Shown piece by piece: positions 1-64,000 of a stretch of DNA of 64,000 nucleotides. The position numbers and the translations under genes are program-made. This DNA is from Candidatus Poriferihabitaceae bacterium. Its GTDB lineage: Bacteria > Pseudomonadota > Gammaproteobacteria > Arenicellales > Poriferihabitantaceae. The stretch is from NCBI GenBank assembly GCA_965214205.1, contig OZ243941.1, forward strand, positions 2,225,419-2,289,418, given 5' to 3'. The notes under the pieces were generated by a model. That model was not told the origin of the DNA, made no database searches, and worked only from the letters and a program-made list of their open reading frames with translations. How positions within the stretch are numbered: the stretch's first letter is position 1; each line of letters starts with the position of its first letter.

Positions 1-732
1 GATGTCACCAACAGCCTGGCGGTACTGGGCGTAATGGGACCGAACAGCCGGGCCTTGCTCAGCGAGGTTCTCGGCATCGACATGAGTACGCCGGCGTTTC
101 CGTTCGGCATGTCCAGACCCATCGAAATCGGTTGCGCGGTCGGACGGGCGGCGCGGGTTTCCTATGTCGGAGAGCTGGGATGGGAATTGTATATCCCGGC
201 GGACATGGCGCGTCACGGATTTGACACGCTGTGGCGGGCCGGGGAAAAACATGGCCTGGTGATGGCCGGACTGCATGCGCTGGACAGTGGCCGCATCGAA
301 AAGAAATTCGTGCACTTCGGCCACGATGTCGCCGACACGGATACGCCGCTGGAATGCGGGCTCGGGTTTGTCTGCGATTATCAAAAGGATATTCCTTTCA
401 TTGGCCGCGACGCCATGCTTCGGCAAAAAGAGACCGGAAGCTGGAAAAGAAAACGCATGGCGCAGTTCCTGCTCCAGGACCCGGAAGAAGTACTGTATCA
501 CCACGAGCCGATCCTGCGGGATGGCAAACGGGTCGGACATCTGACCTCAGGCAACTACGGCCATACCCTGGGCGGGGCTGTCGGTCTGGGATACGTCTAC
601 CATGATGACGGGGTGGACGCCGACTATATCGACTCCGGGACCTTCGCCATCGAGGTCGCCGACCGTATCGTTCCGGCCCGGGCCAGCCTGTCGGCGATGT
701 ATGATCCCGGAGCCAAAAGAATGCGGGGATGA
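1..732 (+). CDS. 3' part of a GcvT/aminomethyltransferase-domain protein (C-terminal half of a dimethylglycine/sarcosine-dehydrogenase-like enzyme). The 5' end lies outside the window.
   Basis: Frame 1 is open from base 1 to the stop at 730-732. Motifs VSYVGELGWELY, GLHALDSGRIEKKF and GHLTSGNYGHTLGGAVGLGYV are typical of the GcvT / GcvT_C fold. Confidence 0.7.
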   Translation, partial: DVTNSLAVLGVMGPNSRALLSEVLGIDMSTPAFPFGMSRPIEIGCAVGRAARVSYVGELGWELYIPADMARHGFDTLWRAGEKHGLVMAGLHALDSGRIEKKFVHFGHDVADTDTPLECGLGFVCDYQKDIPFIGRDAMLRQKETGSWKRKRMAQFLLQDPEEVLYHHEPILRDGKRVGHLTSGNYGHTLGGAVGLGYVYHDDGVDADYIDSGTFAIEVADRIVPARASLSAMYDPGAKRMRG

Positions 733-811
733 TTGACTGCAATCCGGGGACAACCTAGAATGCAGCGGCGGTTTCAACAAATCAAATAATTATTAACACC
801 GAGGGTTACTT

Positions 812-1894
812 ATGATTCACTCACACGCAACAAAATCCGGGCTGAAGGCCGTACTCGCCTCCGTATCCATTGCGGTACTGCTAGCGGCGCCGGTACAACA
901 GGCTGACGCCGAAGACAAGATCAGATGGAAGGTGCAGTCCACCTTCAACACGGCCTGGCCGGCTCTTGGTGACCCCATTGCCTACCTGGCCGATACTCTG
1001 GACCGGTCGACGGACGGCCGTATCAAGCTGAAAATCTACGAACCCGGCAAAATCGTGCCGCCGCTTGAAATCACTCCTTCGATCACCAAGGGAGATCTGC
1101 CCGCGGCCTATAATTACCTGGCTTATGACCAGGGACGCATCCCATCGGCAGTCCTGTTTTCCGCCGTCCCGTTCGGCATGGAGCCCTGGGAATACGCGGC
1201 CTGGTGGTTCGAGGGTGAAGGCTCCGGTCTGGCCGCGGAAATTTATCACCAGCGCAATGTCCATCCGTTACTGTGCAGCACCATCGGTCCCGAAACAGCG
1301 GGCTGGTACCGAAAACCGATCAAGGGGCTGGATGATTTGCAGGGTCTGAAAATCAGATTCTCCGGACTTGGCGGCATGGTACTGAATGAAATCGGCGCGT
1401 CAGCGACCCTGATGGCGGGCGGTGAAATCTTCGCGGCTCTTGAGAAAGGAACGCTGGACGCAACCGAGTATTCGATGCCGGCGATTGATGAAATACTGGG
1501 ATTCCACAAGATCGCCAAATACAACCTGTTCCCCGGCTGGCATCAGCCTTCGACCTCAACCCACCTGCTGATCAACCTCGATATCTGGAACGAACTGTCG
1601 GCGGCGGATCAGGCGCTGTTCGAGATGGCTTGCACGGCGGCCACGATGCGGGCAATCACTCGCGGCGAGTCGTTGCAGGGGGCCCAGATTCAGGGATTTG
1701 CGGATAAGGGCGTAACCGCGGCCAAGCTACCCGATGACGTCATCGAGGAACTCAAGAGGGTTTCCATGGAGGTCATCAACGAGGAAGCGGCCAAGGATGC
1801 GGATTTCAAAAGGGTATGGGAATCCCAACAGGCGTTCCACGAGCAGTATCAGGTCTGGAAAGAATGGGGTTACCTGCCCAGGAATTTCAACTGA
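812..1894 (+). CDS. TRAP transporter substrate-binding protein (DctP-type, mannitol/chloroaromatic-like subfamily)
   Basis: 360 aa with an N-terminal signal peptide (AVLLAAPVQQADA). Family-typical stretches are LKIRFSGLGG, TLDATEYSMPAIDE and FPGWHQPST. It is followed by DctQ- and DctM-like genes. Confidence 0.8.
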   Translation: MIHSHATKSGLKAVLASVSIAVLLAAPVQQADAEDKIRWKVQSTFNTAWPALGDPIAYLADTLDRSTDGRIKLKIYEPGKIVPPLEITPSITKGDLPAAYNYLAYDQGRIPSAVLFSAVPFGMEPWEYAAWWFEGEGSGLAAEIYHQRNVHPLLCSTIGPETAGWYRKPIKGLDDLQGLKIRFSGLGGMVLNEIGASATLMAGGEIFAALEKGTLDATEYSMPAIDEILGFHKIAKYNLFPGWHQPSTSTHLLINLDIWNELSAADQALFEMACTAATMRAITRGESLQGAQIQGFADKGVTAAKLPDDVIEELKRVSMEVINEEAAKDADFKRVWESQQAFHEQYQVWKEWGYLPRNFN

Positions 1895-1949
1895 TCGGAT
1901 AACCTGAAATGCGGGGCGGCTGACTGCCGTAATGCCTGCCCCACCGACT

Positions 1950-1974
1950 CCGCAGCCGATTATTCCGGCTGCGG
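1950..1974 (+). terminator. Intercistronic GC-rich hairpin between dctP-like and dctQ-like genes (possible partial terminator or mRNA-stabilising stem)
   Basis: CCGCAGCCG-attattc-CGGCTGCGG forms a 9-bp perfect stem. It is followed by a weak T tract (ggtttcc). Confidence 0.35.
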
Positions 1975-2019
1975 GGTTTCCCGTTGATTCAATCAGGCCC
2001 CCGTGTTAAACAGGAAGAC

Positions 2020-2610
2020 ATGTCTGAAGTTACAGAAATCGTCGAGTCTCTGGAGCATCATGACGCTCTGGTTGAAACGCCCCTGAGCAGGAAGCTGGAC
2101 GCCTTCGTCCTGTCGATATGCGAAGTATTCAACTGGATCTGGGTTGCCCTGCTGCTGGTCATTATCGGCAATGTCATCCTGAGGTACGCGTTCAGCCAGG
2201 GCATGATCGAACTCGAGGAGTTGCAGTGGCATCTGTACGCCATTGGCTGGCTGATGGGACTTTCCTCAACCTTTATCGTGGATGGTCATGTGCGGGTGGA
2301 CGTGCTGCACGACAAATTGTCCTACAAAGGCAAAATGTGGTTCGAACTGGCCGGACTGATGGTGTTGTTTTTGCCATTCGTCATCTTTGTGCTCTGGTAT
2401 TCACTGGATCTGGTCGCGCTTTCTTGGTCCACCAGCGAACGTTCGACCTCGGCCAACGGCTTGCCCGCCAGATGGGTTATCAAGGGATTCCTGACTTTCA
2501 GCTTCATACTGCTTTGTCTGGCTGGCGCCTCGCGGCTGATCAAAGTCGTGGCCTCGTTGAAATCACCGCCCGACCCGGATCAGGCCTCTCTTTCCAAAGG
2601 CGCGGCGTAG
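2020..2610 (+). CDS. TRAP transporter small permease (DctQ family)
   Basis: The ORF 1984-2610 is open, but the ATG at 2020 is preceded by AGGAAG. There are four hydrophobic helices, and the position between SBP and DctM is typical. Confidence 0.7.
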   Translation: MSEVTEIVESLEHHDALVETPLSRKLDAFVLSICEVFNWIWVALLLVIIGNVILRYAFSQGMIELEELQWHLYAIGWLMGLSSTFIVDGHVRVDVLHDKLSYKGKMWFELAGLMVLFLPFVIFVLWYSLDLVALSWSTSERSTSANGLPARWVIKGFLTFSFILLCLAGASRLIKVVASLKSPPDPDQASLSKGAA

Positions 2611-2619
2611 CCGGTTTCG

Positions 2620-3981
2620 ATGATTGAGTTCGAAGCCAATCACTACATGGCGCTGGGGCTGTTCGCCTCCTTCATCATTTTTATTTTCCTGGGCTACCCG
2701 GTGGCCTGGCTAATGGGGGGGCTGGCGATCCTTTTCACCCTGATATCCGTATTGTCGGATACCTGGCTGGACACGTTCTTCGGAGTTGACTGGGGATACG
2801 CCTCAATCATGGTGGACCGAATTTACGCGGTTATGAGCAACTGGGTGCTGGTCGCCCTGCCGATGTTCATTTTCATGGGGATCATGCTGGACCGGTCGGG
2901 GATTGCGGAAGACCTGATGACCGACCTGGCCAGACTGTTCGGTCGGATGAGAGGCGGTATCGCGATCGCCGTGGTCTTCATCGGGGTATTGCTGGCCGCG
3001 TCAACCGGCATTATCGGCGCCTCTGTCGTGCTGCTGGCGATACTGGGTATCCCGTTGATGCTGAAGAACAAATACAGCCCGGAACTGTCCTGCGGCGTGG
3101 TTTGCGCGACCGGCACTCTGGGGATCCTGATTCCACCGAGCATCATGCTGGTCATGATGGGCGACCAGATCGGAATATCGGTTGGCGACCTGTTCATGGG
3201 AGCGGTATTTCCCGGCTTGTTGCTGGGCATTTTCTATACGGTCTATATCGTCACCTATGCGTGGTTCGCGCCAAATGTGGCGCCCGCGCCTGAAAACGCC
3301 GAACCGGTCACCGCGAAAATCCTGCTCAATGTACTGCGTTCCACCATACCCCCGGCGTTGCTTATCTTTGCGGTGCTCGGCAGTATTTTCTTCGGCATCG
3401 CGACGCCGACGGAAGCGTCCGGGGTCGGGGCGCTGGGAGCGACCCTGCTCGCTCTGATGCGGGGCCGGTTATCCTGGAAGGAATTGAATGATGTCGTCCA
3501 GAAAACCTCCCGAACCACCGCCTACATATTTGCGCTGTTTGTCGGCGCGACTGCGTTTTCCCTGGTGCTGCGCGGTCTGGGCGGCGATGAAGTGATCGAG
3601 GGAGCGCTGACCGCCCTGCCCTTCGGCACCCAGGGCGTGGTCATTATCGTGTTGTTGTCGGCGTTCATTCTCGGCTTCTTTCTGGACTGGATTGAAATTA
3701 CGCTGATTATCCTGCCCCTGATTGCGCCGGTAATCAGCGATCTGGGGGTCAACATCGTGTGGTTCACCGTCATGTTTGCGGTCTGCCTCCAGACCTCCTT
3801 CATCACGCCACCGGTCGGTTTCGCGCTTTTCTACATGAAAGGGGTGGCGCCCAAGGGGATCGAGATTACCCAGGTGTACAAGGGCGTAATCCCGTTCGTG
3901 ATCCTCCAGATGATCGCCGTATGGGTCATATTCCAATGGCCCGCGCTGGTCACCTGGCTGCCCGATATCGCTTATCGGTAG
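2620..3981 (+). CDS. TRAP transporter large permease (DctM family)
   Basis: 453 aa polytopic membrane protein with DctM-like stretches ([26 protein letters not shown]). Its 3' end overlaps the convergent mnmG 3' end by 32 bp. Confidence 0.85.
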
Positions 3982-5872
3982 CTCTCCCGTCATTGTCGGC
4001 GCGTCTGATTTTCTTCAGATGGACCAGCAATAGGGAAACGGCAGCCGGGGTCACCCCCGGAATCCGGGCAGCCTGACCGACTGTCTGCGGGCGGGTTTCG
4101 GTCAATTTCTGTTGAGCCTCAGCGGACAACCCTCTCACCCCGGCGTAATCCACCGACTGCGGGATCGTCAGCCGGTCACTGTTTTTCTGACGTTCGATTT
4201 CGATCATCTGGCGCTCGATATAGCCACTGTATCGAGCCTGAATCTCAAGTTGCCGGATGCTGTCCGGGTCGTCAAGCGGAGAATCCAGTTGAGCCAGTTC
4301 AACCAGGCCGTGGTAGTCAATCTCCGGTCTCCTCAGCAGATCAAGCAGATTGGCCTCCCGTTGCAATGGCTGGCCGAGAAGGCGTTGAATCCGTGCCGGG
4401 TCGGTTTTGTCCGGGTGAATCCAGGTTCTCTCCAGGCGCCCTTTTTCCCGTTCAATCCGGTTCCTTTTCAGGGTGAAGGCGGCGATGCGCTGATCATCCA
4501 CAACCCCCAACCGGAAACCCGTTTCAGTCAACCGCAGGTCGGCATTGTCTTCACGAAGCTGCAGTCGGTATTCCGCGCGGGAGGTGAACATCCGATAAGG
4601 CTCGGCGGCGCCACGAGTCACCAGGTCATCAATCATGACTCCGATATAGGCCTCGTTCCGGGCCGGGCTCCAGGGTTCCTCCTGCCTGATCTTCAACGCC
4701 GCGTTGATGCCCGCGATCAAACCCTGGCCCGCCGCTTCCTCATATCCAGTGGTGCCGTTGATCTGTCCAGCGAAGAATAATCCGTCGACCGATTTGGTTT
4801 CCAGCGAATTGTTGAGGCCGCGCGGATCAAAAAAATCATATTCGATAGCATAGCCGGGGCGGGTGATCAGGGCCCGTTCAAAGCCTTTGATGGTTCTCAC
4901 GAAGGCATGCTGCACATCGAACGGCAGGCTGGTGGAAATACCGTTGGGATACACTTCCGTGGTATTCAGCCCTTCCGGTTCGACAAAAATCTGATGGCTG
5001 TTCTGCTCGGCGAAGCGCACCACCTTGTCCTCAACCGAGGGGCAGTAACGCGGCCCCACCCCTTCAATTTCGCCGCCGTAAAGCGGTGACCGATGCAGGG
5101 ATTCCCGGATGATTTCATGGGTCCGGTCATTGGTATGCGTAATGTGGCAACAGACCTGCTCAGGATGCTGCTCTGCGCCGCCGAGAAAAGAGAACACGGG
5201 AACAGGACGGTCTCCCGGTTGTTTTTCCAGCTTGCCATAGTCGATGGTTTTGCCGTCGATCCGCGGCGGAGTCCCGGTTTTCAGCCGGTCCACGCGAAAC
5301 GGCAACTCCCGCAGCCGGTTCGCCAGCGCGATGGACGGAGGGTCGCCAGCCCGCCCGCCTGTGGACTGGTCCATTCCGACATGAATTTTACCGTTCAGGA
5401 AAGTCCCCGCCGTCAATATCACAACCGGCGCTTCAATCTCGATTCCCGACCCGGTTTTAATCCCGGTCACCCGGTCTCCGCACAGGATCAGGTCATCAAC
5501 GGACTGCTGGAATACGGTCAGGCCGGGTTGATGCTCAACCGCCCGCCGAATCGCCATTTTATACAGCGCCCGGTCCGCCTGGGCGCGCGTCGCCTGTACC
5601 GCTGGCCCTTTCCGGGAATTCAATTTGCGAAAATGAATGCCGGATTGGTCAATCGCCCTGGCCATGACGCCGCCGAGAGCGTCAATCTCCTTGACAATAT
5701 GGCCCTTGCCAATTCCTCCGATCGCTGGATTGCATGACATCTGCCCGATTGTTTCGATATTGTGGGTAATCAACAGGGCCCGGCAGTTCATCCGGGCAGC
5801 CGCCAGCGCCGCTTCCACGCCGGCGTGACCGCCGCCGATCACCACGATCTCGAATTTTTCCGGATATTTCAT
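3950..5872 (-). CDS. mnmG: tRNA uridine 5-carboxymethylaminomethyl modification enzyme MnmG (GidA)
   Basis: 640 aa. It has the N-terminal FAD motif [12 protein letters not shown], then [22 protein letters not shown] and [16 protein letters not shown], with full-length collinearity to GidA. Confidence 0.95.
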
Positions 5873-5904
5873 TAGCCGGGGCTGAAATCACTTGCGGTCA
5901 AAGG

Positions 5905-7530
5905 CTATTGATAATAATAATCATACTTCTGCAGGATTTCCCAGGTGAATCCCCAAGCCTCGTTGAAAGTCAGATTACTGTCATCGGGAATCACGATTCT
6001 GGTATACAGCGACTTGCCCAGCCGGTTTTTCAGGTCTTCCAGGATGGCATCCAGTTGGTCTCTGGAAACCGGAGCCAAACCGGGGTCGTCCGGTCGCTTG
6101 ATGCTGTACGACAAGGTTCCGCTGATTTTCTCCACCCGGACTTCCGCCACGGTTTTGCCGACCGGACTCCTCGCCGGACGAACCAGCTTGCGGTACTGGG
6201 CGTCCAGACTTTCGTACTCTTCCTGCAGGGACTGATACTGCTGGGCGGAAGTATCCGCGCTCGCCCTCAAAGCGGCAATCTCCACTTCCCGTTGCTCAAT
6301 CAATTCCTGCAGCGCCAGAATCTCATCGGTCACCCGCGCGTACCGCTCCGCCGCGCTCTCATTGACTCTTTCCACTTGCGCCATTTCTTCGGTCAACAAC
6401 TGGTTCTCAAGAGTGGACCGGGACAACAATCGTCTCAAGTGTTCAAGTTGCTCTGACAGCGTGTAGATACGGTCTTCCAGTGTGGTTCTTTCGTCAATCA
6501 GGGAAGCGATTTCAGCTTCGGACTGCATCTTCAACTCTGCCAGCGTTTCGTCCAGAGACCCGATATTCCGGGTTAAAAGCAGTTCGCTGGCAGTCAACTC
6601 CACCAGTTCGTCCTGTAACTTACGCTCAATCTCGGTCAGTGAAGCAACCTGTTGAAGCGCCTGCGCCAGTGATTCCGCCAACGAGACGCGTTCGGCCTCG
6701 ACATTTTCCAGCATGACTTCGAGGTCCGCCTTTTGCTGTGTCAGATCATCCCGCGCCGCGGCCAGCAACGCCACTTCTTCCTGCAACCCGCTCTCACTGT
6801 TGATCAGCGTGGCAATCTGTTCACGCGCCTGCGTCAGCGATTCCGTCAGTGAGGAGCGTTCGGCCTCGACATTTTCCAGCATGACTTCGAGGTCCGCCTT
6901 TTGCTGTGTCAGATCATCCCGCGCCGCGGCCAGCAACGCCACTTCTTCCTGTAACCCGCTCTCACTGTTGATCAGCGTGGCAATCTGTTCACGCGCCTGC
7001 GTCAGCGATTCCGTCAGTGAGGAGCGTTCGGCTTCGACGCGTTGCAACAAAGTCTGGAGATCCGCTGTGTCGGCGGTCAGGCCCTCCACCTTCGCTGAGG
7101 TTTCAAGCTGGGCCTGTTGCAGTCGCACGTTGGCCTGCTCAAGCTCCTCCCGCACCGCGTTCACTGACTCCAGATCCGCCAGCAGTTCAACCTGATGCTC
7201 GGACAACGAGGCAATCCGGTCCAGCGCCTGCGTCAACGACATCGACAATGAGGTTCGCTCGGTTTCCGCGCTTTCCAGAGAGGCTTCCAACTCCGTATTT
7301 TTTTGCAACAGATCCTGATTGGCCAGCATCACAGCCTCCCTGGCCGTGATATTGGTCAGTAACTCACTGCTCAATCCGAAATTGCGCACCATGATGACGA
7401 CCAGCGTCATCAGGAATATCATCACGATTACCGTCATGATATCGGTAAAAGACGGCCATACGCTGTCATCCCCGATACCTGTGGCGCCGTGGCCGATCCT
7501 GAGATCGACAAAGCCGTTGGTTTTCAGCAT
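5905..7530 (-). CDS. MotB-like membrane protein. It has an N-terminal MotB-type TM/plug helix with the conserved Asp, about 390 aa of coiled coil with internal repeats, and a small C-terminal domain that is not OmpA-like. Function unknown.
   Basis: 541 aa. VWPSFTDIMTVIVMIFLMTLVV resembles the MotB TM helix (W....aD.mT). Residues about 55-445 are heptad-rich and essentially free of Pro and Gly. The C-terminus is VAEVRVEKISG...YTRIVIPDDSNLTFNEAWGF. The gene lies 14 bp downstream of the MotA-like gene. Confidence 0.8.
   Translation of the reverse strand: MLKTNGFVDLRIGHGATGIGDDSVWPSFTDIMTVIVMIFLMTLVVIMVRNFGLSSELLTNITAREAVMLANQDLLQKNTELEASLESAETERTSLSMSLTQALDRIASLSEHQVELLADLESVNAVREELEQANVRLQQAQLETSAKVEGLTADTADLQTLLQRVEAERSSLTESLTQAREQIATLINSESGLQEEVALLAAARDDLTQQKADLEVMLENVEAERSSLTESLTQAREQIATLINSESGLQEEVALLAAARDDLTQQKADLEVMLENVEAERVSLAESLAQALQQVASLTEIERKLQDELVELTASELLLTRNIGSLDETLAELKMQSEAEIASLIDERTTLEDRIYTLSEQLEHLRRLLSRSTLENQLLTEEMAQVERVNESAAERYARVTDEILALQELIEQREVEIAALRASADTSAQQYQSLQEEYESLDAQYRKLVRPARSPVGKTVAEVRVEKISGTLSYSIKRPDDPGLAPVSRDQLDAILEDLKNRLGKSLYTRIVIPDDSNLTFNEAWGFTWEILQKYDYYYQ
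6688..7023. repeat. Tandem duplication, 2 x 168 bp (56 codons each), inside the coiled-coil gene
   Basis: 6688-6855 and 6856-7023 are identical except C6784 versus T6952. The first 9 bp recur at 7024-7032, and degenerate older copies flank the pair. Confidence 0.9.
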
Positions 7531-7544
7531 TCGGCAGTCCGGCT

Positions 7545-8561
7545 CTAGGGTTCCAGGCCCCCGGGTCGCAACCGGAATCCACGTTGCAACAGGGTTACAA
7601 CCTCATTCAGATTTTCATTATTCTGGCTGGTTGTGGACATCTGGACTTCAATCATTTCACGGATCAGGGCCAGCATTTCCTGATTGCCCTGATCTTCCAT
7701 TGCCCGCGACTCCAGCAGTTCCGTCAGTTTCTGTGTTACCCGTTCCTGGGCCTGTCCCAATTTTTCAATCAACTCACCGGCGGACTGGATATCCGAGAAA
7801 TCCAGCGCCGACCCTTGCTGGCCGCCCTGGAGATGCGGTATCAATGTGGTCGCGGTCACTTCCTCGATCTTGCTGATCAGGAAAGTCTGGGTGTCGGTCA
7901 GTTTGATATAAAAATAGCCGAAGAACAGATACGCGAGGATTGCGGTCAGGGTGGTGGACAGTGCGGTGGACATGCCGAAAATCATAGTGCCCAGACCTTG
8001 AGCGCTTTCCTGGTCACCGCCCGGAAGAATATTGATCTGCCCGCTGCTCTGCAAAATATCAGAAGCGCCCAGCAACGAAATCGACAGAGAAACAATCGTT
8101 CCGAACACGCCGGTCAGGATCAGCACATTGTGGACAAATTTCAGAAAACTGTTGCGGCTTGATTCAGAGGCCAGCAAGGTGGCGGCCAGGGCATTGTGAT
8201 TGATGGCCTCACGTCGAAGACTCAGTGACTGAAGGGTCAGAAACCGCTCAGAGATCATCAGTTTGCGGGGAATTCCAATCAATGGTTCACTGCCTGTACC
8301 GAGATTGGACTGCAACCGATTGATCGCCTGCTCCTGGTTCCGATACTCCATGAATCGCTTGATCAGTTCAAACAGGCCGCAAACAAACAGAAGCAGGATG
8401 CCTCCGTTGATCAGCCAGCCTACCGCGTTGACCTGGTTATGGAAATAAATCTGTGTGATCAGGTCCCGCTGCCAAACCCCCGCGATTGCCAGAATTCCCA
8501 GAACAAGCAGTATTTGTAACAGAATATTTCGAGTGTAATTATGTGGAGTAGCGTCAATCAT
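7545..8561 (-). CDS. MotA/TolQ/ExbB-family proton-channel-like membrane protein with a helical acidic C-terminal tail
   Basis: 338 aa with four hydrophobic helices. The last two, ILTGVFGTIVSLSISLLG and GMSTALSTTLTAILAYLFFGYF, match the MotA_ExbB pattern. About 110 aa of charged helical sequence follow. Confidence 0.75.
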   Translation of the reverse strand: MIDATPHNYTRNILLQILLVLGILAIAGVWQRDLITQIYFHNQVNAVGWLINGGILLLFVCGLFELIKRFMEYRNQEQAINRLQSNLGTGSEPLIGIPRKLMISERFLTLQSLSLRREAINHNALAATLLASESSRNSFLKFVHNVLILTGVFGTIVSLSISLLGASDILQSSGQINILPGGDQESAQGLGTMIFGMSTALSTTLTAILAYLFFGYFYIKLTDTQTFLISKIEEVTATTLIPHLQGGQQGSALDFSDIQSAGELIEKLGQAQERVTQKLTELLESRAMEDQGNQEMLALIREMIEVQMSTTSQNNENLNEVVTLLQRGFRLRPGGLEP

Positions 8562-8635
8562 TCTATTTTTCCAGGTTCATTCGTATCGGGTTCAGCTTGT
8601 CCATTCGATGGCCGCCGCCGTCAGAATTGCGCCGT

Positions 8636-8651
8636 ATTATACCGAATTATA
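8636..8651 (-). promoter_or_regulatory. Two TATAAT hexamers (minus strand) upstream of the MotA-like gene. Candidate -10 elements.
   Basis: The plus-strand string ATTATA occurs at 8636-8641 and 8646-8651, which reads TATAAT on the coding strand. They lie 75-90 bp upstream of the ATG at 8561, and no -35 element was verified. Confidence 0.25.
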
Positions 8652-8715
8652 CAAGTAATTATTTTTTCGCAGGAAAAACATTCAAAGGCTGGCCGGCCAC
8701 GCGGCAATTTGAAAG

Positions 8716-10113
8716 TCATTTACCGATACAGAATGCGCTGAAAATCATACCGAGCAGATCATCACTGCTGATTTCTCCGGTAATCCCGGACAGCGCGCGC
8801 TGACAGGCGTTCAAATCTTCGGCCAGCAATTCACCGGCCTGGAATTTTTTCTGTTGTTCCAGGCCATGGAGCAGGAACTCCTCAGCCCGGTCCAGCGCGT
8901 CGAGATGCCTTTGCCGGGCAAGGAAATGACTGTCGTCAACATCACGAAACCCGGCAATGTGTCTGATTTTCCCCTTCAGGATGTCGATACCGTCACCGGT
9001 GAGCGCGGACACACATACCTCGTTTTCAGCCCCGCAGCCGGGTCGGCGGCCGGTCAGGTCGATTTTATTGCGTACCAGCAGGACCGGGGCCGGGGTATCC
9101 AGTTCCCGCAACAGGGAATTCGTCTCGATATCCGAAGTTTGGGAATCATCCACCAGTAAAAGCGCCAGCCCGGCGCGGTTCTGCTGCTGAATCGCCCGGC
9201 GTACCCCTTCCGCTTCGATTTCACTGGCGGCCGGTCGGATTCCGGCGGTATCGACTATTTCTACAGGCAGTCCATCCAGGTCGATGAACTGTTCCAGCAC
9301 GTCCCGTGTGGTGCCGGGAATGTCGCTGACAATCGCCCGTTGGTCATTGCACAAATAGTTGAGCAGACTGGATTTTCCCGCATTCGGCAAACCCGTCAAC
9401 ACCACCTTCAGGCCCTCCCGCAGCAACATTCCCTGTCTGGTGGATCTTTTCAACGAAGCGAACAGGGACGACAGATGTTCCAGTTGATCGACCACCCTGG
9501 CGTCTTCGAGAAAATCTATTTCCTCATCCGGGAAATCAATGGCGGCTTCGACAAAAATCCGCAGACGGGTCACCTCCTCCACCAGTTCGTGGATGCGCCT
9601 CGAAAAGCCACCCTGAAGCGATTGAACCGCAGACCGGGCCGCGGCCTGCGTGCCGCTGTCGATCAAATCCGCAATCGCCTCCGCCTGGGTCAGATCCATC
9701 CGTCCGTTCAAAAAAGCGCGTTTGGAGAATTCGCCGGGCTGAGCCAGTCTGGCGCCCAACGCCAGGCAATTCTGCAACAACATCTGCATCACCACGGGAC
9801 TGCCGTGAGCCTGGAGTTCGAGCGTGGATTCCCCGGTGAAACTGTGCGGGGCGGGGAAATACAAGGCGATTCCATTGTCAATAACCAAGCCGTCCCGGTC
9901 CAGGAAATCGGTATGGTGGGCATGGCGGGGAGCCGGACAGACGCCGACAAGCCGCCTGGCGATGCGGATTACATCCGGGTCGGGACCGGACAGACGGACA
10001 ATACTGATTCCCCCGCGGCCCGGCGGCGTCGCAACGGCGACAATGGTATCGGTACTTGCGAAGCCGGGTGAAACCCCGGATTCCGGTTCAGGGCATGTCC
10101 CTGAATCAGGCAC
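8716..10113 (-). CDS. mnmE: tRNA modification GTPase MnmE (TrmE)
   Basis: Motifs DTIVAVATPPGRGGISIVRLSG, G1 GLPNAGKSSLLN, DTAGIR and NKIDL, plus the C-terminal CIGK. There is a roughly 20-aa N-terminal extension if the start is at 10113. Confidence 0.95.
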   Translation of the reverse strand: MPDSGTCPEPESGVSPGFASTDTIVAVATPPGRGGISIVRLSGPDPDVIRIARRLVGVCPAPRHAHHTDFLDRDGLVIDNGIALYFPAPHSFTGESTLELQAHGSPVVMQMLLQNCLALGARLAQPGEFSKRAFLNGRMDLTQAEAIADLIDSGTQAAARSAVQSLQGGFSRRIHELVEEVTRLRIFVEAAIDFPDEEIDFLEDARVVDQLEHLSSLFASLKRSTRQGMLLREGLKVVLTGLPNAGKSSLLNYLCNDQRAIVSDIPGTTRDVLEQFIDLDGLPVEIVDTAGIRPAASEIEAEGVRRAIQQQNRAGLALLLVDDSQTSDIETNSLLRELDTPAPVLLVRNKIDLTGRRPGCGAENEVCVSALTGDGIDILKGKIRHIAGFRDVDDSHFLARQRHLDALDRAEEFLLHGLEQQKKFQAGELLAEDLNACQRALSGITGEISSDDLLGMIFSAFCIGK

Positions 10114-11830
10114 TCTGGTACTTGCGGGTGATATAGTATTGCTGCGCGATGGAAAGAAGGTTATTGACCACCCAGTAAAGAACCAGGCCGGCCGGGAACC
10201 ACAGGAAAAAGATGGTAAACACGAAAGGCAGCGCCATCATGATCTTTTTCTGGATCGGGTCGACCGGGGCGGGATTCAGGAAGTGCTGGGCCAGCATCGA
10301 AAGTCCCATGATAATCGGCAACACAAAGTACGGGTCCGGCAGTGAAAGATCATTCAGCCACCACATGAAATCGGCCTGACGCAGTTCCACACTCTCCAGC
10401 AGGGTCCAGTACAATGCGATGAATACCGGAATCTGCACCAGCACGGGTAAACAGCCGCCCGCCGGATTCACTTTCTCCTGCTTGTAGAGTTTCATCATCT
10501 CCTGTTGAAACTTCTGCTTGTCGCCACTGTAGCGCTCTTTCAGTGTCGCCATTCTCGGCTGCAGCTTTTTCATCTTCGCCATCGACTTGTAACTGGCCGC
10601 TGACAGAGGATAGAAAACCGCCTTGACCAGAACCGTCAGCAGGATAATGGCCCACCCCCAGTTCAGGGTTACCCCGTAGATCTTGCTCAACAGCCAGAAC
10701 AGGGGGTTGGCGAGCGGGGTGAACCAGCCATAGTCCACCGTCAATTTCAATCCATTCTTGTTCTGCCGGTCGAGGCGCACCTGTTCTTTCGGTCCGACAA
10801 ACATCGCGGTTGGAATCACACCGGTCTGGCTGGGATGGACCGTCACCGGCCGGGTTGTCTTGTAGCCGATGCGGTATTCGGGTTTGGGAGTCTTGTTGTT
10901 CACGCCCGAATACAACTGGTAATAATCGGACTCCATCGGCAGCCATGCGGCCACAAAGTAATGCTGCAGCATCGCAACCCAGCCATCCACCGTGGTCATG
11001 TTCAATGTTTCGTCCTGAATCTCGCCGTAGTCAATTTTGTCGTACTTGTCTTCCTCGGTATAAATCGCCGCCCCATTGTAACTCGGTATCCGCCCCAGGA
11101 AACCCAGTGACCCTTCCTGTTCAATTTCGGTTTGTTTCAACTGTCCGTAGACAAAACCCGTCCATGGCTGGTCGCTGTTGTTGGTGACCCGGAAATCAAC
11201 CTCTATCCGGTAACTGTCCCTCTGGAAACGGTAAATTTTCTCATAATCCACGCCATCCGGGGCGCTCCAGGTCAATACCACATCCAGATTCTGGTCGTCA
11301 CCCAGGCGGTACTCGAACTGAGACGCGGAAAACTCGATATTATGATTGGGATACTCCCGGTCCTGCCCGATCAGCCCGCTTTGCGCGACGAACAGGCTCG
11401 GATTGTCCCTGTGCATCAGCACGAACGGAATATCGGGCGTATCCACACTGACCGGATGCTTCAGCAGTTCCACCCGGATCAGGTCCCCGCCGCGGGGGTC
11501 TATTTGCGCATTGACCAGATCTGTCGTGATCTGGATAATCCGGCCATCGGCAGCCCCCGCGTCTTCAGCCGCGCCGACCTCGTCAACCGGGGCGTCCGCT
11601 CCGGCGCTATCAATGTTGGCTGTTATCTCAGGAGCGTCGGGCACATCCTCGGTCAAATTGACACGGGGGACGGCGGCGCCCGGGACTGACCCATCCGCGC
11701 CCCGCTCGGCGGTCGGGACGCCTGCCACCGATCTTTCGCGCTGGAATTCCGTCCAGGATTGCCAGATCATGACCAGCACCAGGCCGAGCGCCACGAACAG
11801 CATCATTTTTTGAAATGGCATGTTACTCAA
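10106..11830 (-). CDS. yidC: Membrane protein insertase YidC
   Basis: 574 aa with an N-terminal TM helix, a large periplasmic domain and a C-terminal insertase core ([32 protein letters not shown]). Its position after yidD/rnpA is canonical. Confidence 0.95.
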
Positions 11831-12057
11831 TTTTCAGCCGGGACCGGATCATCCCCTCCTTCATGCCAGGGATGGCAACGCCCAACCCGTTTGACGGTCA
11901 ACCAGGCGCCGTAAATCACGCCATGCCGCTCGACCGCTTCGATCGCGTACCTCGAACAGGTTGGATGGAAGCGGCAGTTCTGCCGCAGGAACGGACTCAG
12001 CGCAATCTGGTAAATCCGGATCAGGACAATCAAGATTTTTTCCGGCAACTTTCGCAT
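11827..12057 (-). CDS. yidD: Membrane protein insertion efficiency factor YidD
   Basis: 76 aa with the motif [19 protein letters not shown]. It overlaps the rnpA 3' end, as is usual. Confidence 0.9.
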
Positions 12058-12419
12058 TTTCGACTCGCTCTACCCCACAAACTGTCCAGCTCTTTCTTCA
12101 GCATCCGGTTGGGTTGTTCCGCGCCGCCCGCTTTGGACACAACGACGCAATCCATCGAACAACCCGCGGACGACAGCGTCCACTGATTGGCCCGGAACGA
12201 TTCCCTGATCTGCCTCTTGATCCGGTTGCGTTCAACCGCCTTTTTACTGACCCGTCTGGAAACCGCCAACCCCAGTCTGGCATGTGGAAGCGCGTTCCCG
12301 GCGACATGCAGACTGAAATACCTGCCATGGACTGAAATCCTTCGATCAAAAACCGCCTTGAACTGAGCGCCTTTCAATAACTTTTGATGTCGTCCAAAAC
12401 CAGCCGCAAGCGGCGACAT
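12030..12419 (-). CDS. rnpA: Ribonuclease P protein component
   Basis: 129 aa, basic, with the RNR-type motif [15 protein letters not shown]. It lies between rpmH and yidD. Confidence 0.9.
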
Positions 12420-12444
12420 GGGTCAATCTTGTCAGGCGCTCCAG

Positions 12445-12579
12445 TCAGGCGCTTAAACGGGCGCGGCCTCTGGCGCGGCGCGCATTGATAATGGCGCGCC
12501 CCCCTCTGGTACGCATACGTTCACGAAATCCGTGGGTTCTCTTGCGCTTGACTTCGCTGGGTTGAAATGTACGTTTCAT
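12445..12579 (-). CDS. rpmH: 50S ribosomal protein L34
   Basis: Not in the ORF track (44 aa). My translation of the minus strand is [44 protein letters not shown] followed by a stop. Confidence 0.95.
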
Positions 12580-12746
12580 ATTATTTGTTCAATCTCCGTC
12601 AGAGGGTTGCGGAATCTACCCTGTTTGACCAGAAAATTCAAGTGATTTGATATTCCTTGAAACATCCGTTTACACAATATATGCTTGGCGCGTAAAACTC
12701 ATCACTGGCCGTCGAATCCGGCCGCGGACTACTCCGGACGATCCCG

Positions 12747-14060
12747 ATGCGCACAATCCTGACCGACAAGAAGGTAGTCGCCTGGGCATTGTATGACTGG
12801 GGTAATTCCGCCTTCGCCACGACGGTCGTCGCCGGATTCTTTCCGATTTTCTACAGCACACTGTCATCCGACCTGAGTGTCACCGATTCCCAGTTCTGGT
12901 TCAACATGACCCTGGCCATAAGCAGCGCGCTGGTCGCCGTCGCGGCTCCGGTTCTGGGAGCCATTGCCGACTCCGGAAGCTCCCGCAAAAAGTTCCTGGC
13001 CACTTTCTCCCTGCTCGGAATTCTGATGTGCGTGGGGCTGGCCTGGGTCGGGGCGGGAATGTGGTGGGCGGCGCTGATCGTCTACGGCCTGGGGCAGATC
13101 GGATTCTCCACCTCCATGATTTTTTATGACGCGCTGCTCGTCGAGGTATCGTCCGGGGAGGATATGGATGTCGTGTCCGGCTACGGCTACGCCCTGGGCT
13201 ATATCGGAGGCGGGCTGCTTTTCCTGGTCAATGTCCTGATGGTTACGCAATTCGAATGGTTTGGCATCCCCGATCAGGCCAGCGCCCTGTCCCTGTCCTT
13301 TGTCTCCGTCGGCGTCTGGTGGACGGTATTCACACTGCCATTGCTGTATGTTGTCGAGGAACCGCAGGAATCGCAAGGATCGGCCGCTGTCTCGAAGACG
13401 GAAACAATCAGACAGGGCTTTGCGCATCTGGCCGAGACCTTTCGGGAAATCCGGAAACTGAAATATGTGCTGTTGTTCCTGATCAGCTACTGGCTGTACA
13501 TTGACGGCCTCGGCACCATTTTCAGGACCGCGGTGTTTTTCGCGGACCGCATCCTGAATCTGCCGCCGGAAAGCCTGATTACCGCGCTCCTGCTGACCCA
13601 GTTCATATCCTTCCCCTCGGCGTTGTTCTTCGGCTGGCTGGGCCAGAGAATCGGCCCGAAACGTGGCATACTGATTGGCTTGCTGGTCTATACCATAGTC
13701 GTCATCTATGCCTGGAAATGGCTCAACTCCGCTGTCGATTTCTACTGGCTTGCCGCGACCATCGGTCTGGTTCAGGGTGGCGTGCAAAGCCTGAGCAGGT
13801 CCCTGTTCGCCCGCTTGATTCCACAATCGAAGACGACCGAATTTTTTGGTTTTTATAATATGGTGGGCAAGTTCGCCAGCATCTTCGGTCCGATCCTGAT
13901 GGCGCTCGTACCGATTGTCTTCGTCGGCGGCAGCGCCCGGGACAGCATTCTGGTTCTGGTCATTCTTTTTGTCTCCGGCGGCTACCTGCTTTACCGCCTC
14001 GATGTGGACAAGGCGGTCTTGGCGACGCAGGCGCTGGACGATCACAACTCAACAACCTGA
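12747..14060 (+). CDS. MFS transporter, UMF1 (Atg22-like) family
   Basis: 437 aa with about 12 TM helices. The N-terminal WALYDWGNSAFATTVVAGFFPIFY is the family signature. Confidence 0.8.
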   Translation: MRTILTDKKVVAWALYDWGNSAFATTVVAGFFPIFYSTLSSDLSVTDSQFWFNMTLAISSALVAVAAPVLGAIADSGSSRKKFLATFSLLGILMCVGLAWVGAGMWWAALIVYGLGQIGFSTSMIFYDALLVEVSSGEDMDVVSGYGYALGYIGGGLLFLVNVLMVTQFEWFGIPDQASALSLSFVSVGVWWTVFTLPLLYVVEEPQESQGSAAVSKTETIRQGFAHLAETFREIRKLKYVLLFLISYWLYIDGLGTIFRTAVFFADRILNLPPESLITALLLTQFISFPSALFFGWLGQRIGPKRGILIGLLVYTIVVIYAWKWLNSAVDFYWLAATIGLVQGGVQSLSRSLFARLIPQSKTTEFFGFYNMVGKFASIFGPILMALVPIVFVGGSARDSILVLVILFVSGGYLLYRLDVDKAVLATQALDDHNSTT

Positions 14061-14080
14061 TACTGATATTGACGACAGAT

Positions 14081-15544
14081 ATGACCGATCCTGATATTTT
14101 TGAGACACTGGACCCGGAAAACTGGGACGAAATGCGTGAACTCGGCCACCGGATGATGGATGACGCCATCGACTGGCTGCAATCCGCGGGTGAACGGCCG
14201 GTCTGGCAGCGGATGCCGGAGGAAGTCACGGACACCTTCCATCAGCCCTGCCCCGCCGAGCCCGGCGACCCGGTCGCGGTATATGAAGAATTCAGGCGCA
14301 ATATCATGCCCTACCCGTTGGGCAATATCCATCCACGGTTCTGGGCATGGTACATGGGGAACGGCACAGTGATGGGGGCGTTCGCCGACCTGATGGCGGC
14401 CACCATGAATTCCAATCTGGGCGGCGGCTACCATTCCGCGATTCTGGTCGAAGGCCAGACGCTGGACTGGATGAAAACGATCATGCGGTTTCCGCGGGAA
14501 TCCAGCGGCCTGCTGGTCAGCGGCGGCTCGATGGCCAACCTGGTGGGGCTGGCTGTGGCGCGCAATGACATGGCCGGGTTTGACGTCAGAAAGAAAGGGA
14601 TACAGTCGATTGACCATAAACTGACGATGTACGCCTCCACCGAAGTACACAGTTGCAACCAGAAAGCCGCCGAGCTTCTGGGCCTCGGCAGCGAATGTTT
14701 CAGGCGGATTCACGTCAACGACGACTTCAGCATGAATCTCGACGACCTTGAATCCAGGCTCGCCGATGATGTCGCGCAAGGCTTCAAACCGGTCTGCGTA
14801 ATCGCCACATCCGGCACCGTCAATACCGGAGCGATTGACGACCTGGGCGCCATTGCGGACATTTGCGAGCGTTATCGCATCTGGTTTCATGTCGATGGAG
14901 CGATTGGCGCCATCGCCATGCTGTCGGAACAGGCCCAACCGATGCTGGCGGGAATCGAACGGGCGCATTCAGTCGCCCTGGACCTGCACAAATGGATGCA
15001 TGTTCCATTTGAGGCCGGCTGCGTGCTGGTGCGGGACGCCAGGGCGCACAAGGACACCTTCTCACTGATTCCGGAATACCTGCAGCAATTCACCCGCGGC
15101 ATCGCCTCCGGCAGCAACTGGCCGTCCGAATACGGGGTCGAACTGAGCCGTTCCTTTCGCGCCTTGAAAATATGGATGACGATCAAGGAACACGGCACGA
15201 AAAGGCTGGGGCGCATGATTTCGCGCAATCTCGATCAGGCCCGGTATCTGGGGCAATTGATCCGGGAACGGGAAAAACTCGAACTGGTCGCCCCGGTCGG
15301 TCTCGACATTGTCTGTTATCGGTTCAATCCGGGCGGCATGGACCTCGAATCCCTGAACGAACTGAATCGGGGAATCCTGGTTGAGCTCCAGGAACAGGGG
15401 ATTGCCGCGCCTTCCTATACCACCCTGCGGAATAACTATAGTATCCGTGTTGCCATCGCCAACCACCGCAGCCGTAACGAGGATTTTGATGTGCTGATCG
15501 CACAGACAGTCCGTCTGGGCGAATTACTGATGGCTGATCGGTAA
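14081..15544 (+). CDS. Pyridoxal-phosphate-dependent (group II) amino-acid decarboxylase
   Basis: Motifs SGGSMANLVGL and HVDGAIGA, plus VALDLHKWMHVPFEAGCVLV containing the PLP lysine. The ATG at 14081 is preferred over the TTG at 14069. Confidence 0.85.
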   Translation: MTDPDIFETLDPENWDEMRELGHRMMDDAIDWLQSAGERPVWQRMPEEVTDTFHQPCPAEPGDPVAVYEEFRRNIMPYPLGNIHPRFWAWYMGNGTVMGAFADLMAATMNSNLGGGYHSAILVEGQTLDWMKTIMRFPRESSGLLVSGGSMANLVGLAVARNDMAGFDVRKKGIQSIDHKLTMYASTEVHSCNQKAAELLGLGSECFRRIHVNDDFSMNLDDLESRLADDVAQGFKPVCVIATSGTVNTGAIDDLGAIADICERYRIWFHVDGAIGAIAMLSEQAQPMLAGIERAHSVALDLHKWMHVPFEAGCVLVRDARAHKDTFSLIPEYLQQFTRGIASGSNWPSEYGVELSRSFRALKIWMTIKEHGTKRLGRMISRNLDQARYLGQLIREREKLELVAPVGLDIVCYRFNPGGMDLESLNELNRGILVELQEQGIAAPSYTTLRNNYSIRVAIANHRSRNEDFDVLIAQTVRLGELLMADR

Positions 15545-15559
15545 TGCGGGCGGGCACGA

Positions 15560-16126
15560 TTAATTCGACACTCGGTCGGACCATTTTATCGAGCAGCCGA
15601 TACTGGGTATCTGATGTTCCGGTCCCAGACCGGTTTGTGCAATACGTTTCATCGCCTCGTACAGCTCGCGCCGCACTCCTTCGGCTGCCGGCCGCATCCC
15701 GCTTTCGTCCAGCCGCCCCCGGTACTGAAGTCGTAGATCCGCGTTATAACCAAAGAAATCCGGCGTGCAGACGGCGCCGTATTGTCGGGCCGCCTGCTGA
15801 CTACCATCAAGCAGGTAGGGGAATGAAAACCCTTTCTCCCGGGCCAGGCGCTCCATGTTTTCCGGGGAATCTTCAGGATATTCCGCCGGATCATTGGACA
15901 TGATGGCAGCGCTGCCAATCCCGAACTGCCGCAATTCATCCGTGTCACGCACAATACGGTCAATCACCGCTTTTACGTATGGGCAGTGATTGCAAATGAA
16001 CATGATCAATAACCCATTCTCCCCGCGGCAGCTTTCCAGGGTCTGGATTTCTCCATGGGTATCAGGCAGGGAGAAATCAATGGCGGGCAGGCCAAATTCA
16101 CAAACCGGGGTTTCAAGGGCGACCAT
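15560..16126 (-). CDS. Thioredoxin-fold (AhpC/TSA-like) thiol-disulfide oxidoreductase
   Basis: 188 aa with an FICNHCPYV redox motif in a thioredoxin-like context. Confidence 0.7.
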   Translation of the reverse strand: MVALETPVCEFGLPAIDFSLPDTHGEIQTLESCRGENGLLIMFICNHCPYVKAVIDRIVRDTDELRQFGIGSAAIMSNDPAEYPEDSPENMERLAREKGFSFPYLLDGSQQAARQYGAVCTPDFFGYNADLRLQYRGRLDESGMRPAAEGVRRELYEAMKRIAQTGLGPEHQIPSIGCSIKWSDRVSN

Positions 16127-16200
16127 TCCAGCTTAACCTCGTCCAGCGCTGATTACAGTTACATGGAGATTGTAATAGCGGGGCCACAATCGCTCAACCA

Positions 16201-17790
16201 TTAAAACCCGATAGCGATACCGTCCTTCCTGTGGTCTGATCCGCCCTCATAACCATGTTCCGTCTTCCTGATCAGTTGCGCCCCGCCCATGCTGAAAATC
16301 TGTTCGTGTTCGAACTCCGGGACATCGTGGCCACGTTCCCGTAATCCGGCCCGGATATGCTGGTCATACCCGGATTCCAGCAGCACCTGTTTCTCCTCAG
16401 TCACCTGCCATCTCGGCGCGTCACTGGCCGCCTGGGGGTTCATGCCTTGATCACAGATGCGCTGTACGATCTGCGCGTGTCCCTGCGCCTGCATGTGTCC
16501 GCCCATCACGCCGAAACTCATGACCGGTGATCCGTTGCGGGTAAGAAACGCCGGAATAATCGTATGGAACGGCCGCTTTCCGCCCGCCACCTGATTCGGA
16601 TGACCCTCTTCAAGAGTAAATCCCGATCCCCGGTTTTGCAGACTGATCCCGGTATCGGGAATCACGATCCCTGAGCCAAAACCACAATAATTGCTCTGAA
16701 TATACGAAACCATCATACCGGACTGGTCAGCAGTCGTCAGATAGATAGTGCCACTTCTGGCTGGTACGCCGTATCCCGGGTCCTGCGCCCTGCTCATGTC
16801 AATCATCGCGGCGCGTGACGCGAGGTAACCCTCATCCAGCAGGTCAACCGCTACCCGGTCGATAAAATCCGGGTCGGCGACATAGCGCCGGATGTCGGCA
16901 AAGGCCAGCTTCATGGCTTCAATCTGACAATGCAGGGCATCCACCGAATCCGCCTCATACTCCGCAACCGGACTGTGCGCTAAAATGCCGAGCATGATCA
17001 AGGCGCCGATCCCCTGGCCGTTAGGCGGGATTTCATGCAGATCATAACCGTGCCAGCGATGAGAGATCAATTCAACCCAGTCACATTGATGCTGATCCAG
17101 GTCTGCTAACGTGAATTTCCCGCCATCCCGCCGAGAGGTCGCAACTATTCTCTGCGCCAGTTCCCCGCGGTAAAACGCCTCCCCCTTGCTGACCGCAATT
17201 TTCTCCAGCGTGCGGGCCTGGTCTGGAAACCGGAACAGATCACCGGTCTGCGGGGGCCTGCCATCCGGTAAAAATGGCGCAAAATCGGGGAAATCAGCAA
17301 ACTCGTCCGGCGCGAAAGACCACAATCGCGCCGTGATCGGCGTAACCTGGAACCCGGCATCGGCATAATGGATCGCATCCTCGAACAGCGACTCGAAGGA
17401 GAGCCTGCCGAATTTCTCCGATAGCTCAACCCAGGCGCTGACCGCACCCGGCACAGTCACGCTATCCCAGCCGGTCAAGGGCATTTCCTTCAAGCCCGTG
17501 AAATCCCGCTTGTCGAGCGCCATCGGACTTCTGCCCGACGCATTCAACCCATGCAACTGATCGCCATCCCGGACAATACAAAAAGCATCGCTGCCAATGC
17601 CGTTCATGGTGGGTTCGACTACGGTCAGGGTAATGGCTGCTACCAGCGCTGCGTCCACCGCGTTGCCCCCTCTTTTGAGTGCCTGCAACCCGGCCTGCGC
17701 CGCTAACGGATGGGAAGTCGCCACCATATTCTGACCGACCGCCGGCATACGCTGCGAAGGCCAGGGGAACTGTTGCTGGAAGGAATTCAT
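16201..17790 (-). CDS. Gamma-glutamyltransferase family protein (no obvious signal peptide)
   Basis: 529 aa. Motifs are GGNAVDAALVAAITLTVVEP, a processing-site region SGTIYLTTAD and FGVMGGHMQAQGH. Confidence 0.85.
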   Translation of the reverse strand: MNSFQQQFPWPSQRMPAVGQNMVATSHPLAAQAGLQALKRGGNAVDAALVAAITLTVVEPTMNGIGSDAFCIVRDGDQLHGLNASGRSPMALDKRDFTGLKEMPLTGWDSVTVPGAVSAWVELSEKFGRLSFESLFEDAIHYADAGFQVTPITARLWSFAPDEFADFPDFAPFLPDGRPPQTGDLFRFPDQARTLEKIAVSKGEAFYRGELAQRIVATSRRDGGKFTLADLDQHQCDWVELISHRWHGYDLHEIPPNGQGIGALIMLGILAHSPVAEYEADSVDALHCQIEAMKLAFADIRRYVADPDFIDRVAVDLLDEGYLASRAAMIDMSRAQDPGYGVPARSGTIYLTTADQSGMMVSYIQSNYCGFGSGIVIPDTGISLQNRGSGFTLEEGHPNQVAGGKRPFHTIIPAFLTRNGSPVMSFGVMGGHMQAQGHAQIVQRICDQGMNPQAASDAPRWQVTEEKQVLLESGYDQHIRAGLRERGHDVPEFEHEQIFSMGGAQLIRKTEHGYEGGSDHRKDGIAIGF

Positions 17791-18683
17791 GAGGGTGCGA
17801 CAGCGCGTGACCTGCGCTCAGCGCCAATTGCGATCAGGCTGTATACTACCACCGAAACCAGGACAATGGCGCTCCCCAAAAGAGCATAGCCACCCGGAAC
17901 CTCATGCACCCAGATCCATACCCACAGCGGATTCAGGATGGTCTCGCTCATTGAGAACAAAGCGACCTCTGCCGCTGGAATAAAGCGCGTACCCACTGTG
18001 AGGAACAGAAAACCCAAACCAAGCTGGAACGAACCCAGCATCATGCAAATCACCAGATCATGCAGGCTGATATCGATATCACCCACCATCACCAGCGCAA
18101 TGATGCAGGTAATCAGGCCGGACAGGCCGGTAGCCGGGATCATGTCAATATGTTTGCTGGAACGCAGGAGTAAAAGGTAAACCGCGAACAGGAAGACCAG
18201 CAGCAACGCCAGCAAATTACCGAACAGGCCGCCACTTACCAGGCCGTCGACAAACATCAGGCCAATACCGATCACCGACGTGAACATCGCCGCCAGACTC
18301 CAGACGCTGATTTTCTCCTTCAGGAACAACCACGCCAGAAGCGCGGTAACCAGAGGCGCCGAACCGATAATAAATACTACGTTGGCGACGGTGGTATGGA
18401 GCATCGCAAAAACATAGCAGACCGAACCCAATCCAAGCAGGGTAGCCGCCAGGATACCCTTGAGGCCCACCGCGCGATAAACCGCGAATGTCTTTCTGCG
18501 GTAGCGAAACAGCATGATGGCGCCGATCGTGATGAAAAACGTGAGAGAACGGAACAGGATCACTTGCCATCCGTCCGCCCGCTCCAGGCTACGCAACATA
18601 ATCCCGGAAGTACTGAGGAATACCCCGCCCATAAAGACGATCAGAATTCCGATCAGGTATCTATTTTGTGTGATTTCGGTCAA
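17787..18683 (-). CDS. DMT superfamily (EamA-like) transporter
   Basis: 298 aa with about 10 TM helices in two EamA-like halves. It shares a 4-bp ATGA overlap with the downstream ggt-like gene. Confidence 0.8.
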   Translation of the reverse strand: MTEITQNRYLIGILIVFMGGVFLSTSGIMLRSLERADGWQVILFRSLTFFITIGAIMLFRYRRKTFAVYRAVGLKGILAATLLGLGSVCYVFAMLHTTVANVVFIIGSAPLVTALLAWLFLKEKISVWSLAAMFTSVIGIGLMFVDGLVSGGLFGNLLALLLVFLFAVYLLLLRSSKHIDMIPATGLSGLITCIIALVMVGDIDISLHDLVICMMLGSFQLGLGFLFLTVGTRFIPAAEVALFSMSETILNPLWVWIWVHEVPGGYALLGSAIVLVSVVVYSLIAIGAERRSRAVAPS

Positions 18684-18708
18684 GATGAATCAGGGTTCAA
18701 GTCGGGCT

Positions 18709-21700
18709 TCAGATTTCCCGGGCCATTTCCGCATCCAGGCTTCGGGCTTTACCCTGCTGGCGCTTGCGCTCAATCGGCACCACGATCAGCGACATCATGG
18801 GAGGCACGATGAGTAGCGTGATCATGGCGGAAAGGCTGAGTCCACCGACCACGACAGAGCCGAGACCACGATAAAGCTCCGAGCCGGCGCCCGGGAAAAA
18901 CACCAATGGAAGCATACCGAAAACACTGGTTAGCGTAGACATGAAGATGGGGCGGATGCGGTTGCGGGTCGCTCTTTTGATGGCCTCGGTCGCTGCCATA
19001 TCTTCAACACGGATATGGTACAGCGTCTGATGCACCAGCAGAATCGCATTGTTCACCACGATACCGATCAGAATGACAAAACCCAGCATGGTCAGCATAT
19101 CGAGGGGTTGAAAGGTAGTCAGATTGAGCAGCGCTAGCCCGCCAGCGCCGCCCGCTGCGGCAACCGGCACAGAAAGCAGAATAATCAATGGATAGATGAA
19201 ACTCTCGAACAGCACCGCCATGACCAGAAACACGATGATCAGAGAGAGCATCATATTGATGGCCATTGCGTTGCGGGTCTCCACCAGCTTGTCAGCCGTC
19301 CCGGAGATAGTAAGCTGGATATCATCCGGGATTCCTTCTTCCTTCAATGGATTGATGACCTGTTCGCGCAGCAGGTCAATCGCCGACTCCAGAGCCATGT
19401 CAGGACTCGGACGAACCTCCAGAGTGATCGTGCGGAAACTCTCGCGGTGGCGGATCTCGGTCGGCCCGGCGGTAACAACCGATTGAGCGAGAGACGAAAC
19501 CGGAACAATCTGGCCGCTCGGAGTAACCACCGGCAGGTTGCCAATACCCTGAGTCTGATAGACACTGTTTTCATCACCCTTCAGGATAATGTCCATCAAC
19601 TTGCCGTCTATGGTGGATTGGGTCACACGCAAGCCGTCATTGAACGTGTCAATGGTGCGAGCCAGCTCGATTGCCGTGACTCCGCTATCACTCAGTCTCA
19701 GGCGGTCCGGCGTGACTCTAACCTCAGGCGCCCCCAGTTCCAACCCCGGCACAGGTCGCCATTCATGCCCCTGTTGGCGAGGAAAAGTTGCCGCGATGCG
19801 GCCAAACGCCCGATTGGCAGTCTGTAGTATCTGAGTATAATCCGACCCTGAAATATCCAGGTCTATTCTGCGGCCACCGCCTACTCCACGACCAAAAATC
19901 GAGGGCTGGGTAATGAAACCGAATGTGCCGGGTTCCCGGAAAACCGGTCTTTGCAATACCGGCTTCAGTTCCGCCACTCTGGCCGGATCGATAGCGGTAA
20001 CACCGAGTATGGTTTGACCACGGAAAGCGACATAAAAGAAACGTTCGATTTTCGGCAGGCCGTCCGCCCCCGGTTCGGCGCCGGTTTCCGAAGCCCATAA
20101 CGGCCGGATTTCAGACTCAATTCCCTGAGCGATGTTGCGAGTCGTCTCCAGATTGTAGCCAGGTGGTGGCAACACAAAGCCCAAAAGCAGGTTGCGATTA
20201 CCTTCTGGCAGATATTCCAGCTTCGGCAAGACCTGCCAGGCGCCAGCGCTGGCAGCCAGCGTAATGACCACTGTGACCAATAATGCCTTGAACCGGCTTT
20301 CTACGATAATGCCGACAAACCCTGTAATCAGACGAGCAAACTGGCGAGCCAGCCAGTCAACCCCCCAAATGCTGGCTCGATGATGAGTCACGGCATTCTG
20401 CCCCGGGCCATAATATTTCCCAGTATCCTTGAAAAATCGTTTTGCCATAGCTGGAATCAGCGTAATAGACACCAGCAGAGACAGTAATACCGAGACCGAA
20501 ATAGCCACTGCAATATCCCGGAACAACTGTCCGGCCTCCAGCTCCATCACCAGAATCGGGATGAAGACCATGACCGTAGTCAAGGCTGAAACCAGTACCG
20601 CTCCCCACACCTGTTTGGCGCCCAGATAAGCCGCTTTAGCGTTTGAATGCCCCTGCTCTTTCAGGCGGTAGATATTCTCCAGCACAATGATCGCGGCATC
20701 TACCACCATGCCCACCGCAAAAGCGAGACCGGCCAGAGAAATCACATTAATCGACCGCCCGAAGGCGGCCATCGCGACAAATGCGCCAATCACCGAAATC
20801 GGGATCGAAAAGGAGATCACCAGAGTCGCGCGCAAAGAGCGCAGGAACAGCAACAAAATCAATGCCGCCAACGAACCACCCACCCAGATATTCTGGCGCA
20901 CCAGATCGATAGCCGAATTGATATAAACCGTCTCATCGTAAACCTGCTCAAGTTTCAGGCCTGCATTCGGAATCGCGTACTGGTTCAACTCACTGATCGC
21001 CTGTTTCAGCCCGGCCATGATTTCGATGACATTGGCTCCGGTCTGCCGCTCAGCGCTCATTGCAATCGCGGGATTGCCAAGCACCCGGATGCTGGCGGTT
21101 GGTTCCTTGTAGCCGAATTGAACGGTAGCCACGTCGGACAGGAACACCCGATCCAGAGCGCCGGCGTTGTCCGAGCTTCTGATCAATACATCGTAGATAA
21201 CATCCAGATTGTCCAATTCTCCCTCGGTACGCACTACATAGCGTCTCTTGCCCTCATCAATGCTGCCCGCGCCGACCGATACATTGGCATTGCGGAGTGC
21301 GGCTATCAGGTCGGTAACCGTCAGTTGAAAGCGCGCCAGCAGACTGGGATCGACAATAATCTGAATTTCCCGCTCACTGCCACCGTAGACATTGATCCTG
21401 CCGATACCGGGAACCCGTTCCAGCCGTTCCCTTACCACATTGTCGATGAAATCACCGTATTCATGAATCGGTCGCTGATTGCCTTCCAGCCGGTACAGAG
21501 TCATCCACGCGATTGAATTATCTTCGCTGCCAGCCGTATCCAGAGTAGGCTGTTCCGCCTCATCCGGGTAATCCGGCACCCGATCCAGCCGGTTTGCCAC
21601 CAGTAACAAGGCACGATCCATGTTGGTTCCAATCTTGAATTCCAGAGTAACCTGGCTCTGCCCCTGTTGCGCCCGGCTGGTAATCGACTCCAGACCTTCG

Positions 21701-21921
21701 AGGCCAGAGAACTGCTCCTCCTGCTGATTGACCAGTTCCCGTTCCGTTTCAGCGGGCGCCGCGCCAAACCAGTTGGTAGTGACAGTAATCACCGGACGAT
21801 TGACGTCCGGCGCCAACTGAATCGGAATCGTGGTCAACGCAACCAGCCCGAACAGGATAATCATCAACACGGCGGACACCACCGCAATCGGTCGCTCAAT
21901 AGCGGCGCGAATGATGTTCAT
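18709..21921 (-). CDS. RND efflux transporter permease (AcrB/HAE1-like)
   Basis: 1070 aa with a 12-TM plus two-large-loop architecture. The N-terminus IERPIAVVSAVLMIILFG and multiple RND-conserved TM stretches are present. Confidence 0.9.
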   Translation of the reverse strand: MNIIRAAIERPIAVVSAVLMIILFGLVALTTIPIQLAPDVNRPVITVTTNWFGAAPAETERELVNQQEEQFSGLEGLESITSRAQQGQSQVTLEFKIGTNMDRALLLVANRLDRVPDYPDEAEQPTLDTAGSEDNSIAWMTLYRLEGNQRPIHEYGDFIDNVVRERLERVPGIGRINVYGGSEREIQIIVDPSLLARFQLTVTDLIAALRNANVSVGAGSIDEGKRRYVVRTEGELDNLDVIYDVLIRSSDNAGALDRVFLSDVATVQFGYKEPTASIRVLGNPAIAMSAERQTGANVIEIMAGLKQAISELNQYAIPNAGLKLEQVYDETVYINSAIDLVRQNIWVGGSLAALILLLFLRSLRATLVISFSIPISVIGAFVAMAAFGRSINVISLAGLAFAVGMVVDAAIIVLENIYRLKEQGHSNAKAAYLGAKQVWGAVLVSALTTVMVFIPILVMELEAGQLFRDIAVAISVSVLLSLLVSITLIPAMAKRFFKDTGKYYGPGQNAVTHHRASIWGVDWLARQFARLITGFVGIIVESRFKALLVTVVITLAASAGAWQVLPKLEYLPEGNRNLLLGFVLPPPGYNLETTRNIAQGIESEIRPLWASETGAEPGADGLPKIERFFYVAFRGQTILGVTAIDPARVAELKPVLQRPVFREPGTFGFITQPSIFGRGVGGGRRIDLDISGSDYTQILQTANRAFGRIAATFPRQQGHEWRPVPGLELGAPEVRVTPDRLRLSDSGVTAIELARTIDTFNDGLRVTQSTIDGKLMDIILKGDENSVYQTQGIGNLPVVTPSGQIVPVSSLAQSVVTAGPTEIRHRESFRTITLEVRPSPDMALESAIDLLREQVINPLKEEGIPDDIQLTISGTADKLVETRNAMAINMMLSLIIVFLVMAVLFESFIYPLIILLSVPVAAAGGAGGLALLNLTTFQPLDMLTMLGFVILIGIVVNNAILLVHQTLYHIRVEDMAATEAIKRATRNRIRPIFMSTLTSVFGMLPLVFFPGAGSELYRGLGSVVVGGLSLSAMITLLIVPPMMSLIVVPIERKRQQGKARSLDAEMAREI

Positions 21922-23093
21922 TGCGAGCCTGCGATACGAACGGCCTGCCCCGGCCTCAGCCTCTCATTTCCCCGTATCACAACCCGTTCCCCAGCGGACA
22001 GGCCAGTCATCACCTCGACCCGATTGCCGATCGAATAACCCGTTTCCAATTCACGGATTTCGACTACTTCCGGTTGCGGCTCCGATTGCGAATCGGTCGG
22101 CTCCTCCGCCCCCTTAACCACGACATAGACCACATTGGCCTGCCCGCGCCGGATAATGCCGTCCTTGTGCACGGTCAGGATTTCACGCACATCGGATACC
22201 GGAACATATACGGTCACGCTTTGCTCGTTCGCAAGGTCGCCAGCCCCATCCCCCAGAATCGGCTCGAACCGGACTCGCCGGGTTCGTGTGCGGGGGTTCT
22301 CTTCCGGTATGATTGCACGCATTGTGGCCTTGTGCTGGCTTCCATTTTCCAGCTCGATACGCACCATGAAGCCCGGCGACAGACCCTTTAGCTGAGCAGC
22401 CGGAATGTCAGCCTCAAGCTCAAGACGCCGATCCGATATTAACCGGAAAACAGGCTGCCCGACTTGCAGGTAATTGCCAACCTCGGTCAGTTTTTCGGTG
22501 ATGGTTCCATCGAATGGCGCCCGAATGGTCGCATTCTCATACGCCAGTGCGGCAATCTCAAAAAGCACCTGGCTACTGCGGATGCCCGCCTCCGACTCGT
22601 TGAGTCGTGACCTGGCTATTTTCTGTTGCTGCAAGGCATCATCCAGAGCGGCCTGGCTGATTGCCGCCGACCCCTTCAAGGCTTCCAGCCGGTCCACTTC
22701 CTGCCCGGCCAGGACCAACTCAGCCTTCACCGTTCTCAACCGTGTCCGGGCTTCAACCAACGCCGATTCGGCCTGCTTTTTAAGAAGCTCCAGATTGGTC
22801 GTGTCGAGGCGTGCCAGTACTTGTCCCACCGCTACAACATCACCGGGCTCAACCAGGGTTTCGGCAACCGGCCCACTGATACGTACAGCGACCGTGCCGG
22901 TCTGTTTGGCGATCAGCCGCCCCAGTATCGGCGCCGTCTGGGTGAACTGCTCGGAAACCACCGCGTCAACCGAAACCAGCGCCGCCTGTTGGGCATATAC
23001 GACAGAAACCCAGGGCAGCGTCAGAATAAACAGACAACGAATCAGATTTTTATACAAGAGCGGATTACCAGGCAATGGCTTGACAACAATCAT
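21918..23093 (-). CDS. RND efflux periplasmic adaptor (membrane fusion protein, HlyD family)
   Basis: 391 aa with an N-terminal hydrophobic anchor, a coiled-coil hairpin and beta-barrel regions. There is a 4-bp overlap with the RND gene, and no outer-membrane factor gene is adjacent. Confidence 0.85.
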   Translation of the reverse strand: MIVVKPLPGNPLLYKNLIRCLFILTLPWVSVVYAQQAALVSVDAVVSEQFTQTAPILGRLIAKQTGTVAVRISGPVAETLVEPGDVVAVGQVLARLDTTNLELLKKQAESALVEARTRLRTVKAELVLAGQEVDRLEALKGSAAISQAALDDALQQQKIARSRLNESEAGIRSSQVLFEIAALAYENATIRAPFDGTITEKLTEVGNYLQVGQPVFRLISDRRLELEADIPAAQLKGLSPGFMVRIELENGSQHKATMRAIIPEENPRTRTRRVRFEPILGDGAGDLANEQSVTVYVPVSDVREILTVHKDGIIRRGQANVVYVVVKGAEEPTDSQSEPQPEVVEIRELETGYSIGNRVEVMTGLSAGERVVIRGNERLRPGQAVRIAGSQ

Positions 23094-23162
23094 TATCCCG
23101 TAAACCAGGCGGATATGATAGCGGAATCACAGGCATGTCATCATACAGGAGAAAACGGTAGC

Positions 23163-24317
23163 TCAACCCGTGGTTGAGCCGCCCTGCAGGTAGATATCCC
23201 GCTTGGGGTACGGAATTTCCAGGTCATGCTCTCGGAATGCCTGACGGGTCGCCATATAAAGCTGATGCAGCGTCCGTCCGCGCAACGCCGGTTCATCAAT
23301 CCAGCAAAGCAGTTCAATGTTGATTCCACTGTCCGCAAAGCCGCGCACGCGAACCGCTGCCTCCGGCTCCTTGCATACGCCCGGATGGTTATCCGCAACC
23401 TCTCTCAATACCTCGCACACCTCTTCCAGATCCGCGTCATAAGAAGCCTGTACGCTGAGGCGCAGGCGCAGTTTGCTCGATGGGCCGCCGGTTTCATTGA
23501 CGATTTTCGCGTTGCCGATGACCCCGTTCGGAATAATGACTTCGATCTGGTCGCGGGTAAGCAGTCGGGTACTGCGCAAACCGATGTGAGTCACCTTGCC
23601 GCGCTCGCCGGTATCCAGGTTGACATAGTCACCCAGCTTGTAAGGCATGTCGGCTATGATGAAAAACCCGGAAAACAGGTTGGCCAGAGTGTCCTTGGCG
23701 GCAAACCCGATGGCGATGCCGGCGATGCCGGCCGAGGCCAGGAAACCGACCGGGTTGATACCCCACAGGACAAACAGGGCATAAACGCCAATCAGAATAA
23801 TCAGAACCTTGAATACGATACTGAGTAAGGGTTTGCTTTGATCATTGATCAACGTGACGCGATTATTGACCGACATCGCGGAAGTGAGAGCGCTCACCAG
23901 GCGAAAACCGAAACCCAGCCAGACCAGAATCAGAACCGACCCGGTAAACAGCACAGCGGTATCCGCGACCGCGTTATCCGGCCAACTCGAAGACAGGGCG
24001 ATAATCAGACCCACACAGACCACGGTGACAAAAACCGGCCGGTTCAGCATGATGATGAGCTGATTGTCCGCGACCCCGGACAGACGCTCCGCCAGTTTCC
24101 GGCCCACCATGTTCAGCGCGAACCGGCGAATGACATAAGCCAGCAACCAGAACAGCAGCGCGATGGCGACAGCCTGTACAATCGGATAAGCGTCCAGAAA
24201 TTGCCAGTAAGGCTGCAGTTGGTCGGGCAACAGTTCCACAAAGGGCGGCAGTTCGGCAGCCAGGTCGACCGGCATCAGTTCTGTTGTCTTTTCCGTACTT
24301 TGCTGGCTATCGGCCAT
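23163..24317 (-). CDS. Mechanosensitive ion channel (MscS family)
   Basis: 384 aa with N-terminal TM helices, then PYKLGDYVNLDTGERGKVTHIGLRSTRLLTRDQIEVIIPNG, which is typical of the MscS beta domain. Confidence 0.85.
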   Translation of the reverse strand: MADSQQSTEKTTELMPVDLAAELPPFVELLPDQLQPYWQFLDAYPIVQAVAIALLFWLLAYVIRRFALNMVGRKLAERLSGVADNQLIIMLNRPVFVTVVCVGLIIALSSSWPDNAVADTAVLFTGSVLILVWLGFGFRLVSALTSAMSVNNRVTLINDQSKPLLSIVFKVLIILIGVYALFVLWGINPVGFLASAGIAGIAIGFAAKDTLANLFSGFFIIADMPYKLGDYVNLDTGERGKVTHIGLRSTRLLTRDQIEVIIPNGVIGNAKIVNETGGPSSKLRLRLSVQASYDADLEEVCEVLREVADNHPGVCKEPEAAVRVRGFADSGINIELLCWIDEPALRGRTLHQLYMATRQAFREHDLEIPYPKRDIYLQGGSTTG

Positions 24318-24526
24318 CGAATCCCAATCCCGTCATAAGTGTCAATTCAGAAATTCGATCTCGATAAATTTGTGGATTTGTCATTCATGCCGTGTAGCGC
24401 CGTACCTGTTCCCCGTACACATTCGGGTTGGACATCCTGAGTATACCCGATAATATAAGCGTGGAATTAACGAACGTCGCCAAATACAATCAGAGCCATC
24501 ATACTCAACTTAAGGCCACGAAAATC

Positions 24527-25249
24527 ATGAACCGGACCGAACCGGACCCGCGCGCTCCCGACGGACTCGATTACGAACTCGATTATATCGAAATCCAGAC
24601 CGGACTGGACCCGCAAACAACCATTATCTGGCTGCATGGACTCGGAGCCGACGGACATGATTTCATCCCGGTTGTCGATGAACTCGAACTGCCGACCGAC
24701 ACCGCCTTCCGGTTTGTGTTCCCGCATGCTCCAATGCGCCCGATCACCATCAATAACGGCATGGTCATGCGCGGCTGGTATGACATCCATGACATACCGC
24801 TTGACGCGGATAAAACCGACCGGGCAGGCCGGGCGGGGCTGGAACATTCCAGCGGGATTGTCCGGGATTTGATTGTACAGGAGAATCAGCGGGGGATTGC
24901 CACCGACCATATATTCCTGGCCGGATTTTCCCAGGGAGGCGCCGTTGCGCTGTTTGCCGGTCTGAGGTTTTCGCAACCTCTGGCGGGAATCATCGCGTTA
25001 TCGGCTTATCTGCCGGACCCGGATTCAATTGAAGCTGAACGTTCCGGCCAGAACCTCGCCACGCCGATATTCATGGCCCATGGCAATCAGGACCCGGTGA
25101 TTCCGGTCGGCGCGGGACAACTCAGTTACCAGACGCTCGCCGGGGCCGGGCACGACATCAGTTGGCATACCTACGACATGCCCCATTCAGTGCACCCGGA
25201 CGAGATTCGGGATATTGCGCGCTTTATCCGCCAACATTCAGAAACTTGA
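24527..25249 (+). CDS. Carboxylesterase/phospholipase family alpha/beta hydrolase
   Basis: Motifs WLHGLGADGHDF and the nucleophile elbow GFSQGG, with a C-terminal His region. The ATG at 24527 is preferred over the TTG at 24428. Confidence 0.8.
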   Translation: MNRTEPDPRAPDGLDYELDYIEIQTGLDPQTTIIWLHGLGADGHDFIPVVDELELPTDTAFRFVFPHAPMRPITINNGMVMRGWYDIHDIPLDADKTDRAGRAGLEHSSGIVRDLIVQENQRGIATDHIFLAGFSQGGAVALFAGLRFSQPLAGIIALSAYLPDPDSIEAERSGQNLATPIFMAHGNQDPVIPVGAGQLSYQTLAGAGHDISWHTYDMPHSVHPDEIRDIARFIRQHSET

Positions 25250-25251
25250 GG

Positions 25252-26574
25252 TCAATCGGGTATCGAACGCACCAGATGCGGATAATAATAATACAGTGTC
25301 AGAGTTCTCAATATCATGAAACAAGTCAGTCCGAGGAAGAGTCCATGATTGCCGTAGACGGCCTGGAAGGCTATTGTCAGAATCAGATACCCTACCGTCG
25401 AAACAATCATGGCGTTACGCATTTCCCGCGCATGCCCCGTACCGATGAATAATCCATCAAGCTGAAAACTCCAGCAAGATACGAGCGGAGAGATAACCAT
25501 CCAGATCAAATACTGGTCTGCCGCCCGGATAACTTCATCCGCATCAGTAAACAGCGACACGAACCAATTCCCGAAAAGGAGATAAATCACGCTGACCATC
25601 GCTGCCATGCCTGCCGACCAGAGAGTGGTCAACCAGGCCGCCCGCTTGAATCGGGCACGATTCCTGGCGCCGTAGGCGCTGCCTCCCATAGCCTCAACCG
25701 CATGAGCAAAACCATCCAGCCCGTAAGCCATAACCGTCTGGAAATGCAGCAAGACCGTATTCACCGCCAGAATCAACTCGCCGTGCGCAGCGCTTTGCGC
25801 GGTAAAGAACGCGAACGAGAAAACCAGGCAGATTGTACGGATAAAAATATTACCGTTGGTACTCGCCATTGCTCTCAATGCGCCAGCCTCGAATACATCA
25901 GACCAGCGCAATCTGTCGAGTGCCCGTAGCAATGGCTTGCGTAACAGGAAAAACCCACAAAACGCGGCGCTGTATTCTGCAATCAGGGTGGCCCAGGCCA
26001 CTCCCGGCACGCCCCATTCAAGAATCGGCACAAACAACAGATCCAGCGCGACATTGGTAAGATTCAGAACCAGTTGCAGAATCAGCGCCAGATGAGTCTG
26101 ATGCATACCGACGAAAATCCCGGTAAAGACATAGACGCAGAGAGTAGCCGGTGCGCCCCAGACTCGAATCAGGGCATACTCGGCAGCCAGCGTTTCGACC
26201 GCCTCACTGCTGTCAATCAGATACAAGGCCAGTCCGACCAACGGATTGCCCAGCATGATCACAGCCAGTCCCAGCACAATCCCCAGCAAAATAAAGCGCA
26301 GCATGGCGCCAGAAATCGAATCCTGGTCATCGGCGCCGTAGGCGCGGGCGATGAACCCGGTAATGCCCATCTTCAAGAAACCGAATCCCCAGTAGATAAA
26401 ACTGAAGATCAGCGCCCCCAGCGCGACCGCTCCGATATGATGCAATCCCGGCAAATGACCGACCACGGCAGTGTCCACCGCCCCCACCAGAGGCACCGAA
26501 ATGTTCGAGATAATCATCGGCCCCGCCAACGCCCAGACCGTGCGGTGAGAAATGTCTCTGGCGGGTGGTGTCAT
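25252..26574 (-). CDS. MATE family efflux transporter (DinF-like)
   Basis: 440 aa with 12 TM helices and a MATE-like N-terminus (ALAGPMIISNISVPLVGAVDTAVVGHL). Confidence 0.85.
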   Translation of the reverse strand: MTPPARDISHRTVWALAGPMIISNISVPLVGAVDTAVVGHLPGLHHIGAVALGALIFSFIYWGFGFLKMGITGFIARAYGADDQDSISGAMLRFILLGIVLGLAVIMLGNPLVGLALYLIDSSEAVETLAAEYALIRVWGAPATLCVYVFTGIFVGMHQTHLALILQLVLNLTNVALDLLFVPILEWGVPGVAWATLIAEYSAAFCGFFLLRKPLLRALDRLRWSDVFEAGALRAMASTNGNIFIRTICLVFSFAFFTAQSAAHGELILAVNTVLLHFQTVMAYGLDGFAHAVEAMGGSAYGARNRARFKRAAWLTTLWSAGMAAMVSVIYLLFGNWFVSLFTDADEVIRAADQYLIWMVISPLVSCWSFQLDGLFIGTGHAREMRNAMIVSTVGYLILTIAFQAVYGNHGLFLGLTCFMILRTLTLYYYYPHLVRSIPD

Positions 26575-26736
26575 AGAAAAAGGTCGGGTCAGGCAAGGTT
26601 GTCAGATTACAACAAACCTGCTCGGAAAACAGCCCAAAATTATTTGAAAATTAAATGGAAAAGCTGCAATATTATCTTTAGAATCCGCCTGAATATCCGC
26701 CGCTCATTTTAGCAATCACCCTGGGGAGAAACCGAC

Positions 26737-28050
26737 ATGCTGAATGACCTTCGCGCTACCTGGGCATTGCTGATCGGCATCGGATTCATGATGTTGGGCA
26801 ACGGACTTCAGGGAACCCTGCTTGGGCTACGCGCCACTATGGAGGGCTTCCCCACCTTCATTACCGGCATCATCATGTCGGGTTACTTTTTCGGCATTCT
26901 GGCAGGCTCCATAGTCGCCCCGCGACTGGTAGAACGAGTCGGCCATATTCGGGTATTTGCCGCGCTCGCTTCCATGGCATCCATTTCCATTCTCGTGCAT
27001 GGTCTTCACGTTAGCCCGATAAGCTGGACCGCCATGCGATTCGTCACCGGCTTGAGTTATGCAGGACTGTACGTGGTAGCGGAAAGCTGGCTGAACGACC
27101 GCGCCAGCAACGAGACGCGTGGCCGGATTCTGTCTGTCTATATGGTGATTACCACCCTGGGACTCGGTTGCGGTCAGTTTCTGCTCAATCTGGGTGACCC
27201 ACGGCAACTTGAGCTTTTCATTCTGGTTTCCATGATCGCGTCTGCCGGATTGATTCCAATTTTGCTCACAGCCAAGCCCGCACCCGGATTTGGCCCAACC
27301 GAAAAAATGTCCTTGAAAGAGCTCTATCGCGCTTCGCCACTGGCGGTGATCAGCAGCGCTTTGACCGGAGCAGCGCACGGCACTATTTTTGGGCTGGGGC
27401 CGGTTTATGCCGCCCAGATTCTGGAAAGAACCGACCTGGTTTCAATCTTCATGGCTTGTGTCCTGCTCGGCGGCCTGATTACCCAATGGCCAATCGGCTG
27501 GTTATCCGACCGGATTAACCGCAGAGTTACCCTATCCGTTCTTTGCATGGTTTCGATAGTCGTTTGCATCGCAGCGATGTTGCTGGTAAAGGGCAGTACC
27601 GCCTATTTTGTCGCGATTGCGATTCTGGGCGGAGCGGCAATACCCATGTATGCGTTAAACGTCGCTTATGCCAATGACCGATTGCGGCCAGATCAGGTCG
27701 TGGCGGCCAGCAGTAGCCTGGTAATGCTGACCGGAATCGGCTTGAGTACAGGTCCGATTGCCGTGTCATTCCTGATGGGACAGTTCGGGCCTTCCCTCTT
27801 TTTCATTGGAATCGCAATGTTCTTTACCCTGATTCTGGGATTCTCAGCCTGGCGTATGAGGATTACCGAGGCCATTGCCCCCGGCGACCAAAGCCCGGTG
27901 ATTGCGACAGGGTTGATCGGTACTCCGGTAGCCGAATATATCGCGCCCGATGCAGAAGATTATGTGGAAGCGCTGCTCCAGGATGAATTGCACCTGCTGG
28001 ACGAACAAGACACGGACGACAATGGCGATGAAGAAAAACCGGGCGCCTGA
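26737..28050 (+). CDS. MFS transporter
   Basis: 437 aa with about 12 TM helices, an MFS loop motif around DRINRR, and an acidic C-terminal tail. Confidence 0.8.
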   Translation: MLNDLRATWALLIGIGFMMLGNGLQGTLLGLRATMEGFPTFITGIIMSGYFFGILAGSIVAPRLVERVGHIRVFAALASMASISILVHGLHVSPISWTAMRFVTGLSYAGLYVVAESWLNDRASNETRGRILSVYMVITTLGLGCGQFLLNLGDPRQLELFILVSMIASAGLIPILLTAKPAPGFGPTEKMSLKELYRASPLAVISSALTGAAHGTIFGLGPVYAAQILERTDLVSIFMACVLLGGLITQWPIGWLSDRINRRVTLSVLCMVSIVVCIAAMLLVKGSTAYFVAIAILGGAAIPMYALNVAYANDRLRPDQVVAASSSLVMLTGIGLSTGPIAVSFLMGQFGPSLFFIGIAMFFTLILGFSAWRMRITEAIAPGDQSPVIATGLIGTPVAEYIAPDAEDYVEALLQDELHLLDEQDTDDNGDEEKPGA

Positions 28051-28106
28051 TAAAATCGCCTTACAATACCCTGGCAACAAAAGAAAACTGAACCGGCAAT
28101 CAACCC

Positions 28107-28433
28107 ATGAAAGGAAGACAGATCATAAGAACCCGCAGTACCGCATTTGGCGAATACTCCTGGGACCCTGAAAATACCGACATCCGAATGTTGAGCCTCA
28201 GTTACGACTCTGAATCCGGGCAAGGTTCCTATATCATGCGGATGGAGCCGGGCGCCGAAACCGAACTCCACACCCATGAATATAACGAAGAATACTTCAT
28301 CATCGAAGGCGACCTGATTGAACCGGACGGCGCCGTGCTCGGACCCGGAGACATGGTTATTTTCAAGCCGGGAACGCGACACAACAGCCGCACCGTCAAC
28401 GGCTGCCTGCTGATCGCGATAGACTATGCCTGA
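28107..28433 (+). CDS. Cupin-domain protein
   Basis: 108 aa with cupin motifs HTHEYNEEYFIIEGDL and GDMVIFKPGTRH. Confidence 0.6.
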   Translation: MKGRQIIRTRSTAFGEYSWDPENTDIRMLSLSYDSESGQGSYIMRMEPGAETELHTHEYNEEYFIIEGDLIEPDGAVLGPGDMVIFKPGTRHNSRTVNGCLLIAIDYA

Positions 28434-28462
28434 CTCCATTAGCAAGTCAATAAAATTCACAC

Positions 28463-28489
28463 AACCCGTAGAAACGCATACCCCCACAG
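28463..28489. repeat. Left copy of an imperfect direct repeat, a relic of the dgkA 3' end (attL-like)
   Basis: AACCCGTAGAaacGCATACCCccACAG here aligns with AACCCGTAGAgcGCATAtaCCCACAG at 29676-29701. That is 10 identical bases followed by 13 further matches with small indels. Confidence 0.6.
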
Positions 28490-28526
28490 GCAGAGTCAGG
28501 ATCAGTGCATAACGACAGGGCGTGTT

Positions 28527-29123
28527 TCAAGAAGCGTTCACAAAAACCAGTAAACCTCGGAAGTCGTGCCTGTCGGCAGCTCTGAGCGCCGCAATATATT
28601 GATCGCGACGCTGATTCATACTTTCCAGACTGTGGCCTCCCGCCCAATCAATAGCAGACTCATTCATCAGCTTGGTCAATACGGCATCTGCCATAATACG
28701 TGCATGACGACCATTCCCGTTTGAGAATGGATGGATATACACAAGCTGGTGGTGAAATCGTGCCGCGAGTTCTTTTGGCAAGTATGTATTGTTATCCACC
28801 CAATACTGCGCGTTGTCCAGAAGCTGACGCAACTGAATAGCGATCTGGCCTGGGTCGACACCGATATTCTTTCCTGTCCTGCGAAACTGCCCGGCCCATT
28901 TCCAGACCTTACCAAACAACCGTTTATGAAGATCACGTACAAACCCTTCTGTCAGCACATCGGGGGCCTTCTGCTTTGCAAGCCACTGCATTCCCTCTAT
29001 GATATTGGCCTGCTCAAGCTGATCAAGCTCACCCCGCGTTGAGATATGCTTAAAGCGAAGCCCTTCCATTTCATCAGGATCAAGAGGCGTTGCACCTTCG
29101 GGGTAACACATGACCCCACTCAT
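28527..29123 (-). CDS. Fic-domain protein (mobile mystery protein B-like)
   Basis: 198 aa with the Fic motif HPFSNGNGRHAR. It shares a 4-bp overlap with the upstream HTH gene. Confidence 0.85.
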   Translation of the reverse strand: MSGVMCYPEGATPLDPDEMEGLRFKHISTRGELDQLEQANIIEGMQWLAKQKAPDVLTEGFVRDLHKRLFGKVWKWAGQFRRTGKNIGVDPGQIAIQLRQLLDNAQYWVDNNTYLPKELAARFHHQLVYIHPFSNGNGRHARIMADAVLTKLMNESAIDWAGGHSLESMNQRRDQYIAALRAADRHDFRGLLVFVNAS

Positions 29124-29584
29124 TCATCACTCCATAAATCAGAAGGCATTTTTTCTCTGATCTCTGAGGCAATCCGTTCAACCTCAAAAGACAGCAACTC
29201 GTCATTCAGCGCTTGATCTTCAAGCGCCATGTGAACAGATGCGGCCTCTATTCGCTCTCTGGCTTTTCGAACAGCTCTCTTTTGAATCAGACCTTCTATT
29301 TCCTGCTCAGGTAAAACAGCATAGACGAAACGACAATTCATCGCTCCAGCCATACTTTTCATAGACTTGAGTGTGATACTACCGGTCAATTCGTCTTGTT
29401 CCGCTCTGGAAACTCGCGCTTTTGTAACCCCTAACCGCTTAGCCAACTGTGGTCCCGACATACCCAGAGCATTGCGTACTGTCCGAAGCCACCCCTCAGG
29501 AGGCATAGAAAGATCATTAACCTGCCTGATAGCCTGGTTAATCTTCTCTCTGTATTGTTGCGCGATAATCTTGTTAATACTCAT
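29120..29584 (-). CDS. XRE-type helix-turn-helix protein (mobile mystery protein A-like), the putative cognate regulator or antitoxin of the Fic protein
   Basis: 154 aa with the HTH LRTVRNALGMSGPQLAKRLGVTKARVSRAEQ. It is translationally coupled to the Fic gene. Confidence 0.75.
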   Translation of the reverse strand: MSINKIIAQQYREKINQAIRQVNDLSMPPEGWLRTVRNALGMSGPQLAKRLGVTKARVSRAEQDELTGSITLKSMKSMAGAMNCRFVYAVLPEQEIEGLIQKRAVRKARERIEAASVHMALEDQALNDELLSFEVERIASEIREKMPSDLWSDE

Positions 29585-29648
29585 GTATCAACCCTTACAT
29601 TTACTTTCATACAATATTGTAAACATAAATATATACAAGATAACTTAT

Positions 29649-29672
29649 TTAGTCAATATAAATATTGACTAA
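29649..29672. promoter_or_regulatory. Perfect 11-bp inverted repeat (2-bp spacer) in the AT-rich leader of the HTH-Fic operon. Candidate operator.
   Basis: TTAGTCAATAT-aa-ATATTGACTAA lies 65 bp upstream of the HTH start and overlaps the dgkA stop codon (29669-29671). Confidence 0.5.
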
Positions 29673-30058
29673 TATAACCCGTAGAGCGCATATACCCACA
29701 GACCAGCACTCACAACCAGTGCCATCAGCACCGCGGCGCTCCCCGCGTCCTTGGCTTTTTTCGCCTCACGGTGAAACTCGCCGGTAACCATATCCACCAC
29801 AGCCTCAACGGCGGTGTTCAACAACTCGGCCACCAATACCAGGGCATGACTGAACAAAATTACGGCCTTGAGCCAGGGATCGAACGGCAGATACAGACAC
29901 AAAGCGGATAGCAGCGCGGCAACAACGACCTCCAGCCTGAAAGCGGCTTCCTCACGCCAGGCGGCCCGAAGTCCGTCGATTGAATGAAGCAACGCCCGCC
30001 ACAACCGGGGGCCGGTGACGGATTGGGGAATTTCCGGCTGCTTGTTCATACGGGACAT
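29669..30058 (-). CDS. dgkA: Diacylglycerol kinase (prokaryotic DgkA family)
   Basis: Motifs RLWRALLHSIDGLRAAWREEAAFRLE and NTAVEAVVD, with three TM helices. The start is taken at the internal ATG at 30058 (129 aa, similar to the roughly 120-aa family size). Confidence 0.8.
   Translation of the reverse strand: MSRMNKQPEIPQSVTGPRLWRALLHSIDGLRAAWREEAAFRLEVVVAALLSALCLYLPFDPWLKAVILFSHALVLVAELLNTAVEAVVDMVTGEFHREAKKAKDAGSAAVLMALVVSAGLWVYALYGLY
29676..29701. repeat. Right copy of the direct repeat. It forms the actual 3' coding end of dgkA (attR-like).
   Basis: See 28463-28489. This copy encodes the dgkA C-terminus ...LWVYALYGLY. Confidence 0.6.
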
Positions 30059-30113
30059 GATACCAGCCCCGCAAACCGTATGACAGGCCGGATTTATTGT
30101 ATACTGCGTTGCC

Positions 30114-30917
30114 ATGAAGATCGCGAGACTACAACCAGCAGAGAGGGCGCCCTGTTACGCCATTGATCACGGCGGCCAGCGCTATACCGAAGCCGCGGGC
30201 AATCTGTATCAGGGTCTGACAGATACCGGGAAATCAGTTACCGGAAAGCTCCTGTCACCCATCCTGCCAACCGACATCTACTGCATCGGACTGAATTACG
30301 TTAAACACGCGCAAGAAGGAAAACAGGAAATCCCGGAGCGTCCGGTACTGTTTTTCAAATCCACATCCTCATTACAAAACCCCGGAGACCCGATTATCCT
30401 GCCGCGAAAACTACCCAGCAAAAAAGTGGATTTCGAAGCCGAACTGGCCGTGGTGATCGGCAAAACCTGCCACAATGTCTCCCGGCAAGACGCGCTTGAC
30501 CATGTTCTGGGTTATACCTGCGCGAACGACGTCAGCGCCCGGGACTGGCAACGACTGGGCGGGGGCGGCCAGTGGTGCCGGGGGAAAACATTCGCCACAT
30601 TCTGCCCGCTCGGCCCATTACTGGTTACCGCCGATGAAATCCCGAACCCGAATGCACTGGCCATAAAGAGCCATCTGAACGGAGAAACCATGCAGGACTG
30701 GAATACCGATGACATGATATTCGATGTGCCGGCCCTGATCGAATTTTTGAGCGGAAGTACCCTGTTGAATCCGGGCAGCGTCATACTGACCGGCACTCCC
30801 CACGGAGTCGGATTCGCCCGCAAGCCGCCCGTCTATCTCCAACCCGGAGACCAAATCACCATAGAGATAGAAAACATCGGCAGCCTGACAAACCCGGTTG
30901 TTGAAGAAGAAGCCTGA
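30114..30917 (+). CDS. Fumarylacetoacetate hydrolase (FAH) family protein
   Basis: 267 aa with FAH-fold motifs VDFEAELAVVIGK, GKTFATFCPLGP and LTGTPHGVG. Confidence 0.85.
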   Translation: MKIARLQPAERAPCYAIDHGGQRYTEAAGNLYQGLTDTGKSVTGKLLSPILPTDIYCIGLNYVKHAQEGKQEIPERPVLFFKSTSSLQNPGDPIILPRKLPSKKVDFEAELAVVIGKTCHNVSRQDALDHVLGYTCANDVSARDWQRLGGGGQWCRGKTFATFCPLGPLLVTADEIPNPNALAIKSHLNGETMQDWNTDDMIFDVPALIEFLSGSTLLNPGSVILTGTPHGVGFARKPPVYLQPGDQITIEIENIGSLTNPVVEEEA

Positions 30918-30964
30918 TGGTATTCCATCAAACAACCATCAAAATAAATCCGAAAAATCTCCCG

Positions 30965-31354
30965 CTAATATACATTGAGACCCAGTAAATCAGCCATTGC
31001 ATCAAAATCCCGATCACTATGTAGCAGCGTATGATCATTGCGAATGCAAAATGTCGCTATCAAAACATCTACAGTCTTTCTGACAGTAATACCTTGTTTA
31101 CGTAGCTTCCTGTAATTTCCGGCGCTGACAACGGCAATCTCCCGACCGATCATTTCAGCGCAAGCCAGTCGCATGAGCGCTTTTTCCGCTAATTGATAAT
31201 CCTGATCTTTCCGAAAGCCCTGAAGGATTTCTGTCAGGATCAAATCCCCCATTAAAATACGATGCGATGCTAAAAGTCTATCAAGAATATCCGTTTCACG
31301 GTTTTGTGCGCCATTGAAATAATTTATCCAGACTGATGTATCCGCAATAATCAC
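30965..31354 (-). CDS. vapC: PIN-domain toxin VapC
   Basis: 129 aa. The N-terminus MIIADTSVWINYF is typical of VapC, with further acidic residues (LHSDRDFD). There is a 4-bp overlap with the upstream antitoxin gene. Confidence 0.85.
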   Translation of the reverse strand: MIIADTSVWINYFNGAQNRETDILDRLLASHRILMGDLILTEILQGFRKDQDYQLAEKALMRLACAEMIGREIAVVSAGNYRKLRKQGITVRKTVDVLIATFCIRNDHTLLHSDRDFDAMADLLGLNVY

Positions 31355-31545
31355 TTGTCTGATCGCATCTGCTCCAGCGAGCCTTCCCAGTGCAGCTTGC
31401 CCCGAAGATTACGAAGGTCAGACTGTTGTTCGATCTGGATAAGCATTTCCAGCCCTTTCTCCACGGTCGCCTTCTTCGTCCTGGCGCCACAGGCTTTCAT
31501 TGCATGGGTCATCAGTTTATCGTCAATTTCTATATTTGTACGCAT
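31351..31545 (-). CDS. vapB: Type II antitoxin VapB (small DNA-binding antitoxin)
   Basis: 64 aa. MRTNIEIDDKLMTHAMKA is typical of the VapB/DUF2191-like antitoxins, and the gene is coupled to vapC. Confidence 0.7.
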   Translation of the reverse strand: MRTNIEIDDKLMTHAMKACGARTKKATVEKGLEMLIQIEQQSDLRNLRGKLHWEGSLEQMRSDK

Positions 31546-31554
31546 GTTGGCTTC

Positions 31555-31588
31555 TTATGTGTATAACTACCAAGCATTATACACATAA
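31555..31588. promoter_or_regulatory. 12-bp perfect inverted repeat (10-bp spacer) immediately upstream of vapB. Candidate VapB(C) operator.
   Basis: The sequence is TTATGTGTATAA-ctaccaagca-TTATACACATAA. It begins 10 bp upstream of the vapB start codon. Confidence 0.5.
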
Positions 31589-31791
31589 ACGTCCCACTGA
31601 ACGACTCGGATTACGCAAATGGGATGGATTATAGATTTGGTCACCGAAATTGGCAGGAAACCGGCGACAGAGGTATATGGAGGGGGGCATGTTGCCGGTC
31701 AAGAGGCCAAGCAGAGGTAGGAGCCCCCGACATGCGTTTCAGTAACAAATAGAGGGCCACCGCTTGCTGGCTTTCCGGCATTCCAGACAGA

Positions 31792-31832
31792 TTATGTGTA
31801 AATCAGGAGTTGAAGTCCTGATTTACACATAA
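31792..31832. promoter_or_regulatory. 17-bp perfect inverted repeat (7-nt loop) directly upstream of the AAA ATPase gene. It shares its outer 9 bp with the vapB-proximal palindrome.
   Basis: The sequence is TTATGTGTAAATCAGGA-gttgaag-TCCTGATTTACACATAA. It is followed by TACAAT and then the ATG at 31845, with no Shine-Dalgarno sequence. Confidence 0.5.
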
Positions 31833-31844
31833 TACAATGCTTGC

Positions 31845-33014
31845 ATGATTTTTCGTGACTTATCTGGGGAACTGCTCCGACAACTCAGGGAATACCCGGT
31901 CGTAACCGTATTGGGGCCAAGGCAAGCCGGGAAAACGACACTGGCGCGGGAATTGCTGAAAGACTATACCTACGTCAGTCTGGAAACACCCGACATCCTG
32001 GCTATTGCCCGTGAAGACCCAAGGGGGTTTCTCGCTCGCTATCGAGAAACTGTCATTTTTGACGAAATTCAGCGAGCGCCTCATCTCATCAGTTATCTGC
32101 AAGGGATCGTTGATGATTGCGGGCGGAATGGTCAGTTTGTTCTCACCGGCTCCCATCAGCTTGAATTGCGAGCTTCCATTACCCAATCACTGGCGGGTAG
32201 AACCGGGATTCTCAATCTGCTTCCCTTTTCTATCGCCGAATTGAGAACGGCGATGCACACATTCGATACCTTCGAGGAATATGTCTTTACCGGATTTCTT
32301 CCCCGTATATATGATCAGAATCAACGACCCAATACCGCATGGGCAAATTATTACCAAACTTATGTTGAAAGAGACATTCGCCAGATCATTCAGCTAAAGG
32401 ATGCCAGCCTATTCGATAAATTCATGCGTCTGCTGGCTGGAAGAACCGGCCAGATCATCAACTACCAATCTCTGGCGGCGGATGTCGGCGTGAACGCCAA
32501 AACGGTGAAGGAATGGTTATCCATTCTGGAAGCATCATTTGTGGTATTCAAACTTTCACCATATTTCAGGAATTTCGGCAAACGGGTCGTCAAATCTCCC
32601 AAATACTACTTCACAGATACTGGATTACTAACCTATCTGTTAGGCATTGAGAAACCGGAGCAGGTAACTCGTGATCCTCTGGTTGGTCAGTTGTTTGAAA
32701 ATCTGGTGGTTCTGGAAGCAATCAAGGCTCGATATAACCAGGGCAAAGCGCCGAACCTGTATTTTTACCGGGATAGTCACGGCAATGAGATTGATCTGTT
32801 GTATGCGAGTGGCCGCAGTTTGACCGGTATCGAAATCAAATCCGCAGCGACATTTCATTCCCATTTCCGGAAAATGCTGAACCAATTCTCACAAAAACAG
32901 CAGCCCCTCCAGTCAGGCTATATCGTTTATAACGGAGAGGAGAAGATATTCAGCGATGGCATCAGAGCAATCAATTTCCGTGATGTCGGAGCGATTTTCA
33001 GGTCGGACAAGTAA
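31845..33014 (+). CDS. AAA-family ATPase with a DUF4143-like C-terminal domain (COG1373-type)
   Basis: 389 aa with Walker A GPRQAGKTT and Walker B VIFDEIQ. The length and C-terminal region are typical of the AAA_14/DUF4143 family. Confidence 0.8.
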   Translation: MIFRDLSGELLRQLREYPVVTVLGPRQAGKTTLARELLKDYTYVSLETPDILAIAREDPRGFLARYRETVIFDEIQRAPHLISYLQGIVDDCGRNGQFVLTGSHQLELRASITQSLAGRTGILNLLPFSIAELRTAMHTFDTFEEYVFTGFLPRIYDQNQRPNTAWANYYQTYVERDIRQIIQLKDASLFDKFMRLLAGRTGQIINYQSLAADVGVNAKTVKEWLSILEASFVVFKLSPYFRNFGKRVVKSPKYYFTDTGLLTYLLGIEKPEQVTRDPLVGQLFENLVVLEAIKARYNQGKAPNLYFYRDSHGNEIDLLYASGRSLTGIEIKSAATFHSHFRKMLNQFSQKQQPLQSGYIVYNGEEKIFSDGIRAINFRDVGAIFRSDK

Positions 33015-33041
33015 GACGTGGTAGCCCGAAGCCCCGTTATG

Positions 33042-34322
33042 CTACCCGCGAAAAACGGTATTTGGTAACCACAGTGCAATCTCCGGAACAAATGTAATCA
33101 TCAGCAGCACAATAATTAACGGGACCAAAAATGGCATGGTCGCCTTGACACATTTCTCAAAGCTGACGCCAGACACTTCTGATAGCACATACAAAACCAT
33201 CCCGATCGGGGGCGTCAGTAGCCCAAGCATGAGATTGAGTATCACAATGATTCCAAGATGTACCGGGTCTATGCCAACGGTCAGCGCAATGGGCATCAAC
33301 ACAGGCACAAGAATGGTGATCGCTGCAATGGTTTCCATGAACAACCCGATCGCGAGCACGATTGCCATGATCATCAGAAGAATCAGATGCTTGTTTTCGG
33401 TAAGCCCCAAAAGTGCGCTCCCCAGTAAATCCGCAACCTGATTAGCGGTCAGAATCCAGGCAAAGATGGTGGCCGCGGAAACGATCATCAGAATTGCGGC
33501 GGAGGTTTCGATGGTGTCAATGGACACTCTCACTATATGCCGCCACGAAAGAGTCCGATACACCACCAGACCTAAAAACATCGCATATATGACGGCTGCA
33601 ATAGCAGCTTCAGTGGGAGTAAATACACCGGTAGCAATACCACCGATGATAATTGCAGGCGTTAATAGCGGGAAGAATGCCGCCTTGAACGTGCGCCAGA
33701 TAACACGAAGATCAAATCTGGCATCACGCGGATAATTTCTTCTCTTTGAATACCAGGCAACCATGACCATCAATGAAACGGCCATCAACAGGCCCGGCAC
33801 CAACCCTGCGGCAAACAATTCCCCTATCGAAACAGACGCCATTACGCCAAAAATCACCAGTGGCAGCGATGGCGGAATAATCGGACCAATTGTTGAAGAG
33901 GCCGCAGTCACTCCAACCGCGAAATCGGTATCATACCCGGCTTCCCGCATTGCTTTTATTTCGACATTGCCGAGTCCTCCCGCATCTGCGACCGCGGCGC
34001 CGGACATTCCTGCGAATATGACACTGGCGCCCACATTGACATGACCAAGTCCGCCCGGTGTCCATCCCATCAAGGCACGGGCGAATGCGAATATCTTGGT
34101 GGTTATGCCTCCTGTATTCATCAAATGTCCAGCCAGAATGAAAAACGGGATAGCAAGAAGCGGAAAGCTGTCAACCCCCGTGATCATATTGTGTATCAAC
34201 ACAACTTCGGGCACATCAGAAATCAATATATAAGAGAGTGACGCAAGCGCCAGTGAGACCGCAACCGGAACCCCCAATATCAGGCAACCAGCCAGTACTG
34301 CAAACAGAATCCACAGACCCAT
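33042..34322 (-). CDS. TRAP transporter large permease (DctM family)
   Basis: 426 aa polytopic protein with DctM-like motifs (GPIIPPSLPLVIFG, LLTPPIGMVLYV). Confidence 0.9.
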   Translation of the reverse strand: MGLWILFAVLAGCLILGVPVAVSLALASLSYILISDVPEVVLIHNMITGVDSFPLLAIPFFILAGHLMNTGGITTKIFAFARALMGWTPGGLGHVNVGASVIFAGMSGAAVADAGGLGNVEIKAMREAGYDTDFAVGVTAASSTIGPIIPPSLPLVIFGVMASVSIGELFAAGLVPGLLMAVSLMVMVAWYSKRRNYPRDARFDLRVIWRTFKAAFFPLLTPAIIIGGIATGVFTPTEAAIAAVIYAMFLGLVVYRTLSWRHIVRVSIDTIETSAAILMIVSAATIFAWILTANQVADLLGSALLGLTENKHLILLMIMAIVLAIGLFMETIAAITILVPVLMPIALTVGIDPVHLGIIVILNLMLGLLTPPIGMVLYVLSEVSGVSFEKCVKATMPFLVPLIIVLLMITFVPEIALWLPNTVFRG

Positions 34323-34333
34323 GGGGTATCCTC

Positions 34334-34888
34334 CTAATCTATATTACTGAGTTTCTCTGCGGCGACATCACTCGCAGACATCTTGAAAAGTCTGAATACG
34401 CGATACGCTGCAAACAGAGCCATTGCAATACAGGCTATCACCACGATGTAATAGATAACGCTCTTCGGCAAATCGAGCGAGACCATTCTTTGTGATCTGG
34501 TTTTTTGGGCGAGTTCTATTCCCAGCCAGGCCATGTAACCGAACATTCCAAAAACAACGATCTCTACAAATGTTGAAACCGGTTTTATGAGCCCTTCCGG
34601 CAAATATCGGTAGAAAAATTCCAGATAAATGTGTTTACCCTTTCGTACACAACTTACCGAACCGACAAACGCCAGTAGAATCAGGAGATAGCGTGCGATT
34701 TCCTCTGTCCATCCAAGGCTGTCGTTCAATACGTAGCGGGTGAAAAATTGCAGGGCCACGATAATGAATAACAACACAAACACGATCAGCGCTGGAAAAT
34801 CGAGAAGCCCGACATCTGAAATATCATCGGTTACTTCTTCGATTTCACTAAAAACGTCTTCCTTCTCTGAAGCATTTTCATTATTCAT
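34334..34888 (-). CDS. TRAP transporter small permease (DctQ family)
   Basis: The ATG at 34888 is preceded by GAGG. There are four TM helices, and the gene sits between dctP and dctM. Confidence 0.75.
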   Translation of the reverse strand: MNNENASEKEDVFSEIEEVTDDISDVGLLDFPALIVFVLLFIIVALQFFTRYVLNDSLGWTEEIARYLLILLAFVGSVSCVRKGKHIYLEFFYRYLPEGLIKPVSTFVEIVVFGMFGYMAWLGIELAQKTRSQRMVSLDLPKSVIYYIVVIACIAMALFAAYRVFRLFKMSASDVAAEKLSNID

Positions 34889-34923
34889 TGTGTGTAACCT
34901 CTGATCAAAACCGCATGGCGTAT

Positions 34924-34956
34924 GGTCCGCAATTGCCCGCCTTGCAACCGCGGACC
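34924..34956 (-). terminator. Intercistronic hairpin between dctP and dctQ of the second TRAP operon
   Basis: GGTCCGC...GCGGACC forms a 7-bp stem, with additional inner pairing TTGC/GCAA, in the 78-bp dctP-dctQ spacer. Confidence 0.3.
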
Positions 34957-34966
34957 GTATTTTCAA

Positions 34967-35974
34967 TTAGCCAGCGTCAGGAATGGCCTGGAGACGTTCG
35001 TAAACATCGTTGCTAAACGGCATGTCATCTCCGAGTAACGCGGGTTTCACGACATCCATGAATGGCTGGCGATCCACTTCATTGACATTTACACCCTGCC
35101 CCCTGAACCAGTCAACAAGCTCGGCTTCGGATTGGACGATCTGCTCTGTAACCCAGTCAGCGGATTCCTGCAAGGCTTTGATTACAGCGGCGCGGTCCGT
35201 ATCACTCATACCGGACAGGCGTGACCCGGACGCGACGGTCAGGGTTGAGTTTGTGATGTGTCCGGTGAGATTTATGTCAGTTTGTACTTCGTGAAATTTT
35301 TTCGCCTGTATGGTTGGCAGCGGGTTTTCCTGAGCATCCACTACCCCTTGCTGCAACGCAAGATACACTTCCGCGAATGCCATCGGAGTCGGGTTGGCTC
35401 CGGCTGCTTTTGGAAACAACACATAAGCGGGGGCGTTTGGCACCCGGATTTTGACATCCTTGATATCCGCGGGAGTCAGTATGGGTCGGTTTGAGGTAAC
35501 ATGGCGTGTTCCATAATAGCTGATTGCAGTAACCACACTGCCACCGGATGCCTCTGCAAACCCGGCGGACAATTCTTTGAACAAATCACTCTGTCCGTAG
35601 GCTTTCCAGTGATCAAGACTCCGTAGTGTAAAAGGAAAATCCGTAATTGAAATCGGACCGTATATGGATCCGGCAAATCCGGCTCCCGTATAAATGATAT
35701 CTACAGTGCCCAACGTCAGCCCCTCGTTGAGGCCCGCTTCCTTACCTAATGAAGAGGCAGGGAAAACCTCCACCTCATAACGACCTTCAGTAGCCTCGTT
35801 AATAGCCTCGGCTGCCATTAACGCGCCTTTGTGAAGGGGGTGGCCTACCTCATAGACATGAGCGAATTTCAGCTTTTGAGCGGCATGTGAAATACCGAAT
35901 GGCAATGCAAGTAAACTACATGCCAAAGCGCTGAAAAGTACCTTTTTGAACGTATTACGTTTGATTGAATTCAT
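34967..35974 (-). CDS. TRAP transporter substrate-binding protein (DctP family)
   Basis: The ATG at 35974 is preceded by AGGAG. A signal peptide (ALPFGISHAAQ) and DctP-like motifs are present. Confidence 0.85.
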   Translation of the reverse strand: MNSIKRNTFKKVLFSALACSLLALPFGISHAAQKLKFAHVYEVGHPLHKGALMAAEAINEATEGRYEVEVFPASSLGKEAGLNEGLTLGTVDIIYTGAGFAGSIYGPISITDFPFTLRSLDHWKAYGQSDLFKELSAGFAEASGGSVVTAISYYGTRHVTSNRPILTPADIKDVKIRVPNAPAYVLFPKAAGANPTPMAFAEVYLALQQGVVDAQENPLPTIQAKKFHEVQTDINLTGHITNSTLTVASGSRLSGMSDTDRAAVIKALQESADWVTEQIVQSEAELVDWFRGQGVNVNEVDRQPFMDVVKPALLGDDMPFSNDVYERLQAIPDAG

Positions 35975-36030
35975 TTTTCTCCTCGTCATGTTATATCTAA
36001 TGGTTGAATAGTCTGCTGATTTATAGCACA

Positions 36031-36070
36031 ATATAATAAAAAATAAAATATATTTTATTTTTTATTATAT
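36031..36070. promoter_or_regulatory. 40-bp perfect A/T-only palindrome in the divergent dctP / gntR-like promoter region
   Basis: ATATAATAAAAAATAAAATA|TATTTTATTTTTTATTATAT is an exact reverse complement. It lies 57 bp from the dctP start and 64 bp from the regulator start. Confidence 0.6.
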
Positions 36071-36133
36071 GATATATACGCACAGTGATACAACGCATAT
36101 TTTATTTCCGAACCAAAAATACAAGCGCCTACA

Positions 36134-36868
36134 ATGAAATCAAAGAAACTCAACCTGGTCCGGGAGACTCTGACTCAACAAATTTGTGCGCTGCTCAAGT
36201 CAAAAATCATCAACGGTGAACTGGTGGCGGGCAGCCGCATCTGGGCAGATGAATTGGCAACCCAACTGGAGGTTAGCATCGCCCCGGTCAAGGAAGCGTT
36301 ACTGATCTTGTCGGGTGAAGGACTGATCGTTAATGTCCCTCGGCGCGGCTCTATTGTCCGCAGCTTTACCTACCGGGAAATGTCCGAACTCTACGATGTG
36401 AGGAAATTACTTGAGCTGGAAGCGTTGGAAATCATGTTCAAGCGCTCCTTGATAACCGATGAACTCGTACTTGATCTGCGGGAAATCAATACAAAAATTG
36501 GCAGACTGCGTAAGAACGGAGAGTTCAGGGACAGAAGCGCGGCTTACGAACTGGACTGGAAGTTTCATGAGCGCTTTGTCGCCAGTTGTGAGCATGGGCT
36601 TCTTGCTGAACTGTACGCCAGATTGAATACCCAGGCTCAGATTATTCGTTATTCCAGTTGGAATATCGGGCCTCGCGGCGACAAAACATACTTCGAGCAC
36701 GATGCAATTGTCCAGGCGCTTGCACAAAGAGATATTGCCAATGCCAGGGATGCGATTTCCGCTCATCTTGGTTCCATATTACAGGACTTTGCCAAAACCA
36801 TCGAAAAGGGCGAGCACGGTGATCCAACTCACAACGACGTTGACCTGATCATTAGTGGCCGCAGATAA
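36134..36868 (+). CDS. GntR-family transcriptional regulator (FadR/FCD subfamily)
   Basis: 244 aa with an N-terminal winged HTH (LATQLEVSIAPVKEALLILSGEGLI) and a helical C-terminal FCD-like domain. Confidence 0.85.
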   Translation: MKSKKLNLVRETLTQQICALLKSKIINGELVAGSRIWADELATQLEVSIAPVKEALLILSGEGLIVNVPRRGSIVRSFTYREMSELYDVRKLLELEALEIMFKRSLITDELVLDLREINTKIGRLRKNGEFRDRSAAYELDWKFHERFVASCEHGLLAELYARLNTQAQIIRYSSWNIGPRGDKTYFEHDAIVQALAQRDIANARDAISAHLGSILQDFAKTIEKGEHGDPTHNDVDLIISGRR

Positions 36869-36915
36869 AACGATAAGGTTTGATCATTCGCTTACGCACG
36901 AAACGGTGACTTGAC

Positions 36916-38013
36916 ATGAGTCCTCCAACGATATCGAACGTAACCAACACACTGTTCCGGGTTCCGCTAACTGAAGTGCTCAGTGATGCCAGGCACGGCG
37001 ATCATAGTCACTTTGAGCTGATAACTACGACGATTGAGCTGTCAGATGGAAGTTCGGGAACCGGGTATACCTACACCGGCGGACGTGGAGGCCAGGCGAT
37101 TCTGGCTATGCTTGAGAAGGATTTGAAGACTTTTTTGCTGGACAGGGCTGGTGATGACATTACCCGACTTTACGATCAAATGTTTTGGCATATTCACTAT
37201 GTGGGACGCGGCGGCGTATCTTCGTTTGCAATATCCGCTGTAGATATTGCGCTGTGGGACATCAAAGGCAAAAAAGAGCAAAAACCATTGTGGCAACTGG
37301 CGGGCGGAGCGAACTCCACAACCCGTGCATATTGCGGCGGCATTGATCTCAATTTTTCATTGCAAAAGCTGAAAGCAAATGTATCGGGATACCTTGAGTC
37401 AGGATTTAATGCAGTGAAAATCAAGGTGGGGCAGGAAAGTCTGGATGAAGATGTTGCGCGAGTCGCCGCAATCCGGGAGTTGGCAGGCGAAGATGCCACT
37501 TTCATGGTCGATGCCAACTGTTCCATGTCCGTTGAAAAAGCGATCAGGGCGGCGCAAGCGTTTAAGGAGTTTGATATTTACTGGTTTGAGGAACCCATAG
37601 AGCCGGACAATTACCAGGGCTACGCTGAGATTGCCCGAGCCACGGACATATCCCTGGCGATGGGAGAAAATCTCCATACGATCCATGAGTTCCAGTTTGC
37701 GCTCGACCAATCGAATCTTTCATTTATCCAACCGGACGCTTCCAACTGCGGCGGTATCACCGGCTGGCTTCGTGTGGCGGAACTGGCATTGGAAAAAAAT
37801 ATTCCGGTATGTAGCCACGGCATGCAGGAACTGCATGTCAGTCTGGTTTCAGCACAGCAAAATGCCGGTTGGGTTGAAGTGCACAGCTTCCCGATTGATC
37901 AGTATACGAATCGACCGTTGCAGATCGAAAACTGCCGCGCTGTCGCTCCCGACACTCCGGGAACAGGGGTTGAATTTGATTGGGAGAGACTCTCGCAATT
38001 CAAACTTTCCTAG
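36916..38013 (+). CDS. Enolase-superfamily acid-sugar dehydratase (mandelate racemase subgroup)
   Basis: 365 aa with the KxK motif (VKIKVG). Metal-ligand contexts are MVDAN, WFEEP and MGENL, and a His lies in CSHG. Confidence 0.8.
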
Positions 38014-38115
38014 GCGCCTCCGAATGATATTTGCGTTCAGATTATGTTGAGTGATTTTCTGCATTGCGCCGATTGATTTTCAAGGTTTAGCTTTAACTGT
38101 AATAGAGATTAGCGA

Positions 38116-39147
38116 ATGAAGGCTTCATATTATAATTGTGACAAGACGTTTACTTTAGGCGCATGCAAACCAATCAGTCCCAATCCCGGAGAAGTTCGAA
38201 TCCGGGTAGCCTATTGCGGACTTTGCGGTACTGACTTGCATGTTTATCACGGCAACATGGATGCGCGAGTGGGGTGCGAGAGGATAATCGGACATGAAAT
38301 GTCCGGCATTGTCGATGCGGTCGGGTTGGATATATCCGATATTTCTGTTGGCGACAAGGTTGTAGTGCGGCCATTGGATCACTGTGGTGATTGTCCAGCT
38401 TGTAAAAATGGAAACAGCCACATTTGTCACAATCTGAAGTTTCTCGGACTGGATACCGATGGCGCCTTGCAGCAAAGCTGGACAGTACCCAGGCATACTG
38501 TTCACGTAGTGCCTAAGGAAACTTCTCTCAAACACGCGGCTTTGGTCGAACCGGCTGCCGTGGCCTGCCATGACGTCAATCGGAGCCGATTGGTCGAGGG
38601 TGAGGATGTTCTGATAATCGGCGGCGGCCCGATTGGAATTCTGATTGCAATGGTTGCAAGGCAAAAAGGCGGCAAAATCACAATTTCCGAGGTCAACGAA
38701 CAACGGCTTGCGATAGCCGGAAGACTCGGGTTCAATGCCGTCAACCCGAATAATGTGGATGTTGGCAAATATATGTATGAAACCACCGGCCAGAAAGGCG
38801 CTGACGTCATATTTGAGGTATCGGGAAGCAGTGCAGGCGTGGAATGTATGACATCGGCTGCCGCCGCACGCGCTCGCATTGTTATGGTTGCGATCCACCC
38901 GGTGAAGCCGCCGATTGATCTGTTTCAGTTTTTTTGGCGGGAAATCGAACTTCTGGGCGCGCGCGTTTATACGCCCGATGATTTTGATGCAGCCATTGAG
39001 TTGATTGCATCCGGACAGATCGACTGCGAAGCAATCATCACCAACATTCAACAGCTCGACAAGGTTGGAGAGACGCTGGCGGACCTGAGCATAAACCCGA
39101 AAGCGCTGAAAAGCCTGGTTCAAGTGGGAAGCGAGGCGCCGGCATGA
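38116..39147 (+). CDS. Zinc-dependent medium-chain alcohol/polyol dehydrogenase
   Basis: Motifs are CGLCGTDLHVYHG and GHEMSGIV, the structural-zinc site CGDCPACKNGNSHIC, and the Rossmann motif IIGGGPIG. Confidence 0.85.
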   Translation: MKASYYNCDKTFTLGACKPISPNPGEVRIRVAYCGLCGTDLHVYHGNMDARVGCERIIGHEMSGIVDAVGLDISDISVGDKVVVRPLDHCGDCPACKNGNSHICHNLKFLGLDTDGALQQSWTVPRHTVHVVPKETSLKHAALVEPAAVACHDVNRSRLVEGEDVLIIGGGPIGILIAMVARQKGGKITISEVNEQRLAIAGRLGFNAVNPNNVDVGKYMYETTGQKGADVIFEVSGSSAGVECMTSAAAARARIVMVAIHPVKPPIDLFQFFWREIELLGARVYTPDDFDAAIELIASGQIDCEAIITNIQQLDKVGETLADLSINPKALKSLVQVGSEAPA

Positions 39148-39914
39148 GTGTTCTGGAGCATTTTTCATTAGCCGGGAAAACAGCGTTAGTCACAGGGTGT
39201 AAACGAGGTATCGGCAAGGCCATGGCGTGTGCCCTTGCAGAAGCGGGGGCGGACATTATCGGAGTCAGCGCGACATTGGAGAAAAACGGCAGTGAAGTCT
39301 CGCGGGCCGTATCGTCTCTCGGTCGCAGCTTTACGGGGTATGCCTGTGATTTCAGTGACCGGACTGCGCTGCATGGCTTCCTCCTGGAACTACACGAAAA
39401 CCATTCGACCATTGATATTCTCGTGAATAATGCTGGCACGATCATGCGAGCGCCTGCGGTTGAACACTCTGATGAATACTGGGATACAGTAATTGAAGTA
39501 AACCTGAATGCCCAGTTCATTTTGTCCCGATCTATTGGTAAAAGAATGGTGGACCGAGGGTCCGGAAAAATAATATTCACGGCTTCCCTGCTTACCTTTC
39601 AAGGCGGAATTACTGTCCCCGGATACGCGGCCAGCAAGGGAGCTATCGGGCAGTTGACCAAAGCGCTCGCGAACGAATGGGCGGGAAAAGGCGTGAACGT
39701 AAATGCGATTGCGCCGGGCTACATAAAAACTGACAATACACAGGCGCTCCAGGATGATCCAGTCAGGAATCGGTCCATCCTGGAACGAATCCCCGCTTCC
39801 AGATGGGGCGAACCGGAAGACTTTGCCGGACCCGTTGTTTTTCTGGCATCATCCGCCTCAAACTACATGCACGGTTCGATAATTACAGTTGACGGCGGAT
39901 GGATGAGTCGTTAG
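39144..39914 (+). CDS. kduD: SDR oxidoreductase, KduD-like (2-dehydro-3-deoxy-D-gluconate 5-dehydrogenase family)
   Basis: 256 aa with TGCKRGIGKA, NNAG, YAASKGA and IAPGYIKTDNT. Resemblance to E. coli KduD (from memory) extends to the very end, VDGGWMSR. Confidence 0.7.
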   Translation: MSVLEHFSLAGKTALVTGCKRGIGKAMACALAEAGADIIGVSATLEKNGSEVSRAVSSLGRSFTGYACDFSDRTALHGFLLELHENHSTIDILVNNAGTIMRAPAVEHSDEYWDTVIEVNLNAQFILSRSIGKRMVDRGSGKIIFTASLLTFQGGITVPGYAASKGAIGQLTKALANEWAGKGVNVNAIAPGYIKTDNTQALQDDPVRNRSILERIPASRWGEPEDFAGPVVFLASSASNYMHGSIITVDGGWMSR

Positions 39915-39972
39915 TGAGGGCTGCTGGCGCTAAATCGTTGATGGTAACCGTGTGTCGATAGAATAATTTCGA

Positions 39973-40626
39973 GTGAATTCTGTGATTGATATTGAATCCG
40001 TTCGGTCGCACCCACTGATCCCTGTAATCGAGATCGACAACGCAAAATTCGCACAGCCGCTGGCTGAAGCTGTTTTGAAAGGCGGTATTTCCATTATCGA
40101 GATCGTACTGCGAACTCGCGAAGCCCCGCAAGCAATAGAAATAATTCGTAAGAGTTACCCGGACTGCCTGGTCGGAGCGGGGACTGTGGTCACTCTGGGG
40201 GAAGCGGCAATGGCGTTAAATGCAGGCGCTCAATTTTGTGTCAGCCCGGGAATGGATACGAACATTGCGGATTACTTTCGAGACTGTAATGTTCCTTTTA
40301 TTCCCGGAGTTATCACCCCATCGGAAATACAGACTGCCATGAATCACCACTGCAAACTGTTGAAGTTTTTTCCGGCGAGCGCTGCTGGCGGAGCGCAATT
40401 TCTCAGGGCGATTACCACTCCATTTGCCAGATTCGATGTGCAGTTTTGTGCAACAGGTGGCGTGACACCGGAGAATATGAATCAATACCTCGAAATACCG
40501 GATGTTTGTTCGGTCGGAGGTACATGGTTCGCATCCGCAGAACAAATCAGGAATCAGGACTGGAAAGCTATAACCCGGCAGGTTTCTCTGGCTCGAGCTC
40601 GTCTTGCACAGAAACCGGAGCGTTAG
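39973..40626 (+). CDS. eda: 2-dehydro-3-deoxyphosphogluconate / 4-hydroxy-2-oxoglutarate aldolase
   Basis: 217 aa with IPVIEID, IEIVLRT, LLKFFPASAAGG and CATGGV, which are typical of Eda. It has a GTG start. Confidence 0.8.
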   Translation: MNSVIDIESVRSHPLIPVIEIDNAKFAQPLAEAVLKGGISIIEIVLRTREAPQAIEIIRKSYPDCLVGAGTVVTLGEAAMALNAGAQFCVSPGMDTNIADYFRDCNVPFIPGVITPSEIQTAMNHHCKLLKFFPASAAGGAQFLRAITTPFARFDVQFCATGGVTPENMNQYLEIPDVCSVGGTWFASAEQIRNQDWKAITRQVSLARARLAQKPER

Positions 40627-40629
40627 ACG

Positions 40630-41544
40630 ATGGCGGATATAGTTTGTTTGGGCGAACCGCTCATTGAGTTCAATCAAAAGGAACAAGGTGAAATCGTCAA
40701 GGGTTTCGGTGGGGACACTTCAAACTGTGCGATTTCAGCGGCCCGCCAAGGCGCAAATGTCGCTTATATCTCCCGTATCGGAAGTGACCGATTCGGAGAC
40801 GACCTGATTGCGTTATGGGAAGAAGAAGGAATCGACACATCGCAAATCACTCGGGATTCGACCGCTCCTACAGGAATATATTTTGTTTCGCATGATGAAC
40901 AGGGGCATCACTTCTCATATTACCGAAAACACTCAGCCGCAACAAAAATCAAACCACAGCATTTGTCACCCTCATATATCGCAGACGCGCAAATTCTCCA
41001 CGTTTCAGCCATAAGCCAGGCGATCAGTTCATCCGCGGCGGACTCGGTATTTGCCGCAATCGAGATCGCAAACAACAATGGGACCAGACTTTCGTATGAT
41101 ACAAACCTGAGGTTGAACCTGTGGCCCGAGGAAAGAGCGCGGGCAATCGTACATGAAGCGATGAAACACTGTTATATTGCCCTGCCAAGCATTGAGGACG
41201 CGAAAGTTTTGTCAAAATTAGCCGACCCTGACCGGATTGTCGATTTTTATCACGATCTGGGCGCTGAAATAGTGGTTCTGAAACTGGATCGCGAAGGCGC
41301 TATTGTCTCTACCGATTCGAAACGAAAAAAAGTCGCTGGCATCCGGGTAAACAGTATCGACGCAAATGGCGCGGGGGATACTTTTGCGGGAGCCATACTG
41401 GCTGAACTGGTCAGAGGCCAGGACCCCTTTGAGGCGACTGCATACGCGAACATTGCAGCGGCGTTATCGACCTGCTCGGATGGCGCGGTAAATGCAATAC
41501 CCAATCGCTCACAAACTGAAGCATTTTTCAGTTCCGGCAAATAG
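40630..41544 (+). CDS. kdgK: 2-dehydro-3-deoxygluconokinase (PfkB family)
   Basis: 304 aa with PfkB motifs GGDTSNCAI, DTNLRLNLW and DANGAGDTFAGA. Confidence 0.8.
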   Translation: MADIVCLGEPLIEFNQKEQGEIVKGFGGDTSNCAISAARQGANVAYISRIGSDRFGDDLIALWEEEGIDTSQITRDSTAPTGIYFVSHDEQGHHFSYYRKHSAATKIKPQHLSPSYIADAQILHVSAISQAISSSAADSVFAAIEIANNNGTRLSYDTNLRLNLWPEERARAIVHEAMKHCYIALPSIEDAKVLSKLADPDRIVDFYHDLGAEIVVLKLDREGAIVSTDSKRKKVAGIRVNSIDANGAGDTFAGAILAELVRGQDPFEATAYANIAAALSTCSDGAVNAIPNRSQTEAFFSSGK

Positions 41545-41578
41545 ATATCTACTTCTGCGGTCAACGAACGCCGCCATA

Positions 41579-42589
41579 ATGAACAACAACGACCACCATC
41601 GCTATTCGAACTTGATCGAAGAGCTTGGTTTGGGACGCAGGGAGGATATCCGGACCATTGACCCTTTGTCCGGCGGTGTCTCTTCCAACATCGTCAGGGT
41701 AACCGTGGGAGGCCAGACATTTTGCCTGAAGTGCGCCCTCGAAAAATTGAGAGTTGAACAGGAATGGCGAGCGCCGGTCCATCGAAACGCGGCGGAATAT
41801 GCTTGGCTGGAAGTGGCGTCCCGGGTAAATCCGACGGGCTCGGTAAAATTACTCGGGAAGTCGAATGAAGAGCCCTGCTATGCCATGGAGTACATGGGAG
41901 GGAGCGGTATCTACCTGTGGAAAACTCGCTTGCTGGCAGGGATGGTTTCAACTACTGAAGCGCAGAGAGTTGGCGAATCCATAGGCCGGATCCATTCAGC
42001 ATCGACCCGCAAAGAGTTTTCGACCCTCGCATTTGAAAACCGCGATGATTTTCACCAAATTCGCCTGGACCCCTACCTGATTTTCACTGCATCCAGGCAC
42101 CCTCAACTTGCGGATGTCCTGCTCCGGATGGCAGAGCGGCTCTATGAAGCAGACTCGGTATTGATTCACGGAGATGTCAGCCCCAAGAACATCCTGTTTC
42201 GCGGCGGCCATCCTGTTATATTGGATGCGGAATGCGCCACCATGGGCGACCCCTGCTTCGATTTGGCGTTTTGCCTGAACCACCTGATATTGAAGGCAAT
42301 TCACCTCCCGGCAATTCGCCGGAAACTATTCGAAAGCGCGGTACTACTGTGGGACGCATACGCCTCCGGGGTTGACTGGGAGGACGCGGATCAACTTCAG
42401 ATGAGGGTTTGCGATCTTCTACCCATACTGATGCTGGCCCGGATCGATGGCAAATCACCTGTTGAGTATCTGAATAAAAATAACCGCGAACAGGTACGAA
42501 ATATTTCAATTCAAATGATCAAAAAAAGATCAACCGATCTGCGAAGTCTGTTTGGTTGTATTTCATCAGAACTGGAGAGAATCCCCTGA
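41579..42589 (+). CDS. Phosphotransferase-family kinase resembling methylthioribose kinase (MtnK/APH fold). Substrate unknown.
   Basis: 336 aa from the ATG at 41579. Motifs are LSGGVSSNIVRV, CLKCALEKLRVEQEW and the catalytic-loop LIHGDVSPKNILF, followed by ILDAECATMGDPCFDLAF. Confidence 0.65.
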   Translation: MNNNDHHRYSNLIEELGLGRREDIRTIDPLSGGVSSNIVRVTVGGQTFCLKCALEKLRVEQEWRAPVHRNAAEYAWLEVASRVNPTGSVKLLGKSNEEPCYAMEYMGGSGIYLWKTRLLAGMVSTTEAQRVGESIGRIHSASTRKEFSTLAFENRDDFHQIRLDPYLIFTASRHPQLADVLLRMAERLYEADSVLIHGDVSPKNILFRGGHPVILDAECATMGDPCFDLAFCLNHLILKAIHLPAIRRKLFESAVLLWDAYASGVDWEDADQLQMRVCDLLPILMLARIDGKSPVEYLNKNNREQVRNISIQMIKKRSTDLRSLFGCISSELERIP

Positions 42590-43902
42590 TGACCGCAATT
42601 ACAAACATTGTCAGCAGGAGAGTTTGGGATTCGAGGGGAAATCCAACAGTCGAAGTGGATGTCATACTGGAAGACGGAGTTGCAGGCCGCGCAATTGCGC
42701 CGGCAGGAGCATCGAGAGGCGCTCGGGAAGCGATTGACCTGAGAGATGGCGGTCAATCGCTGCGGGGGATGAATGTGCAACGGGCCTTGAAGTCCGTAAA
42801 TGAACGCATCGCCCCTGCGCTGACCGGCTTGGACGTCGAAGATCAGGCTGGCATCGACAAAGCCATGTTGGACCTGGACCAGACGCCGATGAAATCCGTA
42901 TTGGGTGGTAACGCTACAATAGCCGTATCTCTTGCCGCCGTTCACGCCGCGGCAAAATCCTCAAACACTCCCCTTTGGCGGCACATAGCGGATGTATTCG
43001 GATATAAGCCCCTGATCCCTTTGCCGGAAATTCAGATTTTCGGAGGTGGAGCGCATGCCGCCCAACGGGTTGATATCCAGGACTTCATGGTGATGGTTCC
43101 CGGCGCATCCAGTTTCGAAGAGGTCATGGAAATCACCAGCGAAATCTATTTTGCCGCAGGCGATATTATGAAAAGGCGCGGTCTGTTGGCAGGTGTTGCG
43201 GATGAAGGAGGATGGTGGCCGGAATTTCGAGGGAACGAAGAGGCGCTGGAGACACTGGTTCAGGCCATCGAAATCGCGGGAGAGAAACCGGGAGACCGCG
43301 TTGTTATCTCACTGGATGTTGCCGCCTCTGAGTTTAAGGATGGAGACAGGTATCGACTGGCGCTGGATGACCGGGAACTGGATAGCCCGGCGCTCATCGA
43401 AATGCTTGGGAAGTGGCTGGATGATTATCCGATCGCTTCAATTGAAGACCCGCTCGCGGAAGATGATGTCGAGGGTATGGTTGAATTCACTCAACGTTTT
43501 GGTGACCATGTGCTAATCATAGGCGATGACTATGTGGTCACCAACGCAGGTTTAATTGAGCGGGCATCCCGGGACGGCGCCTGCAACACGGCATTACTCA
43601 AAGTCAATCAGGCGGGAACGCTGACAGAGACAGTAGCCGCTTATGAGGCTGCCAATTCGGCAGGCTGGAAATCAGTCGTTTCCTCCAGATCAGGAGAAAC
43701 GGAAGATGTCACTATAAGCCATTTGGCGACAGGGTTGGGCAACGGCCAACTCAAAGTGGGTTCCTTTACCCGGTCAGAGCGCATGGCCAAGTGGAATGAA
43801 TGCCTGCGCATACAGGAAACGCTGGGCGTCACCGCTTTTGCCGGAGGCGCTGCCCTGGATGGAACCTGGTGGCAAAAGAATCAAGGCCGGAAGAAAGTCT
43901 GA
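42589..43902 (+). CDS. Enolase-family protein (phosphopyruvate-hydratase paralogue with substitutions at two catalytic positions)
   Basis: 437 aa with SRGNPTVEVDV, ADEGGW, LDVAASEF, SIEDPLAEDD, IGDDYVVTN, LLKVNQAGTLTET and SRSGETED. Its start ATG overlaps the kinase stop (TGATG), and GGAGAGA lies upstream. Confidence 0.85.
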   Translation: MTAITNIVSRRVWDSRGNPTVEVDVILEDGVAGRAIAPAGASRGAREAIDLRDGGQSLRGMNVQRALKSVNERIAPALTGLDVEDQAGIDKAMLDLDQTPMKSVLGGNATIAVSLAAVHAAAKSSNTPLWRHIADVFGYKPLIPLPEIQIFGGGAHAAQRVDIQDFMVMVPGASSFEEVMEITSEIYFAAGDIMKRRGLLAGVADEGGWWPEFRGNEEALETLVQAIEIAGEKPGDRVVISLDVAASEFKDGDRYRLALDDRELDSPALIEMLGKWLDDYPIASIEDPLAEDDVEGMVEFTQRFGDHVLIIGDDYVVTNAGLIERASRDGACNTALLKVNQAGTLTETVAAYEAANSAGWKSVVSSRSGETEDVTISHLATGLGNGQLKVGSFTRSERMAKWNECLRIQETLGVTAFAGGAALDGTWWQKNQGRKKV

Positions 43903-43936
43903 GGATGGTCAAATTGGCTCGAATAAGGTCCCGGAC

Positions 43937-45112
43937 TTGACATACACAACAGAGAAATTCCTGTCACACGGCTTCCGGCCTTTCTTCCTGTTGGCCGGGC
44001 TGTGGGCGCTGATCGGCATGGCGCTCTGGTTGACGATGTTGCGGGGGCATATCATTCTGCCGAGCGCGTTCGACCCGGTGTCGTGGCATGCGCATGAAAC
44101 ACTGTTCGGCTATCTGGGAGCGGCGCTCGCCGGATTCCTGTTGACTGCCGCGCCCAACTGGACAGGACGCCCACCGCTTTCCGGGTGGCCTTTGCTGGGG
44201 CTGGTCACACTCTGGCTGTTCGGCCGGGTTGCTATTGCCGTGTCGGACCAGATGTCGCCCTTGACAGTCGCCGCGCTTGACCTCTCCTGCCATATCGTTC
44301 TGGTCGGCTACATGTTGCGCGAAATCGTCGCGACCAGCAACTGGCGGAACCTCGCGGTCATCGCGGTCATCGCCATATTTATCATCGGCAACGGGCTGTT
44401 CCATTGGCAAGCCGCCCACGGCGGCTATGCGGCGTCGGGTTATGGGTTGCGCCTTGGCCTCGCCGCTGCAATCATGATGATCTCGCTTATTGGCGGGCGC
44501 ATCGTACCCTTGTTTACCCGCAACTGGCTGGCGGCGCAAGGCCGCGAGACCCTGCCCGCAAAATTCGGACGACTCGACCAGCTTGCCCTCGCCCTTACCC
44601 TGCTCGCCCTGCTTGCCTGGGTTGCCCTCCCCGTTGCGGCGGCAACAGGAGGGCTCCTGCTCGCCTCGGGCCTTGTACAAAGCGGGCGACTCTTGCGCTG
44701 GCGTGGCCAGGACACGCACCGTGAACCCTTACTCTGGATTCTGCACCTGGGATACGCCTTTGTGCCGCTCGGAATGCTGGCGCTGGCGGCGGCAATCCTG
44801 TTGCCCGGTACAATCCCGTCCGCGTCTGCCCAGCATATCTGGATGGCCGGCGCCATCGGCGTCATGACCCTCGCTGTGATGACCCGCGCAACGCTGGGAC
44901 ACACCGGGCAGAAGTTGACGGCAGGCGCAGGAACCGTAGTAGTCTACCTGCTGGTCATCGCCTCGGCGCTGATCCGGCTTGCGGGAGACGCGCTGCCGGA
45001 ATGGAAGATGCTACTCTGGACTCTATCAGCCATCCTCTGGTGCTGCGGATTCGCCGGGTTCGCGCTGCTCTACGGACGCCTGCTGGTTGCCCCGGCCCAG
45101 CGGAACTCTTGA
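43937..45112 (+). CDS. nnrS: NnrS-family membrane protein
   Basis: The N-terminal LSHGFRPFFLLAGLWA and a multi-TM His-containing body are typical of NnrS. The start is uncertain. The TTG at 43937 gives 391 aa (family-typical), while the ATGs at 43796 and 43859 would overlap the enolase gene. Confidence 0.75.
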   Translation: MTYTTEKFLSHGFRPFFLLAGLWALIGMALWLTMLRGHIILPSAFDPVSWHAHETLFGYLGAALAGFLLTAAPNWTGRPPLSGWPLLGLVTLWLFGRVAIAVSDQMSPLTVAALDLSCHIVLVGYMLREIVATSNWRNLAVIAVIAIFIIGNGLFHWQAAHGGYAASGYGLRLGLAAAIMMISLIGGRIVPLFTRNWLAAQGRETLPAKFGRLDQLALALTLLALLAWVALPVAAATGGLLLASGLVQSGRLLRWRGQDTHREPLLWILHLGYAFVPLGMLALAAAILLPGTIPSASAQHIWMAGAIGVMTLAVMTRATLGHTGQKLTAGAGTVVVYLLVIASALIRLAGDALPEWKMLLWTLSAILWCCGFAGFALLYGRLLVAPAQRNS

Positions 45113-45116
45113 AATA

Positions 45117-45193
45117 TGGTGGGCCCGGTAGGACTTGAACCTACGACCAATGGATTATGAGTCCACTGCTCTAACCAACTGAGCTACAGGCCC
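45117..45193 (-). tRNA. tRNA with anticodon CAU, most likely tRNA-Ile2 (lysidine) rather than elongator tRNA-Met
   Basis: The reverse complement folds as a cloverleaf. The acceptor stem is GGGCCTG/CGGGCCC, the D arm GCTC/GAGC and the anticodon stem GTGGA/TCCAT with loop CTCATAA. The T arm is GTAGG/CCTAC with loop TTCAAGT, and CCA is encoded. Confidence 0.9.
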
Positions 45194-45255
45194 GTATCGA
45201 TAGGGATATGTTTCCGGTCAGGAATACCGGGATGTCTGTCGGCTGCCGATGGCCG

Positions 45256-47211
<1,956 letters not shown>

Positions 47212-47313
47212 TAGGCTCTGAAAGTTCAAAAAAAGCAACCGCATATTATACCCTGAAACCAGGGGAAAAGCAATCGAAATTCAGGCCTGTCCTCTTAAAG
47301 TACAGCACGATCA

Positions 47314-49095
47314 TCAACCCCGCGGACTCCGGACTCTTGTTTTCAGCAGTTCATTCAGTTCTTTCGATTCTTCCGGGGTCAGCTCCGATTGCCGCGCCTT
47401 TTCCAGCAATTTCCGTCTGTGCAAATCGTAATGCTCTTCGAGCAGATGGCTCAGGGTATCCCTGAATTGCTTCTCCAGCACATTCTCGTCAATCAGGTTG
47501 GAACGCATCGCCAGTTTCCCCAGATAACCATGCGCCGGCGTCTCCCGGAAAGACTCCAGCAACCCGGCGGTAGTCAGGTCGGGCTGGTTCCTGGACCGTT
47601 CAATGATTTCTGTCAGGACATCCGCTCCGGGGATTTGCAGTTGCTTCAACTCGCCCGGATTGTCCACTGATTGCGTCAGTCCGGGATTTTGCAGGAGCAG
47701 GCTGACGGCGAGCGCCAGCGGGGATATCTGACCATCCTGGACCTGCCCGGCTTGCGGGCGCCCCCTCAATCCCGGCGACGCCCCGCCGGTCGATGCGGCT
47801 ATTTCCGCGAACCGGCTTTCGGGCAGCCCGGTCAATGACGCGAGCTCTGAATTCATCATATCCCTGAATACCCCGTCCGGCAACTGTTCAATCAATGGCA
47901 ACGCCTGGTTGACCAGAGACGCCTTGCCGTCCGCCCGGTTCATGTCCACCCGGGAGGTCAGGGTATTGAACAGAAAATCAGGTAACGACAGCGCGTTGTC
48001 CACCCTTTCAATGAACGCCTCGGCGCCTTCGGCGCGCACCATGGTATCCGGGTCCTGGCCTTCGGGCAGAAACAGGAATCCGGCCTGGCGGCCATCCCGC
48101 ATTTCAGGAAGCGAAACCTCCATCGCCTTCCAGGCCGCGTCCCGGCCCGCGCGGTCGCCGTCAAAACAAAATACGATTTCCGGCGCCAAGCGGAACAGGC
48201 GTTGCAGGTGGGTTCGAGTGGTCGCGGTTCCAAGAGTCGCTACCGCGTTGTTCACCCCGAACTGGGCCAGACTGACCACATCCATATAGCCCTCCACCAC
48301 AATGCTTTTGTTCCGGATACCGGTCTCCCGGCGGGCGCGATGCAGTCCGTAGAGTTCCGCGCCCTTGTGAAATAACGGGGTTTCCGGGGAGTTCAGGTAT
48401 TTGGGGTTGCCGTCACCCAGCGCCCGGCCGCCAAAGCCGGCGACCCGGCCTCTGTGATCTTCAATCGGGAACATGACGCGCCCCCGAAATCGGTCGTAGT
48501 ACCGGGCCTTTTCATCGCCTTCCTTCTGTTTGATCAGTCCTGCCTTAAGTAATTGCTCCCGTAACCGGGCGCTGGCGCCGAGAGCGTCGGTCAGACCGCT
48601 CCAACTGTCCGGGGCATACCCGATCCCGAAGTCCGCGGCCACCTTGCCGTCCAGCCCCCTGGATTTCAGGTAGTCAATAGCCCGCTTGGCTTCGGGATGG
48701 TTTCGCAACTGTTTTTGAAACCAGCGATTCGCCTGTTCGATCACTTCCCGTCGCTGGTCCTGACTTTCCCTGTCGGGGGATGGCCTCGCAAAGCCTCTGT
48801 CCGGCAGTTCCATTCCGACTCCGTTGGCCAGGTCTTCGACCGCTTCCACAAACCCCAGGTTGGCATAGTCCATCAGAAATCCGATCACGGTGCCGTGTGC
48901 GCCGCAACCGAAACAATGATAGAACTGTTTAACGGGGCTGACCGTAAACGACGGGGTTTTCTCTTCATGAAAAGGGCAGCAGGCGATATATTCCCGGCCT
49001 TTGCGAGTCAGGGGCACCCGCCGGTCAATCACGTCAACAATATCTGCCCGGGCAATCAGGTCATCTATGAAGGATTTAGGAATATTGCCTGCCAT
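47314..49095 (-). CDS. dnaG: DNA primase
   Basis: 593 aa with the zinc ribbon CCPFHEEKTPSFTVSPVKQFYHCFGCGAHG, a TOPRIM region (VVEGYMDV, FDGDRAGR) and a C-terminal helicase-interaction domain. Confidence 0.95.
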   Translation of the reverse strand: MAGNIPKSFIDDLIARADIVDVIDRRVPLTRKGREYIACCPFHEEKTPSFTVSPVKQFYHCFGCGAHGTVIGFLMDYANLGFVEAVEDLANGVGMELPDRGFARPSPDRESQDQRREVIEQANRWFQKQLRNHPEAKRAIDYLKSRGLDGKVAADFGIGYAPDSWSGLTDALGASARLREQLLKAGLIKQKEGDEKARYYDRFRGRVMFPIEDHRGRVAGFGGRALGDGNPKYLNSPETPLFHKGAELYGLHRARRETGIRNKSIVVEGYMDVVSLAQFGVNNAVATLGTATTRTHLQRLFRLAPEIVFCFDGDRAGRDAAWKAMEVSLPEMRDGRQAGFLFLPEGQDPDTMVRAEGAEAFIERVDNALSLPDFLFNTLTSRVDMNRADGKASLVNQALPLIEQLPDGVFRDMMNSELASLTGLPESRFAEIAASTGGASPGLRGRPQAGQVQDGQISPLALAVSLLLQNPGLTQSVDNPGELKQLQIPGADVLTEIIERSRNQPDLTTAGLLESFRETPAHGYLGKLAMRSNLIDENVLEKQFRDTLSHLLEEHYDLHRRKLLEKARQSELTPEESKELNELLKTRVRSPRG

Positions 49096-49202
49096 ATCCT
49101 GAATTGTACTGTATACCGGAGAGCCGCTCGCCAGGATTATGTACGCATACCGGGTTAATCGGTTAGAATTCGTGCCCTTGAACAGTTCGAACCCGCTTCC
49201 TT

Positions 49203-51674
49203 ATGATCGACAAATACAACCCTGCTGAAATCGAGTCCGCGGCCCAGCAATACTGGGACGACAGACAAAGCTTTGCAGTGTCGGAAGATACGGATCGTGA
49301 AAAATACTACTGTCTTTCCATGCTACCCTACCCTTCAGGGAAGTTGCACATGGGGCATGTCCGCAATTATACCATCGGCGATGTGATCAGCCGTTATCAG
49401 CGTATGCTCGGCAAGAATGTATTGCAACCAATGGGTTGGGACGCCTTCGGATTACCCGCGGAGAACGCTGCGATCGCACATCGGACACCGCCGGCAAAAT
49501 GGACCAACGCGAACATTGATTACATGCGAACCCAGTTAAAACGCCTCGGCTTTGGTTACGACTGGAATCGTGAACTGTCCACCTGTTCACCCGAATACTA
49601 TCGCTGGGAACAATGGTTCTTCAACAGGCTGCTTGAGAAAAACCTGGCCTACAAGAAAATGGCGGTGGTCAACTGGGACCCGGTGGAACAGACGGTACTC
49701 GCCAATGAGCAGGTCGAAAACGGCCGGGGCTGGCGTTCGGGGGCGATTGTAGAACGCCGGGAAGTCTCTCAATGGTTCATCCGGATTACCGATTACGCGG
49801 AAGAATTACTGGATGAAATCGACCGCCTTGAAGGCTGGCCGGACGCGGTTCGCACTATGCAGCGCAACTGGATCGGCCGTTCCGAAGGGGTTGAATTCTC
49901 ATTCCGGATTGAGGGTGAAGAACCACTGGAAGTCTATACCACCCGGCCCGACACGATCATGGGAATCACCTTTATTTCGGTGGCCGCGGAACACCCCCTG
50001 GCATTGAAAGCGGCCGCGGACAATCCGGATGTGGCCGCGTTCGTCCAATCCTGCAAGAATGTCCATGCCACGGAAAAGGAGATGGAAACCATGGAAAAGA
50101 AAGGCATTCCTCTCGGCATAACCGGGATTCACCCGGTCAGCGGCGAGAAAGTCGGCATCTGGGCGGCGAATTTTGTTCTGATGGAATACGGTACCGGCGC
50201 CATCATGGCGGTACCTGCCCATGACCAGAGAGACTGGGAGTTCGCGACCAGACACGGCATCGAGATCAGGCCGGTAATCCGCCCCGCGGACGGCAGCGAA
50301 CATGATTTCAGCCAATCCGCGCTGACTACAAAGGAAGGAGTCACATGCAACTCGGGAGCGTTCGACGGACTCGACTACGGCGCGGCCTGCGAGGCCGTTG
50401 CCGATTACCTCGAAACCCACAGAGTCGGCAGAAAAACCATAAACTACCGGCTGCGGGACTGGGGCGTATCTCGCCAGCGATACTGGGGCTGCCCGATTCC
50501 GGTGGTATACGACGACGGTGAGGTATTTGCCGTACCCGACGACGAGTTGCCCGTACTGCTGCCGGAAGACGTCGAATTCTCCGGGGTCCAATCACCGATC
50601 CAGAATGATCCGGATTTTTATAACGCCACACTGCCCGACAGCGACCGGCCCGCCATACGCGAGACCGACACATTCGACACCTTTTTCGAGTCATCGTGGT
50701 ATTACGCCCGTTATTGCTGTCCCGGCTCGGACCATGCGATGCTGGACGAGCGCGCCAATTACTGGCTCCCCGTGGACCAGTATGTCGGAGGGATCGAACA
50801 CGCCGTACTGCACCTGCTGTACGCGCGTTTCTTCCATAAACTGATGCGGGATGTCGGCCTGGTCGACAGTGATGAACCTTTCACCAACCTGCTCTGCCAG
50901 GGTATGGTCCTGAAAGACGGCTCCAAGATGTCCAAATCAAAGAACAATACGGTCGATCCGCAGTCGATGATCGACAAGTATGGCGCGGACACGGTCCGGC
51001 TGTTCATGATGTTCGCATCGCCCCCGGAACAGCCGCTGGAGTGGAATGACGACGCGGTAGCGGGTTCCTTCCGTTTCCTGAAACGCTGGTGGGCGCTGGT
51101 TCACCGCAGCATCGAATCGGTGGCGGAAGCCAGACGGTTATCGTCCGACCCGGACCGGGTCGCTGCGGGTAGCGTCGACCGGGAAGCCAGGGAGTTGCGC
51201 CGGATCACTCACCGGATTCTGGAAAAAGCGGACCGGGATTACCAGAGAATCCACTACAATACGGTGGTCGCTGGGGCGATGGAACTGCTCAATTCACTGG
51301 ACCGGTTCGACCCCGGAAAAAATCAGGATTGCCGGTCGGCCTTTCGGGAAAGCCTGGTCATTCTGAACAAGATTCTGGCCCCCATCGCGCCGCACATTGC
51401 CCACCGGTTGTGGCATGTGATGGGAGAGGCCGGTGATGTGCTGGACGCGGACTGGCCCCGGGTGGACCGGCAGGCGCTGCAAAGCGATACGGTCAAATGG
51501 GTCATCCAGGTCAACGGCCGGCTGAGAAGCGAGATCGAACTGGCCGCCGATTGCAGCGAGCGGGAGATCCGCGACATGGCCGTAGCAGACCGCAGAATCC
51601 GGAATTTCATCGGAGACGCTGAAGTCAGAAAAATCATCATCGTCCCCGCAAAGCTGATCAATATCGTGATTTAG
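49203..51674 (+). CDS. leuS: Leucine--tRNA ligase
   Basis: 823 aa with the HIGH motif ([15 protein letters not shown]) and the KMSKS motif ([10 protein letters not shown]). Confidence 0.97.
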
Positions 51675-51761
51675 CGGAAAATGTGTCAGACGGCTATCCT
51701 GTTCAGGCAGACCTTGCCGTATAATCACGGCAATTGAAAATCACCCGATTCTGGACGCTCC

Positions 51762-52238
51762 ATGTCGAAACGCCTGCTGCTTGTACTGATTGGCCTGTTT
51801 TTACTCACCGGGTGCGGATTCAAACTGCGCGGAAGCTACCAGTTATCCACGCAATTGTCCGAAATATCCATCCAGGGCGGAAACCGGGAAATAGTCGAAC
51901 GGCTCACCGGAATATTGACGGGTAATGGCGTGGCGGTAGTCGCCGCCGGATCCGGGGCGCCCACCCTGTCCCTGTCCCTGGTTGAATTCGACAAGGAAGC
52001 CCTGAGTACTGACGTGGCCGGCATTGCGACCGAGTTCGAATATACCTATCTGGTCAAATTCAACGTGATGGACGCCAACGGAGAAGTCCTGCTGCCCGAA
52101 TCCTCGATATCCGTACTCAATACCCTTGAATACAATCCCGACGACGAGCTCGAATTCGAGGGGGAAGAAGAATTCCTGGAAGAAGAGATGGAACAGGACA
52201 TCGCCCTGCAAATCATGCGGGAACTTGCCCGCCTTTAG
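51762..52238 (+). CDS. lptE: LPS-assembly lipoprotein LptE
   Basis: 158 aa with the lipobox LLTGCGFKLRG. The canonical position between leuS and holA supports the call. Confidence 0.8.
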   Translation: MSKRLLLVLIGLFLLTGCGFKLRGSYQLSTQLSEISIQGGNREIVERLTGILTGNGVAVVAAGSGAPTLSLSLVEFDKEALSTDVAGIATEFEYTYLVKFNVMDANGEVLLPESSISVLNTLEYNPDDELEFEGEEEFLEEEMEQDIALQIMRELARL

Positions 52239-52270
52239 GTTGCAACGCCGCAATCCCCGGGAAACCGCTC

Positions 52271-53284
52271 TTGCGTATTACGTCTCCTGCCCTGTCAACG
52301 CAATTGAAACAGGGGATCGGCCCCCTGTATCTGTTGTTCGGTTCCGAAACATTGCTAATCGAGGAGGCGCTGGACCAGATTCGCGCCCAGTGCAGGCTGG
52401 AAAGCTACAATGAGCGCATCCGCCTGACCGTTGAAGCCGGATTTGACTGGAGTCGGCTGCAACACGAAAGCCAAACCCTGTCATTGTTCGCCGACAAGCG
52501 GCTGATTGAACTGAGGCTGCCAACCGGCAAACCGGGGGAAGTGGGCAGCCGGGCGCTGATTGACTTCGCGCAGAACCTCTCTTCGGACACGACCCTGGTC
52601 GTAGTCGCTAATGCCATCGACAAACGCGGTCAGACGGTAAAGTGGTTCAAGGCGATCCAGAACGCTGGCATGGTGGTCGAATGCCCCGCCATCGGCGCCG
52701 CAAACCTGCCTCGCTGGATCAGCCAGCGAATGAGCGCCCAGAGACTGAAATACGAACCGGACGCGGTGGAGCATCTAAGCCATCTGGTCGAAGGCAACCT
52801 GCTGGCGGCGGCGCAGGAAATCAACCTGCTTGGATTACTTTATCCCGATCAGACCATTACCGCCCGGATCGTCCGGCAAACAAACGCGGACCATGCGCGC
52901 TTTAATGTATACGCTTTCGTCGACGCCTGTCTCAGTGGGTCAGTCGAGCGTACGATCCGGATTCTGCGAAACCTGAAACACGAGCAGGCTGAACCGGTCA
53001 TCATCCTGTGGGCGATGGCGCGGGAGGCGCGGACGCTATGCCGGCTCTCCACGGCAATTGACCAGGGGGAACATCAAGGCTCCCTGTTCAAACGTCACGG
53101 CGTCTGGAGCAGTCGCAGCGCTCTGGTCCGTTCAGCGCTGAACCGACTTCCCGGAAGACGGTGGGAAAACATTCTGCAACGCATCGGACACGCGGATTTG
53201 ATGGTAAAGGGCCGGATCAGCTTCCGGCGCAAGGATATCTGGGAGGAAATCGAAAGCATCTCACTGGCGATATGTGGTTTATAA
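52271..53284 (+). CDS. holA: DNA polymerase III subunit delta
   Basis: 337 aa. The TTG start gives an N-terminus collinear with E. coli HolA ([22 protein letters not shown]). Synteny also supports it. Confidence 0.8.
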
Positions 53285-53324
53285 TAGCGCCCGTACCAGG
53301 CAACCCGATCCCGTTAATTCCACC

Positions 53325-54599
53325 ATGGCAGCGAACAGCGACAGCGACATCAAGGAGTACATGACCCGGCTCGGCCGTCAGGCGCGGGCGGCCTCGGCAA
53401 CAGCGGCAAGGGCCGCCAACGAACAGAAAAACGCGGCCCTTCATCATATCGCCGAATCCATAGAACGCTGTTGCGAAGACATCCTCGCGGCCAATGCCAA
53501 AGACATGGACGCCGCGACCCGGAACAACCTGACAAATGCGCTGCTGGACCGCCTCGAACTGGACCGGACACGGATATCCGCAATCGCCGAAGGCTGTAGA
53601 CAGGTTGCCTCCCTGCCCGACCCCGTAGGAGACATATCCGCGTTCGATGAGCGCCCGAGCGGCCTGAAAATTGCCAAAATGCGAGTACCGTTGGGAGTTA
53701 TCGGCATCATTTACGAATCCCGTCCCAATGTGACCGTGGACGCCGCCATTCTGTGTCTGAAATCGGGCAACGCCGCTATCCTGCGCGGTGGCTCCGAAGC
53801 TATCCATTCCAATCTCGCGCTGGCGGCCTGTCTGACTGAAGGACTTGAAAAATCGGACCTCGACCACCATTGCGTACAAGTGGTCGAAACCACAGACCGC
53901 CAGGCGGTCGGCGAATTGATCACCCTGTCGAAGTACGTGGATATCATCGTCCCGCGGGGCGGCAAGAGCCTGATTGAACGGATCAGCGCGAGCGCCACCG
54001 TACCTGTGATCAAGCATCTTGAAGGACTTTGCCATGTCTATATTGATGATGACGCAGACCTGGACAAGGCGATTGCAGTCGCTTACAACGCCAAGGCAAG
54101 ACGCTACGGAATCTGTGGCGCGATGGAGACCCTGCTGGTGGCCGAATCCGTCGCCGGAGAAATCCTGCCCCCGCTTTGCGAACAGTACCGCGGCAAGGGC
54201 ATCGAACTCAGGGGATGTGAAAAAGCCCGCGAGATTGTGCCTGAAATGATCCCGGCCACCGAAACCGACTGGACTACCGAATACCTGGACGGCATTTTAT
54301 CTATTCGTGTGGTCGATGGTATTAACCAGGCAATCCGGCATATCGGAGATTATGGCTCGCATCATACCGACGCGATTGTCACTGAAAACCCTGATCACCA
54401 ACGCCAGTTCCTGCAACAGGTTGATTCCAGCTCGGTCATGGTCAATGCCTCCACCCAGTTTGCCGACGGCTTTGAATATGGTCTCGGCGCCGAAATCGGC
54501 ATCAGCACCGACAAACTTCACGTTCGCGGCCCGGTCGGACTCGAAGGTCTGACCAGCCAGAAATACATCGTCATCGGCGATGGCGCGATTCGAGACTGA
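53325..54599 (+). CDS. proA: Gamma-glutamyl phosphate reductase
   Basis: 424 aa from the ATG at 53325 with [24 protein letters not shown] and the CGAMETLLV catalytic Cys region. Confidence 0.95.
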
Positions 54600-54611
54600 T
54601 TGCGGCGCTGG

Positions 54612-55226
54612 TCACCGCTGATCCGCGGTCGTCGGACCAGTCAGAAAAGAGCTCAGTTTCTCCCGCGCTTCGGGCGCTCCCAGCTGGTTGCTTGAGGAAA
54701 ACAGTTGCACGGTTGTCTGCGGACTCGCGCTGACCTGCCGAACCACCGACTGGAAAATATTGGCCGCCTTGCCGCGCTTGAATTTATCCGCCTTGGTCAA
54801 CAGGATATGCGCTGGCAACTGCTGCTGCCAACAGTACTCCAGCATGGTGACGTCGAGATCGGTCAGGGGTCTGCGGATATCCATCGGGATCACCAGCGCG
54901 CGCAGGCACTCCCGGTTGAACAGATATTCCGTTATAAAATCCTGCCAGTGGCGGCGTAATGCCTGCGGCGCCCTAGCGTAGCCGTAGCCCGGCAGATCCA
55001 CCAGTCGATGAGCGATATCCAGATCGAAAAACACGATCTGCCGGGTGCGCCCCGGGGTCTTACTGGTTTTAGCCAGGCGGTTCTGCCGGGTGATCGCATT
55101 AATGGCGCTGGACTTGCCGACGTTAGAACGGCCAGCGAAGGCGACTTCGGCGCCGATATCTTCGGGCCATTGAGCGGGATAGTGCGCCGCAAGAGAATAT
55201 TGTGCCCTGGAAAAGTCAATCATCAT
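54612..55226 (-). CDS. engB: Ribosome biogenesis GTP-binding protein EngB (YihA)
   Basis: 204 aa with G1 GRSNVGKSSAIN, DLPGYGYA and TKADK. Confidence 0.9.
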   Translation of the reverse strand: MMIDFSRAQYSLAAHYPAQWPEDIGAEVAFAGRSNVGKSSAINAITRQNRLAKTSKTPGRTRQIVFFDLDIAHRLVDLPGYGYARAPQALRRHWQDFITEYLFNRECLRALVIPMDIRRPLTDLDVTMLEYCWQQQLPAHILLTKADKFKRGKAANIFQSVVRQVSASPQTTVQLFSSSNQLGAPEAREKLSSFLTGPTTADQR

Positions 55227-55352
55227 TTCAGTTTTTCTGATAAATATTGATATAATCGCGGCCTGAACCGATGTCTTCTCTCCTGACCGGGGTGAAGTTA
55301 CTAATTCAAGTCGGATATTCTATCCGACCGAATCTACAATCAGGGCTTTTCA

Positions 55353-55958
55353 ATGATTCGATTGTTTACATTGATGGGTGTATTTGCGCTGCTCGTCACT
55401 ATGAATACCGTCGGCATGGCACAGGATGCAGACGCGGGCAAGGCAAAATCCGAAACCTGCGTCGCCTGTCATGGCGTGGATGGCAACAGCCCACTGGATC
55501 AGTTCCCCAAAATTGCCGGTCAGGCGCCGGGCTATATTGCCGACCAGTTGGCCAAATTCAAGTCCGGGGAACGTGCCAGTACAGTGATGATGGGACTGGT
55601 TGCAGCCCTCAGCGAACAGGATATGGCCGATATAGATGCCTGGTATTCCAGCCAGAGCATGACCGTGGGTTCAATCTCCCTTGATCAGGAGGAAGACGCC
55701 CGCGCCGGCGAAGCTATTTATCGTGGCGGCATCGCCGAATTCAACGTACCGTCCTGCATGGGCTGCCATGGCCCGTCCGGCAGCGGCATCCCCCCCTTAT
55801 ACCCCCGACTGGGCGGACAACACGCGAGCTATACCGAGACCGAGCTAAAAGCATTCAAATCCGGCGCCCGAGAACACCCGATCATGCAATCAATCGCCTT
55901 CGTCCTCAGCGAACAGCAAATCAAACAACTCGCGCTATACCTGTCCGCGCTACAGTAG
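55353..55958 (+). CDS. Dihaem cytochrome c4
   Basis: 201 aa with a signal peptide and two CxxCH motifs (CVACHG, CMGCHG). It is divergent from engB, as in many gamma- and betaproteobacteria. Confidence 0.85.
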   Translation: MIRLFTLMGVFALLVTMNTVGMAQDADAGKAKSETCVACHGVDGNSPLDQFPKIAGQAPGYIADQLAKFKSGERASTVMMGLVAALSEQDMADIDAWYSSQSMTVGSISLDQEEDARAGEAIYRGGIAEFNVPSCMGCHGPSGSGIPPLYPRLGGQHASYTETELKAFKSGAREHPIMQSIAFVLSEQQIKQLALYLSALQ

Positions 55959-56016
55959 AGAAAGTCCTCTCAAAGGCACTTTCTCTACTGTAGGGGCCGG
56001 TCTTTAGTGCCGGCCC
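55955..56016. terminator. Two adjacent hairpins between convergent cytochrome c4 and folD (candidate bidirectional terminator)
   Basis: The first is GTAGAGAAAGT-12 nt-ACTTTCTCTAC at 55955-55988, with an 11-bp stem. The second is GGGCCGG-9 nt-CCGGCCC at 55994-56016. Confidence 0.4.
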
Positions 56017-56034
56017 GCAATCGACGGGAGAGCG

Positions 56035-56922
56035 TCAGCCAATCGCTGACGGCGCTTCGATACCGTTTTGCCGGCAGGCCGCGATAACCGTATTACGCAA
56101 CAGACAGGCAATCGTCATCGGGCCAACCCCACCGGGCACCGGAGTGACCGCGTCCGCCACCTGCATCGCCGACTGGTAATCGACATCTCCGGTCAATCTG
56201 TTTTTGCCATCATCCCCGGCGACCCGGTTTATACCGACGTCAATCACCGTGGCGCCGGGTTTGATCCAGTCGCCCTTGACCAATTCAGGAACCCCCACCG
56301 CCGCTACCACGATATCCGCCTGACGACAGACCGCGGGCAGGTCCCGGGTTTTCGAATGCGCTATCGTGACCGTGCAGTTTTCCCGCAGCAACAATATCGA
56401 AACCGGCTTGCCGACAATATTCGAACGGCCCACGATCACCGCATTTTTCCCACTTAAATCCCCCAGATGATCTTTCAGCAGCATGATACATCCCGCGGGC
56501 GTGCAGGGAACCAGTGAATCCTCCCCAATACTCAGCCGACCCACATTCTGGATGTGAAATCCGTCCACATCCTTGTCCACATGGATGGCGTTGATTACCT
56601 TGCTCTCGTCAATCTGCTTCGGCAACGGCAACTGCACCAGTATGCCGTTGATTGCCGGGTCTTCATTCAGCCGTTCAACCAGCGTCAGCAAGTCTTCCTC
56701 CGAAGTGTCCGCAGGCAGTTTATGTTCAATCGAATCCATGCCGACTTCGACAGTCTGCTTCGCCTTGTTCCTGACGTAAACCTGACTGGCCGGGTCTTCT
56801 CCCACCAGAACGACCGCCAAACCGGGTTTGACACCATGCTCGTTACCAAGTTGCTGAACCGCGTCGGCGATACGCTCTCTCAGTTTCGCCGCGAACGCCT
56901 TACCATCAATTACTGTTGCCAT
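56035..56922 (-). CDS. folD: Bifunctional methylenetetrahydrofolate dehydrogenase / methenyltetrahydrofolate cyclohydrolase
   Basis: 295 aa with [31 protein letters not shown] and [10 protein letters not shown]. Confidence 0.95.
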
Positions 56923-57050
56923 TAGCCTTACCTGAATAAAATACCGAAACCAAAAAAGCCGGTATTTTACCTGTTTATTCCGACCAAACCTGAATCGGAT
57001 TGAAAATCCGGGATATAATCAGGCCAAAAAATCGCCCTCTCCACTCACCA

Positions 57051-58022
57051 ATGACTCCATCCAGAATCGCATTCCTTTTCCCCGGCCAGGGGTCCCAATA
57101 CCCTGGCATCGGCCAGGACCTCTATCAACAGCATGCCAGCGTCAGAGACACTTACAATCAGGCCAGTGACGCACTTGGCTATGACATCGCCAGACTGTCT
57201 TTTGAAGACCCGGACGGGCAGATCAATCTGACCCGCTTTACCCAACCGGTATTGCTGACTCATTCCATCGCCTGCCTGCGCCTGTTGATGGAACAACTCG
57301 ACCATGAAATCAGACCGGTACTGGTGGCTGGCCACAGCCTGGGTGAGTATTCCGCCCTGGTGACGGCCGACTCCTTAAGTTTTGAAGCCGGGTTGCGGCT
57401 GGTAAAAACCCGCGGTGAACTGATGGGGGAATTTGGGGAAGGCGAAATGGAGGCGTTAATGATCGACCTCGAATCGGCGACCCGACTTGCCGAACAACAC
57501 TATTGCGGCATTGCCGCCTGCAATCTCCCGGAGCAGAACGCGGTCGGCGGACGCGCTCAGGACCTGGATGCGCTGGTCACCGCCATGGCCGAACAATTCC
57601 CCGGCAAACGCAGCGCAAGGCTAAAAACCGAAGGCGCGTTCCATACTTATTATATGGTGGAAGCCGCACAAAGATTCAGGGAGGCGCTGGAACAGGTGGA
57701 ACTGATCCCGCCGTCGGTTGATGTCCTGTCCAATTTCACCGGCCAGGTCCATGACCGCGACCCGGATTCGATACGCTCCAGATTGTTTTTACAGCTTTTC
57801 AACCCGGTACTGTGGCATCAGAACCTGATTTCAGCGAGTCAGTACGGGGTGGATCTGATGATCGAGTTCGGCGGCGGCATCGGCAAAAGCGCGGCCGCCA
57901 AACGCCCGAATCTGGAAGGCATCGTGAAGCGGGCTTTCAGGGGCAGTGAATCCGCGCCTGATTACCTGTCCGTGATCAATCCCGCCAGCCTCGAACAGAC
58001 CGTTGCCCGACTCCGGGGCTGA
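57051..58022 (+). CDS. FabD-like acyltransferase (malonyl-CoA:ACP transacylase family), orphan location
   Basis: 323 aa with FLFPGQGSQYPGIG, the active-site GHSLGEYSAL and GAFHTYYM. It is not next to other fab genes. Confidence 0.7.
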   Translation: MTPSRIAFLFPGQGSQYPGIGQDLYQQHASVRDTYNQASDALGYDIARLSFEDPDGQINLTRFTQPVLLTHSIACLRLLMEQLDHEIRPVLVAGHSLGEYSALVTADSLSFEAGLRLVKTRGELMGEFGEGEMEALMIDLESATRLAEQHYCGIAACNLPEQNAVGGRAQDLDALVTAMAEQFPGKRSARLKTEGAFHTYYMVEAAQRFREALEQVELIPPSVDVLSNFTGQVHDRDPDSIRSRLFLQLFNPVLWHQNLISASQYGVDLMIEFGGGIGKSAAAKRPNLEGIVKRAFRGSESAPDYLSVINPASLEQTVARLRG

Positions 58023-58045
58023 TCCGGGCTGGACCAGGACCCGAC

Positions 58046-58990
58046 TCAGGACTGACTCAGTACCCGGATGTGTTCGGTGACCGATTCCGCCAACGCGTCG
58101 AGGTCGTAGCCTCCTTCGAGAACCGAGATCAATCTGCCCTCGCAGCGCTGGTCGGCCAACTCCATCATCATTTGGGTCATCCAGATGTAGCTGTCGCTTT
58201 CCAGGTTGATCGCGCCCAGCGGGTCGGCCCGGTGAGCGTCAAAGCCCGCGGAAATCAGCACGGCATCCGGGCAAAAAGCTTTGGCCCTGGGCAATATGAT
58301 TTCCTCGAACGCCTGCCGGTACTGGTGGTCCCCGAGACCGGGACTCATCGGGCAATTCAGGGTCGCCCCTTCGCCGTCGCCGATGCCCGTTTCCGCCAGG
58401 GAACCGGTCCCGGGATAATGGGGAAACTGGTGCAGGCTGATATAAAATACCGATGAATCCCGCTCGAAAATATGCTGCGTGCCATTACCGTGATGCACAT
58501 CCCAGTCCAGAATCAGAATTCGTTCCAGTCCGTACCGGCTTTGCAGATAACGGGCCGCGACGGCAATACTGTTGAACAGGCAAAATCCCATCGCCTCCGC
58601 CGCCTCCGCGTGATGCCCCGGCGGCCGTACCATCGCAAAACCATTGTCTGTATGACCAGCCATAACCTGATCGGCAATTTCCAGTACACTGCCAGTCGCG
58701 TTCAGCGCCACCTCACAGGATTCAGGTGAAACCGAAACATCGGGAGTATCAATTCGGCGGGCGCCGGATTCACAGGCCCGTTGCACCCGGTCGATATAGC
58801 CGGGGTCGTGAATCAGTTGCACGATGTCAGGCGAAGCCTTCCTGGCCGGGTATTGGTGCAGGGAATCAAACCACTCCTGACTGCTCAACAGATCATGCGC
58901 GGCAGTCAGACGCTCACTGCGCTCCGGATGGCCGAAGCCGGTGTCATGGGACAGGAATAACGGATGATAGACGTATGCGGTTCGTAACAT
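58046..58990 (-). CDS. Histone deacetylase-family enzyme (lysine/acetylpolyamine deacetylase-like)
   Basis: Motifs are RPPGHHAE, DWDVHHGNGTQ and GFDAH, with the C-terminal EGGY. The ATG at 58990 is preferred over the TTG at 59032. Confidence 0.8.
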   Translation of the reverse strand: MLRTAYVYHPLFLSHDTGFGHPERSERLTAAHDLLSSQEWFDSLHQYPARKASPDIVQLIHDPGYIDRVQRACESGARRIDTPDVSVSPESCEVALNATGSVLEIADQVMAGHTDNGFAMVRPPGHHAEAAEAMGFCLFNSIAVAARYLQSRYGLERILILDWDVHHGNGTQHIFERDSSVFYISLHQFPHYPGTGSLAETGIGDGEGATLNCPMSPGLGDHQYRQAFEEIILPRAKAFCPDAVLISAGFDAHRADPLGAINLESDSYIWMTQMMMELADQRCEGRLISVLEGGYDLDALAESVTEHIRVLSQS

Positions 58991-59028
58991 GATACAGGTC
59001 GTGTAAATATCCCGGGGCGCCCGGACCT

Positions 59029-59487
59029 TCAATTTTTCCCGGTTGAGCCGAAACCTCCGTCTGAGCGCTCGCTTTGCCCGAATGAATCCACCACATTGAA
59101 CTCCGCCTGGACCACCGGAACAATCACCATCTGGGCAATGCGGTCACCCGGCTGTATGGTGAACTCCGTGCCGCTGCGATTCCAGCAGGATATGAACAAC
59201 TGCCCCTGATAATCGGAATCAATCAGCCCCGTCAGATTTCCAAGCACAATCCCCTGTTTGTGTCCGGCTCCGGATCTCGGGATCAATACCGCCGCAAATC
59301 CAGGGTCGGCGATATGGATCGCAATCCCGGTCGGAATTAATTCCGTCTGTCCGGGCTTCAATGCCAGCGCCTGGTCAACACAGGCGCGCAGGTCAAGACC
59401 CGCCGAACCCGGCGTGGCATATCCGGGCAGGCCGAATTCGTTTTCTATCCGCGAATCCAGAATCCTGACGTCAATTCTCTTTTTCAA
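59029..59487 (-). CDS. dut: dUTP diphosphatase
   Basis: 152 aa. The TTG start gives [13 protein letters not shown]..., collinear with E. coli Dut. Motifs are [24 protein letters not shown] and GFGSTG. Confidence 0.92.
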
Positions 59488-59502
59488 CGCCGCTATTTGC
59501 CG

Positions 59503-59658
59503 CTATTTGATTTTGGCTTCCTTGTATACAACGTGTTTTCGAACCACCGGATCATATTTCCGAATCTCCATTTTCTCTGTCATGGTCCGTTTGTTTTTGG
59601 TGGTCGTGTAGTAGTGGCCGGTTCCGGCGCTCGACACCAGTTTGATCTTGTCTCTCAT
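59503..59658 (-). CDS. rpmG: 50S ribosomal protein L33
   Basis: Not in the ORF track (51 aa). My translation is [51 protein letters not shown] followed by a stop. Confidence 0.92.
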
Positions 59659-59709
59659 TTTCAAATTTCCCCTTCGAATTCCCCTTCAGCTAATCCCCGC
59701 CGAACCCCC

Positions 59710-59946
59710 TCAGGCGGTTTCACCGCGGGATCGGATTTCCCCCAGAACATGGTCAATGCCCTTCTTGTCGATGATTCGCAGTCCGGCAGAGGACACACGC
59801 AGGCGAACCCAGCGATTTTCACTCTCAACCCAGAAACGACGGCTGTGCAGATTGGGCAGGAACTTGCGCCTGGTTTTGTTATGCGCGTGAGAAACATTAT
59901 TACCGGTTGTGGTTCGTTTCCCGGTTACTTGACAGACTCTGGACAT
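59710..59946 (-). CDS. rpmB: 50S ribosomal protein L28
   Basis: 78 aa beginning [33 protein letters not shown]. Confidence 0.95.
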
Positions 59947-60063
59947 GAACTTACCTTGAATTTCACTAAATTAACGGAGCGGCGCGCGATTTATACCAGA
60001 AAAACGCCCGGTTTGGTAGTGATAATGACGGTTTCAAACGGTGAAAACGCTTAAGCCGCTAAA

Positions 60064-60555
60064 TCAAACAGTAAATTCACAGAGCAGGACCGACTGGTCC
60101 GACTTCTCGCTGAACTTCCGCCACATCTGATGATAGGTTTTACCGGTGACCGGATGTATCATTTGGGGATGCAGGTCCGCCAGCGGCTTCAACACGTAAG
60201 CGAACTTCTCGATCCCGAGCCGGGGAATGTCATACCCGTCAGAACGCAGGTCCTGGTCCCCGAACAGGATCACGTCAATATCCAGCAACCGGTTGTCAAA
60301 CGATTTTCCTCCCCGCACACGTCCCACATCCGACTCGATTCCGCGCAGGTATTCACGGACCCGAAACAGGTCATCCCCGGAATGAAACCCGAGTACCAGA
60401 TTCAGGAATGGCGGTCCCTCAAACCCTACAGAAGCGGTTTCATAGACCGGGGACAGATTGATTTCGCCATATCTTTCCGCAATTTTCCGGATCGCGTAAC
60501 GGATGTGCTTATCGCGCTCGATATTGCTTCCGATGCTGAGCAGTATGTAAGTCAC
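60064..60555 (-). CDS. folK: 2-amino-4-hydroxy-6-hydroxymethyldihydropteridine diphosphokinase
   Basis: 163 aa with the HPPK pattern ILLSIGSNI, LDIDVILFG and IPRLGIEKFAYVLKPLADL. Confidence 0.85.
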   Translation of the reverse strand: MTYILLSIGSNIERDKHIRYAIRKIAERYGEINLSPVYETASVGFEGPPFLNLVLGFHSGDDLFRVREYLRGIESDVGRVRGGKSFDNRLLDIDVILFGDQDLRSDGYDIPRLGIEKFAYVLKPLADLHPQMIHPVTGKTYHQMWRKFSEKSDQSVLLCEFTV

Positions 60556-60558
60556 GGC

Positions 60559-60915
60559 TCACTCCTTCTGGCCGCGCTCAATGATAATGCCGACATCCCC
60601 GGCCCCCCGGATTGCCCCGAATTTATTAATCTTGACCCGGCACCACTTTACACCGAATTCACCGGTCAGGATTGCGGCCACCTCTTCCGCCAGCTTTTCC
60701 ACCAGTTGGAACCGGGAATCCCGGATAAATGACTCAACCCGCTTGGACACGTCCCGGTAATTCAGGGTATCCCTGATCTCATCGCTGCCGGACGAGGCCG
60801 TGATGTCGAAACCCATGTCAAGATCAACGGTTATACTCTGGGTAATCTGTTTTTCCCAGTCCCAGACCCCGATCACACAATCGACTTTCAGACCATGAAG
60901 GTAAATAATATCCAT
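60559..60915 (-). CDS. folB: Dihydroneopterin aldolase
   Basis: 118 aa beginning MDIIYLHGLKVDCVIGVWDWEK, which is typical of FolB. It lies upstream of folK and is divergent from plsY. Confidence 0.85.
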   Translation of the reverse strand: MDIIYLHGLKVDCVIGVWDWEKQITQSITVDLDMGFDITASSGSDEIRDTLNYRDVSKRVESFIRDSRFQLVEKLAEEVAAILTGEFGVKWCRVKINKFGAIRGAGDVGIIIERGQKE

Positions 60916-60938
60916 GAATTTTTCCTTATACTTACGGT

Positions 60939-61541
60939 ATGCTTTCGATTATAGACTACCTGCTACCCCCGCTCGCATATTGTTTTGGTTCTGTTTCCAG
61001 CGCTATTGTGGTCTGTCGCGTGATGGGACTGACCGATCCGAGAAGCGCAGGCTCACACAACCCCGGAGCAACCAACGTATTGCGAATCGGAGGCTGGCCG
61101 GCGGCGGCCATCACACTGATCGGTGATGTGCTCAAGGGACTGATTCCGATTCTGGCCGCCAGAGGATTGACCGACAACACACTCATCCTTTCACTGGTCG
61201 GGGCAGCCGCCTTTCTGGGTCACCTGTACCCCGTGTTTTTCGGATTCAAGGGAGGAAAGGGAGTCGCCACCGCCTGTGGCGTGTTTTTGGGAATCAGCGG
61301 GGTTCTGACCCTGATCCTGATGGCGGTCTGGCTGACCATGGCGGTTCTGTTCCGATATTCATCGCTGGCGGCCCTCACTACGGCAACGCTGGCGCCCTTG
61401 CTGGTTCTGTGGCTACTGCCGGATCCCTGGTTGCTGACGATGAGCCTGCTCATCATGGCGTTGCTTTTCTGGCGCCACCGGGGGAACATAACCCGCCTGC
61501 TGACCGGAACCGAAAGCAAGATCAAACTGAAGTCCTCCTGA
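60939..61541 (+). CDS. plsY: Glycerol-3-phosphate acyltransferase PlsY
   Basis: 200 aa with GSHNPGATNVLRIGG and FKGGKGVAT. The folB-plsY divergent arrangement matches E. coli. Confidence 0.9.
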   Translation: MLSIIDYLLPPLAYCFGSVSSAIVVCRVMGLTDPRSAGSHNPGATNVLRIGGWPAAAITLIGDVLKGLIPILAARGLTDNTLILSLVGAAAFLGHLYPVFFGFKGGKGVATACGVFLGISGVLTLILMAVWLTMAVLFRYSSLAALTTATLAPLLVLWLLPDPWLLTMSLLIMALLFWRHRGNITRLLTGTESKIKLKSS

Positions 61542-61569
61542 CAGGGAACGCAGCCCGCTGGCAGCCCAG

Positions 61570-62880
61570 CTACCCCATCAATTTCGGATCATGCGGGAAG
61601 TGGCTTAGTAACTCGTAACCGTCTTCGGTAATGACGACCTGATCCTCGAGTTTCACACCTTCCCGACCGCCGACTTCGCCAATATACGCTTCGGCGGTCA
61701 AACACATGCCCGGTTGCAGAACCCCGTCATAACCGTTCGATTCCCAGGCCTCGGGATAATAGATGGCCGGGTATTCATCGCACAGCCCGACGCCGTGATA
61801 CTTCACGCCGTACTGCAACTCGCGGTACTTCGGGTCCAGTTGATTGCCGCCGAACGTCATTTCCCGGAATGTGAGACCAGGCTTCAGCGCCTCCATGTCT
61901 TCCATAATGTGTTCCCAGGCCACTTTAAAAAGCTGCTTTTGCTCACGAGTGGCCCGGACATCGCCGGCAATCCAGCAGCGGGATATGTCCACACAATATC
62001 CATAGACGCCGACCAGATCCGTATCCAGGGCGATCATATCCCCCGGCTGGATGATACGCGGCCCGCATTCAGCCATCCACGGATTGGTTCTCGGCCCCGA
62101 AGACAGGATTCGGGTTTCAAGCCAGTCACCACCCCGTTTGATATTGCCCGCGTGCAGGTGCGCCCATAATTCATTCTCACTGATACCGGGCTCGATCGCG
62201 GCTTCGAACTCGTGTAATGCGGCATCACAGGCAGCGATGGCGCAGCGCATGGCCTTCAGTTCATTTTCATTCTTGATCTCTCTGGCCGTTTCCATCAGGG
62301 CCATTCCGGGCATGATCTCGATCCCGGCCCGGTCAAAGGCGCGCACTCCGGTCACTTCCAGCCGGTCCACCGCAAGCCGGCGGTTGCCAGCGCCATGCTG
62401 CCGCAGCAGTTGATCTATTTCGCGGGCGAATTTCGAAGCGAACTCGTCACAGCGGCTACCACCGGTAAAATAGAAAAACCCGGACAGGTCCCTGATTTCA
62501 TCAATCAGCGAAAGATGGGCGCTCAAATGCTGACAGTTATGAAAATCAAACAGTACAACCGGGCCATCGGTGGCTATGAAACAGCACCGGGCCGAATTGT
62601 GGGTAATCCACAACTGCATATTGGTACTGTCGGTCGCATACCGTATATTCAACGGGTCGAACAGCAAGGCGCCGGCATAGTCGTTTTTCCGCAATTGCTC
62701 CCGAACCCGCTCAAGACGATATTCCCTGAGAGCCTCCATATCCGGCGCCTCCACCCCCAACGCCGCCCATTCGTCAAAAGCCAACTGGCTCGGACCAATT
62801 TCAACGCGGTCATTATCGTCCGGCGTATTGTCCGGTTTACGCATAAAACTTCTTCGCAACGCGCTTTCTTTCATAGCCAT
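61570..62880 (-). CDS. M24-family metallopeptidase-fold protein, DddP-like (candidate DMSP lyase)
   Basis: 436 aa with a creatinase/prolidase-type N domain and a pita-bread C domain. The stretches DRVEIGPSQLAFDEW, FDPLNIRYATDSTNMQLW and LEDQVVITEDGYE match my recollection of DddP. It lies directly downstream of an acuI-like gene. Confidence 0.6.
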   Translation of the reverse strand: MAMKESALRRSFMRKPDNTPDDNDRVEIGPSQLAFDEWAALGVEAPDMEALREYRLERVREQLRKNDYAGALLFDPLNIRYATDSTNMQLWITHNSARCCFIATDGPVVLFDFHNCQHLSAHLSLIDEIRDLSGFFYFTGGSRCDEFASKFAREIDQLLRQHGAGNRRLAVDRLEVTGVRAFDRAGIEIMPGMALMETAREIKNENELKAMRCAIAACDAALHEFEAAIEPGISENELWAHLHAGNIKRGGDWLETRILSSGPRTNPWMAECGPRIIQPGDMIALDTDLVGVYGYCVDISRCWIAGDVRATREQKQLFKVAWEHIMEDMEALKPGLTFREMTFGGNQLDPKYRELQYGVKYHGVGLCDEYPAIYYPEAWESNGYDGVLQPGMCLTAEAYIGEVGGREGVKLEDQVVITEDGYELLSHFPHDPKLMG

Positions 62881-62918
62881 GGTTTTTTACACCCCGAAAA
62901 TAAAAGTCGAATATCCAA

Positions 62919-63911
62919 TCAATCCTGTATCCGGATGATGGTCCGTCCGATATTGCTGCCGTCCAGATAACTGTCGAATGTTTCAGCGAGGTTTTCAAAG
63001 TCAACGACACGAGTCACAATCCGGTCCAGATTGCCCGGCTTCAAATCCCCTCCCAGCCGACTCCACAGGTCATTGCGCACCTGGGTCGGCATTTCAATCG
63101 AGTTGATCCCCAGCAGTGAAACGCCTCTGAGAATAAAGGGCATCACGGTTGTATTCAACCGGAAATCATCCACCAGTCCGATACTGGCGATATTGCCCCA
63201 GGACTTCACGGTCCGGGTCAGCCAGGCCAGCGTCTCCCCTCCCGCGTTGTCCACGGCTCCACCCCAGACCGCTTTCTCCAGAGGACGGCTTCCCATTTCG
63301 ATTTCATGCCGATCCACAAACCCGGTCGCCCCAAGCTGCCGCAGAAATTCATGCTGGTTTTTTTTGCCGGTGAATGCGGTCACCGAATACCCCTTGGAAG
63401 ACAGAATATCAATCGCGATCGAGCCGACACCTCCGGTCGCTCCGGTAACCAGGACCGGCCCATGATCAGGGGTCTGGCCATTCTGTTCCATACGCATGAC
63501 CGCCATGGCGGCGGTAAATCCGGCGGTGCCCAGTATCATCGCCTGCTTCAGGGTCAACCCTTCCGGCAAGGGCACGACACAGTCCCCTTTCACCCGTGCA
63601 ATTTCCGAATACCCGCCATCGGCCGTTTCGGACAACCCGCATCCAGCGACCAGTACCGGGTCCCCTTCCCCAAAGCGGTCATCACTCGACTCAATCACCA
63701 CGCCGGACAGGTCAATGCCGCCATTCAATGGATATTGCCGGAGAATTTTTCCCTTGCCGGTGGCGGCCAGCACATCCTTGTAATTGATGCCCGACCACTT
63801 GACGCGGATGACAACTTCCCCCTCGGTCAGATCATCCAGCGTGAGCTGCTGGAAACCGGCGGTAATCTGTTTTTCGACCTGGTTGATTCGGTATGCGTTG
63901 AATGGATTCAT
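62919..63911 (-). CDS. acuI: YhdH/AcuI-family acrylyl-CoA reductase (MDR superfamily)
   Basis: 330 aa, collinear with E. coli YhdH as recalled. Matching stretches are WSGINYKDVLAATGKGKILRQYP, GTAGFTAAMAV, VTGATGGVGS, RPLEKAVWGGAVD and TTVMPFILRGVSLLG. Confidence 0.8.
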   Translation of the reverse strand: MNPFNAYRINQVEKQITAGFQQLTLDDLTEGEVVIRVKWSGINYKDVLAATGKGKILRQYPLNGGIDLSGVVIESSDDRFGEGDPVLVAGCGLSETADGGYSEIARVKGDCVVPLPEGLTLKQAMILGTAGFTAAMAVMRMEQNGQTPDHGPVLVTGATGGVGSIAIDILSSKGYSVTAFTGKKNQHEFLRQLGATGFVDRHEIEMGSRPLEKAVWGGAVDNAGGETLAWLTRTVKSWGNIASIGLVDDFRLNTTVMPFILRGVSLLGINSIEMPTQVRNDLWSRLGGDLKPGNLDRIVTRVVDFENLAETFDSYLDGSNIGRTIIRIQD

Positions 63912-64000
63912 TATAGAAACTCCGGATGGTGATTAAAGTTACAACAGATAGTGCAGTATGATCAACAGGGAAATATTCGCCAGTATCCCGGCCACCGCAT

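Follow-up and report, generated by a model that had tools for sequence, protein, structure and literature searches.

The 64,000-nucleotide stretch of Candidatus Poriferihabitaceae DNA that we analyzed, here called the window, carries two adjacent genes on the minus strand, which we refer to as A and B. Gene A (7545..8561) is an ORF of 338 aa encoding an ExbB/TolQ/ZorA-like, pentamer-type channel subunit with four hydrophobic helices. Gene B (5905..7530) lies directly downstream after a gap of 14 bp, as the initial annotation of this DNA had it, and is an ORF of 541 aa encoding an axle-type protein in which a coiled-coil rod joins a transmembrane helix to a TolR-like domain. A sigma-70-like promoter match, agreeing weakly with the consensus, is found on the minus strand at 8658..8685 within the 154-bp spacer between mnmE and A; the same spacer holds several further TATAAT-like boxes. 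The nearest neighbors of the pair in the window are DctPQM, mnmG, mnmE, yidC, rnpA, an MFS transporter, a PLP decarboxylase and AhpC/TSA. We find no flagellar, Ton, Tol, Gld, Agl or Zorya gene among them, as had been claimed, nor any partner gene of a known system next to A-B in the window or in related loci.

The two genes belong to a widespread family. We identified more than 2,220 homologs of A, and an exhaustive HMMER search with the C-terminal domain of B yielded a closed family of 378 cluster representatives, the domain lying at the C-terminal end in all 150 of the 150 matches listed. A word-indexed homolog search with the C-terminal 112 aa of B returned 2 proteins only. A and B are adjacent in 70 of 70 species-representative genome loci, with B complete in 62 of them, and they are neighbors in every locus whose contig extends downstream of A. 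A chance pair of ORFs is ruled out by these numbers, and across the genomes surveyed the pairing is obligate. The pair occurs in marine Gammaproteobacteria, most of them Arenicellales associated with sponges, and in Zetaproteobacteria. In Arenicellales the pair is located between mnmE and mnmG, and yidC-mnmE-A-B-mnmG forms a core synteny conserved across an order. The identity of A falls off in step with that of yidC, mnmE and mnmG, and the pair is inherited vertically, with housekeeping neighbors. In ten loci outside Arenicellales the neighbors are uvrB, ftsEX, cystathionine beta-synthase, thrC, anmK and an MscS-like gene, a set of unrelated housekeeping genes whose names were read off translated ORFs without a family search. 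A conserved third gene beside A-B was not found in the loci searched, these ten included. Linkage to the origin of replication (rnpA-yidC-mnmE-mnmG) was considered as functional evidence and dropped, since distant taxa have A-B outside that context.

All four hydrophobic helices described earlier for A are present, including ILTGVFGTIVSLSISLLG and GMSTALSTTLTAILAYLFFGYF, the last two being MotA/TolQ/ExbB-like. The channel core, TM3-loop-TM4, comprises residues 143-216 (7914..8135, minus strand) as defined by invariant columns in 40 homologs and by hhalign mapping. Within this core, GVFGT155 and GMSTALSTT204 are invariant across the 40 homologs, and the channel helices are extremely conserved even at 35% overall identity. 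In a weak alignment to E. coli ExbB (E=0.0067), hhalign places GVFGT155 onto GLFGT148 and STALSTT204 onto AEALLAT181; on this alignment T155 and T204 of A correspond to T148 and T181 in ExbB, the equivalents of T145 and T178 in TolQ. The hhalign comparisons with single E. coli proteins (TolR, ExbD, TolQ, ExbB and MotA) were in the correct register but not significant, and served for residue mapping only. Using a structural model of A, we observed that the top 47 Foldseek matches were all ExbB, TolQ or ZorA, with a probability of 1.00 and target-normalized TM scores of 0.43-0.62, bearing out the proposed MotA/ExbB-type relationship. The expectation that A would match PF01618 (MotA_ExbB) held for the family, 26 of 40 members matching with a best value of 3.8e-6, but not for the window protein, which was sub-threshold (E=0.67). 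A is a divergent ExbB/TolQ/ZorA-type channel subunit. The core is followed by a helical cytoplasmic tail of ~118 aa (residues 221-338; 7548..7901, minus strand), acidic with a pI of 4.5 and ending in the invariant motif GFR(L), much as the ~110 aa acidic helical tail of the initial annotation. Searching PDB sequences with the A-family profile returned only designed helical bundles, via the tail, and GldL likewise matched the tail only (E=0.53). With phmmer, neither A nor B matched any PDB sequence.

The N-terminal transmembrane helix of B, VWPSFTDIMTVIVMIFLMTLVV, occupies residues 24-48 (7387..7461, minus strand) and is of the MotB/ZorB type by PADLOC and PDB profile matches. Its motif W25-P-S-F-T-D30 is invariant, and with it the Asp (D30; 7441-7443) that had been singled out as essential in a MotB-like helix. 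The PADLOC model ZorB3 matched residues 23-73 at 4.7e-5 and a PDB profile search recovered ZorB at 7e-5 (8vvn_B), along with 8vvi_A and 8qyd_F; a MotB-type match had been predicted at this end of the protein alone. PF02472 was matched by 1 of 20 N-terminal regions (E=0.023) and PF13677 (MotB_plug) also by 1 of 20 members (E=0.14), the latter not significant. The general MotA/MotB-like layout of the pair, this weak PF13677 match and the earlier alignment of the B helix to MotB could all be accounted for if A-B were a flagellar or gliding stator of the MotAB, PomAB or AglRQS type. However, A has a short, ExbB-like cytoplasmic loop and no flagellar MotA structure among its top 50 fold matches, BLAST with E. 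coli MotA and MotB finds no match, B has no OmpA-like peptidoglycan-binding domain and no motility genes lie nearby in any locus. We consider a stator of this kind the least probable of the readings discussed here.

The proximity of the B transmembrane region to ZorB, together with the presence of ZorA among the fold matches of A, also raises a role in defense, with A-B as a Zorya-like anti-phage sensor or another defense module built on a ZorAB-type core. This too is very improbable. PADLOC models gave no match to A even at E<=1, the tail of A is without the length of the ZorA tail and B is without the OmpA-type domain of ZorB. Neither a ZorC/ZorD/ZorE-like gene nor a conserved third gene lies nearby, and the core synteny with its co-declining identity is unlike the pattern of a defense island.

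At its other end, B terminates in a 91-aa domain of beta-beta-beta-alpha-beta-alpha topology (residues 451-541; 5908..6180, minus strand), tentatively TolR/ExbD-like in fold by AF2 and Foldseek and carrying the family motifs RPARS ... DYYYQ. AF2 modeled its core with a pLDDT of ~90. The best Foldseek match is TolR 5by4 (probability 0.92, TM 0.53, rmsd 2.7 A), which has the highest probability and TM and the lowest rmsd among the matches listed but is not significant (E=0.3). This best structural fit agrees with the ExbD/TolR-like end domain proposed earlier and is suggestive. The hhalign values against TolR/ExbD (E=0.18-0.29; E. coli TolR, 0.29) are likewise not significant, with ExbD aligned in the correct register. 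PF02472 (ExbD) was matched by 2 of 30 C-terminal domains at E=0.1, below its gathering score; a precomputed PF02472 assignment exists in one B homolog and is absent from the window protein. A C-terminal profile gave no meaningful PDB sequence match and Pfam none for this domain. No OmpA domain was detected on full-length B or on 30 C-terminal domains, in agreement with the earlier statement that the last ~95 aa lack an OmpA/MotB signature. For both subunits, homology and fold are shown, with the TolR likeness of the end domain suggestive, and so are the invariant channel residues.

Between these two ends, residues 50-450 of B (6181..7383, minus strand) form an acidic heptad-repeat rod of ~401 aa, recognized by composition and heptads. 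It contains zero Pro and 5 Gly, which fits the ~390 aa of heptad-rich sequence almost free of these residues reported before, and a Pro-free rod is found in 191 of 200 homologs. Heptad positions a and d are mostly occupied by Leu and Ile, and Asn occurs at a. As a straight coiled coil the rod would measure ~59 nm here, and 21-93 nm in relatives; the 55-60 nm calculated previously agrees with ~401 helical residues. Matches of the window proteins to GAS, ERM, SMC, JetC and LmuB in Pfam, NCBIfam and PADLOC were sub-threshold or due to coiled coil, and were discounted as compositional.

Across the family, the rod spacer is 168-655 aa long and differs mostly by whole heptads. We found 77 distinct spacer lengths, and their remainders modulo 7 are strongly uneven, with 33 at 4, 22 at 0 and 9 at 1 (chi-square p=8e-15). 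Among close relatives, rod indels are mostly multiples of 7 and gather in the middle of the rod, at window residues ~137-310, the midpoint included; the ends are of fixed length, with ~85 N-proximal and 140 C-proximal residues. The window protein contains a recent event of this sort. A 168-bp tandem repeat of 2.4 copies with 94% match (6644..7038, minus strand) encodes an exact duplication of 56 aa, or 8 heptads, in residues 165-220 and 221-276. These lengths show a rod that is quantized in heptads and changes rapidly.

The placement of the rod depends on the topology of A. The loop at residues 67-142 carries 11 K+R and the loop at 166-190 carries zero, and by the positive-inside rule A has the standard orientation. 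With these charges, the C-terminus of B would be outside the cytoplasm. A cytoplasmic rod with inverted topology was rejected on the loop charges of A and the homology of the B helix to N-in helices. The usual periplasm is ~20-30 nm deep. Straight rods of 59 nm, and up to ~93 nm, far exceed this, so a simple perpendicular span fails for most members.

One solution would be for the ~400-aa helix of the same motor to fold back as an antiparallel hairpin, which would keep the TolR-like domain close above the A pentamer, where TolR and ExbD have theirs. The coil would then project as an antenna or spacer of ~10-46 nm, or ~29 nm in the window protein, by which the spacing of the envelope is sensed or set. 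Half-length rods, with a median of ~17 nm, suit a normal periplasm far better than full-length ones, and the combination of mid-rod indels and fixed ends would suit a hairpin that grows at its tip and is conserved at its base. A register shift with a Gly at residues ~324-348 can also be read in this way. However, there is no conserved turn motif at the midpoint, and a G-x-N-[IL]-S-L-like motif that is central in homolog P0210 is off-centre in P0217 and in the window protein. The strict modulo-7 total length is simpler without a length-tolerant loop. Additionally, g-to-e'(+5) charge pairs favor parallel in-register chains, with 674 attractive and 476 repulsive pairs where shuffles predict about equal numbers; this is a weak signal, with a mean z of 0.43, and it is uninformative in the window protein alone. 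On balance we regard the hairpin as possible but rather doubtful.

We lean instead, with moderate confidence, towards A and B as a proton- or ion-driven 5:2 motor in which the B axle is extended into a long periplasmic stalk or coupler. The initial reading, a stator-type motor whose B subunit carries a very long rod, is thus supported. We infer that the subunits assemble 5:2, that the rod is periplasmic and its chains parallel, and that the pair serves in envelope coupling. In such a motor, which would fall in the ExbBD/TolQR/ZorAB branch, five A subunits would surround two B subunits in the inner membrane. Ions would pass between Asp30 of B and Thr155/Thr204 of A, on helices 3 and 4, and their passage would cause A to rotate relative to B. 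The B rod would be a continuous two-stranded periplasmic coiled coil, most likely parallel and in register, so that a single polypeptide would be both a TolR/ExbD axle and a long periplasmic stalk of the TolA or GldM kind. The distal domain may attach to peptidoglycan or to a partner in the outer membrane, serving as a tether or transmitting torque or force. The most likely job of such a device would be to couple inner-membrane ion flow to something far off in the envelope.

The pair could also contain no active motor at all, B being mainly a membrane-anchored coiled-coil protein that acts as a scaffold or ruler of the envelope, with A reduced to a degenerate chaperone or anchor. In favor of this, rapid change in rod length suggests loose constraint, and A is highly divergent from Pfam MotA_ExbB. 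Yet the invariance of D30, T155 and T204, together with channel helices extremely conserved down to 35% overall identity, argues for a working channel, and we think a motorless scaffold unlikely.

To our knowledge, 5:2 motors (MotAB, ExbBD, TolQR, GldLM and ZorAB) are the only known route by which ion-motive energy leaves the Gram-negative inner membrane. Each known family reaches across the periplasm in its own way, and A-B would bring one more, new solution in the form of a coiled coil within the axle subunit. If this is true, one polypeptide would deliver inner-membrane energy to the cell wall or outer membrane, the work of TolR and TolA, of ExbD and TonB, or of GldM. Evolution has already sampled a natural series of lengths, 168-655 spacer residues in heptad steps, which provides a ready experiment on how the length and register of a stalk relate to the transmission of force or torque. 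The compact two-gene system is suited to structural work, and the motor reading would place in a mechanistic class two conserved, paired hypothetical proteins that are part of the core genome of sponge-associated Arenicellales and of related marine sulfur- and iron-oxidizing lineages.

Among known systems, Tol-Pal offers several parallels. A shares with TolQ the TolQ/ExbB fold and both channel threonines, B shares with TolR an Asp-bearing transmembrane helix and has in TolR the best structural match of its end domain, and the long, repetitive, length-variable helical segment of B recalls domain II of TolA. However, B has 541 aa and TolR 142 aa, A stands apart by its four hydrophobic helices and 118-aa tail, and sequence similarity is below family thresholds. 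In Tol a separate protein docks outside the pentamer, whereas in A-B the rod lies within the central axle subunit. Genes of the Tol-Pal cluster (tolA, tolB, pal and ybgC/cpoB) are not adjacent to A-B, where the neighbors are mnmE, mnmG, yidC and TRAP transporter genes, and tblastn with the E. coli Tol (TolA, TolQ, TolR), Exb and Mot proteins gave no match in the window or the 70 loci. ExbB-ExbD is similar in that ExbB provides the top fold matches of A, the channel motifs agree in register by hhalign, and weak PF02472 signals occur in a few B homologs, though not in window B. B differs from ExbD by an inserted coiled coil of 140-627 aa, and neither the window nor related loci have a TonB partner beside the pair.

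ZorA-ZorB provides the best sequence match of the B transmembrane region, and ZorAB and A-B both appear as 5:2-type cores with one very long coiled-coil appendage. The Zorya tail is on ZorA and cytoplasmic, whereas the A-B rod is on B and, by its predicted topology, periplasmic. A-B also differs from Zorya in lacking an OmpA-type domain and the effectors ZorC/D, ZorE and ZorF/G, none of which is adjacent, and in having housekeeping neighbors in all loci. GldL-GldM and PorL-PorM are closest in concept to B, as the dimeric axle itself reaches out towards the outer membrane as a long periplasmic shaft. The GldM shaft is ~18 nm long and made of globular domains where B has a coiled coil, the taxa also differ, and neither Pfam nor Foldseek reveals a relationship to GldL or GldM.

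The NCBIfam family PRK09039 ('peptidoglycan-binding protein') matches residues 24-179 of B through its N-terminal helix and coiled coil (E=2.7e-6), at 27 bits and thus far below the cut-off of 305 bits. The catalogued families thus already include one in which a coiled coil comes after a MotB-type helix. The product name of PRK09039 implies a terminal peptidoglycan-binding domain, which we take to be OmpA-type and which is absent from B, and within a profile of 350 positions its coil is shorter than that of B. We found no functional study of PRK09039-type proteins in the literature and no published account of the A-B architecture, consistent with the initial view that this is not a described system. 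We tentatively suggest, as a plausible reading rather than the expected one, that A-B represents an undescribed 5:2 class in which the B dimer would be an extended drive shaft or tether of evolvable length (~21-93 nm) with a TolR-like tip, heptad duplication tuning this length by lineage. B is unlike every described axle subunit in placing a rod between its membrane helix and its TolR/ExbD-like end.

We confirmed the two open reading frames as claimed in the initial annotation, with the channel-type subunit A (7545-8561, 338 aa) and the axle-type subunit B (5905-7530, 541 aa) both on the minus strand and separated by 14 bp. They are co-directional with rnpA (12030-12419), yidC (10106-11830), mnmE (8716-10113), and mnmG (3950-5872), and the order in the window is rnpA, yidC, mnmE, A, B, mnmG in one direction. 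The pair is inserted (within 3950-12419) between mnmE and mnmG, whose products cooperate in tRNA modification. In the 154-bp spacer 5′ of A we see several TATAAT-like boxes and a single match to the promoter consensus. B and mnmG are only 32 bp apart, so the transcript of the pair may extend into mnmG. Past rnpA lie an MFS transporter, a PLP decarboxylase, and an AhpC/TSA protein, and past mnmG lies the TRAP transporter DctPQM, whose DctP-DctQ-DctM operon (812-3981, plus strand) is convergent with mnmG, the end of its last gene overlapping the mnmG end by ~30 bp. Elsewhere in the window, positions 28000-44000 have a GC content of 0.48-0.51 versus ~0.56 for the rest and encode a second TRAP transporter (DctM, DctP), an FAA hydrolase, a mandelate racemase/enolase-superfamily enzyme, Zn-ADH and SDR dehydrogenases, a PfkB kinase, an APH-family phosphotransferase, an enolase, and an AAA_14/DUF4143 ATPase. 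This region looks like a sugar-acid catabolic island and was possibly acquired.

A belongs to a family of >2,220 homologues; among the matches listed, most are unnamed and any name given by the source is "hypothetical protein". Pfam MotA_ExbB matched the window A alone only below threshold (E=0.67), and 26 of 40 aligned family members (52-94% identity to the window protein) matched PF01618, the best at 3.8e-6. We modeled A with AlphaFold2 (mean pLDDT 68.5, about 80 in the transmembrane helices) and searched the PDB with Foldseek, where each of the best 47 fold matches was a chain of ExbB, TolQ, or ZorA (probability 1.00; target-normalised TM 0.43-0.62). In an hhalign comparison with E. coli ExbB, GVFGT155 of A falls on GLFGT148 and GMSTALSTT204 on PGIAEALLAT181. 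Both threonines, T155 and T204, are unchanged in all 40 aligned members and occupy the positions of ExbB T148/T181 and TolQ T145/T178, the established essential channel threonines. The loop at residues 67-142 carries 11 Lys+Arg versus 0 at residues 166-190, a distribution from which A is predicted to have the standard orientation with its tail in the cytoplasm. This tail is 118 aa long, acidic, and helical, and ends in an invariant GFR(L) motif. A differs from ExbB and TolQ in having two N-terminal hydrophobic helices, a feature shared by MotA. The short loop joining these helices (residues 30-52, window about 8406-8474) is strikingly conserved, with near-invariant W30, Q31, Y39, Q43, N45, G48, and N52. 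We expect it on the periplasmic side, beside the B rod base, and consider it a candidate for a plug or for the site at which the rod docks.

The sole transmembrane helix of B spans residues 24-48, VWPSFTDIMTVIVMIFLMTLVVIMV, and its W25-P-S-F-T-D30 is invariant across 20 diverse B homologues. PADLOC ZorB3 matched residues 23-73 at E=4.7e-5, and when a profile of the first 74 residues was searched against the PDB, its top three matches were the ZorB chains 8vvn_B (7e-5), 8vvi_A (0.0086), and 8qyd_F (0.018). Entries 8vvn, labelled a type I ZorAB complex in the fold-search listing, and 8vvi are cited in "Modularity of Zorya defense systems during phage inhibition" (PMC11890865). NCBIfam PRK09039 ("peptidoglycan-binding protein") matched residues 24-179 at 2.7e-6, far under its cut-off. 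Pfam MotB_plug and Pfam ExbD (N-terminal regions) each matched 1 of 20 B members, with E>0.01. B also has a conserved N-terminal peptide, GF-D-LR-GHG, which together with the conserved cytoplasmic tail of A suggests a cytoplasmic contact too.

At the other end, the last 91 aa of B (RPARS ... DYYYQ) matched no Pfam family or PDB sequence significantly; in a Pfam search of 30 B C-terminal domains, OmpA was not found and ExbD was marginal in 2. An AlphaFold2 model built from 30 homologues on a 105-aa construct was confident (pLDDT about 88-98 over construct residues 21-100), with the topology beta-beta-beta-alpha-beta-alpha. Foldseek returned nothing with E<0.001 for this model; among the 50 fold matches listed, 5by4, the E. 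coli TolR periplasmic domain, leads (probability 0.92, TM 0.53 in both normalisations) and has the lowest rmsd, 2.7 Å over 78 columns. Aligned by hhalign with E. coli ExbD, helix 1, the next strand, and helix 2 come in matching order (E=0.18), and one B homologue, P0210, has a precomputed PF02472 match. We regard a TolR/ExbD-like fold as likely. An exhaustive HMMER search with the end-domain profile against 1.84 billion representatives found 378 proteins at E<=0.001, 347 of them at E<=1e-10. The domain is C-terminal in all of the best 150 of these 378, with no other architecture among them, and by this search the family is small and closed.

Between the two ends lies the rod, residues 50-450, with 0 Pro, 5 Gly, a pI of 4.2, and 81 Asp+Glu versus 33 Lys+Arg. 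Heptad position a is mostly Leu/Ile with four Asn, position d is mostly Leu/Ala, and there is a single register shift near residues 326-349. With a coiled-coil rise of 0.1485 nm per residue, its about 401 residues give a length of ~59 nm. From how A is oriented and from the relatives of the B helix, we infer that the rod lies outside the cytoplasm. A 168-bp tandem repeat in B (6644-7038, 2.4 copies, 94% match) yields an exact 56-aa (8-heptad) duplication, residues 165-220 and 221-276, and a degenerate third copy. Where A is 83-94% identical to the window's, B is 520, 541, 565, 597, 604, or 772 aa long. The indels among these close relatives are mostly multiples of 7 and cluster mid-rod (window B residues about 137-310); the membrane-proximal ~85 and distal ~140 residues of the rod are fixed in length. 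Such whole-heptad differences, from 520 to 772 aa, suggest that the 168-bp repeat is still expanding and contracting.

Rod length was compared through a spacer that runs from the W of the invariant WPSFTD up to where the conserved LVRPARS starts, two residues ahead of RPARS. Across 200 full-length homologues this spacer has 77 distinct lengths of 168-522 aa, distributed over classes 0-6 modulo 7 as 22, 9, 3, 3, 33, 6, and 1 (chi-square p=8e-15). The favoured classes 4, 0, and 1 lie 3 or 4 residues apart, the offsets of the classic coiled-coil stammer and stutter. The longest spacer in the genome loci is 655 aa (B of 772 aa, loci L004 and L022). Taking the rod as the spacer minus about 28 residues, the rest of the helix, we obtain lengths of 140-627 aa (median 235 aa), which for a straight rod correspond to about 21-93 nm (median about 35 nm); proline is absent from 191 of 200 homologue rods. 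The usual periplasm is about 20-30 nm wide. The rod may be an extended parallel dimer, or it may fold back as a hairpin. Speaking for the hairpin are the fit of half-length rods to such a periplasm and the variable zone, which covers the rod midpoint. Speaking for the parallel rod are the strict length quantisation, a/d residues of the dimer type, and a surplus of attractive g-to-e′(+5) charge pairs (674 versus 476 repulsive, summed over 200 related sequences, where shuffles predict equality; mean z only 0.43). Whichever the geometry, the longest members exceed the perpendicular span, so the rods of some members must tilt, bend, or run along the membrane.

Scanning one genome per species for the pattern gave 70 loci, mostly in Arenicellales, including sponge-associated Ca. 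Poriferihabitaceae and Ca. Spongiihabitans; the remainder include unclassified Gammaproteobacteria, Acidiferrobacterales, Thiotrichaceae, Granulosicoccaceae, and Zetaproteobacteria. The B N-terminus directly follows A in 70/70 loci, complete B was delimited in 62, and the B C-terminal domain is present wherever the contig runs on, except in one weaker locus, L060. The mnmE-A-B-mnmG order is kept in most loci, with yidC also visible in most of these. In the distant loci we found no third gene common to them, and the neighbours are unrelated housekeeping genes. The identity of A drops in parallel with that of yidC, mnmE, and mnmG across loci, which points to a vertically inherited core gene pair and not a mobile island. 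Seven loci (L012, L024, L028, L031, L032, L033, and L064) have a B-mnmG gap of about 0.35-3.9 kb, far wider than most others, and where it is widest the junction with mnmG may be a recurrent insertion point. One typical A-B-mnmG locus, L068 (JBLHGU010000123.1), is labelled Parasphingorhabdus sp., an alphaproteobacterium. All other loci are Gamma- or Zetaproteobacteria, a few being labelled only bacterium or Pseudomonadota, and the L068 label is probably a MAG binning error.

The best-supported reading is that A and B, identified as channel and axle parts, would form an ion-driven 5:2 motor (five channel subunits around two axle subunits) of the ExbBD/TolQR/ZorAB branch with its channel chemistry intact (D30, T155, T204), in which the axle subunit has gained a long coiled-coil stalk between its membrane helix and the TolR-like domain. 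The functional steps that we infer are that the distal domain, by analogy with TolR, might bind peptidoglycan, or else a partner further out, and that the rod could serve as a tether or pass on force or torque. In the literature available to us we met no B subunit whose natural sequence includes a long coiled coil; one of the papers, a 2025 survey of relatives of MotAB (PMC12505986), reports heterogeneous non-flagellar "GIT" complexes, and the term "coiled" is absent from it. The pair does not belong to Tol-Pal, Ton, the flagellar stator, Zorya, or GldLM by the defining features of those systems. The A-B core would work like theirs, and B would merge in one protein roles that are divided elsewhere between TolR and TolA or ExbD and TonB, or that are assigned to GldM.

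Follow-up and report, generated by a model that had tools for sequence, protein, structure and literature searches.

Several described systems resemble the gene pair studied here, in which a small-molecule kinase is encoded next to an enolase paralogue. Canonical enolase (EC 4.2.1.11, TIGR01060) shares both of its domains with the paralogue, which keeps D246, E290, D317, Lys342, Lys393, Glu209, Arg371/Ser372, His159 and Ser42 (E. coli numbering). However, Glu168 is replaced by Asp, Gly207 by Ala and His370 by Ala (Ser in the window, which means the whole stretch of 64,000 nucleotides that was analysed). These changes are fixed throughout the clade of the paralogue, called D/A here, and unlike canonical enolase this clade is kinase-linked, accessory and often plasmid-borne. 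To our knowledge, the enolase subgroup is otherwise regarded as isofunctional. The kinase has the bilobal APH-type fold and the HGDxxxxN catalytic loop of methylthioribose kinase, MtnK (2pul, 2pyw), but it is about 60 residues shorter, only 14-16% identical, and falls below the equivalog model.

Glycerate 2-kinase and enolase act together in the non-phosphorylative Entner-Doudoroff, serine-cycle and glycerate pathways. The net conversion proposed here, from glycerate through 2-phosphoglycerate (2-PG) to phosphoenolpyruvate (PEP), is the same, and the suppliers are similar (aldehyde dehydrogenase, hydroxypyruvate reductase and sugar-acid cleavage). The known glycerate kinases form three classes (PMC2063504). 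In contrast to the kinases of those pathways (GckA/MOFRL, GlxK/GarK), the kinase of the pair has a fold unrelated to the three classes and travels with a dedicated, active-site-modified enolase. The non-phosphorylative L-rhamnose/L-fucose route (the 4-dehydrogenase LRA5 and the 2,4-diketo-3-deoxy-aldonate hydrolase LRA6) is also related, since the FAH protein linked to the pair in many loci is closest to LRA6 and the linked SDR to SDR dehydrogenases. The known route ends in pyruvate and L-lactate and needs neither a kinase nor an enolase, whereas a hexose analogue would end in glycerate, in the L form if the stereochemistry were retained. In class V lanthipeptide dehydration, the APH-fold kinase LxmK activates a hydroxyl compound for the eliminating partner LxmY. 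There the substrate is a peptide and phosphate leaves, whereas in the present pair the product should retain the phosphate. The original prediction that no described pathway pairs these two families agreed with our literature search, in which neither the pair nor an APH-type glycerate kinase, an L-glycerate kinase or L-2-PG metabolism was described. In the CpgD papers, L-2-PG was merely a test substrate.

The gene pair and its operon in the window

The following features were located in the window:

33042-36031, minus strand: putative TRAP transporter DctP, DctQ, DctM, divergent (by eye, with related DctP/DctM Pfam matches in locus L085)
36134-41544, plus strand: upstream genes of the sugar-acid operon (Pfam, NCBIfam), encoding a GntR/FCD regulator, a mandelate-racemase-type acid-sugar dehydratase, a Zn-ADH, a KduD-like SDR, a KDPG/KHG aldolase and a PfkB KDG kinase
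41579-42589, plus strand: APH/MtnK-fold small-molecule kinase, 336 aa (Pfam, fold match)
42167-42190, within the kinase gene: catalytic loop HGDVSPKN
42574-42591, plus strand: translational coupling of kinase and enolase (read from the sequence)
42589-43902, plus strand: enolase paralogue of the D/A clade, 437 aa (Pfam, TIGR01060, residue survey)
43081-43083, enolase codon: Asp165, in place of Glu168
43198-43200, enolase codon: Ala204, in place of Gly207
43684-43686, enolase codon: Ser366, in place of His370/373

The coordinates, lengths and all motifs quoted in the original prediction were present in the sequence. The kinase stop codon TGA (42587-42589) shares its A with the enolase ATG (42589-42591) in a TGATG overlap, and GGAGAG lies at 42574-42579, 9 nt ahead of this ATG. 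Most related loci likewise had the two genes overlapping or separated by a short gap. Both genes were under purifying selection, with dN/dS of 0.11-0.15 for the enolase and 0.15-0.22 for the kinase. No canonical enolase was found within the 64-kb window. Sampled sequence words were absent from one run with the same species label, presumed to be RNA and kept as contigs.

The kinase matched Pfam APH (PF01636) with 67.6 bits, and no other Pfam family was found in it. GGVSS forms its Gly-rich loop, the Lys lies in CLK and DAE binds Mg; RLDPY and ARIDGKSPVEYL are motifs specific to this family. H197-G-D199...N204 and D216 were invariant in alignments A2 and A3, as expected for the APH superfamily. 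MtnK (MTRK, TIGR01767) was its top NCBIfam match, though at 33.9 bits where the cut-off is 275, and the match spanned only residues 177-242, the catalytic loop. The AF2 model had a pLDDT of 91.3, and its best Foldseek matches were again MtnK (TM 0.82-0.84), with LxmK also among the structural matches. It was thus borne out that the protein is MtnK-like in fold and is not a true methylthioribose kinase. A PDB sequence search found no relative, and the database names were all generic. No glycerate-kinase model appeared in the NCBIfam output, and no homology to GlxK/GarK, MOFRL/GckA or GLYK was found. The kinase lies outside the three known glycerate kinase classes, yet it may work like one.

The paralogue matched PF03952 Enolase_N (159 bits) and PF00113 Enolase_C (285 bits), and it scored 463 bits against TIGR01060, where the cut-off is 300. 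Its identity to canonical enolases was about 45-47%, with an overall range of 41-47%, and a PDB sequence search found no solved structure from the D/A clade. Judged by its residues, it is a member of this large, old and deeply diverged clade. Three columns (E168D, G207A and H370A) tell this clade apart from canonical enolases. Glu168 and His370 were present in 76 of 76 canonical representatives, while the D/A clade had Asp in 100% and Ala, Gly or Ser at 370. Alignment to solved canonical enolases confirmed the reading of IQDFM for QEFM and of SSRSGE for SHRSGE. Asp168 was found in 200/200 close relatives of the window enolase. The proposed loss of the catalytic His373 held for all close relatives, but the state of the family is Ala (199 of 200 at position 370) and Ser is peculiar to the window enolase; even relatives 89-96% identical to it have Ala. 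The third systematic change, G207A (ADEGG for GDEGG), had not been singled out in the original prediction. The proteobacterial part of the clade has Val/Ile at 394 and Tyr/Phe at 319.

The window enolase keeps S42, H156, Q164, E206, D243, E286, D313, K338, R367, S368 and K389. In the 200 relatives there was no variation at the Mg ligands, the two lysines (Lys345 and Lys396 in yeast numbering), Glu209 (yeast Glu211) and the phosphate-binding Arg and Ser (yeast Arg374/Ser375), and almost every listed D/A representative retains them. Since the other catalytic, metal and phosphate residues are conserved, the paralogue should work by proton abstraction and beta-elimination as canonical enolase does.

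The pair had been described as the end of a sugar-acid operon. This was correct for the window, where the 34-nt gap ahead of the kinase holds no terminator-like site in a promoter/terminator scan whose counts were at shuffle level. It is not intrinsic to the pair, as this context was common only to locus L001, and partly to L019, among the matches listed. The operon is a lineage-specific context outside the conserved module. The TRAP_M/Q/P homologues in L001 were 91-97% identical to those of the window, and the transporter probably supplies the sugar-acid operon. The upstream aldolase had also been proposed as a source of glycerate. This was not supported, since KDG kinase and KDPG aldolase yield pyruvate and glyceraldehyde-3-phosphate, and the operon is therefore no obvious glycerate source.

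Linkage and neighbours of the pair across genomes

A D/A enolase-kinase module was defined as an enolase with Asp168 and Ala/Gly/Ser370 next to a kinase homologue, and the window qualifies. The counts from genome-collection scans apply among the matches listed. Among 80 species-level loci from alpha-, beta- and gammaproteobacteria, 75 had the kinase directly upstream of the D/A enolase and another 3 had it within 10 kb. It was also beside 17/19 distant D/A loci (Acidobacteriota, Planctomycetota, Bacteroidota, Chloroflexota), whereas it was beside 0/66 canonical-enolase loci in the same scan. Starting from the kinase, an adjacent enolase was found in 60 of 79 loci, including those of haloarchaea, acI Actinobacteria, Spirochaetes, Firmicutes and Vibrio; the other 19 kinase homologues had no enolase nearby. 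All 60 adjacent enolases had Asp168, with 58 of the D/A type, 2 with Val370 and none canonical. In addition, the two proteins were fused into a single chain in P0127 (770 aa) and P0200 (745 aa). The prediction that the genes co-occur elsewhere was supported, as the pair occurs in at least about 150 species of more than 10 phyla. The pairing is far beyond chance, and the kinase and the D/A enolase are an obligate two-gene module. In at least A. brasilense Sp7, the paralogue coexists with a canonical enolase, and several species carry the paralogue on a plasmid. The carriers include marine Roseobacter-group bacteria, streamlined freshwater acI Actinobacteria, rhizobial plasmids and a Burkholderia pseudomallei plasmid.

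Neighbour families were compared within 5 kb of 153 non-redundant D/A loci and 67 canonical loci. The D/A loci were enriched in SDR (26% vs 0%), FAH (17% vs 3%), IlvD (7% vs 1%), LacI (7% vs 0%), aldehyde dehydrogenase (6% vs 1%), D-2-hydroxyacid dehydrogenase (4% vs 0%) and CdaR (2% vs 0%). Carboxylate transporters (TTT, TRAP) and LacI/GntR regulators were frequent neighbours. In Roseibium and Hoeflea, overlapping kinase, enolase and FAH genes were followed by an SDR, and Paracoccus had the same order. The linked FAH was closest to the solved L-2,4-diketo-3-deoxyrhamnonate hydrolase LRA6 (8gsr), with 277 bits over its full length. Enzymes of the LRA6 class release pyruvate and a 2-hydroxy acid, which would be glycerate when the substrate is a hexonate. 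Aldehyde dehydrogenase, kinase and enolase stood in this order in Vibrio hannami and Flammeovirga. The enolase was followed by 2-Hacid_dh in two loci (L173, L224), and CdaR-type regulators adjoined the pair in three (L175, L183, L209). Rhizobium indicum had the order ppc, CtBP-type dehydrogenase, kinase; this ppc linkage was confined to one lineage among the matches listed. More than 70% of the loci had no informative context, and in Acidobacteria and Planctomycetes the pair lay amid unrelated genes.

Proposed function and rival explanations

The FAH and SDR genes together with the IlvD, aldehyde dehydrogenase, D-2-hydroxyacid dehydrogenase, CdaR and ppc neighbours pointed to a path from glycerate through 2-phosphoglycerate, or a similar compound, to PEP. 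From the neighbours alone, we infer a glycerate-type acid as the substrate. On balance, the pair seems to be a self-contained catabolic module that converts a glycerate-type 2,3-dihydroxy acid to an enol phosphate, most probably PEP. The MtnK-fold kinase would phosphorylate the 2-hydroxyl of glycerate with ATP. The paralogue, as its retained residues suggest, would then hold the 2-phospho acid via the two-Mg site, the Arg/Ser phosphate site and Lys389. Lys338 would take the C2 proton and Glu206 would expel the C3 hydroxyl to give PEP. The module could be plugged into whichever host pathway delivers glycerate: hydrolysis of a diketo-deoxy-hexonate by the LRA6-like FAH with the SDR, oxidation of glyceraldehyde by aldehyde dehydrogenase, or reduction of hydroxypyruvate by D-2-hydroxyacid dehydrogenase. 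In the window, it would be appended to an operon running from acid-sugar to KDG and KDPG. FAH/SDR/IlvD/aldehyde dehydrogenase sets also resemble pentose pathways, which lead to glycolate or 2-oxoglutarate and not to glycerate.

The remodelled leaving-group side (E168D, G207A, H370A/S) and the obligate coupling indicated that the intermediate may bypass the housekeeping enolase. The intermediate may then be either a non-canonical compound (an isomer or analogue, L-2-phosphoglycerate for instance) or D-2-PG that is channelled within a kinase-enolase complex. More tentatively, the D/A clade could be the first branch of the enolase subgroup to differ in function, dehydrating a 2-phospho acid that the housekeeping enolase cannot use; the best candidate would be L-2-phosphoglycerate from an L-glycerate 2-kinase, an assignment that we consider possible but doubtful. 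If the intermediate were ordinary D-2-PG, a dedicated enolase would have no explanation. If it were L-2-PG, the D-specific 2-hydroxyacid dehydrogenases and CdaR regulators would fit poorly.

The same logic of phosphorylation and elimination might serve an acid other than glycerate, which we regard as rather unlikely. It could be a 2,3-dihydroxy acid of four or more carbons (threonate, erythronate, 2,3-dihydroxybutanoate or tartrate), its C3 substituent occupying the space freed by H370A and E168D. It could also be 3-sulfolactate, from which sulfite would leave to give PEP and sulfite, as in phosphosulfolactate synthase run in reverse. It is exactly around C3 and the leaving group that the substitutions widen the pocket, residues 394 and 319 are Val/Ile and Tyr/Phe in the proteobacterial clade, and TTT/TRAP carboxylate transporters and LacI/GntR regulators are often nearby. 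For sulfolactate in particular, a TauE-like permease (identified by eye) lies two genes off in Xanthobacteraceae, a sulfite-oxidase-type Mo enzyme lies beside L103, a TauD-family gene lies upstream in L004, and sulfatases occur among the neighbours. However, these sulfur-related neighbours were few and each was limited to one lineage. Glu209, which acts as general acid in the loss of OH, never varies, and residue 168 is always a carboxylate; both points argue that hydroxide still leaves. No new cationic residue for a sulfonate or carboxylate was gained, and the sulfite idea was down-weighted for these two reasons. The FAH route from common hexoses would also give a C3 acid.

The original prediction had left two options, a second glycolytic enolase or a phosphorylate-then-dehydrate step on a glycerate-type acid. 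The linkage, the fusions, the non-MtnK character of the kinase and the presence of a canonical enolase besides the paralogue in at least A. brasilense Sp7 favoured the step on a glycerate-type acid. That the paralogue is a second isofunctional enolase acting on free D-2-PG, with the D/A residues as a neutral lineage marker and an unrelated role for the kinase, is improbable. It passes the TIGR01060 equivalog cut-off, nearly all catalytic residues are kept, E to D is conservative, and some genomes do have additional enolases, such as the one on A. brasilense p3. Nevertheless, the residues at 168 and 370 separate the two groups without exception, and the cross-phylum adjacency, its absence from canonical loci and the in-frame fusions argue against an unrelated role for the kinase. 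It is more improbable still that the APH-fold protein is a protein kinase regulating its partner. The APH/ePK-like fold includes Ser/Thr protein kinases, and LxmK, which phosphorylates peptide Ser/Thr ahead of elimination, is among the closest matches; a regulator fused 1:1 to its target and sitting in catabolic operons would be unusual, and the invariant Arg/Lys outside the ATP motifs appear to fit a small anionic substrate. Least credible of all is a role for the kinase in a salvage pathway, acting on methylthioribose or 5-deoxyribose. MtnK provides the nearest folds and the top NCBIfam match, but the score is far below the cut-off, the matched region is the catalytic loop alone and the identity is low. 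No methionine-salvage gene (mtnA etc.), MtnA-type isomerase or aldolase homologue stood out among the recurrent neighbour families of about 240 loci, of which the cluster representatives were Pfam-scanned.

Implications of the module

Automatic annotation names the paralogue as the glycolytic 'phosphopyruvate hydratase' and the kinase as an 'aminoglycoside phosphotransferase', and under these names a widespread module goes unnoticed. Should the kinase prove to phosphorylate glycerate, it would be a fourth, unrelated class of glycerate kinase and would fill gaps in reconstructed non-phosphorylative sugar and sugar-acid catabolism. If the intermediate is L-2-PG, bacteria and haloarchaea would have a stereo-convergent route from L-glycerate, derived for example from L-galactose or L-mannose via LRA5/LRA6-like enzymes, to achiral PEP. 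A new substrate for the paralogue would break the view that the enolase subgroup has a single function, and the D/A clade would then offer a natural experiment on what Glu168 and His373 do.

The coupled gene pair and its kinase

The ORF listing and translation gave two genes:

41579-42589, kinase gene, 336 aa
42589-43902, enolase-family gene (the paralogue), 437 aa

The TGA stop codon of the kinase gene (42587-42589) and the ATG start codon of the enolase gene (42589-42591) had one A in common, and GGAGAG was located nine bases 5' of this ATG. The existence of a coupled pair, as in the original prediction, was borne out by the ORFs, translation and stop/start overlap, and all of the peptide motifs quoted with it were found in the translations. 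The kinase matched the Pfam APH phosphotransferase family with 67.6 bits. The enolase-family protein matched Enolase_N (159 bits) and Enolase_C (285 bits), and exceeded the NCBIfam equivalog cut-off of TIGR01060 (463 bits vs 300). Compared with the relatives L001-L005, both genes were under purifying selection (dN/dS 0.11-0.15, enolase; 0.15-0.22, kinase).

An NnrS-family membrane protein was encoded 3' of the enolase (43796-45112). Its longest ORF ran into the enolase 3' end with an overlap of ~100 nt. Since the Pfam match began at residue 55, the true start is probably past the enolase stop. Genes resembling rpoD (662 aa), dnaG (593 aa) and leuS (823 aa), recognized by eye from translations, were located beside the island (45256-51674). 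Because these housekeeping genes flank the island, the pair is chromosomal in the window.

An AlphaFold2 model of the kinase with 30 homologues gave a pLDDT of 91.3 and a pTM of 0.90. The top Foldseek matches were the methylthioribose kinases 2pul and 2pyw (TM 0.82-0.84, 14-16% identity), followed by PsiK and then the lanthipeptide kinase LxmK. The sequence gave no significant match in the PDB, and all 120 of the best database relatives had only generic names. The HGDxSPKN catalytic loop, the Mg-binding Asp216 and the family-specific RxDPY and ARxDGKSPxEY motifs were conserved across phyla. Assignment as MtnK itself was rejected, as the NCBIfam MtnK model gave only 33.9 bits against a cut-off of 275. 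In fold the kinase resembles MtnK, yet it is not one.

Residues and clade of the enolase paralogue

Identity of the paralogue was 45% to E. coli enolase and 41-47% across canonical enolases generally. Residues were surveyed in 200 close relatives (79 from species-level genomes, 120 from database clusters, plus the window), using E. coli numbering. Glu168 was replaced by Asp in all 200. His370, which corresponds to yeast His373, was replaced by Ala in 199, and Ser was found in the window only. The relatives at 89-96% identity (L001-L005) had Ala at this position, and the Ser codon of the window (43684-43686) differed from it by a single GCC/TCC-type change. Thr394 was replaced by Val in 199 of the 200, and Leu319 by Tyr or Phe. 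The rest of the catalytic apparatus was conserved: Ser42, His159, Gln167, Glu209, Asp246, Glu290, Asp317, Lys342, Arg371, Ser372 and Lys393 were unchanged. In yeast enolase, Lys345 takes the C2 proton, and Glu211 protonates the departing C3 hydroxyl with the aid of Glu168, His373 and a bound water. By this established mechanism, only the leaving-group side is altered; the sites for proton abstraction, metal and phosphate are intact.

HMMER was run exhaustively against 1.84 billion cluster representatives. Of the best 150, about 45 combined Asp168, Ala/Gly370 and Val/Ile394, the most distant with 39% identity to the query. We refer to enolases with Asp168 and Ala (Gly or Ser) at 370 as D/A. When 38 D/A and 76 canonical sequences were compared, the consensus (at least 70% in both groups) was remodelled at three residues only, E168D, G207A and H370A. 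The mean identity was 42% within D/A sequences and 41% between D/A and canonical enolases. In a neighbour-joining tree, D/A sequences were mostly separate from canonical ones, with one exception. Judged from these sequences, the paralogue belongs to a distinct, old enolase clade. A PDB sequence search found no solved structure in this clade. A variant with Val at 370 and Asn at 394 was observed in two Acidobacteriaceae/Terriglobales loci (L230 and L247), where it still adjoined kinase, SDR and FAH genes.

Linkage of the kinase and the paralogue

With the window enolase as query, 80 loci were collected from alpha-, beta- and gammaproteobacteria and one Desulfocapsaceae. The gene immediately 5' of the enolase was a kinase homologue in 75; three others (L019, L021, L040) had one within 10 kb, and two had none. 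An alignment of distant D/A enolases was used for a second scan. It returned 66 canonical loci, none of which had the kinase within 8 kb, and 14 D/A loci from Bryobacterales, Terriglobia, Planctomycetota, Chitinophagaceae, Sphingobacterium, Dehalococcoidia and Singulisphaera. Together with five plasmid loci fetched earlier, the kinase was nearby in 17 of these 19 distant D/A loci. The reverse scan, with a kinase alignment as query, covered Atribacterota, Planctomycetota, Acidobacteriota, Chloroflexota, Spirochaetota, Verrucomicrobiota, Armatimonadota and Bacteroidota, as well as acI Actinobacteria, Firmicutes, Vibrio hannami and three haloarchaeal lineages. An adjacent enolase was found in 60 of 79 loci. 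All 60 had Asp168; 58 were of the D/A type, two had Val at 370 and none was canonical. Kinase and enolase were fused in frame, with the D/A(G) signature, in two proteins from the database, P0127 (770 aa) and P0200 (745 aa); P0121 was a partial fusion. The kinase and the paralogue form an obligate module.

In the other 19 kinase-side loci, the kinase homologue stood alone. Kinase homologues with no enolase closer than 6 kb (L170, L174, L179, L181, L185, L194, L197, L201, L206, L210, L214, L217, L218, L221, L223, L225, L246) may be a paralogous subfamily with another role. In several Dehalococcoidia, the genes next to the homologue encoded luciferase-like monooxygenase, lumazine synthase and AIM24.

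The paralogue is an accessory gene. Among the collected plasmids, a clear identity gap separated paralogues (56-70%) from canonical enolases (47% or less). Plasmid- or chromid-borne paralogues were found in Roseibium aggregatum, Sinorhizobium, several Rhizobium, Paracoccus seriniphilus, Azospirillum brasilense, Cupriavidus, Paraburkholderia and Burkholderia pseudomallei TSV202. A. brasilense Sp7 carried the kinase and a D/A enolase on p1, and a canonical enolase (DIQEFMV, SHRSGE, QIKTG) beside pflB, pta and ackA on p3. The p3 gene (L166, 4001-5278), between pflB and pta/ackA, is an enolase copy in a fermentation cluster. No canonical enolase was found within the 64-kb window.

Neighbouring genes and predicted function

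The following genes were located 5' of the kinase:

33042-36031, TRAP transporter, divergent from the operon
36134-41544, same strand as the kinase: GntR/FCD regulator, mandelate-racemase (MR)-type acid-sugar dehydratase, Zn-ADH, KduD-like SDR (334 bits vs cut-off 339), KDPG aldolase (Eda), PfkB KDG kinase (KdgK)

Co-transcription of the kinase gene with this operon is plausible because the gap from the KDG kinase gene was 34 nt and a scan found no terminator-like site in it. The TRAP/GntR/MR-type dehydratase/Zn-ADH/SDR/Eda/KdgK set resembles pathways from L-configured aldonates (L-galactonate, L-gulonate or L-idonate type) to KDG, in which C5 oxidation and reduction are followed by dehydration. 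Apart from the window, this operon was found only in L001 and in part in L019, so the proposed tie of the pair to it proved incidental. In other Arenicellales, the pair was preceded by genes for a peptide ABC transporter and S15 peptidase or for AstE/aldehyde-DH/TauD, or it adjoined a DHDPS-type aldolase. Since the setting differs, the pair is mobile relative to its surroundings. A separate FAH-family gene (30114-30917, 267 aa) was located 11 kb upstream of the pair. Its top NCBIfam match was 2,4-didehydro-3-deoxy-L-rhamnonate hydrolase (219 bits, under the cut-off), and homologues were near the pair in L002 and L005.

Neighbour families within 5 kb, 153 non-redundant D/A loci vs 67 canonical loci
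SDR: D/A 26%, canonical 0%
FAH: D/A 17%, canonical 3%
IlvD/Edd dehydratase: D/A 7%, canonical 1%
LacI: D/A 7%, canonical 0%
Aldehyde dehydrogenase: D/A 6%, canonical 1%
D-2-hydroxyacid dehydrogenase: D/A 4%, canonical 0%
CdaR: D/A 2%, canonical 0%

In Roseibium and Hoeflea, LacI was followed by kinase–enolase–FAH–SDR–sugar ABC transporter–SDR, with genes overlapping or nearly abutting; Paracoccus had the same order with short gaps. The B. pseudomallei cluster contained SDR, two UxuA, GntR, SDR, SMP-30 lactonase, FAH, kinase, enolase, sugar ABC transporter and RraA, and that of acI Actinobacteria aldehyde DH, SDR, SDR, kinase, enolase, IlvD, FAH and aldehyde DH. For the pair-linked FAH, the solved L-2,4-diketo-3-deoxyrhamnonate hydrolase was a full-length match with 277 bits (next entry 184), and the NCBIfam scores were 352-426 bits. 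In the L-rhamnose/L-fucose routes, an LRA6-type hydrolase and its partner 4-dehydrogenase split the diketo acid into pyruvate and a C4-C6 fragment, a 2-hydroxy acid. From a 6-hydroxylated hexonate, this fragment would be glycerate.

Other settings were also observed. The order aldehyde DH–kinase–enolase in Vibrio hannami and Flammeovirga fits conversion of glyceraldehyde to glycerate. A D-2-hydroxyacid dehydrogenase directly 3' of the enolase, in one Dehalococcoidia and one Haloarculaceae genome, fits conversion of hydroxypyruvate to D-glycerate. CdaR-type regulators adjoined the pair in two Spirochaetes and one Enterocloster; in E. coli, this family governs glucarate, galactarate and glycerate genes. 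On the Rhizobium indicum plasmid pPR12A204 (L082), the phosphoenolpyruvate carboxylase gene (ppc), a CtBP-type dehydrogenase and the kinase were in one string, which places a PEP consumer beside the kinase. The D/A enolase of this plasmid was separated from the string by 5.6 kb, and its operon also contained cupin, VOC, ADH and ABC transporter genes. The aldehyde DH, D-2-hydroxyacid dehydrogenase, CdaR and ppc settings, independent of one another, converge on glycerate.

The best-supported reading is the second interpretation of the original prediction, in which a related 2-hydroxy acid, possibly a glycerate-type one, would be phosphorylated and then dehydrated. The kinase would phosphorylate O2 of glycerate, and the paralogue would form PEP by an enolase-type anti-elimination of water. 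Retention of Glu209 and a carboxylate at 168 argues that hydroxide is still the leaving group, which counts against sulfolactate or similar substrates. A private enolase might serve a phosphorylated intermediate other than D-2-phosphoglycerate (D-2-PG), or D-2-PG might be channelled within a kinase–enolase complex. L-2-PG is attractive as an intermediate because LRA5/LRA6-like enzymes (4-dehydrogenase and diketo-acid hydrolase) are known from routes for L-configured sugars, and because PEP has no stereocentre. The LRA6-like context speaks for L-glycerate, whereas the D-specific dehydrogenases and CdaR regulators speak for D-glycerate.

In predicted function, the module is like the glycerate kinase and enolase segment of the non-phosphorylative Entner-Doudoroff, serine-cycle and glycerate pathways. 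Three glycerate kinase classes have been described (PMC2063504), and the module's kinase is outside all of them. The paralogue differs from EC 4.2.1.11 in two defining catalytic residues. Literature searches found no publication on the kinase–enolase pair. The pair may have a new activity within the enolase subgroup, and the distribution of the module is unusually broad for something uncharacterised.
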